Source: Bacteroidota bacterium
Lineage (GTDB): Bacteria > Bacteroidota > Ignavibacteria > Ignavibacteriales > Melioribacteraceae
Direction of reading: 5' to 3'
Length of the DNA stretch: 32,000 nt
Assembly: GCA_023447335.1 (NCBI GenBank)
Contig: JAEXOD010000241.1
Location: 6,157 to 38,156, forward strand
Shown here: positions 1-32,000 of the stretch, piece by piece
Position numbering within the stretch: position 1 is the first letter of the stretch
How the letters are laid out: every line of letters begins with the position of its first letter
Notes under the pieces: generated by a model
What the model saw: the letters and a program-made list of their open reading frames with translations, nothing else
Databases searched by the model: none
Told to the model about the DNA's origin: nothing
Translations under genes and position numbers: made by a program

Positions 1-1061
1 TAATTAAGTGTATATATCATATTGGAAGTGTCTAAATTCGCAATAGTTAAATAACCTGTTTGGAAAAGAAGCGAACGATAGTCAAAATTTTCCAAGTCAT
101 AGGAATCGAACAAGTCATCAGTAGCCATAAAGTTGTTAATATTTTCAACTTTGAAATTAGTTTCCCTAAATTTATCAATTAGAAAAGTTGGGGTACCCGT
201 ACTGAACCAATAGTTTTTAAATTTACCGTCAGTAAAATAATTTAAAATAGAAAAAGGATTATAAACGGTATTAACTCCGTCCCAACTGTAACCGTTATAC
301 CATTGCTTGATTTTTAGCTTAAGAAGGTCTTCACTTATTTGATCTTTTATCGATAAAGCCGGAATTCTATCGTCAAAATAAATGTTAAGTTCATCTTGTG
401 TGATACCGCATATGGTGGAAAATCGATCATCTAAAGTTATATCTTTTAGATTATTTAGCCCTGAAAAAACCGATACCTTGCTAAATTTTGAAACTCCGGT
501 TAAGAAACAAAATTTTATGTATTGATCGTTATCTTTAATTGAGCTGTAAAAATCACGTAAAACATCTCTGTTCTCATACGCTTTATTCAATTTGGTTATA
601 TAATCAATAATGGGTTTATCATATTCGTCAATTAAAATTACAACATTGTTAATCTTACTCAATTCTTGAAGCAATTTGTTAAATACGGAATTTAGTGTTG
701 ACCCGGCAATGTAAACACCATATTGTTTACCAATGTATTTTAGTTTATCAATAATTTCATTTTGGAAAATAACAGTTGATTGGCTGTAAGTGATTGAAGA
801 AAAACTAATATGAATAACAGGGTGTAGTTCCCATTGAATTTTATCGTAAATGGACAAACCTTTAAATAGTTCTTTGTTTCCGTTAAAAATTTCCTTTAGT
901 GTAGAAATTAGTAATGATTTACCAAATCTGCGCGGACGCGAAAGAAAGTAATATTTACCGCTTGTAATAAGCTTGTTAATTACTTCTGTCTTATCTACAT
1001 ATAAATAATCATTATTTATAATTTCTTCAAAAGTCTGTATGCCAATGGGTAGGTTTTTCAT
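1..1061 (-). CDS. AAA-ATPase-like domain protein (PF09820-type, a family usually fused to a C-terminal PD-(D/E)XK_9 domain); N-terminal 353 codons only, 3' end lies left of the window
   Basis: Absent from the ORF track because there is no stop in the window. Manual translation from ATG (1061-1059, minus) gives MKNLPIGIQTFEEIINNDYLYVDKTEVINKLITSGKYYFLSRPRRFGKSLLISTLKEIFNGNKELFKGL..., open to position 1. The N-terminal block YLYVDKTE...YFLSRPRRFGKSL is the signature of this Bacteroidota-abundant family. Confidence 0.8.
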   Translation of the reverse strand, partial: MKNLPIGIQTFEEIINNDYLYVDKTEVINKLITSGKYYFLSRPRRFGKSLLISTLKEIFNGNKELFKGLSIYDKIQWELHPVIHISFSSITYSQSTVIFQNEIIDKLKYIGKQYGVYIAGSTLNSVFNKLLQELSKINNVVILIDEYDKPIIDYITKLNKAYENRDVLRDFYSSIKDNDQYIKFCFLTGVSKFSKVSVFSGLNNLKDITLDDRFSTICGITQDELNIYFDDRIPALSIKDQISEDLLKLKIKQWYNGYSWDGVNTVYNPFSILNYFTDGKFKNYWFSTGTPTFLIDKFRETNFKVENINNFMATDDLFDSYDLENFDYRSLLFQTGYLTIANLDTSNMIYTLN

Positions 1062-1204
1062 AATTAATTCATTAAATGGATACATAAATATACAAAAATA
1101 ATTGAAAATGGCGAATTACCAATCATAGTTTTTGTGGAATATTCATTTCAAATGTTAAAATTTCAAATTTGTGATTATATTGCAGATTAAAAACGAGGCA
1201 TATT

Positions 1205-1552
1205 ATGACTGAAGAAGAATTGATTGAACGCTCCAGAATTCTTTATAATGAAGGGAAATATGAAGAGGCAAAAGTTTATTTAAATGAAGCTTTGTTAATT
1301 TCTCAAAATGTTGAAGAAATAAAAAAGAGTATGCTTTATCTTTTGCTTTTTGATGAAGCTCATATAAAAGCCTTAAAACATTATATGTTGGCACAAAAAC
1401 GATATCATAAGGGTGAATTAAAAGCAGCTATTTGGAACATCAAAAGATGCATGAAAATTGTGCCCAATTTCCATGATTCTGAAGTCCTTTTAGCATTATA
1501 TCGAATGGCATTGGGTGCTCGAGAATATAGAGAAAATAGTGTGTGGGATTAA
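1205..1552 (+). CDS. hypothetical small protein, TPR-like helical repeat
   Basis: 115-aa ORF. YNEGKYEEAKVYLNEAL and KGELKAAIWNIKRCMKI resemble TPR helices. No other recognisable motif. Confidence 0.4.
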   Translation: MTEEELIERSRILYNEGKYEEAKVYLNEALLISQNVEEIKKSMLYLLLFDEAHIKALKHYMLAQKRYHKGELKAAIWNIKRCMKIVPNFHDSEVLLALYRMALGAREYRENSVWD

Positions 1553-1675
1553 ACCACATAGTTTGTCAAAGTGAAAAGCAACACTTAAATAACATGCTTC
1601 CGAATAATGAAATAATTGAATTATGATGTGTATGTGTTTACGTAATGAAGTTTATTAAACTAGCGAGTATCTAAA

Positions 1676-2554
1676 ATGAAATTATATACTATAATATTTT
1701 TGTTGGTGTTTATCACAAACATTATAAACACACAGGCGTGCGAAAGAGGTGAATTAAATAATGCAGATTCTACCGTTACGAATTGGAATCCTTTCCCTGA
1801 TTCTTTGAGTGGAAACACAATGCACTATGCCCAAGTCATAAATGATTCAATAGTTGTAATTAAAATAAAGAAGAAGACAGATGCAGTCTATAAAAACGTA
1901 TCATATATGCCGGCATTTTTGGGAACAGCTATTAGATCAATAGAAATTACCGAAAAAAGAAATATGCTTACTGCAATAATTAAAATAGAACAAGGGAAAC
2001 AGGACAGGTCGTTTATAATACGAGCAACAAAAGGAGGGCATCCTTTGTTTAAAACAGGGTTTATTACAATTATGTTTGATACATGGATAGATAAACCGTT
2101 AGATGAAAACCAGAGGACAAAAATACATCTTAAACAAGGTAATCAAATAATTTGGGACATGCAGGATCAAGAACAAAGAGAAGAAGATGGGAGTATTGTA
2201 TATAGGCTACACTTTAAGGATACTTGGAATCGGCAAGATGTTCACTATTTTACAAAATGTAAAAAGAAAATAGTCGAATATCAAATAGAAACAGAACAGC
2301 TTTCTGAATATGAAACATCTGTTACCGATAATCAAACAGGAAAGATTAGTTATAAAATGGACATGCCATGCAAATACTTAATTAAAGGAATTAACGAATT
2401 TGGAGAAGTTGAAAAAATATATGAAATAAAACATTCTTCCGGAGGGAAGTTTGTACAATATTTTAGAGCGGGCAAGACGTCTGAAAGTGTAAATATTAGA
2501 ATAATAAAATCTAAAAATAATAAAACAATTCTTAGTGTTGTATTTAAAAAGTAA
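1676..2554 (+). CDS. hypothetical secreted protein / putative lipoprotein
   Basis: 292-aa ORF with a hydrophobic N-terminal signal-like segment MKLYTIIFLLVFITNIINTQAC (Cys22 could be a lipidation site). No catalytic motifs recognised. Confidence 0.5.
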   Translation: MKLYTIIFLLVFITNIINTQACERGELNNADSTVTNWNPFPDSLSGNTMHYAQVINDSIVVIKIKKKTDAVYKNVSYMPAFLGTAIRSIEITEKRNMLTAIIKIEQGKQDRSFIIRATKGGHPLFKTGFITIMFDTWIDKPLDENQRTKIHLKQGNQIIWDMQDQEQREEDGSIVYRLHFKDTWNRQDVHYFTKCKKKIVEYQIETEQLSEYETSVTDNQTGKISYKMDMPCKYLIKGINEFGEVEKIYEIKHSSGGKFVQYFRAGKTSESVNIRIIKSKNNKTILSVVFKK

Positions 2555-2675
2555 TAATCAGATGTAAATCCAACCGTTGTAGTTATTAGTTGGATAATAT
2601 TAAACAATAATAAAGGAATATCTAACTTTTTTGCGATTTACACAAAAGTATCGAGAGATTCAGTAGAATTAAAAG

Positions 2676-3374
2676 ATGAAAAAAATTCAAGTTCAACAGC
2701 ATAAAATTGTAATACATGAGAATCAAGAGGTCTTTTCTCCCTCAATAACAACAGGTTTGCTCCTTGGTTGTCTCTCTGTATCCCCCGGCGAGTCTGTGTG
2801 CGATATGGGGGCTGGAACCGGAGTGCTTGGTATTATGTCCTCAAAATTGGGAGCGAAGAGTGTTTCCTTTATTGATATCGATTTAGTTGCTCTTCAAATG
2901 GTTAAGAAGAATCTTCTTGCTAATCAGATTGAAAATTATGAATTAATTCAATCGGATATATTCAAAAATGTTCCGGGTAAATATGATGTTATAGTAGTTA
3001 ATTTACCTCAATTACCAATAGCCCCGAAATATGAAACAAGCATTAAGCCAAAAGATAAAGGTGGTGGTGAAAAAGGAAACACGTTGGTGTTGAAATTCCT
3101 TAATGAAGCAAAAGATCATCTCAACAAAAACGGACGTATATATTTCCCTGTTTTTGGGGTTTCTGCAAAACAAACAACTATAAGAACAATAAATTGTCTT
3201 TATAACAGTAGGACTCTTAAAACACAAAAAGTAAGAGTGAGTTCAGATCAGGTCATTCAACAGAACCTTGAACATATATATCAGTTGCAAAAATCCGGAG
3301 ATGCTGAAATATTTATAGATGAGAAAAGCGAATATTTAGAAGTGAGTATCTTGGAGTTGAAAAAAACGATCTAA
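2676..3374 (+). CDS. class I SAM-dependent methyltransferase (small-domain, HemK/RsmC-like)
   Basis: Motif I VCDMGAGTGVLG, acidic loop SFIDID, motif IV-like VIVVNLPQLP (degenerate NPPY position). Confidence 0.7.
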   Translation: MKKIQVQQHKIVIHENQEVFSPSITTGLLLGCLSVSPGESVCDMGAGTGVLGIMSSKLGAKSVSFIDIDLVALQMVKKNLLANQIENYELIQSDIFKNVPGKYDVIVVNLPQLPIAPKYETSIKPKDKGGGEKGNTLVLKFLNEAKDHLNKNGRIYFPVFGVSAKQTTIRTINCLYNSRTLKTQKVRVSSDQVIQQNLEHIYQLQKSGDAEIFIDEKSEYLEVSILELKKTI

Positions 3375-3501
3375 TTACATAAATATATATTGTTATAAGG
3401 ATGTATAGAGGTTCATTGTATATAAAAAAATAGGCAATAAAGATTATAATGACTTTATTAAATAATTATTTGGAAATAGTTTCTCCAATAGGAATGGAAA
3501 T

Positions 3502-4332
3502 ATGAAAAGCTTAGACATTAATTATAAGGTAAACCCTAATCAAACATTAGAAAAGCTGCTAAAAATTTCCGATACATTAAGGGATGAAATCCACCGCAAA
3601 AAGCCTATTGAAGGTGATCTTTGGGAAACGATAGAAGAAAAACTATTAATTGAATGGACTTATAATTCGAATGCGATTGAAGGTAGTACTTTAACTCAGG
3701 GAGAAACGATGTTTTTCTTAAAGAATGGACTGACTGTAGAAGGGAAACCCTTTAAGGATTTTTTGGACGCAAAAAATCATGCTGAAGCCATCGAATTTCT
3801 TTATGATGTTGTTAAAAACAATAGAAAAATTTCGACTTCGCTAATAAAGGAATTCAATTCGTTTTTGCTATCAGGAATAAGATCAACTCCGGCTATAGAC
3901 AGGGATGGCAATAGAATAGAAAAAAAAGCCACACCCGGAGAGTATAAAAAGCATCCCAACCATGTTTTACAAAATGACGGCACAATTCATAAATATGTTG
4001 AACCGATTCAAGTTGCTTCTGAGATGGAAAAACTTTGTGATTGGATTAATGACCACTTCGAGAAAACGCATCCGATAATAATTGCAGCTGTTGCACATTA
4101 TAATATGGTTCGAATACATCCGTTCGATGATGGGAATGGACGGGGAGCCAGAATACTGATGAATCTAATATTAATTGCCAAAGGATTTCCGCCTGCGATA
4201 ATCAAAAACGAGAATCGAAGGAAATATTTAGAAACACTTATGGAAGCAGACAAAGGGGATCTGAATAGATTTACTGAATTTATAGCAGAATCTTGTATTG
4301 AAACTCAGAAGTCTGTTTTGGATAATTTATAA
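3502..4332 (+). CDS. Fic family protein (AMPylase-type), class II with intramolecular inhibitory helix
   Basis: Canonical Fic motif HPFDDGNGRGARIL. N-terminal SNAIEG matches the (S/T)xxxE(G/N) inhibitory motif. Confidence 0.9.
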   Translation: MKSLDINYKVNPNQTLEKLLKISDTLRDEIHRKKPIEGDLWETIEEKLLIEWTYNSNAIEGSTLTQGETMFFLKNGLTVEGKPFKDFLDAKNHAEAIEFLYDVVKNNRKISTSLIKEFNSFLLSGIRSTPAIDRDGNRIEKKATPGEYKKHPNHVLQNDGTIHKYVEPIQVASEMEKLCDWINDHFEKTHPIIIAAVAHYNMVRIHPFDDGNGRGARILMNLILIAKGFPPAIIKNENRRKYLETLMEADKGDLNRFTEFIAESCIETQKSVLDNL

Positions 4333-4814
4333 AAACAAGGCGGTAGACTTATTCTGGGTTATGCGGTTGAAAATTGTAAGCTATTGTAATAAGAACAGAA
4401 CTTCGTTTTAACTTTTAGGGATATTTCCAAAAAATGGACTATTCAATGTAGAAATTGGGGCTTGATTGTTAATCTTGTATTTATTATTCTTGATAAAAGA
4501 ATTCCGGATTTCTTATGACTTCTGTTTTCATTTACACAAAGTTATGGACAGTCTCAGTTTAGATTCAAGTATCTTTAACTTATTAAAAATTAAGACTCCT
4601 AAAAACCTATATAGTAACTAACAAGTAAAAGAATACTTAGCTTCTGTCTAAAATAATCACAAAATAAATAAAGACCTATCAAAATCACCATTTAAGAAAA
4701 TGTAGTGACAATTTCCACCGACAAATTTAAATTTGTCCTTACTTTACAATAACTTACAGTTTTTAACTGTAAAACTTGGGAAAATTAAAGAATATTACTT
4801 CGGATTATAAAAAA

Positions 4815-5729
4815 TTATTTAATGTTTAGAACACTCTCTAATTTAATAAGTGCTTCGGTATGTTTTTTCTGCTCCATTTTCTTTAAATTCAAAAGTTTCC
4901 ATTTAACGGCCGGCAAGTATTGGATATCGGGAAGACCCAATAGTTGCCAGTTGGGGTTAGTTGATTTGAAAGACAATAAAAACTGTTTTTCGGAATCATT
5001 AAGTGATTTGGTTATTTCGTTTACAAGAAGTTCTCGTGTGCTAATCAACTCATTCAAATCAACTTTCTCGTTAACCATTCCAATAAATTCTTGTTCATAG
5101 GTCTTAGAAATATCTAAAAAATTTGGATTTAATAACTCGCTTATTGGGCGATTGTGACTGATAAGATAGACCAAGAATGCCTTTCTTGTCATATCGGTAA
5201 TGCCTTCATTTTCAAAAAGCAGTTTGATGTCATAAATATCTCTAGGGTGTTGCCGGTCTAAGGCTGCACATATTTTCCCGGCATAAAGCTCTTCTTTAAT
5301 TAGAGACTTTGTTTTAAGTGTTATCTCAAAAAGTTCTTTGGCTTTATTACATAAATAATATTCGGTTGTAGGATAAACCGTTCCCCTAATTGTTAGGTTG
5401 GGTTCAATTTTTACAGTTGCAGTTTCCCCCGTTATTATCAAACCTATGGTATATATATCTAATAATTTCCTTTGTATTTTAGTATTCGGAATAAATTTTA
5501 GTATGTTCGATTCAATTCGCAATAATGATTTTGAGATATCGTCTAAAGATTTAGCCCTATCATTATGCGGAATATAAACTAAATCAATATCAACGGAAAA
5601 ACGTGGCAAGTCTCTTACGAAACAGTTGATAGCGGTTCCGCCTTTTAGGGCAAATATATTTTCTCGGTTAACTATTGGAAGAATCTTTAACAACAAAACA
5701 GATTGTTTAAAATATTTATTGTTATTCAT
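4815..5729 (-). CDS. abiEii: AbiEii/AbiGii-family nucleotidyltransferase toxin (DUF1814), type IV TA
   Basis: N-terminal NTase signature GGTAINCFVRDLPRFSVDIDLVY. 8-nt overlap with the upstream AbiEi-like gene. Confidence 0.85.
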   Translation of the reverse strand: MNNNKYFKQSVLLLKILPIVNRENIFALKGGTAINCFVRDLPRFSVDIDLVYIPHNDRAKSLDDISKSLLRIESNILKFIPNTKIQRKLLDIYTIGLIITGETATVKIEPNLTIRGTVYPTTEYYLCNKAKELFEITLKTKSLIKEELYAGKICAALDRQHPRDIYDIKLLFENEGITDMTRKAFLVYLISHNRPISELLNPNFLDISKTYEQEFIGMVNEKVDLNELISTRELLVNEITKSLNDSEKQFLLSFKSTNPNWQLLGLPDIQYLPAVKWKLLNLKKMEQKKHTEALIKLESVLNIK

Positions 5730-6474
5730 ATTCTTTCGGTACGGTTATGTTATATCTTTTATTTAACTTGCCGTTTTTTGCTATTTCTCTTTTCCCGTTG
5801 CCTATATTAATTTTTGTGTGATTTAATTCGTTAAACCAATTATGCTCATGTTTCTCGGCAAAATATAAAAACAATCTTTTGGTTTTAATTGAATTACAAT
5901 TCTCTAAAAGATATTGTAGCAAATCATCTCTAAGCGTTGAAAGTGATTCCATTATTAAATTGGCACTATCGAAAGAATGAGTTTGAGGAACCAAATATAA
6001 CATTTCCATAATTGCCAATTCGGGAGACGATATTTTTAAGGGTATATTATTATCGGTTACGGTTGAAAAAACGATAGGGTTTTCATAGGTAAAAACATCC
6101 GTTCCAAAAAGCTTTAAATATTGCATCCATGTCTGTTTGGTAAACCATTGAGGGAGTTTATCCATAGAATAGCCGAATAACTCTATTTTATTTTGTTGTT
6201 GTGGTATAAAATGGGCAAAACCCTTCAGCTCTAATGCGGCTTTAGATCCTACGTGAATATGGTTACCGGACTGTTGTTGCAAACAATAAAGTCCTCCCTG
6301 CCATTCGGTTGTATCTCCCGATAGTTTATACGCTCCTCTGGATAAAAGGGTTATCCAACCGGAGTTGGCGTAAACATTTAATATCTGAGAACTATATCCC
6401 AATTTGTTAAGTTCTCGGGTGGTTTTTACCGTTCCTTTTGGCCAATCCAATATCAGTTGGTTTATTTTAGTCAT
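5722..6474 (-). CDS. abiEi: AbiEi-family antitoxin / transcriptional regulator, type IV TA
   Basis: N-terminal wHTH-like TTRELNKLGYSSQILNVYANSGWITLLSRGAYKL. Lies directly upstream of, and overlaps, the AbiEii gene. Confidence 0.75.
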   Translation of the reverse strand: MTKINQLILDWPKGTVKTTRELNKLGYSSQILNVYANSGWITLLSRGAYKLSGDTTEWQGGLYCLQQQSGNHIHVGSKAALELKGFAHFIPQQQNKIELFGYSMDKLPQWFTKQTWMQYLKLFGTDVFTYENPIVFSTVTDNNIPLKISSPELAIMEMLYLVPQTHSFDSANLIMESLSTLRDDLLQYLLENCNSIKTKRLFLYFAEKHEHNWFNELNHTKINIGNGKREIAKNGKLNKRYNITVPKEYE

Positions 6475-6507
6475 AAATCGTATATAATATATTGATTAAT
6501 AGCATAT

Positions 6508-6530
6508 TATATAAACCAAAGGTTTATATA
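6508..6530. promoter_or_regulatory. perfect 10-bp inverted repeat TATATAAACC-aaa-GGTTTATATA, candidate abiE operator
   Basis: Read directly from the sequence. Lies 34-56 nt upstream of the abiEi start codon (6474). Confidence 0.35.
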
Positions 6531-6800
6531 AATGCAGTTTCATATATAAATATAAGCATTTGATATGAAAATAACAATATTATAAATTGAAGCCCAAAAA
6601 TCCGAATTACATTATAAAGAATGTTACCGAAGAAGTTTTGAAAAAAGGTCGTTGCGTCATAAATTAATGTTTCTCAAAATAACTAATTTATAAGCTTACA
6701 AAATTCCATTAGCTATCCGCTTTTGAAATTCAACCGATACCGGAAGAAGACAACATTTAATCAAATAGTTTCGCTCAGCGTTTTAGATATTAAAACAAAT

Positions 6801-6834
6801 AAGTCCGCACTTTTATGCGGGCTTATTTATTTTG
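6801..6834 (+). terminator. orphan intrinsic-terminator-like hairpin (AAGTCCGCA / TGCGGGCTT) followed by a T-rich tract
   Basis: 9-bp stem with one U.G pair, 6-nt loop, then ATTTATTTTG. No gene ends here on either strand, so it may mark an old gene end or an element boundary. Confidence 0.4.
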
Positions 6835-6919
6835 CAAATGCGTTTGTTTTCTTGCTTGACAGTTTATACTATAAAAGGTATCTTTGTTAAGGTAATATGT
6901 ATTTTTAGGAACGATTTTT

Positions 6920-7981
6920 ATGCAAAATATTAATGATTTACCTCAACAATTTACCTTGTCTAACAATGAGCTGATAAAAGTAAGCTCTCCGGATCAATCC
7001 TTGAAGGCTTGGCTGGAAGCTTATTTTAAAGTGGAAGTTTCTTCGGCGCAATCTTCCCGAAGAGAAGCCTTTAGAGATATAAGCTATTTTATTAACTACC
7101 TCATTAAGGAAACCGGAACAGACGACCCGAAGTTTTGGACACCCAGGCTTTCGGCAGATTTCAAAACGGCTATCCGCAATACCTTAAACGAAAAAGGGAA
7201 TCGCCGATGGAATGACCGAAGTATTAACAGAATGCTCGCTCATCTTAAAACCTTTGCAAAGTGGATAAATAAGCTCAAGCCGTTTGCTTTGGGAAATCCG
7301 ATGGAAAAGATTAAAACAATTGGTACGGCATCATTATTAAATATAGATAGAGCGATTACAAAACAAGAGCGGAGGCAGTTGCTTGATGCGGCAGACCAAC
7401 TTATAAAATCCGGAGGAATATCTAAAGATAGGAATCGATATAAAAATGTTGAGAATCGACCCATTCGGAAAGGATACCGACCATATCGAAACCGAGCGAT
7501 TGTTTATCTGCTTATAGAAACCGGAATGCGTAGAGCCGCCGTTACAAAATTAAATATTGATTCGATTGATTTTAAAAAGAAAATTGTAACCGCAGATGAA
7601 AAGGGGGGCGTGGCTCATGCTTACTCAGTTAGCAAGGAAGGCTTGCAGGCTGTTTCCGATTATATTAATTTGGAGAGGAATATAGACGCCGTTTTATATA
7701 ACTCAAATGCGTTGTTCTTGCCATCCCACTCGTCACAGAATAGAACAGGAAGATTACACCCAAACGCAATCAACGAAATATGGGAGCAAATCTGCAAATC
7801 TGCAAATGTTGAGAACAAAACTCCGCACTCTGCCCGACATGCAATGGGCAGGCACATTATCGAGAAAACAGGGAATATCGCCGCCGTTCAGCGACAATTG
7901 GGACACAAAAACCCGACATACTCAATGCAGTACTCGAGAGTAACGGCAGAGGAACTCGACAAAGTATTAAATGATCGTTAA
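6920..7981 (+). CDS. tyrosine-type site-specific recombinase / integrase
   Basis: Catalytic blocks ETGMRRAAV (Arg), HSARHAMG (HxxR) and LGHKNPTYSMQYSR (His and Tyr nucleophile). Confidence 0.9.
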   Translation: MQNINDLPQQFTLSNNELIKVSSPDQSLKAWLEAYFKVEVSSAQSSRREAFRDISYFINYLIKETGTDDPKFWTPRLSADFKTAIRNTLNEKGNRRWNDRSINRMLAHLKTFAKWINKLKPFALGNPMEKIKTIGTASLLNIDRAITKQERRQLLDAADQLIKSGGISKDRNRYKNVENRPIRKGYRPYRNRAIVYLLIETGMRRAAVTKLNIDSIDFKKKIVTADEKGGVAHAYSVSKEGLQAVSDYINLERNIDAVLYNSNALFLPSHSSQNRTGRLHPNAINEIWEQICKSANVENKTPHSARHAMGRHIIEKTGNIAAVQRQLGHKNPTYSMQYSRVTAEELDKVLNDR

Positions 7982-7984
7982 AAT

Positions 7985-8006
7985 AAGCCTATATAAACTT
8001 AGGCTT
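7985..8006 (+). terminator. hairpin AAGCCTA-tataaact-TAGGCTT just after the integrase stop
   Basis: 7-bp stem starting 4 nt after the stop codon. No clear U-tract. Confidence 0.3.
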
Positions 8007-8203
8007 GAGTTAAAAAAGCCTTTTATAATGGCTCTAATTAAGTCATTTTTGGTCAACTTTTTATAGTTTTTGTGATAATTTTTGTATATTTCTTTGTTTG
8101 TTTGTTCTGTAATGAATGACTGTTATAACGGAACAATATTTCAATAACATATTTCTGTACCATGCATCGTGAAAAACATTACAATTAAATAGTAGAAAAT
8201 TTA

Positions 8204-9703
8204 ATGACAAAATTAGAATTAATAAAACGACTTCAAGATATTGAGTGGGAAGACTTTGAAGTAAAAGAAACTACATGGGCTCTTCCAAAAAACATCTGGG
8301 ATACCGTCAGTGCTTTCTCCAATACTGCCGGAGGATGGATTGTTTTGGGAGTAAAACAATCAGGTAAAAAGTTCGAAATTGTCGGAGTTTCAGACCCCGA
8401 AAAAATGGAACAAGATTTTACTACTACCCTTCGTTCAGATAAGTTTAATGTTAAAATCGCCTGTACATCCAAAAAATATAATTTCGATGACAAGGTTGTA
8501 CTTCTTTTTTACATCCCTATTTCGGATAATAAACCAGTTTACTATGGATCTCCCGTTAATACTTTTATACGCAGTGCAAGTGGTGACCAAAGAGCAACGA
8601 AAGAAGAAGTTGATTCCATGTATCGAGATCAGTCTTTTGGTACACTTACGGAACGTTCTATCCCAAACTCGGATATGTCTTGGATTGATAAAAATTCGTT
8701 TGTGCAATATAGGGAGTATATCCAGAGAAATAATCCCGAACATGTTTATAATAAATTATCGGATCAGGAATTTCTGAGTAAATTACGAGTCATAGTCAAT
8801 GGTAACGTGACTTTTGGAGGGTTACTTTTCCTTGGGAATAATGATAAAATTCAGTCAGTGATAAGTGATTTCAGGATTGACTATTTCGAAGTTCCGGGAA
8901 CAAGTTATTCCGATGCTTCCTCAAGATATACTTTTCGGCTTGGCGAACACGAAAATCTTTGGCAATACTATTTCGCAATTTTTAATCGTCTTGCCCGTCA
9001 GATAGATCTTCCATTTAAATTACAGCCTGACGGCACTTCAACAACTAATTACCCTTATCTTGAAGCACTTAGAGAAGCTCTTGTTAATCTTTTACAGCAT
9101 ACGGAATATTTTTCTAAAATGAAACCAAGAATAAGAGCGTTTTATGATCGTATTGAGTTTTTTAATCCCGGTGCACTCCCAAAGCCACTAGAAAAACTAC
9201 TTAACGAAGATATTTCACTACCACGTAATGGAATTATTGCAAAGTTATTTAGAGTTGCAAATCTTTCTGAAAACGGAGGGTATGGTTTTGATAAGATGAA
9301 TAAAGGGTGGAAAACTTATAATGATACAATGCCGGAATATGTATCGGAAATAGATTATTTCAAGGTTGCTTTTAACACGCTGAAGAAAGACAACAAAGCC
9401 CCCGTAGCTAATTTCCCCAAAGAAATAGGGGACAGACAGGGGACAGAGACGGGACAGACAGGGGACGAACAAGTGTCTGAAAAATCAAGAGAAAATATAA
9501 TTTTAACTGAGAAGCAACAACAGGTATTGGAATTGATTATAAATAATTCTTCGATTTCACGAAGAGAAATTGCTGCTGCCATGAAAATAAAAGAAGGTAT
9601 TGTTATCAAGCATCTTGAAGCTCTGAAGAGAAAAGGCGTAATAGAACGTATTGGCGGTGATTTTGGTGGACAATGGAAGATACTGATAGAACCGGAAAAA
9701 TAA
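8204..9703 (+). CDS. AlbA_2 (divergent-AAA / Schlafen-like) domain protein with C-terminal winged-helix; often mis-annotated as RecG-like helicase
   Basis: N-terminus IEWEDFEVKE...VSAFSNTAGGWIVLGV is the AlbA_2 signature. C-terminal wHTH LTEKQQQVLELIINNSSISRREIAAAMKIKEGIVIKHLEALKRKGVIERIG. Confidence 0.8.
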   Translation: MTKLELIKRLQDIEWEDFEVKETTWALPKNIWDTVSAFSNTAGGWIVLGVKQSGKKFEIVGVSDPEKMEQDFTTTLRSDKFNVKIACTSKKYNFDDKVVLLFYIPISDNKPVYYGSPVNTFIRSASGDQRATKEEVDSMYRDQSFGTLTERSIPNSDMSWIDKNSFVQYREYIQRNNPEHVYNKLSDQEFLSKLRVIVNGNVTFGGLLFLGNNDKIQSVISDFRIDYFEVPGTSYSDASSRYTFRLGEHENLWQYYFAIFNRLARQIDLPFKLQPDGTSTTNYPYLEALREALVNLLQHTEYFSKMKPRIRAFYDRIEFFNPGALPKPLEKLLNEDISLPRNGIIAKLFRVANLSENGGYGFDKMNKGWKTYNDTMPEYVSEIDYFKVAFNTLKKDNKAPVANFPKEIGDRQGTETGQTGDEQVSEKSRENIILTEKQQQVLELIINNSSISRREIAAAMKIKEGIVIKHLEALKRKGVIERIGGDFGGQWKILIEPEK

Positions 9704-10015
9704 ACTCAAAGTGATTTTTACAGGGAAGCAATTATCAATATATATATAATACGTAAGCTATATTTAACTTAAAAATTCGTATACATATTTTATAATAACT
9801 CGACTTGAATTATAAAAAACATCTGAATTTTACAAATAGACGTACAGATCAATTAACTAAATGAATCCTTTTTCTTTTGTGACGGAGCTTATAATAGTAC
9901 GTTTTCTACACCTCAAATTATTCATAAAAAGTATTATCTTCTTATATAATAACAAGTTACAGTTCTGTAACGGGTTCTTAATATCCGCACTCTTTTAAGT
10001 ATAGGACATCCTGAA

Positions 10016-10044
10016 CTAAAATATTAAAAATATTAATATTTTAG
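10016..10044. repeat. perfect 12-bp inverted repeat CTAAAATATTAA-aaata-TTAATATTTTAG at the break point of the truncated AAA+ gene
   Basis: Read directly. Followed by TTTGTTTT, so it could also act as a weak terminator. Confidence 0.6.
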
Positions 10045-10520
10045 TTTGTTTTACCATCATCGGTGCTACCAATCACGAAGATGGAATAGATAAAGCGGCG
10101 AGGCGAGCCGGTAGATTTGATAAGATTATAGCTTTTAATGATCTTGATGCTGAAGCTTTGGCTACCGGGCTTAGAATTCATTTGAGTAAGAGGGATTTGG
10201 ATGAGAATCAGTTACTTGGTATTGATTGGGGGGCTGTTGAAAGGGCATTCCGCGGCAAAAATCTTACAGGAAGTGATATGCCCGAAATAATATCAAGAGC
10301 TTTATCTAAAAAAGTAAATGAACATCTTCAAATATTAAATAAGGAAGCCGGCTGGTATTCATTGGATTATGGACAGCAAGCTTTACTATATAATGATGTT
10401 AGGTTTATGCCTAAAGGCTTATGTACGGAAGATATTGAGAATGCAATATTGCTTTATAAAAGAGGTAGTATTACTGAAAATAAGAAAATAAATAAAATGG
10501 GATTCACAAATGAATTATGA
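10020..10520 (+). pseudogene. 5'-truncated classical AAA+ ATPase (C-terminal half only)
   Basis: The frame is open from 10020 (TAA at 10017-10019) and reads ..VCFTIIGATNHEDGIDKAARRAGRFDKIIAFNDLDAEAL... GATN is sensor-1 and RRAGRFD is the Arg-finger / second region of homology. No Walker A or B motif is encoded upstream. The first start in frame is TTG at 10158. Confidence 0.7.
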
Positions 10521-11446
10521 TAAATTAAAAGAATTTAGATTTTGGGATACGATTGATGGCGAGATCACAAAATCAAGATATGAAGGAACCCGGCGCGATT
10601 CGCTTTATCCTTCGGAAGCTTCTGCCGTTTCTATAGATCCTAAAACAGGTAGAGCCAAGATATATGGCGGGTGCTTAAGGTCTTCTTGGTATAGGTTAAT
10701 GAAGGTAGAGAAATCAGATCCGCCGCAAGCAAAATCTATGTATGTTTTTGAATTTGGAAGGTATATAGAGAATATGATTACCGACTTCTGTAAGAAGGCG
10801 GGAATATATAATAATAGCTCGGTTAAATTTTGGGACAAGGTTTCCTCCGTTTCAGGCGAAATAGATATCGTGCTGGATCTACCTAGTCGTGACGGAATTA
10901 TACATGTTGAATGTAAATCAACGTATGCCGGTGTAAGTGGTTCTGAATATAATGGTTATAATGGATTGTTTGATCATTATAAGGGGAGGGGACAGTATAG
11001 AAAGCTAGTTAAGGGAAAGCCAAAGGAAGCAAATTTGCTTCAACTAGCGATTTATTTATATACACATATGGATGACGAAAATTTAGTCGGCGGCAAACTT
11101 ATTTACTTATTACGAGATAATTTTATGCGTACTGAATTTGATGTAATAGTAAAACAAGAAGCCGATGGTAGGCATCATATCTATGTTAACGGAGAACGTG
11201 AAGAACGTTTCTGCGTTGAAAGCATCTATGAAAGGTTTGCTACTTTAAGAAATAAGGTCGTTAGCGACCTTAAGGAATTACAGTCCGGCAAACCATTTTC
11301 AGAATTAATACCTATTGAAAAGGATTTTGATCTGGTTTACACAGATGAAAAAGCCAAAGAGCTTTACGAAGAGGGTGAACTTAGTAAAACAAAATACGAG
11401 AAGCATATCAATAGGGAAGATTATGCGGGCGACTGGAATTGCAGCT
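10510..11446 (+). CDS. Cas4-like PD-(D/E)XK nuclease, exon 1 (unspliced ORF in the track ends at 11466)
   Basis: PD-(D/E)XK core GEIDIVLD ... HVECKS and QLAIYLY (QxxxY). N-terminal cluster Cys in GGCLRSSWY. The unspliced frame ends ..DWNCSYRTMAG*. 11-nt overlap with the AAA+ fragment. Confidence 0.8.
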
Positions 11447-11707
11447 ATAGAACAATGGCTGGGTAATATGTAAGTATTACTAAAGAATCGAGCAAAAACG
11501 GTGAAAGCTGAAATGCCAATACCGTGCTAACTCATTAGATTACGTAAAGGCTAATGAGTAGTGTAGAGCATAGCGGGTGAATAAATATAATTCCGCCACG
11601 AGTGTTCGATGCCCTAACGTTAAAACGCGGGTAAAAATATATGCCGACCTATATCGAATATAAAGATATAGAGCTACCGGATAAAAAGCCGGTAGGGTAA
11701 CATAGTG
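11447..11707 (+). ncRNA. group I intron, ORF-less (261 nt)
   Basis: P1: exon CAGCU (11442-11446) pairs with GGCUG (11457-11461) with a terminal U.G wobble. P10: ACAAU (11452-11456) pairs with exon-2 AUUGU (11708-11712). The 3'-terminal nucleotide is G (11707). There are seven further hairpins. AAAGAUAUAG (11662-11671) resembles the conserved J8/7-S element. Splicing restores frame and the CX2CX5C motif. Confidence 0.7.
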
Positions 11708-11784
11708 ATTGTGATTACAAACGATACTGCCAGTACGACCAGCTACAAATGTGGGAGTCTATTAAAAACAGGAGAGCCGCATGA
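11708..11784 (+). CDS. Cas4-like PD-(D/E)XK nuclease, exon 2
   Basis: Reads (Y)CDYKRYCQYDQLQMWESIKNRRAA*. Joined to exon 1 this gives C-SY-C-DYKRY-C. Total length is 937+77 nt = 338 codons including the stop. Confidence 0.65.
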
Positions 11785-11909
11785 CAATAAAAAATAAAAT
11801 CGCCGAAATAATTGCGACAATATTCAATCGGGCAATCTGCCTGTTGAATCAAATTAGGGATCATATTCTGGGAGCAATGGATTGCTTAGGATATAGATCA
11901 GTAATATAA
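11781..11909 (+). CDS. hypothetical 42-aa ORF, ATGA-coupled to exon 2
   Basis: MTIKNKIAEIIATIFNRAICLLNQIRDHILGAMDCLGYRSVI*. The start overlaps the exon-2 stop (ATGA at 11781-11784). Below the track size cut-off. Confidence 0.3.
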   Translation: MTIKNKIAEIIATIFNRAICLLNQIRDHILGAMDCLGYRSVI

Positions 11910-11958
11910 CAATAAAAATTAAATCAAAAACTAACAACTTTTATAAGGAATATAAAAC

Positions 11959-12231
11959 ATGGCAACATACGATAATTACTTCAGTTACTTTACAAAATAC
12001 TCTGCAGAAATGTTTCAGATCTTAGCAGCTAGCGAACTTACGGATTCGGATCACGTTAAATATGTACGTAAATACAAAGGAAAAGAGCATATAATCAATG
12101 CAAATTTGATAAATGAACTAATTACAAAATATTTTAGAACTCAGGATCGGAGCTATCTAATTGAAGCCTCCATTTTGATAATGGGGTTGGATATGCTGCA
12201 TCATAACAGATGTTTCGGAGACAGGAATTAA
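11959..12231 (+). CDS. hypothetical protein (90 aa)
   Basis: ORF only; no motif recognised. Confidence 0.35.
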   Translation: MATYDNYFSYFTKYSAEMFQILAASELTDSDHVKYVRKYKGKEHIINANLINELITKYFRTQDRSYLIEASILIMGLDMLHHNRCFGDRN

Positions 12232-12315
12232 CGTTGGGAACCCGGCGCATTTATCTTTCTAATTAAGTTAATAATTGTAATTATGAAATGAGTGCTACCA
12301 TATTTCGAACTTCGC

Positions 12316-12912
12316 TCATAGTAAAATTACCCTGATTATTGGCGCTATTGTTTTTAGTGATCCACAAATTTTAGCGTATTCAAGAAGCTTCGGTATATTA
12401 CATGATTTTTTGTCTTTCAGGTAATTCTTAAGCGATTCTATGGCAACATCGTCACCAATTTTATTTTTATACCTAAATAGATCGCCGATGGTCTTCTCTT
12501 TATTATATATCCTGAATTCACCGTTAATAGCTTTTACTGTCTCTATTGCCGGCTCGTAGTATTTGTTAATAAAATAATAAACATGGATAGGAGGATACTC
12601 AAGCTTAAATATATTAGCATTATTTGGAACGGCAACATCGTTAACTGCCGGATTATACGTTGTAAGCTCGTAATAAGAAGCGGCCGATAGCAAACAGATA
12701 ACGGCTTTTTTATTAGCCATACAAATATCCACAAAGCTACTGTTTTCATCTTCAGGATAGTCCTTTAGCTTATAAAGACCTCGCTTGGTTCTTTCGATTA
12801 TACCATCCTTAATGGCTTTGTTAAGCGAACGCATACCGATCCGGTACTTCATTAGATGCTTTGTTGTTAGACGTCCGTTATATTTTTCAAATATGTTTAT
12901 AATTGTATTCAT
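12316..12912 (-). CDS. AbiEi-like antitoxin / wHTH regulator (orphan, no intact toxin partner)
   Basis: N-terminal NGRLTTKHLMKYRIGMRSLNKAIKDGIIERTKRGLYKL and central AVICLLSAASYYELTTYNP..VAVP resemble the AbiEi family. Confidence 0.7.
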   Translation of the reverse strand: MNTIINIFEKYNGRLTTKHLMKYRIGMRSLNKAIKDGIIERTKRGLYKLKDYPEDENSSFVDICMANKKAVICLLSAASYYELTTYNPAVNDVAVPNNANIFKLEYPPIHVYYFINKYYEPAIETVKAINGEFRIYNKEKTIGDLFRYKNKIGDDVAIESLKNYLKDKKSCNIPKLLEYAKICGSLKTIAPIIRVILL

Positions 12913-13070
12913 TGTAGGAACATGTGTAAATTATTCAAGGTAAATGTAACAAATTTACCATGAATTAAAAGCATAATATTTAGGGTTTTTGCAAAGAAGG
13001 AATTCAATTGTCCGTTTTCGCTCCAATGATCAAATAACGAAATATGGAGTTCCTCAATATTTAGAACTAT

Positions 13071-13454
13071 TGTCTTATATCCCCTCCTACACCTCCTACA
13101 GCATTTTAAATACTATATAACTATAAATTTTTGTAGATTTCTGTTGTAGGATGTTGTTGTGACTACCGTATAGTCTATATTTTTATAGTATATAAATACC
13201 TACTAATGACAAATATTATTAGTTGATGTCAATACTTTGTTATTGCTATTATTATTTATAAGTACTTAATTTATAATAATTATATAATAAAATTATCAAC
13301 AAATATTAAAATGTATTTTTAATATCATATAAACAATTATTACAAAAAAAAAGTACTTGTTAATAATTAATGTGTTATATCCCCTCCTACACTACACTTA
13401 TGTTAAATTATTATGCAAATGAATGATTTAAAACACCGTAGGAGGTGTAGGAGG
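13071..13454. repeat. iteron cluster flanking an almost pure A/T core; candidate replication origin
   Basis: The 8-mer CCTCCTAC occurs at 13083, 13092 and 13383. Its complement GTAGGAGG occurs at 13438 and 13447, with a degenerate GTAGGATG at 13146. The 22-nt direct repeat TGT(c/g)TTATATCCCCTCCTACAC lies at 13071 and 13371, exactly 300 bp apart. A 17-bp perfect inverted repeat pairs 13083-13099 with 13438-13454. Confidence 0.5.
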
Positions 13455-13504
13455 CTCTTTGACGCATTATTTATTTTATTTATTATTTCAGTCCATAATA
13501 GCAG

Positions 13505-13547
13505 ACCACCCGAGTATCCAACAGCTTATTGAGTATACTCGGGCGGT
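13505..13547 (-). terminator. GC-rich hairpin 30 nt downstream of the primase-helicase stop
   Basis: ACCACCCGAGTAT / ATACTCGGGCGGT, 13-bp arms with one mismatch and a 17-nt loop. No obvious U-tract. Confidence 0.45.
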
Positions 13548-13576
13548 AGCTAAAATATATGTACTAGCTTCTATTA

Positions 13577-16282
13577 TTAATCGTCAATATTAATCCCAAG
13601 TCCTTCCCAGTCAATATTTCCAACCCATTCGACGCCTCTGAGAGAATTGTCTTCACCAAAAGAGACCGTAGCACTTTTATTAACTATCATCTTGCCTTGG
13701 CTAACAAGTTTTTCCATAACAGCTTGCTTTGAATGACCAATCTCGTCATTAACACTTTTTAGATGCTGCACCACTCTGTCAAAGACTTGGTGAAATTTTA
13801 TGCAAACTTTAATGCCGTTTTCACGAATTTGAAAGAATCCGGCAATATCAGTCATATTATTCTTTACCTGATGATATCTTGCATAATTAACAAGTCTTAA
13901 TGTTCCGATTTCAATTAATTGAAACATCGTTTCTTCAAACTTAACTTCAGGCTTGTTATCCTGGATTCTACTTAAGTTATTGACGAACAAGGTCTCTATT
14001 AAAGCGGGAAATGCTTCTAAATATTCATTCAGCTTTGATTCATCAGAAAGTTTAATTTCTTCTTTGATAAAGCCCATTACTATCTGCCAAGATGTCATTA
14101 ACTGAGCAAAATTATTAATTAACCTTGGGAGGTTGTCTCCGCCTATATTATTTTCTGTAACGTAATCTGTGAAGTATTTTACAGAATCATCATATTTTTG
14201 TTTAATATTTATATGATTTGTATTTTTTAATATATAATTAATCAAACCGGCGGTAAAAATTTTAAAATCTATTGATTGTTGATTTAACTTATTAAAAAGT
14301 TCGTAATCAAGCTTCGTCTTGTCAATATACACTATTATCCCTCGTGCAATTGAACTTGCTTCTGTTAGAACCAAATCTTCGGCACTAATGAACAGATTAC
14401 CTTTTATTATTATTTGATTTTTTACATCAAGATCCTTAGAAGATCTGTTCCTTCCTGTTTCGTCTGAATAATTTTGAATTATCGTCATAATCTTTGAAAT
14501 ATAACCATTTCGTAGATTCTGAAGTTTAAGATCATCAACTACGAAAAGACTGTCTTTCAACGCGTTCCCTCGTATTTGAATTGCAGTATCTGTCGAACTC
14601 CATGATTCTAGATTAACGAAATTTCCATAAAATCGTTGCAATAAATTTGCCAATGTGGTTTTACCGCAGCCGGAAGGTCCCTTGAGCATAAAGTACGTCT
14701 TACCGCATCTGTCTCGAATAAATGGATAGATTAAAGGTACAAAAGTATAAGCAAAGGCCGGGAAGATAACTTCCGGCTTATCCCAGGCAAGTAAATTATC
14801 TATAATATTATCTGTAACTTCTTCAATTGAAGTTTTTGTTAAACTTCTGAACCCGTGATAGTTTTTAATGCCTATCTCTTTATGCTTAATAGGAGTGGTC
14901 TTCTCCTCAAATCCATTCTCTGAAATAATCATATCTTCCGTAAAATATACCGTTAACTCTTTATTGTATCCAAACTCTACTGTATCAACAAGAGTTGTAC
15001 TTCGATTAAAGTATCTGATTGCTTCAAGCATATCTTTATCTTTTCCTTTGAAAGCAACCTTTGGACCACAAAGATGGCACAAATATGATTTAAGCTCTTG
15101 TGCATTAGCTAAATAGCTAGAACTAAAGTTTGTGAACCTGAAAGAGTCTTCTGTGCCTTCAATGAAAATTTCTCCTTCAAGAAAGGATTTTACGATACTA
15201 TTATCATTTGTTCTTGTTTGATTTGAAAAACGAATTATAAAATTGGTAATATCTTCTTGTTGGGAGGAGCCATCCGCATAGTATATTATGGATGAATAAC
15301 CAATTCTATTATTGGAATCACTTTCAAGATACTCCAAAGAGTTCTTTTTGGTTTCTTGTTTTTTTTCTGTCATTCTTTTGTTTCCTTTTTTTATTAATAA
15401 ATCATTAAAATAGTTTCTCGCTTTTAATAAAGAGTGTTTAAAATATTCTTCCGCTCCATTAGGATCCTTTTCTTTCCTTTCCAGATATTTTCCTGTAGTA
15501 GGAAAATTATCAAAAATAGCTTTTATTTGGTGATCGTTAAACCTTTCACTAACTAAATACAAGAGAATGGATTGATCTTCCGCACTTCTATCTTCAGGGT
15601 GAGTGTGCCCTAATATCTTATTAAGATAGTCTTTATCCAGTTTACCTAGTTTTAGTGCAGATAACGGATGAGATTCAATCATATTTTTTAAGCTTTCGAT
15701 AGAATATCTCAAATCATAATCTGATTTTACAAGAGTACAAATTAAGTTATTGCCTTGTTTGTTGTTAATACTGCCGGGTATTCTGAAAACACGAGAAACG
15801 TCGTGTGTTGAGTCGGCAAAATATATATCTTGCAAAGCTTTCATTAGAGTTTCAGCCATTTCGGTATTATCCGCGTTCAATTCCAGAGGAGAGGATAGGA
15901 ACCAATATAGGTGAAAACCGTGTCCGGATTCAACAATAACCGTAGGTTGAATCCCTACATTTAATATATGCCGATATGCAGACTCTTTGTTTGGGAATAC
16001 AGAAGACTTTTTATGCCCTTCACATCCGTAATCTATATCTGCATATAGGGTTGTAAGGAAAGAGCAATTATCTTTTTTACCCGAATCGTTACTATTTCGT
16101 AATGCTATGCCAAAATAGCAACTCTCATTAGATGCCATAAAATCTTTGATAGTACTATTCATAGTATTAACTTTAGAAAATACTCTCTTGTTACTACTAT
16201 CAAAGCTTCTTAATTCGATATAATTATCTTCGGGTAAATTATAGTGTTGATATAGTTCTTCAAAAAACTTATTCATTTTCAT
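13577..16282 (-). CDS. bifunctional AEP primase-polymerase (PrimPol) fused to a P-loop SF3/D5-like helicase
   Basis: AEP motifs LYADIDYG (DxD), ESGHGFHLYW and VFRIPGSINNK. C-terminal Walker A LKGPSGCGKTTLANLL and Walker B LFVVDDL. Confidence 0.85.
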   Translation of the reverse strand: MKMNKFFEELYQHYNLPEDNYIELRSFDSSNKRVFSKVNTMNSTIKDFMASNESCYFGIALRNSNDSGKKDNCSFLTTLYADIDYGCEGHKKSSVFPNKESAYRHILNVGIQPTVIVESGHGFHLYWFLSSPLELNADNTEMAETLMKALQDIYFADSTHDVSRVFRIPGSINNKQGNNLICTLVKSDYDLRYSIESLKNMIESHPLSALKLGKLDKDYLNKILGHTHPEDRSAEDQSILLYLVSERFNDHQIKAIFDNFPTTGKYLERKEKDPNGAEEYFKHSLLKARNYFNDLLIKKGNKRMTEKKQETKKNSLEYLESDSNNRIGYSSIIYYADGSSQQEDITNFIIRFSNQTRTNDNSIVKSFLEGEIFIEGTEDSFRFTNFSSSYLANAQELKSYLCHLCGPKVAFKGKDKDMLEAIRYFNRSTTLVDTVEFGYNKELTVYFTEDMIISENGFEEKTTPIKHKEIGIKNYHGFRSLTKTSIEEVTDNIIDNLLAWDKPEVIFPAFAYTFVPLIYPFIRDRCGKTYFMLKGPSGCGKTTLANLLQRFYGNFVNLESWSSTDTAIQIRGNALKDSLFVVDDLKLQNLRNGYISKIMTIIQNYSDETGRNRSSKDLDVKNQIIIKGNLFISAEDLVLTEASSIARGIIVYIDKTKLDYELFNKLNQQSIDFKIFTAGLINYILKNTNHINIKQKYDDSVKYFTDYVTENNIGGDNLPRLINNFAQLMTSWQIVMGFIKEEIKLSDESKLNEYLEAFPALIETLFVNNLSRIQDNKPEVKFEETMFQLIEIGTLRLVNYARYHQVKNNMTDIAGFFQIRENGIKVCIKFHQVFDRVVQHLKSVNDEIGHSKQAVMEKLVSQGKMIVNKSATVSFGEDNSLRGVEWVGNIDWEGLGINIDD

Positions 16283-16457
16283 CTCCTTTATCTATTTTAT
16301 TTTCTATATACTGATTTAGTGAACCTACTGGGATAATGTACCTTCTGCCAACTTTTTCGGCGTCTAGTCTTCCTGAGATGATAAGCACCCAGATCCATTG
16401 TCTAGTCTTGTGAAGCATTTTAGATACTTCCGTTACTGATAAGTATTGTTGTGTCAT
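16269..16457 (-). CDS. AlpA/Xis-like helix-turn-helix DNA-binding protein (excisionase family)
   Basis: 62 aa. LSVTEVSKMLHKTRQWIWVLIISGRLDAEKVGRRYIIP is HTH_17/MerR-like. 14-nt overlap with the primase gene. Confidence 0.65.
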   Translation of the reverse strand: MTQQYLSVTEVSKMLHKTRQWIWVLIISGRLDAEKVGRRYIIPVGSLNQYIENKIDKGDENE

Positions 16458-16652
16458 ATTATTTCCTTATATTATTTAGTTATTGTAATTAACGTAGTGG
16501 TTAGTATTTGTGTTATCAATTTCAATTGTAGATTACAAAGCAGGTAACTGATAAGTATAGTTAGTATCGATTACGTACTAATTAGCTAATCAATAATATT
16601 TGTAATAGTTTTTGTAGTTTCAGATTGGATATTTTTATAATAGGTTTAGGCG

Positions 16653-16946
16653 TATTAAAGAATTTCGATATTCTTTACAAGTTCTTTAATATTATTATAT
16701 TTATTAAATACGTAACTGTAGTATTTAAGCACGAATTATATTTATTGTGATAGGTAGGTTTAGGTTAAGCTGTATGTGTTTAGGGCATATATTTTATTTA
16801 ATACATTAAAGTAGTCACACAAGTTCTTTAATATTATTTTTGGCAATCACGATACTGCCCGGGGAAATTTAGGATATTATAATAGCGTAGTTATTTAGTA
16901 CTTACATAAATGCTTATATAAAAGTACACATATTCTTTAATATTAT
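16653..16946. repeat. dispersed motif TTCTTTAAT(ATTAT): three full direct copies plus an inverted pair, upstream of the alpA-primase operon
   Basis: ACA(a/t)(g/a)TTCTTTAATATTAT occurs at 16677-16695, 16819-16837 and 16928-16946. An inverted copy TATTAAAGAAT lies at 16653-16663, facing ATATTCTTTAC at 16668-16678. Confidence 0.6.
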
Positions 16947-16989
16947 AATGTTTTTTATTTTTATCATAAAATCAATGCCGATTTTGAAC

Positions 16990-17910
16990 TTATACGATGC
17001 CATTTTTTTCTGCAATTTTTGTAACAAGGTTATTAATTTCAGTAATTATCTTATCATTAGGGAAATAATCGTTATTATTTGTTAATTCCTTAAGCCTTTG
17101 TTTTATACGACTGTAGTTGTTTTTTGATAAACAATCTCTTGACGATTCTAATTCTTCTAGTAAATTATTGTAACCTATTGAATAAATTCCAGCCACCAGC
17201 AATCTGTTCATAAAATCTTTCTGTGTGCTATTTTCAGCAATGGTACCCAGAGTGGGCACGGAGTTTTTTTCAATATCATTAAATCTTTTATACCACCTGT
17301 TTATCAAGGTATTATATATATTGTCAGTTAACATTTCTCTAACGAATATCCCTTTTCCAAAAAAATTTTTTAAGTTACTTTTCATGCGTAATTCATAGCG
17401 AAGAAATTTTTTGCCTCGAAAAAAGGATGGGATATCCTCTTTACGTTTTATTACCTCTTTGACCTTATCATAAAAAGTTATCGTTTCACGTGAAGTATGA
17501 AATGTTAATGTACTATTACTATAACCTTTTTTCTTAAATTTGGGAACACCTTTTAAAACATTTAAATAATAGTGACATGCTTTTTTTACTTCTAAGTTTG
17601 CCGCAATATCAATTCTCGTAATTTTAGCATCTAGTAAATTAATATTTAATTCGCCTGAAAGTTTATTAATAGCCTCTCGTATTTCCTGCAAAGTTAAATC
17701 GTATATATTGCTACCCTTATAATATTTAGATAACGACCCAGATATGTATATCATACCTCTAAAAAGACGTATTTTAAAATTATGAAACATCCCTTCAATT
17801 TTTTGATCCCCCTCATCGTTATTTATCCTATATCTTTTAGTAAGCTTCTCTGAAACATAAAAAACTTCATCAGGGGTTATATTAATATTAATGTTTATAG
17901 TATCTACCAT
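16990..17910 (-). CDS. replication initiator-like protein (phage gene II/X or Rep_trans type, rolling-circle class)
   Basis: The blocks ISGSLSKYYKGSNIYDLT, ITRIDIAANLEV, ITFYDKVKEV and LRYELRMK resemble those families. Assignment rests on remembered motifs only. Confidence 0.5.
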   Translation of the reverse strand: MVDTINININITPDEVFYVSEKLTKRYRINNDEGDQKIEGMFHNFKIRLFRGMIYISGSLSKYYKGSNIYDLTLQEIREAINKLSGELNINLLDAKITRIDIAANLEVKKACHYYLNVLKGVPKFKKKGYSNSTLTFHTSRETITFYDKVKEVIKRKEDIPSFFRGKKFLRYELRMKSNLKNFFGKGIFVREMLTDNIYNTLINRWYKRFNDIEKNSVPTLGTIAENSTQKDFMNRLLVAGIYSIGYNNLLEELESSRDCLSKNNYSRIKQRLKELTNNNDYFPNDKIITEINNLVTKIAEKNGIV

Positions 17911-17952
17911 TTCGAAATACCCTATAAAATAAAATCTTTGAATTATTGTATT

Positions 17953-17987
17953 GTGTCTTCTGTATCAAAAAACGATACCAAAGACAC
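17953..17987. promoter_or_regulatory. nested hairpin GTGTCTT..GTATC-aaaaaac-GATAC..AAGACAC between brxL and rep
   Basis: Read directly. Lies 150 nt after the brxL stop and 43 nt before the rep start. It could be the BREX operon terminator or a rep operator. Confidence 0.3.
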
Positions 17988-18136
17988 TTATTATTTAGTA
18001 AAATGAGGGAAAATAATAAAATAAATCCTCACTATAAATTGCCACGCTAATAGTAATAATATTTAATTATTAAATATATCAGCCAATTATTAACAAGAAA
18101 AAATATCACAACTAAAAAAACAAAACTGCGTTTTAA

Positions 18137-20146
18137 TTACCCTTTCCAAATATATATAATCTCACAGGCTTTGCATTTGCGCTTTTCTTGCCATAACCCC
18201 GCAATATTAAATCTACCTTCGGGTTTTAAGTATATATCTAATCCTCTGCCAAGTATTATTTTCCAACCGTTATTCATGTCGATATATCTATCATGTATGT
18301 TGGGGTTAAATTCCCACGTTAAATTAATGCCTGAATCAAATACCGTTTGCGAGATCTCTTCAAGAGTGTCGTTTGAGCTTTTTATCATCTCGTCCGGTTC
18401 GTTCCAGGTTATTACTTTTAAGTTAAGCTCTTCTTCTTCTTTCTTGTTTTTTGCTATCATTAAACAAAATTCCAGTAAATAATTCAGTTGATACGGATAT
18501 CGTAAATAAGGATCGACTAACGTGATTTCCGTACTTCCTTGAATATAATCTGCAAATAAGTTTTCGTATGAAATACCTTCTTGATTATCTATTATAGAAA
18601 TATGCTTGGGCTTTAGCGTTTTGTTAACTTCCTTTTCGGTAAAAATAATCTCTTTGTTATTGTTGCCGTCTAATAACTCATCTTCGTCGATTATTTTATA
18701 TTGTTTGTTTTCCAGAGTCTCTATTTTAACAAACTTGTTGTTGTACTTATCTAAATATCCAAAATTAACTTTTTCAAAAGTATCATCGATAATTAGTAAT
18801 TGATCTTTTACTCTTTTACGCCCTTCAATCGCAAAGTTAATTAATTCAATCGCTTCTTCATATTTTAATTTACCCGAAGGGTATATTATTTTTACCAGTC
18901 CGGAAAATGTTTTTAATATTCCGTCTCTATCCCTTGTAGTAATCGAACTATCCAATTCAACAAATTCATTTAGCAATTGAGCATAATCGTCTTTTCGTAA
19001 TTCTTTTAATATTTCGGCAAGGTAATCAACAATAAAACCGTAACCCGAAGTAAACATTTCACCGCGTAATTTATCAACTTCCCAGCCCGGTACATACGTG
19101 TGTATTCTATCTAAAAACGCACTGTCAATATATGTTTTTGGCAATGAAATAAATAGATGTGCATTCTTTATCATGAAAGCAACGGAGTGCTCCGTATTAC
19201 CGACAAATACAAACGAGCCTGTAGCTCCCATTACATCAGTACCGCGCGAAAATGTCTTATTTGCCATGTAATTTTTCATTATATCAACTAACTTTCTATC
19301 AACCGTCTTATTGCTTCCGGCAAATTCGTCAAAGGTTATTACATCCCAAAAACCGACAAGCCCTATTTGACCCGTAGTATTGTTAACAAATAGTTTAGGA
19401 GCCGTAACTTCGCCTCCCGATATTAATATACCGTGCGGAGATAATTCGGAAAATATATGCGATTTACCCGTTCCCTTTGGTCCAAGTTCAATATAATTAT
19501 AATTATTTTCACAAAAAGGGATTAATCGACTTAATTGAATTAGCTTGCTTCTAAAAGTAAATCGGCTTGGTACAAAACCGATGCTTTGAATAAGCAAATC
19601 TATCCATTCATCTTTTGTAAATTCTTCTCGTAATGCAATATATTCTTCTAAATCGACTTTCGATATCTGTATGGGCTTTAACTCAACAATTAACCAAGGA
19701 ACACTTTCCTCATCGGGATTATGGAAATACTCTAATGTAATTATTGACCAAACACCTCCGGCAAGAATTTTTTTGTGTTGTTTAATCAATTGAGGGCTAA
19801 TTATTATTCGTTTTATACCTAAATTGCTAAACGATGCCTCGTAAACGTCTTTTTTTTCGTTTAGTACCGCCGAAACTTTATCTATTACTTTGAATTTCCC
19901 TTTTTCGCGGATAATAGATTTTATAAATTCCGCTTCGTCCCTATTAACAAAATGATCTCGAATTATAGTTTTTACTTTATCTAACCCTTGATTTATTATT
20001 TCTTCATCCGAAGAAGCACAATGCTGTCCCAATAAATACTCTAAAACATAACTCGGTACAACCGCATTCCCTTTTATTATCTTTGCCAAGTCTTTTCTTA
20101 CTACTTTGCCTTCAAAATATTTATTAATTTTGTCCTGCAACTCCAT
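18137..20146 (-). CDS. brxL: BREX protein BrxL (Lon-like protease / AAA-type ATPase)
   Basis: 669 aa with P-loop GPKGTGKSH. Terminal position in the operon, with a 1-nt overlap with pglZ. Confidence 0.88.
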   Translation of the reverse strand: MELQDKINKYFEGKVVRKDLAKIIKGNAVVPSYVLEYLLGQHCASSDEEIINQGLDKVKTIIRDHFVNRDEAEFIKSIIREKGKFKVIDKVSAVLNEKKDVYEASFSNLGIKRIIISPQLIKQHKKILAGGVWSIITLEYFHNPDEESVPWLIVELKPIQISKVDLEEYIALREEFTKDEWIDLLIQSIGFVPSRFTFRSKLIQLSRLIPFCENNYNYIELGPKGTGKSHIFSELSPHGILISGGEVTAPKLFVNNTTGQIGLVGFWDVITFDEFAGSNKTVDRKLVDIMKNYMANKTFSRGTDVMGATGSFVFVGNTEHSVAFMIKNAHLFISLPKTYIDSAFLDRIHTYVPGWEVDKLRGEMFTSGYGFIVDYLAEILKELRKDDYAQLLNEFVELDSSITTRDRDGILKTFSGLVKIIYPSGKLKYEEAIELINFAIEGRKRVKDQLLIIDDTFEKVNFGYLDKYNNKFVKIETLENKQYKIIDEDELLDGNNNKEIIFTEKEVNKTLKPKHISIIDNQEGISYENLFADYIQGSTEITLVDPYLRYPYQLNYLLEFCLMIAKNKKEEEELNLKVITWNEPDEMIKSSNDTLEEISQTVFDSGINLTWEFNPNIHDRYIDMNNGWKIILGRGLDIYLKPEGRFNIAGLWQEKRKCKACEIIYIWKG

Positions 20147-22746
20147 TAAAACTCCGGTTCAATTAATGTTTGATTAATTACCGTTAATTTTATTAAAGGA
20201 TTAATTTTACTTAAATCCTTTGTGTGATTATATAAAATTAAATATAATTGGTTGTTTTTATTGATACCGTACTGCAAATTTAAAATGATTTCTTTCGTTC
20301 TCTCGGTTGGGTTCTCCGAAACGGAATCCAGCATAATAACCTGCTCGTTTGATACAAGTTTTCCGAATTCATCATAAATACCCGCACTTATTTCTATTTC
20401 TCTATATCCTTCATCTATAGCTCTTTCTTGTAATATAGTTACTTTTAATGAGCTTGATACTATTGTAAGTTTTTGATTAATTATCTTAAAAGGAACAACT
20501 TCGGTTACTTCCTCTCTTTTTTTAATACTTTCTATTATCGGAATTATTAACTCTTGAACCGATGCCCCACCATGTACAAATAGCGCTCCGTGTCCTTGTC
20601 TTTTATATCGGTTAATAGCTTTTGGTATTGTTATATAATTATTCGTTTTAATATTAGAGCACTTGGACATTTCAAAAATATAACTTTCGGTATCAACTCT
20701 TTTTGAAAATACCGAATACCTATTATGGTTTACCAATGCTTCGCTATCCGGCAACTTTTCATACATCGCTTCGGGTAAATCGCTATGATTATATAAAAAC
20801 CCATGGTCTGCAGTAACTATTATGCGTGCAACATTATAAGAAGAATGTATTTTTTTAATTAGTATTGTTAAATCTTTAATTGTTTTTCTAACGGCATCAA
20901 CCGTCTGTTTTTCGGTGTTTCTGTCATCCCCTATTGCATCTATATGGTTATGATAAATATAAACTACCTTGTTTTTAAATAGCTCTCTCGCTTCCTCTCT
21001 GCCAAGACTATTTACATAATCATAAGTAACGGCTTTGCTTTCGGTATTTCTTTTTTTTAGAATTTTATCCCTGTTCTCTACTCCCTCGGTTGATATTCCG
21101 TCAATAATAAATGTTTCATTATTAAAGTCTATCTCCCTATACGGAAGTAAATTTGCCATCCCTTGTTTTGTGTTTGAAGGAATAGATGCCAAAGCATGTT
21201 TTATTTCGAGCATAAACTTAGGGTCTTTTTTTAACTCTTCGGCAAGATCCGCCGCACACTCATATCTAAAAGCATCCGAAATTATAACTGCTACTTTATT
21301 ATCGCTTTTTTCTATAAATTTGTTATAAAATTCGTATTGTTTTGTTACCTGTATATTATTAAATTCAAAGTTAAAGTCTTTTATGCATTTTATCCAGCCT
21401 TTATTATAATCAATTAAGAACTTAACATAACCGTTTTGCATTTTCCCAATTAAAAGATCGGAATCAAAGTTATCTTTAATTGTTTCATATACAGGGAAAT
21501 CGGCTGATATTTCCAATGCTTTTCTAAAATAGGTATCTACTAAATAAAATGTTTCGGTATATTTTGCAATATATTCTTCCGGATTATTATAAATATACCC
21601 GCCGGAAGAGCTTAATATGTTATTAATATTTGCATAATAAATTAAAAATTTAACAAAATAACCTAACTCGCTTTTACTTTCAATTGATTCGGAAAGTATA
21701 TTGTTTAATGATTTTATTACTCCGCTCGGGTTAAGTTCAATGCCCTTAATTACAATTTTTATAATGTTTATAACAAAATTATTACCGTAATAACCATATA
21801 TTTGGTCAACACCGTAAGTTTCCAAAATTTTTACTTCGTCTATATCGCTTGCCAAATTATCCCAAACCAAATCAAGTTGTTTTGAAAGGGTTATATGCTT
21901 ACGCCAATCGTTAAATAATGTTGTTATTCCGTTTAAGTATCTACTATCGGTTATATTATGTATAAAGTATCTATCAAGGGTATCTTTGTAGGCAAGTTCT
22001 TTTTTTGATTTTTGAGCTGTTTTTATTTCTTTTGTTATGTTTTTTGTAAGTATGTTATACTTTATTTGAACAGCCAACGACTTAAAAAGCTGAGGCGATA
22101 AGGCTATTTCATCATATTTATTATCTTCCCTTAATCCAAAATAAGTATTAATTATACTTGATACCAAAGATTCGGCATCTATTTCTTTTATCTTTTCAAT
22201 TACTTTTTCGGCATTGTTTTCCAAAAGAGTTGTTATTAACCTTATAATTAATAAAGTATCGTCTTCGGTTTCGTGTGCATTCAAAAAACAGAATACCAAT
22301 CCTTTTTTTAAGCTCGTTTCGTTAAAATTAATATCGTTTAATATTCTTGCCAAAACAGTCTTGTGTTTTTTAATCTTCAAGTATTTAATATACTTTTTTA
22401 TTAAAGGTCTATTTATATCGCTTAAATTAAATTCCTTAATTATGTCTTCCGCTTCGTCCAAATACAATGTTTTGTTTGCAACCAATATATCCAGTAAAAC
22501 AAATCGCTTTCTGTCTTCTCCTTTTGGTTCGCCGGTATTAAAATATAAAAACACTTTTTCGTTTTTTAGAGCAGCCTCTAAATTATATTTTAAGGTAAAC
22601 AAATTATTTCCGGCAATTACTAATTTAATTTCGCCGGCATTAAAGTTTTCTATTTCGTTAAGATGCTCTTTTTCGGCATCAAAAAAGAAGAGTACTTTTA
22701 ACTTTGGAAACCTTTTAAAGTATTCGATAACTTTTTGGTCTAACAT
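20146..22746 (-). CDS. pglZ: BREX alkaline-phosphatase-fold protein PglZ
   Basis: 866 aa with the PglZ core IIVTADHGFLY. Sits between the pglX side and brxL. Confidence 0.9.
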   Translation of the reverse strand: MLDQKVIEYFKRFPKLKVLFFFDAEKEHLNEIENFNAGEIKLVIAGNNLFTLKYNLEAALKNEKVFLYFNTGEPKGEDRKRFVLLDILVANKTLYLDEAEDIIKEFNLSDINRPLIKKYIKYLKIKKHKTVLARILNDINFNETSLKKGLVFCFLNAHETEDDTLLIIRLITTLLENNAEKVIEKIKEIDAESLVSSIINTYFGLREDNKYDEIALSPQLFKSLAVQIKYNILTKNITKEIKTAQKSKKELAYKDTLDRYFIHNITDSRYLNGITTLFNDWRKHITLSKQLDLVWDNLASDIDEVKILETYGVDQIYGYYGNNFVINIIKIVIKGIELNPSGVIKSLNNILSESIESKSELGYFVKFLIYYANINNILSSSGGYIYNNPEEYIAKYTETFYLVDTYFRKALEISADFPVYETIKDNFDSDLLIGKMQNGYVKFLIDYNKGWIKCIKDFNFEFNNIQVTKQYEFYNKFIEKSDNKVAVIISDAFRYECAADLAEELKKDPKFMLEIKHALASIPSNTKQGMANLLPYREIDFNNETFIIDGISTEGVENRDKILKKRNTESKAVTYDYVNSLGREEARELFKNKVVYIYHNHIDAIGDDRNTEKQTVDAVRKTIKDLTILIKKIHSSYNVARIIVTADHGFLYNHSDLPEAMYEKLPDSEALVNHNRYSVFSKRVDTESYIFEMSKCSNIKTNNYITIPKAINRYKRQGHGALFVHGGASVQELIIPIIESIKKREEVTEVVPFKIINQKLTIVSSSLKVTILQERAIDEGYREIEISAGIYDEFGKLVSNEQVIMLDSVSENPTERTKEIILNLQYGINKNNQLYLILYNHTKDLSKINPLIKLTVINQTLIEPEF

Positions 22747-22763
22747 AATTTTATTTTCGCCAA

Positions 22764-22841
22764 TTATTTAAGTTTAGTTAAAATATCATTAAATCGTGCA
22801 TAATTTGTGGTTACCCTGTCATCCAAATCAAAATCTATTTG
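22764..22841 (-). pseudogene. relic of a pglX 3' end (last 25 codons plus stop) 17 nt upstream of pglZ
   Basis: Translates QIDFDLDDRVTTNYARFNDILTKLK*, against the live PglX C-terminus QIDFDLDDGVTANYQKFEGIVVPIK*. A 21-nt exact match GTCATCCAAATCAAAATCTAT occurs at 22818-22838 and 24661-24681. Confidence 0.7.
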
Positions 22842-22864
22842 ATAAATTATATAATGCCAAATAC

Positions 22865-24595
22865 TTAGTTATTATCCTCTATTAATTCAATGTCGTATTT
22901 TTCTTTTAAGAAATTAAGCATAAGTTCTCGTCTTTTTTCAATAAACAATTTAGGATTACTCCAAACTTCATTTTCAAAATCAATTTTTCCATTATTTTTC
23001 GGGAAAAGGAAATCATAGTTATCAATATATTTACTTCCAAAAATCTCCTCTCCTGCTTTCAGTTTGTAATCATCGGTAAAAAATAACTTGGGGTGAATAT
23101 TTGATTTATAAATATTTACATCACCGGGTGCAGGCTGCATATTCCAAATTATATCAACCATTTTCCTATAGTTTTCATCTTGTCCTTTTAATCGCTGTGG
23201 ATATATGTGATCTATCTCTGGGTTAAAGCGTCCCTTGATTGTCGGATCAAACAGATATTCTCTGTTGGGAGTTAAAACTTTTAACGCAAACCATCTATAA
23301 TCAATGAAATTCTTCTCTGAAATTTCAAGGAAGCGTTTTTTATCAATACTGACATAAGATTCTATCAAATCCGATGGAAAATCAAACATTCCTTTTATTA
23401 GATCTGCTTGCTCAATAATTATTTTAGTAAAATTATCAATATAGCTTTGTAAATTCCAATCATTAATTTGTGACTTAATTAAAAATCGACTTATTTTTTT
23501 TATGCTTATCGGTGCAATATCCTTATACTTAAATCCTATTTTATAAAGTTTATAAAAATATACCATAATCGGCAACAAAGCATTACTCCTTGGAATAATA
23601 GATGAATTGTTTATCTTAAATCCATTATAAAGATAATCTCTGAAGAAAGATAATAAGGGTTCTTCCAATTCCTTCCATGTATCTACAAATGTTTTTCTAT
23701 CAGATTTAACAACTTTTTTATGATCTAATCTACTTGTTCCTTTTACAATCAGGTTTAATAATTGCAAAATGCTGTATGCATTAAAAGAATATCCATTGTG
23801 GGTTAATTTGTATATTTTTTTTGAACTTTTTTGAAGATCTTCTTCAAAATTTGCAAATTCTTTTTTTATTTCTGTGAAGACAAGGTCTGCTAATGTTAAT
23901 GACATGCCTCCTGTATTTAATCTTTCAAATACATCATTTACAATCGTTTCTTCTTGAACTTTTAATGGATAAAATGATAATGATTTCTTATCAGTATCCA
24001 CAAAAATAGACCATAATAAATCAATTTTTTGCTCTATTATTTCCGCTTGTAATGCTGAAATACTTTCAGTCTTTTGAATTATTTTTCTTCTAAATTGAAA
24101 TTTTTCACCAGTATTCTTAGAAAATATTTCATTCATTCTTACAAAATTCCAACCAATTTCAGAGTTCTTTTCTACAAACGAGAAACCTGTTTTATCTCTG
24201 TCATTATCATCAGTATCATTAGATATCAGGTCGTAAATCAGAATTTTATCGTTAAATGTAAATTGAAGGCAGCTATATAATGTTTGTAATCTTTGCTGTC
24301 CATCATAAATCAACCCCTTTCCGCTTTTCCCATGTTGTCCTTTATCGACTAATTCCGGAAAATTGTCAGGACAATAATCACCGATGAATCTTCTATATGG
24401 TATTTCTTGATCGGTTTCCCAAACAATTAATCCTCCGATAGGATATCCTTTCAAAATAGAATCAAACAATTTACATATATATCTCTCACTTTCATATCTG
24501 CTTCCCCAAACATAGGGTCTTTGTACTGCAGGTAAAAACCAGTCTTTATTGATTTTTAAGATGGCTTCTTTCACGGAAATAGGTAAATACGACAT
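22865..24595 (-). CDS. DUF262/DUF1524 GmrSD-family type IV restriction enzyme (BrxU-like), embedded in the BREX operon
   Basis: N-terminal DUF262 blocks LPAVQRPYVWG and DGQQRLQTL. C-terminal DUF1524 His-Me-finger-like blocks EIDHIYPQ and WNMQPAPGDVNIYKSN. Confidence 0.85.
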   Translation of the reverse strand: MSYLPISVKEAILKINKDWFLPAVQRPYVWGSRYESERYICKLFDSILKGYPIGGLIVWETDQEIPYRRFIGDYCPDNFPELVDKGQHGKSGKGLIYDGQQRLQTLYSCLQFTFNDKILIYDLISNDTDDNDRDKTGFSFVEKNSEIGWNFVRMNEIFSKNTGEKFQFRRKIIQKTESISALQAEIIEQKIDLLWSIFVDTDKKSLSFYPLKVQEETIVNDVFERLNTGGMSLTLADLVFTEIKKEFANFEEDLQKSSKKIYKLTHNGYSFNAYSILQLLNLIVKGTSRLDHKKVVKSDRKTFVDTWKELEEPLLSFFRDYLYNGFKINNSSIIPRSNALLPIMVYFYKLYKIGFKYKDIAPISIKKISRFLIKSQINDWNLQSYIDNFTKIIIEQADLIKGMFDFPSDLIESYVSIDKKRFLEISEKNFIDYRWFALKVLTPNREYLFDPTIKGRFNPEIDHIYPQRLKGQDENYRKMVDIIWNMQPAPGDVNIYKSNIHPKLFFTDDYKLKAGEEIFGSKYIDNYDFLFPKNNGKIDFENEVWSNPKLFIEKRRELMLNFLKEKYDIELIEDNN

Positions 24596-24606
24596 TTTTC
24601 CTCCGT

Positions 24607-27600
24607 TTATTTTATTGGAACGACTATTCCTTCAAATTTTTGGTAATTAGCGGTTACTCCGTCATCCAAATCAAAATCTATCTGCTTATCTGCTTTATCT
24701 TTTACAAGCATATCGTAATCTTTGCATTCCAATTCTTCATTGCGTAATTTATCCAAAAGTTTATCTTCGGCAGGAGTTCTTGTCTTTTTGCTTAACTGCT
24801 CAATATTGTTGCGTAAAAAACTTAAATGCCTTAATAAATAGTTGTTCCGTATTTTTTGTATAGTGTATTTATTCATTCTATGCATATATACCAACACTTT
24901 AAACGAACCGTTTGAAGATGCAAATACCCAATAAATAGGCTTTTTTTGATACATTTTATAGTGGTATTGCCAAAACTTTTCGGTTAAAAATTTATCCATA
25001 TCCATACCCAAACATTCGTTTATAAAATTAATGTTTTCGGTTATGGTATCTTGCCCAAACGAGGCTTCCAAAAAATTACGCATTCTAACGGTAATATCAT
25101 CACTAAAATTATACCCCGAACCCATTAAAGGGACTATTCCGTCTTCATCGGGCATAAAATGATTTGGGTCTTTTTCGGTTTTTTCATATACTGTTTTGTT
25201 ATATTCTTCAAGCGTATCGCCGCTATTGGCAAGTATAAGCCCCTCTTTATATAAGCTGTACCTTCCCATCATACACCCAATTGCATAACTTAAAAATTGT
25301 TTAATAATTTCGTCTTTCTTAAAAACAAGCTCGTTGTTTTCGTTTATATAATTTATGTCTTGTAATATCGTAATTTCTTTTAACGGCACTTCTGGGGTTA
25401 ACTCGTCCTGTAAACCGTATATTTCTATAAATATTCTGTTTAGTTCTTCTTCGTTTTTGTGTAATTCAAAAAATAGTTTTTTCATCTCTTCAATAAAAAC
25501 AAAATATGCAGCTTTTAGTAAGTTACTATCCTTAAGTAATAATATCTCATTTATCCGATAATCAACACTATATTCATTAATATCCCAGGATTTTTTTGCA
25601 CATTTAATATTTGCAAAAACTAATTCCTCGATGATATTTTTATATGATAATTCAACAGAAAATGGCAGTTTTAATATATCACCAACCGTAGTGTTCACCG
25701 TTGTGTTAAAACATTTTAATAGTTCCGTAACATATTTTGAATTTAGAAATGCTAGAGCTGTGTAAATATTTTTTTGTTCTTCTATTGTAATTATAGTAGG
25801 TGCTGCCGACGAAAATATTTTTCCTTTATCTTTTAATCGAAAATAAGTATTCCCAGACGACACCAAATTCCATACAATTCCTAAAACATCCCAAAATTTA
25901 TTGTTTAGCAACCCACCATGTAGGGCATAATAGCCACGTGCTTCGTTCGTCCAATTTACTATAAATAAACTATTACCATACCATTTTAAACTTGCCCCCC
26001 CATTTTCATAAAATATCCAATTATTATTAAATCCTATATCTTTCAAATTGCATTCCCAAAAATATCTCACAAATTTATTATTGTTATGTGTTTTGTTTCG
26101 ACCACCAGAAAAGAAAAAATCATTTATGGTCTTTTTATTATCGTATGGTGATAAAAATTTCTCACTTACCCAATAAGCAATCGGTGAACCGGGGATTTTT
26201 GAGAAGTTGGATTGGAGGATGTTTGCAAACCTACCATTATTCTTAATGGGAAAAATGTAAGGAGTATTTGTTTCGGGATTAATATCTTTAATTTCAAGAT
26301 AAGAATATTCCCCCTTTCGAAAATCATTATTTTTATCCAACACAAGAATAGCAGTACCAAAAGCTATACCTATAATATGCCAACCAAAATGGGTTAAAGA
26401 CACTATATTGTAATTGTCAATTATATGTGTTCGAAGTTTCTCAAAAGAAGTTAAAAACATCCAAGATTCCATCGTTATACAACTCATCCTTGCATTTACT
26501 CTTGTTAACTCAATCATTCTTTCAATAAACACAGAGAATAGATCGCTTTTTGCAATCGGGTAATTTTTATTCACATAAGCTTTTAGCTCCTCGTTCATAT
26601 TCTTTGCCCCCATATAAGGAGGATTTGCAACAACAGACAAGTATTTGTTGTTAAGCATAATTAAAACTTTTATAAAAGGTTTAAGCTCAATCCAAATGCT
26701 TTTTTTATCAACGGGCAAAAGATCTTCGTTAAATTGTTCTTCAAAATAATTATATCGGCTTTTTACCAGCTCAAAAGTATTTTTAGGCAAGTTGGTTTTT
26801 ATAACGGAACCTAAATTTTTTCCTTTGTTAAGTAATGTTAAAGCGTTTGAAATAGATGCTTTATGCTTGTTTAATTCTTCAATGGTTATATCTGTATTGT
26901 CGGGCTTAATAAATGTTTCTATTTCGGAATCGTCAAAATTATAATGCTCGGGGAAAGCTAAAATGTTTGTATCAATAGGGTTTTCAAGCAAACTTTGGTT
27001 ATATTTCCCTGCTTTTAACAATACGGCAAAGTTTGCAAGCTGTGATGCACGATCATCAATATCCAAACCAAACAAATTATTTTTAATAATAGAGGTAACG
27101 GCATTTTTTGCTGTATATCCTTCTTCTACATACATTTTTAACAACAAATCAAAACCTTCAACCAAAATATGTCCGCTTCCGCAAGCAGGATCCATTAATG
27201 TAAGCCGGATAATATCATTAATAAGCGGATCTCTTCTTTCGGTTTCCACATAATATTTTAATTCGCTTTTTAACGTACTTTCAGGTTTGTAATCCAACCA
27301 AACATTCCCTGTACTGTTTTCGGTCATATATTTAACAATCCATTTTGGCGTAAATATTTGAGTTGCTGCAGGAATGTCTTCGGCTCGTGCTTTTATATTT
27401 GACGAAAAGTTTTTAAATATTTGATCTTTTTTATCGGATATATAAAACTGATAAAGCCAACCGATTAATTCAACCTCTTTATAATCTTCATCACTTATGG
27501 CATCGTTTGTATTTATTAAATTAATTATACCGTTTGAAGAAAGTAAATTATCGGGTAATAAAAGCTCGGTATAATCGTTAATATGACCAAATATTTTATT

Positions 27601-28095
27601 GGTTAATTTATGGTTTTTGCAAAAATTTAATACAAGCAAAGCAAAAGCGGATTCTTCGTTATTATCCGCCAAATAACGGTTAAACAAATTGTCTAGCCTA
27701 TTATTGTTAAAGTTTTCTTGCTTTAATCTTGCGTTATGTAGTAATGCGGGTTCATCCAATTCGGAAGAAACATATCCCAAAACCGGATTAATGTAATTGT
27801 TTTTTTCAAGTATTTTTAATGAAATAAATCTGTTAAACCATGTAAAGGCGGCTTGCTCAATAATATCCTCAACCGTATGCAATTTAAGAGCTTTTTTAAG
27901 AGCATCATATTTTTTTGGTACGGAAGCATCGTCAAAAACTTTATCTCTAAAAGTATATCCGCCCGAAATTGCTTCCAAAGTAAAACTTGTATCTCCGTTT
28001 TTACCAAAGCCCCAGTAGTTCATTCTTTGATTAACACCGTTCAATAAAATTATACGAGCATTTTTTGCAAACGATTTAAGTTTATTGGTATTCAT
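24607..28095 (-). CDS. pglX: BREX N6-adenine DNA methyltransferase PglX
   Basis: 1162 aa. SAM motif I LMDPACGSGHIL and motif IV VVANPPYMG (NPPY). Confidence 0.92.
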   Translation of the reverse strand: MNTNKLKSFAKNARIILLNGVNQRMNYWGFGKNGDTSFTLEAISGGYTFRDKVFDDASVPKKYDALKKALKLHTVEDIIEQAAFTWFNRFISLKILEKNNYINPVLGYVSSELDEPALLHNARLKQENFNNNRLDNLFNRYLADNNEESAFALLVLNFCKNHKLTNKIFGHINDYTELLLPDNLLSSNGIINLINTNDAISDEDYKEVELIGWLYQFYISDKKDQIFKNFSSNIKARAEDIPAATQIFTPKWIVKYMTENSTGNVWLDYKPESTLKSELKYYVETERRDPLINDIIRLTLMDPACGSGHILVEGFDLLLKMYVEEGYTAKNAVTSIIKNNLFGLDIDDRASQLANFAVLLKAGKYNQSLLENPIDTNILAFPEHYNFDDSEIETFIKPDNTDITIEELNKHKASISNALTLLNKGKNLGSVIKTNLPKNTFELVKSRYNYFEEQFNEDLLPVDKKSIWIELKPFIKVLIMLNNKYLSVVANPPYMGAKNMNEELKAYVNKNYPIAKSDLFSVFIERMIELTRVNARMSCITMESWMFLTSFEKLRTHIIDNYNIVSLTHFGWHIIGIAFGTAILVLDKNNDFRKGEYSYLEIKDINPETNTPYIFPIKNNGRFANILQSNFSKIPGSPIAYWVSEKFLSPYDNKKTINDFFFSGGRNKTHNNNKFVRYFWECNLKDIGFNNNWIFYENGGASLKWYGNSLFIVNWTNEARGYYALHGGLLNNKFWDVLGIVWNLVSSGNTYFRLKDKGKIFSSAAPTIITIEEQKNIYTALAFLNSKYVTELLKCFNTTVNTTVGDILKLPFSVELSYKNIIEELVFANIKCAKKSWDINEYSVDYRINEILLLKDSNLLKAAYFVFIEEMKKLFFELHKNEEELNRIFIEIYGLQDELTPEVPLKEITILQDINYINENNELVFKKDEIIKQFLSYAIGCMMGRYSLYKEGLILANSGDTLEEYNKTVYEKTEKDPNHFMPDEDGIVPLMGSGYNFSDDITVRMRNFLEASFGQDTITENINFINECLGMDMDKFLTEKFWQYHYKMYQKKPIYWVFASSNGSFKVLVYMHRMNKYTIQKIRNNYLLRHLSFLRNNIEQLSKKTRTPAEDKLLDKLRNEELECKDYDMLVKDKADKQIDFDLDDGVTANYQKFEGIVVPIK

Positions 28096-28123
28096 ATATA
28101 ATGCCTAACCCTTACGCTATAAG

Positions 28124-31100
28124 TTAATTAATTATTACAATTTTATTATTGTTAAGTTTGGTTTCTATTTGATTTTTAAGTTTTGCCAAAAAATCTTCAA
28201 GGTCTTCTTTGTTTTTTATTACACAGTTAAGGTTTCTAATAACCTCTGTTTCTTTGTCTTTATTTTCTACTTTTAATTTTTTATCAATAACATATTTTAC
28301 GGCTTCAAGTTTAAAATTATTTGCATTTGCTTTGTACAACTCTATCCTATCAATCGATTGTTCTGTTTCGATTTCATCGGACAAATTGTATTTTTGCAGC
28401 TCTTCGTTAAGCGTCATTCCGTTTTCAACAGCCGTTTTTTTAACATCCTCAAATATTTTATTATAAACTTCCAGTGTTTCCTGTTTAATCTCTTTCGTTT
28501 TTTCTTTAATAACATTTGTAATTTCGGTATTCATTTTCATAATTAAGTGGAAATTTTCGCCCGGATTAACTTCGTTATTTAAGTAGTTTTCAATTTGTTC
28601 AGCCTTTTTACGACTGTTTTCATCCAAGTTATTAAGGTTAACCGATAATTTTTCAAAAGTTTTTTTAATATCTTCATATCTTTTAAAATGAGTATCGATA
28701 AAACTTTCATTTTCTTTGCAGCTATCCAATAGTGTTTTTAATGTATTTTGCTCAGCTTGTAAGTGGTCAAAAAAGGCTTTTGGATCGCGCATGGCAATAA
28801 TATTTCTTAATTTTTCAGAAACATCGGAGAATATCTTTGCAAACGGATAACTTATATAATTTTCTTTTAAGCTTTCATATTTTTGTAAATAGTGCTTACA
28901 CTTTTCTTTAATTTGATGAATAACAATATTAAAATCTTCGTTAAACGGAATACTTTCATTAAAGATATTTTTAAAATTATCAATAGCTCCGGTAATAACC
29001 GAAATATCAAAATTCTCTTGTTTAATAACATTAATAGCTTGCCTTTCGTTGGTTCTGGATGCTTTATCTATAAATGTTTTCAGATCAATTTGATCGCTTC
29101 TATATTCAAATTTTCTTTTATTCTTTTTTACAAGCCTAATTAAAATATCAAGAATAGCCCAATCGCGCCATCCGTAAGGAGGTTTTTCATATTGTTTAAT
29201 AACATCGGCTAAACATATTGAATCGCCTTGCCTTAAAAGCATAGATTCAACAAGGTTTTCGGCTGTGGATAGTGTTTTATCGGTTATATCTCTAGACGAA
29301 TTTGTTTTTAACATATCCTGCGAAAATGCATAACTATCTGCGATACTAATTTTATTATAAACTTCCGAAAGATGATATTCAACTGCATTTTTATATATGC
29401 TTTCAGGTGATTGTACGGTAAAATCGGCAAGAGAACCGATTTTTCCGGTTGAAATAAAAGGAGTTTTAAAAAAATTATTTCTAAAAGCATTTTGAATATC
29501 TTTAATTCTCTGGTTATTTAATAAAGCGAACTTATCTATAGCAATTTTTCTGCTTCCCGTAGAGGAATCGGCACTTAGTAAAACGAATTTTTTATTTTTT
29601 ATGTAAATTTCAAAATCGTTACGCATTTTTTTATCTTTCATAAACCAATCGTTTATACAAAAGATAAGATCGTTTCTGTTTGAGCCGATTAATTTTTCCT
29701 GCGGAGGGGCAGTATCAAAAATCGAAATTATTATTTTTATATCCCCATTTTGTAATATGTTTTTTTCGTCAATACTTAAAGAAACTGTAAAAACACTTTT
29801 TCCGTATGGATAACGACTATTAATACTAATAACAGATTGAAGCAAATCTCTATAAAAATAATCTAATCTATCTTCGCTTGTTACAACAGTATTTTCTATT
29901 TGACGTGCAACATCAATTTCCTCTTCTTTGTAAAATTGATAATAATCATTTTCCTTAAAAATAATGGTATTTTCAATTAAAATATTTAGAATTGATTCAA
30001 TCTTTTTTTGTAAATCAAGCCTGTTAATAGCCGGTGTGTTAATTAAAAGCAGAATAAGATTATCCAAAGTTGCAGGGAAAGACTTCTTTTTAGAATCCAA
30101 AATATTGGAAATCATAAACAATGTATGAATAACACTTTTGGCAAAAGGATCGTTTTTAATTGTAGATATACTTTTTGCCCGGTCTAAAATTCTTTGTGCA
30201 ATATGAGTTAAATTACTTATCATTAAGTCGTTAAAAAAGGAATTAAATGTAACAAACTCCCCTACTTCCTTATCTTTCATAAGTTTAACTGTATGGTGTA
30301 TAATACGGAGTAATGAGCGTTCATTATCTTTAACTTCTTTTATTACATAACCCAAAAAGGCAAAACTTTCAAAAACATCTGCAATTAGCTTAAACTGATA
30401 AGGGATTAAAGGATAAGAATTGATAAAACTATCCTTAGAATCAAAGCCACTATAAATATCGTGTTTCAAGATGAATTGATTTTCGATATCCATTTTATAT
30501 TTATTGTAATAATCCGATAAATAGGCTATTCCGTTACTATTTTTATCCAAAATACGTTTTTGGGTAATGTAGGTTGAATCTTGACTTTCAAGAGAAATAC
30601 GAGTTTCAAAACGTCCTAAAATCTTTCCGAAATCTTCGTTTCTGTTTTGGTTATTATTAAGAAAATCATTTAATGTTTGCTGTGCGGTTGTAGTAATCCA
30701 AATTTTACCTCCGCATTTGGCACCTATTTCTTCAACAATAGTTTGAAGATTTAACAATAAACTTGAATCAGAACCAATATATTGACTGATTTCATCAATT
30801 AAAAAAACAAGTCTGTAATCACGTGGTTTTGTATTTAAGAAATCGACCAGTTCGGGTATTAAATGATCGGCAATGGTAATATCGTCCGGATTTTTAATTT
30901 TATTACTTAAGGAAGCAATATCAACCGAAGGGTCAAGTTCTTCAACAATTTCCAGTACGCTTTTTAATTTTAACCAAATTGCCGTGGTCGCTTTTTCGCT
31001 CCAATCTATGTTAAGTCGCTCATTAATAAGTTTAATAAACTCTTCCAGTTTGTTTATTTTATCCAAATGCTTTTCAACCATTAAAGCAAACGGAATATTT

Positions 31101-31597
31101 GTGGCATTATACCCTCTAAATTTGTTAAACTGATTAAAGATGATTTTAGTTATTTTGTGTTTATTGGTATCCTGACCGCCTACGCTATCAATATTAAAAA
31201 TTATCGTATCTATTTCGGTCTTTTTAATTTTATTATTTAATAAAGTAATGTTGGAAGCGGTACAATCGCCTAAATCATCGGAATCGTTGTTGTGCTTTAC
31301 GGCATCCAAATAGCGGTTAAAAGCCATTTCGGAATACTTTTTGTTTAGACAATAGAAAACATATTTAATAAAATGCGATTTACCGGAGCCGTAGAATCCG
31401 CTTACCCAAATACCTGTCTTATCCGTTTTAGAGTTAAATAACCCGTCTAAAAATTTGTATAAATTGTTAATGGTTGAATTTGTAAATACATATTCTTCTA
31501 TTTCGGTATTAATAGTTGCTTCGTCAAGCTTATCGACCACAACGGCAGGATTAATATTCCTTTCAATATCTCTAAAAAACAGATCTTTAATATTCAT
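28124..31597 (-). CDS. brxC: BREX P-loop ATPase BrxC
   Basis: About 1157 aa, with N-terminal Walker A GFYGSGKSHFIKY, directly upstream of pglX. The track start is TTG at 31609; I prefer the ATG at 31597 (MNIKDLFF...). Confidence 0.88.
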   Translation of the reverse strand: MNIKDLFFRDIERNINPAVVVDKLDEATINTEIEEYVFTNSTINNLYKFLDGLFNSKTDKTGIWVSGFYGSGKSHFIKYVFYCLNKKYSEMAFNRYLDAVKHNNDSDDLGDCTASNITLLNNKIKKTEIDTIIFNIDSVGGQDTNKHKITKIIFNQFNKFRGYNATNIPFALMVEKHLDKINKLEEFIKLINERLNIDWSEKATTAIWLKLKSVLEIVEELDPSVDIASLSNKIKNPDDITIADHLIPELVDFLNTKPRDYRLVFLIDEISQYIGSDSSLLLNLQTIVEEIGAKCGGKIWITTTAQQTLNDFLNNNQNRNEDFGKILGRFETRISLESQDSTYITQKRILDKNSNGIAYLSDYYNKYKMDIENQFILKHDIYSGFDSKDSFINSYPLIPYQFKLIADVFESFAFLGYVIKEVKDNERSLLRIIHHTVKLMKDKEVGEFVTFNSFFNDLMISNLTHIAQRILDRAKSISTIKNDPFAKSVIHTLFMISNILDSKKKSFPATLDNLILLLINTPAINRLDLQKKIESILNILIENTIIFKENDYYQFYKEEEIDVARQIENTVVTSEDRLDYFYRDLLQSVISINSRYPYGKSVFTVSLSIDEKNILQNGDIKIIISIFDTAPPQEKLIGSNRNDLIFCINDWFMKDKKMRNDFEIYIKNKKFVLLSADSSTGSRKIAIDKFALLNNQRIKDIQNAFRNNFFKTPFISTGKIGSLADFTVQSPESIYKNAVEYHLSEVYNKISIADSYAFSQDMLKTNSSRDITDKTLSTAENLVESMLLRQGDSICLADVIKQYEKPPYGWRDWAILDILIRLVKKNKRKFEYRSDQIDLKTFIDKASRTNERQAINVIKQENFDISVITGAIDNFKNIFNESIPFNEDFNIVIHQIKEKCKHYLQKYESLKENYISYPFAKIFSDVSEKLRNIIAMRDPKAFFDHLQAEQNTLKTLLDSCKENESFIDTHFKRYEDIKKTFEKLSVNLNNLDENSRKKAEQIENYLNNEVNPGENFHLIMKMNTEITNVIKEKTKEIKQETLEVYNKIFEDVKKTAVENGMTLNEELQKYNLSDEIETEQSIDRIELYKANANNFKLEAVKYVIDKKLKVENKDKETEVIRNLNCVIKNKEDLEDFLAKLKNQIETKLNNNKIVIIN

Positions 31598-31605
31598 AAA
31601 AGCTC

Positions 31606-32000
31606 TCAATTATTATTTAATAAAATTGCCCGATAAAAATCTTCGTTATTTAATTCGTTAAAAAGATAATAATGATTATTTTCAAATTTCCCGGGGTAAA
31701 AAGAAATAATTTTATAGTTACCGGCATTAATATATTTTTCGTAAAGTTTAACAAATTCGCTTAAACGCAAAAACGGAAAAATTGAACCAAAACCGTGAAT
31801 AAAAATATATACCTTTTTATACTCGTTTTGTAAGTTAAAACTATTCATTATTTTTTTATTTAAGAAATCAAAGAAATCAGATCCGAATGCACAATCCCGA
31901 GTCGGTTCATAAATAGAATCCGTGCCTTCAATTTTTTCCTGTTCAATAAGTAAATCAAATAAACTGTCATTACCCAAAAATCGAGACTTCAGAAAGTCAA
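31606..32000 (-). CDS. brxB: BREX protein BrxB (DUF1788-like), 3' part; frame stays open to the right window edge
   Basis: Lies immediately upstream of brxC. ..VYIFIHGFGSIFPFLRLSEFVKLY.. is DUF1788-like. The codons upstream of the track Met (..DFLKSRF) contain no stop, so the true start is outside the window. Confidence 0.7.
   Translation of the reverse strand, partial: DFLKSRFLGNDSLFDLLIEQEKIEGTDSIYEPTRDCAFGSDFFDFLNKKIMNSFNLQNEYKKVYIFIHGFGSIFPFLRLSEFVKLYEKYINAGNYKIISFYPGKFENNHYYLFNELNNEDFYRAILLNNN

Follow-up and report, generated by a model that had tools for sequence, protein, structure and literature searches.

Group I introns of subgroup IA (Rfam RF00028) have been described in phage genes such as td, nrdB and nrdD of T4, in Twort and SPO1, and in the DNA polymerase, TerL, ThyA and RNR genes of the Bastillevirinae (PMC3984707, PMC11878797), and crAss-like phages are reported to be rich both in group I introns and in PDDEXK nucleases (PMC7886860). 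Nucleases of the four-cysteine Cas4/AddB/EXO5 type, such as SSO0001 (PDB 4IC1), combine an N-terminal cysteine and a C-terminal CX2CX5C motif with the D...ExK and QxxxY motifs. In the 32,000-nt stretch of DNA from a Bacteroidota bacterium that was analysed here (the window), positions 11447-11707 very probably represent a compact, ORF-less, subgroup-IA-like group I intron in a gene for a Cas4-like nuclease, located between the codons for the first and the second cysteine of CX2CX5C. The element shares with the known IA phage introns P1-P10, the P3/P7 pseudoknot, the U.G pair at the 5' splice site, the terminal G and the P7.1 hairpin (in its relatives P7.2 too), as well as the placement in a highly conserved functional motif, here in a gene for phage DNA metabolism, the polymorphism among alleles and the occurrence of LAGLIDADG variants. 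It differs from them in its host gene, which encodes a Cas4-like, putative Fe-S nuclease, and in its site inside CX2CX5C. A limited literature search returned no report of a Cas4-type gene with a group I intron or of a site inside CX2CX5C, which is weak evidence of novelty. All features discussed below lie on the forward strand.

Exon 1 (10510-11446) consists of 312 codons plus one nucleotide, ends in ...UGC AGC U and codes for C55, D119, E134, K136, Q178, Y182 and C311, as identified from invariant alignment columns. Exon 2 (11708-11784) contributes two nucleotides, 24 codons and the stop codon, and provides C314, C320 and the conserved ...AA C-terminus. The unspliced ORF (10510-11466) would yield a product of 318 aa that terminates in ...DWNCSYRTMAG and is short of two of the putative cluster ligands. 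Joining T11446 to A11708 keeps the frame (937+77 nt) and gives a protein of 337 aa with the C-terminus ...CSYCDYKRYCQYDQLQMWESIKNRRAA; the ligated exons are predicted to read ...TGCAGCTATTGTGATTAC... and the uninterrupted target site ...TGGAATTGCAGCTATTGTGATTAC..., and all four cluster cysteines (C55, C311, C314, C320) are encoded only by the spliced mRNA. The early end of the ORF and the in-frame join had been given in the original prediction, which was made from the sequence alone, and all its coordinates check, as does the overlap (ATGA) of the exon-2 stop codon with the ATG of a conserved 42-codon ORF (11781-11909). ORFs homologous to the latter are found 3' of the nuclease gene in L001, L002, L003, L171 and L308. 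The ATGA overlap suggests that the two reading frames may be translationally coupled.

An allele without the intron is present in locus L001, with 85% identity at the DNA level and 95% at the protein level, from which exactly the 261 nt are missing. Its junction reads TGCAGCT followed directly by ATTGTGATTAC, and its product P0001 has 337 aa with a C-terminus precisely as predicted for the spliced protein. In blastn, window positions 10051-11448 aligned with L001 5542-6939 (85%) and 11708-12215 with L001 6938-7416 (81%); the viral contig L308 (177 kb) aligns colinearly with L001 for some 7 kb, apart from the 261-nt intron. By comparison alone the boundaries carry an ambiguity of 2 nt (AU), which is settled only by the rules of the U.G wobble and the terminal G. 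Uninterrupted homologues had been expected to run colinearly through CSYCxxxxxC, and this is the case for 17 of 19, in which C-SY-C-x5-C (C-x2-C-x5-C) is unbroken; no homologue among the 19 naturally ends at ..NCSYR... Two gene calls, P0004 (...CSYTTMAGVI) and P0012 (...CSYVTMAVTV), stop at the same codon as the unspliced window ORF, and these early ends are due to homologous introns of 253 nt (L002) and 1126 nt (L003), respectively, at the identical codon: when the introns are taken out, CSYCPYNKLC and CSYCGYKTLC plus the conserved ...AA terminus are regained. Five intron copies at the exact insertion site are known (window, L171, L308, L002, L003). Sequence comparison of these alleles demonstrates a presence/absence polymorphism of the intron.

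The covariance-model search that had been proposed as a check produced a full-length match to RF00028 (1-253, 36.2 bits, E 1e-7); the curated gathering score, 50, is not reached, a further difference from the described IA phage introns. The gathering-level Rfam scan of the whole window gave no match, and the intron surfaces only under an E-value threshold. R1, a covariance model built from the intron's own subfamily, scored the window copy at 228 bits, the second-best score, which is partly built-in as the window belongs to the R1 seed. R1 also matches introns that clear the RF00028 gathering score (53-94 bits there), for instance L280 5757-6004 with 146 bits under R1 and 65 bits under RF00028. 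In 20 loci, no loop-type copy of the subfamily reaches the Rfam gathering score. The minimum free energy of the intron has a z-score of -5.14, and 0 of 200 shuffles fold as well. The emphasis of the original prediction on a visibly raised GC content is not borne out: the intron has 0.39, a marginal excess over exon 1 (0.37), and the whole window 0.31.

The predicted architecture comprises P1, P2, P3-P9, P7.1 and P9.1, with a P5 of 3 bp and no P5abc. According to the Rfam alignment and the MFE fold, P1 (11442-11461) pairs C11442-U11448 with A11455-G11461 over 7 bp around the loop 11449-11454 and places U11446, at the 5' splice site, in a wobble with G11457; it is kept in L171, L308, L002 and L003, with C11445-G changed to U-G in L003. 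The internal guide sequence ACAAUGGCUG (11452-11461) also provides P10, in which 11452-11456 pair with 11708-11712 of exon 2 (5 bp). P10 covaries, being ACAAU/AUUGU in the window and GCAAU/AUUGC in L171 and L308, with a synonymous change of the Cys codon. The P2 hairpin (11463-11480), GUAAUA/UAUUAC, is replaced in a compensatory manner by GUUAUA/UAUAAC in L002 and GACCGUG/CACGGUC in L003. P3 is formed by 11488-11494 and, as placed by the covariation alignment, 11603-11609 (7 bp, 100% paired, n=18, two-sided changes in 5 pairs); extending it by A11487-U11610 was rejected, since this pair is an A-C mismatch in most relatives and the partner of 11610 is 11633, in P8. P4 (11498-11503/11520-11525) encloses P5 (11506-11508/11515-11517) with its GAAA-type loop; the pair 11498/11525 swaps from A-U to U-A, and in P5 G-C becomes C-G in L003. 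In the domain 11526-11562, formed by P6 (11526-27/11561-62) and P6a (11530-11538/11551-11559), 9/11 pairs are changed on both sides, and 11527/11561 occurs as CG, AU, GC and UA among relatives.

The 5' strand of P7 (11566-11572) consists of G11566, the bulged A11567 and G11568-A11572, and pairs with 11640-11645 to form the pseudoknot with P3. Placed by alignment to the Rfam P7 consensus, it is 100% paired, with 11570/11642 being A-U in 11 and G-C in 7 sequences. The pair G11568-C11644 beside the bulged A is invariant in 18/18 sequences and is the putative guanosine-binding pair. The P7.1 hairpin (11573-11596, 5 bp, 4/5 pairs compensatory) lies between P7 and the 3' strand of P3. Relatives carry an extra hairpin, P7.2, within the P7.1 loop, and in the window copy, in contrast to the IA phage introns, it is reduced to the 14-nt loop UGAAUAAAUAUAAU; the invariance of this loop is partly a matter of ascertainment, as the motif served as search pattern, and copies found otherwise vary and have the P7.2 insertion. 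P8 (11610-11614/11629-11633, spanning 11610-11633) shows two-sided changes in 5/5 pairs. J8/7 (11634-11639) and the 3' strand of P7 (11640-11645) together read AAAAAUAUAUGCC and align with the Rfam J8/7 consensus gAAGAUAUAGUC. Here the original prediction was not borne out: it had seen J8/7 in AAAGAUAUAG (11662-11671), which is the 3' strand of P9 and covaries with 11649-11655, while the Rfam alignment and covariation both place J8/7 and the P7 strand at 11634-11645. The P9 hairpin (11649-11671, CUAUAUC/GAUAUAG) has 5/7 and the P9.1 hairpin (11674-11695, CUACCGG/CCGGUAG, conserved loop AUAAAAAG) 6/7 compensatory pairs, and the terminal guanosine, omega G, at the 3' splice site (11707) is a G in 5/5 same-site introns. 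Apart from J8/7, the RNA elements originally listed are present, namely P1, P10, G11707 and every hairpin, the hairpins corresponding to P2, P4, P6a, P7.1, P8, P9 and P9.1.

A foldable P3-P9 core could also be found, including the P3/P7 pseudoknot that had been left unassigned in the original prediction. For the hand-assigned P3-P9.1 core, 98.6% of the cells are paired across 18 relatives, compared to 31-40% when the strands are slid, and compensatory changes affect 38/57 pairs as against 9-16 in the slid controls; 0/500 shuffles match the observed values. With 92 model-aligned relatives, 94.1% are paired (control 37-43%) and 49/51 pairs are compensatory. These data bear on the reading of the 261 nt as an insertion other than an intron, be it a recombination scar or a miniature mobile element or the like, whose group I likeness would be coincidental. 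The Rfam score below the gathering threshold would fit such an insertion, which we nevertheless regard as extremely improbable in view of the E-value of the full-length RF00028 match, the homologues that do clear the gathering score, the group I topology of the compensatory pairs with the pseudoknot included, and a guide that is both complementary to, and covaries with, the two exon ends. Moreover, neither a target-site duplication nor a terminal inverted repeat is present, the sole repeat being the 2-nt AU, and one same-site variant encodes a LAGLIDADG endonuclease. As far as sequence analysis goes, a non-intron insertion is refuted; the precise absence from L001, the RF00028 match and the covarying core support the group I intron reading. 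The identity, the boundaries and the structure of the intron are shown by the sequence data.

Provided that catalysis follows the standard group I pathway, as the elements described above lead us to assume, the guide 11452-11461 would pair with the end of exon 1 to form P1 with its U11446.G11457 wobble, and an exogenous guanosine bound at the G11568-C11644 site of P7 would attack 3' of U11446. The 5' half of the guide would subsequently bind the start of exon 2 (P10) and G11707 would move into the G site, whereupon the 3'-OH of exon 1 would attack after G11707 and link ...UGCAGCU to AUUGUGAU....

Self-splicing in vitro is known for small introns of the IA and IC3 types, a general argument, and not direct counter-evidence, against any need for assistance. 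A variant of the group I intron reading, which we hold to be possible but would put forward only tentatively, is that splicing depends on a protein cofactor or on cellular or phage conditions, so that the production of the nuclease would be conditional. In favour of this, the intron is very compact, with a P5 of 3 bp only, without P5abc and with P7.2 lost relative to its relatives; moreover, 4/8 validated introns of Bastillevirinae phages were spliced in infected bacteria only, not in vitro (PMC11878797).

In the window, similarity to L001 and L308 in blastn is limited to positions 10051-12215. This span contains the 3' portion of an AAA ATPase gene (ORF 10158-10520), N-terminally truncated with a stop codon at the upstream breakpoint, followed by the intron-bearing nuclease gene, the 42-aa ORF and a 90-aa ORF (11959-12231), and it is surrounded by integrase, Rep, AbiE and BREX genes. 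These matches mark it as a phage-derived patch of 2.2 kb that lies in a bacterial defence island adjoining BREX. A phage origin of the gene block had been anticipated, and is supported by the occurrence of the nuclease module, with and without the intron, in viral contigs of 177-181 kb. A search for the donor lineage with the neighbouring AAA ATPase gave only generic matches of about 30%, in jumbo Pseudomonas phages; a crAss-like donor (Zeta group) is suggested by intron density (PMC7886860).

This setting might indicate that the window copy, although a group I intron by descent, has lost splicing and is a relic in a nuclease pseudogene that gives only the 318-aa product, and the small size of the patch with its truncated ATPase gene, the non-phage surroundings and the lack of a homing endonuclease in this copy are compatible with such a fate. 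We consider decay of this kind very improbable. All core helices are intact, as reflected by the R1 score (subject to the seed membership given above), and P1 and P10 are retained, likewise the terminal G and, in P7, the G-C pair beside the bulged A; exon 2 remains in frame, with its stop codon and its presumed coupling to the ORF that follows. In the comparison of the window with L001, dN/dS across both exons of the spliced frame is 0.054, which demonstrates, at the level of codon comparison, purifying selection on the spliced frame. Furthermore, the module of truncated AAA ATPase and nuclease recurs with the identical breakpoint in L171 (83% identity, dN/dS 0.10), an argument for its maintenance and against decay. 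One may go further and suppose that the integrase/Rep island beside BREX acquired the module from a large phage and that purifying selection has kept it there, with an intron-gated defence, satellite or anti-phage function; to this scenario we attach a low probability. If it were true, the intron could make the active Fe-S nuclease conditional, e.g., on infection-dependent splicing, and would not be a passive passenger.

Regarding the host protein, the original prediction of a Cas4-like nuclease with four cysteines is backed at the level of the fold and by the conservation of C55, C311, C314 and C320. In 20 aligned sequences D119, E134, K136, Q178, Y182 and C311 are invariant, the D...ExK and QxxxY motifs are present, and C55, C314 and C320 are conserved to at least 90%, C314 and C320 being absent only from the two intron-shortened gene calls. 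An AF2 model (pLDDT 78.7, pTM 0.74) matched best in Foldseek the [4Fe-4S] Cas4 protein SSO0001 (4IC1; E 1.2e-4, prob 1.00, TM 0.48 target-normalised), followed by EXO5, ACE1, MGME1 and type I-C Cas4; compared with nucleases of the Cas4/AddB/EXO5 type, the window nuclease is longer by about 130 residues, with insertions. PHROG 1706 and 1990, both annotated as Cas4-type, match the nuclease. The thresholds of the curated HMMs (Pfam PF12705, PF01930; TIGR00372) were not reached, with 17.9 vs 22 bits for PDDEXK_1 and 21.7 vs 65 bits for TIGR00372 cas4, and the designation therefore rests on fold, motifs and PHROG matches; the protein is filed as 'Cas4-like' and is no Cas4 equivalog. A match of the CxxC stretch to the zinc ribbon of ribosomal protein L37Ae in a PDB-sequence profile search (E ~0.7) is at chance level and uninformative. 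The nuclease may bind an Fe-S cluster. Among the ORFs scanned no cas genes were seen, and the nuclease family is found in phage replication modules; tblastn of the nuclease against 50,697 GenBank phage records gave no match.

As had been stated before, no homing endonuclease is encoded in the window intron; all three of its frames are full of stops, and it contains no ORF. The same-site intron of L003 carries a LAGLIDADG ORF (PF14528, E 3.4e-10), and because this relative still has its homing endonuclease, the window intron most likely descends from, or is a passenger of, an intron competent for homing and now relies on recombination alone for its spread. Between L171, which has the intron, and L001, which lacks it, exon 1 is 98.6% and exon 2 80% identical, and this step in identity is, from the sequences, a recombination breakpoint at the insertion site. 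With L001, the window has an identity of 96% in exon 2 and of about 87% in exon 1.

On the basis of sequence similarity, the window intron belongs to a large family of subgroup-IA-like phage introns with hundreds of copies: one 23-nt motif by itself was found in over 120 contigs of viruses, in over 120 metagenome contigs and at 64 loci in genomes. Relatives that are unannotated occur in Staphylococcus phage VB-SauS-SA2 and other 6ec-like phages, where the terminase large subunit gene is split, in the crAss-like phage cr118_1, where a helicase gene is split, and further in the crAss-like phages cr6_1, cr7_1 and cr131_1, in Bacillus phage PJN02 and in Leptolyngbya phage Lbo-JY46. Their DNA identity over the intron core is 68-81%, and the interrupted genes are recorded as two CDS flanking the intron. 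Their host genes differ from the one described here, and the nuclease family is absent from their records (tblastn).

The intron is real but fairly ordinary: the kind of mobile element is well known, its site new. For annotation, it means that gene callers give a shortened nuclease of 318 aa in which two putative Fe-S ligands are missing, the predicted product of splicing having 337 aa, and that the database entries P0004 and P0012 share this intron-caused error. More generally, a large subfamily of phage and prophage introns is mostly missed at the Rfam gathering threshold, and in sequenced phages of Staphylococcus and of the crAss-like group it interrupts unannotated genes. Nearly isogenic pairs with and without the intron, together with the LAGLIDADG variant, form a natural system well suited to the study of homing and of endonuclease loss. 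Our analysis adds a new host gene and a new insertion site, the codons for the putative Cys ligands of a Cas4-like nuclease, to those of the phage group I introns, a site that fits the rule that these introns occupy the most conserved functional motifs.

The 261 nt at 11447-11707 are, on sequence evidence, a group I intron in a Cas4-like nuclease gene, as the original prediction correctly held, and splicing is predicted. The strongest evidence comes from the comparison of alleles. Unspliced, the nuclease ORF (10510-11466) encodes 318 aa and ends in ...GDWNCSYRTMAG, and the short downstream frame (11708-11784) translates as (Y)CDYKRYCQYDQLQMWESIKNRRAA. Joining T11446, the end of exon 1 (10510-11446), to A11708 keeps the frame (937 + 77 nt) and yields a 337-aa product with C311-SY-C314-DYKRY-C320. 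Re-reading of the sequence found the ORF end, the exon-2 frame, the in-frame join and the ATGA overlap of the exon-2 stop with the ATG of a 42-codon ORF (11781-11909) as first described. No ORF was found in any frame of the window intron, again as predicted, stops being present in all three. The GC content, described as visibly above that of the flanks, is raised but only slightly (0.39, against 0.37 in exon 1 and 0.31 in the window).

Searching proteins with the conceptually spliced sequence as query returned 19 homologues. The closest, P0001 (337 aa, 95% identical), has exactly the C-terminus predicted for the spliced product, and 17 of the 19 run unbroken and colinear through C-x2-C-x5-C; a natural end at ..CSYR.., the alternative in which the unspliced frame would be the genuine one, occurs in none of them. 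The two exceptions, P0004 (...CSYTTMAGVI) and P0012 (...CSYVTMAVTV), are shortened because homologous introns interrupt the same codon at their loci, L002 (4944-5196, 253 nt) and L003 (1154-2279, 1126 nt); in-silico intron removal gives CSYCPYNKLC...ELAA and CSYCGYKTLC...LDAA, respectively. L001, the contig encoding P0001, aligns with the window in two blocks flanking the intron (10051-11448 with 5542-6939, 85%; 11708-12215 with 6938-7416, 81%). L001 thus lacks exactly these 261 nt, and its junction reads TGCAGCT|ATTGTGATTAC. Further same-site introns were found at L171 (4561-4821, ~90% identical to the window intron) and at L308 (3938-4198), on a 177-kb IMG/VR viral contig. The dN/dS of the spliced frame between the window and L001 is 0.054, which argues that the nuclease gene works, or did until recently, as a spliced product. 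The ~42-codon ORF after the nuclease gene is conserved in the window, L001, L002, L003, L171 and L308. Its start overlaps the nuclease stop (ATGA in the window, TAATG in L001), which suggests translational coupling of the two genes; a family match was sought for it and none was found.

The proposed Rfam search succeeded in part: a scan of the window at gathering level reported nothing, but with permissive filters the group I intron model RF00028 matched 11437-11671 over its whole length (1-253; 36.2 bits, E 1e-7). The minimum-free-energy fold of the intron has a z of -5.14. The structure, derived from the RF00028 alignment, this fold and alignments of relatives, comprises P1 (11442-48/11455-61, with the U11446.G11457 wobble), P2 (11463-80), P3 (11488-94/11603-09), P4 (11498-503/11520-25), P5 (11506-08/11515-17), P6 and P6a (11526-62), P7 (G11566 and 11568-72/11640-45, A11567 bulged), P7.1 (11573-96), P8 (11610-33), J8/7 (11634-39), P9 (11649-71), P9.1 (11674-95), the terminal G (11707) and P10 (11452-56/11708-12). 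A hairpin at the position of P7.1, between P7 and the 3' strand of P3, marks subgroup IA. The previously proposed J8/7 candidate at 11662-71 was rejected, being the 3' strand of P9; all other helices of the original prediction are correct.

The P3-P9 core proved foldable, with covariation in A3, a MAFFT alignment of 18 core sequences. In A3 the structure is 98.6% paired, against 31-40% with partners slid by 1-3 columns, both sides have changed in 38 of 57 pairs (9-16 in the slid controls), and none of 500 shuffles reached any measure. The pseudoknotted P7 swaps A-U for G-C in a ratio of 11:7. R1, a covariance model built from A3, detected the window intron once (228 bits, the window being in its seed alignment) and 92 copies across 69 sources; in the alignment of these 92, 94.1% of cells are paired and compensatory changes occur in 49 of 51 pairs. 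This alignment is fitted to the model and so biased towards the structure, a bias from which A3 is free. P10 covaries as well: the L171 and L308 alleles have TGC (not TGT) as the second Cys codon and GCAAU (not ACAAU) as the guide.

The conserved P7/P7.1 motif, used as a search pattern, occurs at >120 viral, >120 metagenomic and 64 genomic loci, and the window intron shares homology with all 288 distinct segments recovered. In relatives that came from the R1 search and not from the motif, the P7.1 loop has the form UGAA-[hairpin]-GAAUAUAAU, i.e., P7.1 plus P7.2; in the window subfamily P7.2 is reduced to a 14-nt loop, which probably accounts for its low RF00028 score. Across 20 loci, the introns that exceeded the gathering score, with 53-94 bits, were relatives bearing P7.2 plus a single further intron (L290 965-1185, 81 bits), and no loop-type copy (UGAAUAAAUAUAAU P7.1 loop) did so in these loci, which include L171, L002, L003, L308, L290 and L279. 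R1 matches the introns passing this score with 55-146 bits, and the subfamily is therefore tied to bona fide RF00028 members. At L278 (7.2 kb), L252, L257 and L265, three to six copies lie within a few kb; these are therefore heavily intron-invaded prophage genes.

Group I introns are classical in phage DNA-metabolism and structural genes (PMC3984707); recent surveys found IA2/IA3-type introns in DNA polymerase, TerL, ThyA and RNR genes of Bastillevirinae (PMC11878797), and reported that large crAss-like phages have a very high density of introns (PMC7886860). The core of the window intron shows 68-81% identity to family introns that lack annotation in Staphylococcus phage SA2 (MH356730 42831-45673) and crAss-like phage cr118_1 (MT774379), where GenBank annotates TerL and a helicase, respectively, as two CDS on either side of the intron. 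No account of an intron within a gene for a Cas4-type nuclease turned up in the literature searched. The window intron adds to the known class of group I introns of phage genes; splicing is a predicted property of the intron, and Fe-S binding a predicted property of the spliced nuclease.

Concerning mobility, the L003 intron carries, after P9.1, a 291-aa LAGLIDADG ORF (1490-2365; PF14528, E 3.4e-10) that stays in frame across the 3' splice junction, continues through exon 2 and ends with the stop codon of the nuclease gene itself. In the 1396 nt leading to the insertion site, L171 (intron-plus; 3167-5020) and the intron-minus L001 are 98.6% identical, but past it they are 80% identical; the window, conversely, is 96% identical to L001 in exon 2 and ~87% in exon 1. 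This mosaic is consistent with recombination at the intron; such breakpoints would be the expected trace of homing with co-conversion, or of recombinational gain or loss.

The host nuclease is Cas4-like by fold and motifs, as originally proposed. D119, E134, K136, Q178, Y182 and C311 never vary among its homologues, and C55, C314 and C320 hardly do; the four cysteines would be those of a putative Fe-S cluster. It matches the Cas4-type PHROGs 1706 and 1990, and its AlphaFold model (pLDDT 78.7) is closest to the [4Fe-4S] Cas4 SSO0001 (4IC1, E 1.2e-4), followed by EXO5, ACE1, MGME1 and type I-C Cas4. Pfam PDDEXK_1 and TIGR00372 match under their cut-offs, the latter setting it apart from Cas4 equivalogs, and we therefore use 'Cas4-like'.

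The nuclease family is phage-borne (63 viral loci); at L001, L002 and L308 its gene belongs to a replication module that also contains genes for primase, AAA ATPase, dNMP kinase and RPA. In the window, homology to these phages is confined to 10051-12215. The upstream ORF (10158-10520) corresponds to the C-terminal ~155 residues of the phage AAA ATPase, which has 308 aa in L001 and is cut off in the window (10051-10520) by a stop codon at the homology breakpoint. L171 breaks at the same point, and the dN/dS is 0.10, so the shortened gene may remain in use. L171 and the window also resemble each other in having AbiE genes and a Phage_CRI-type Rep gene in the neighbourhood. The remaining window is a defence island. 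It encodes Fic/DOC (3502-4332), an AbiEii/AbiEi toxin-antitoxin pair (4815-6474, minus strand), an integrase, Rep, and proteins of the Schlafen/AlbA and primase-like types. It also holds a complete BREX type 1 system (BrxL, PglZ, PglX, BrxC, BrxB; 18137-31977, minus strand), into which a GmrSD-type restriction gene (22865-24595) has been inserted, between PglZ and PglX. Another AbiEi-like gene stands alone at 12316-12912 (minus strand); its L171 homologue precedes an AbiEii-like 301-aa ORF that is missing in the window. The suggested phage origin of the gene is therefore supported, although its present home is a non-phage element. What this work mainly adds is a correction of the gene model, together with an intron subfamily that is large and under-detected.
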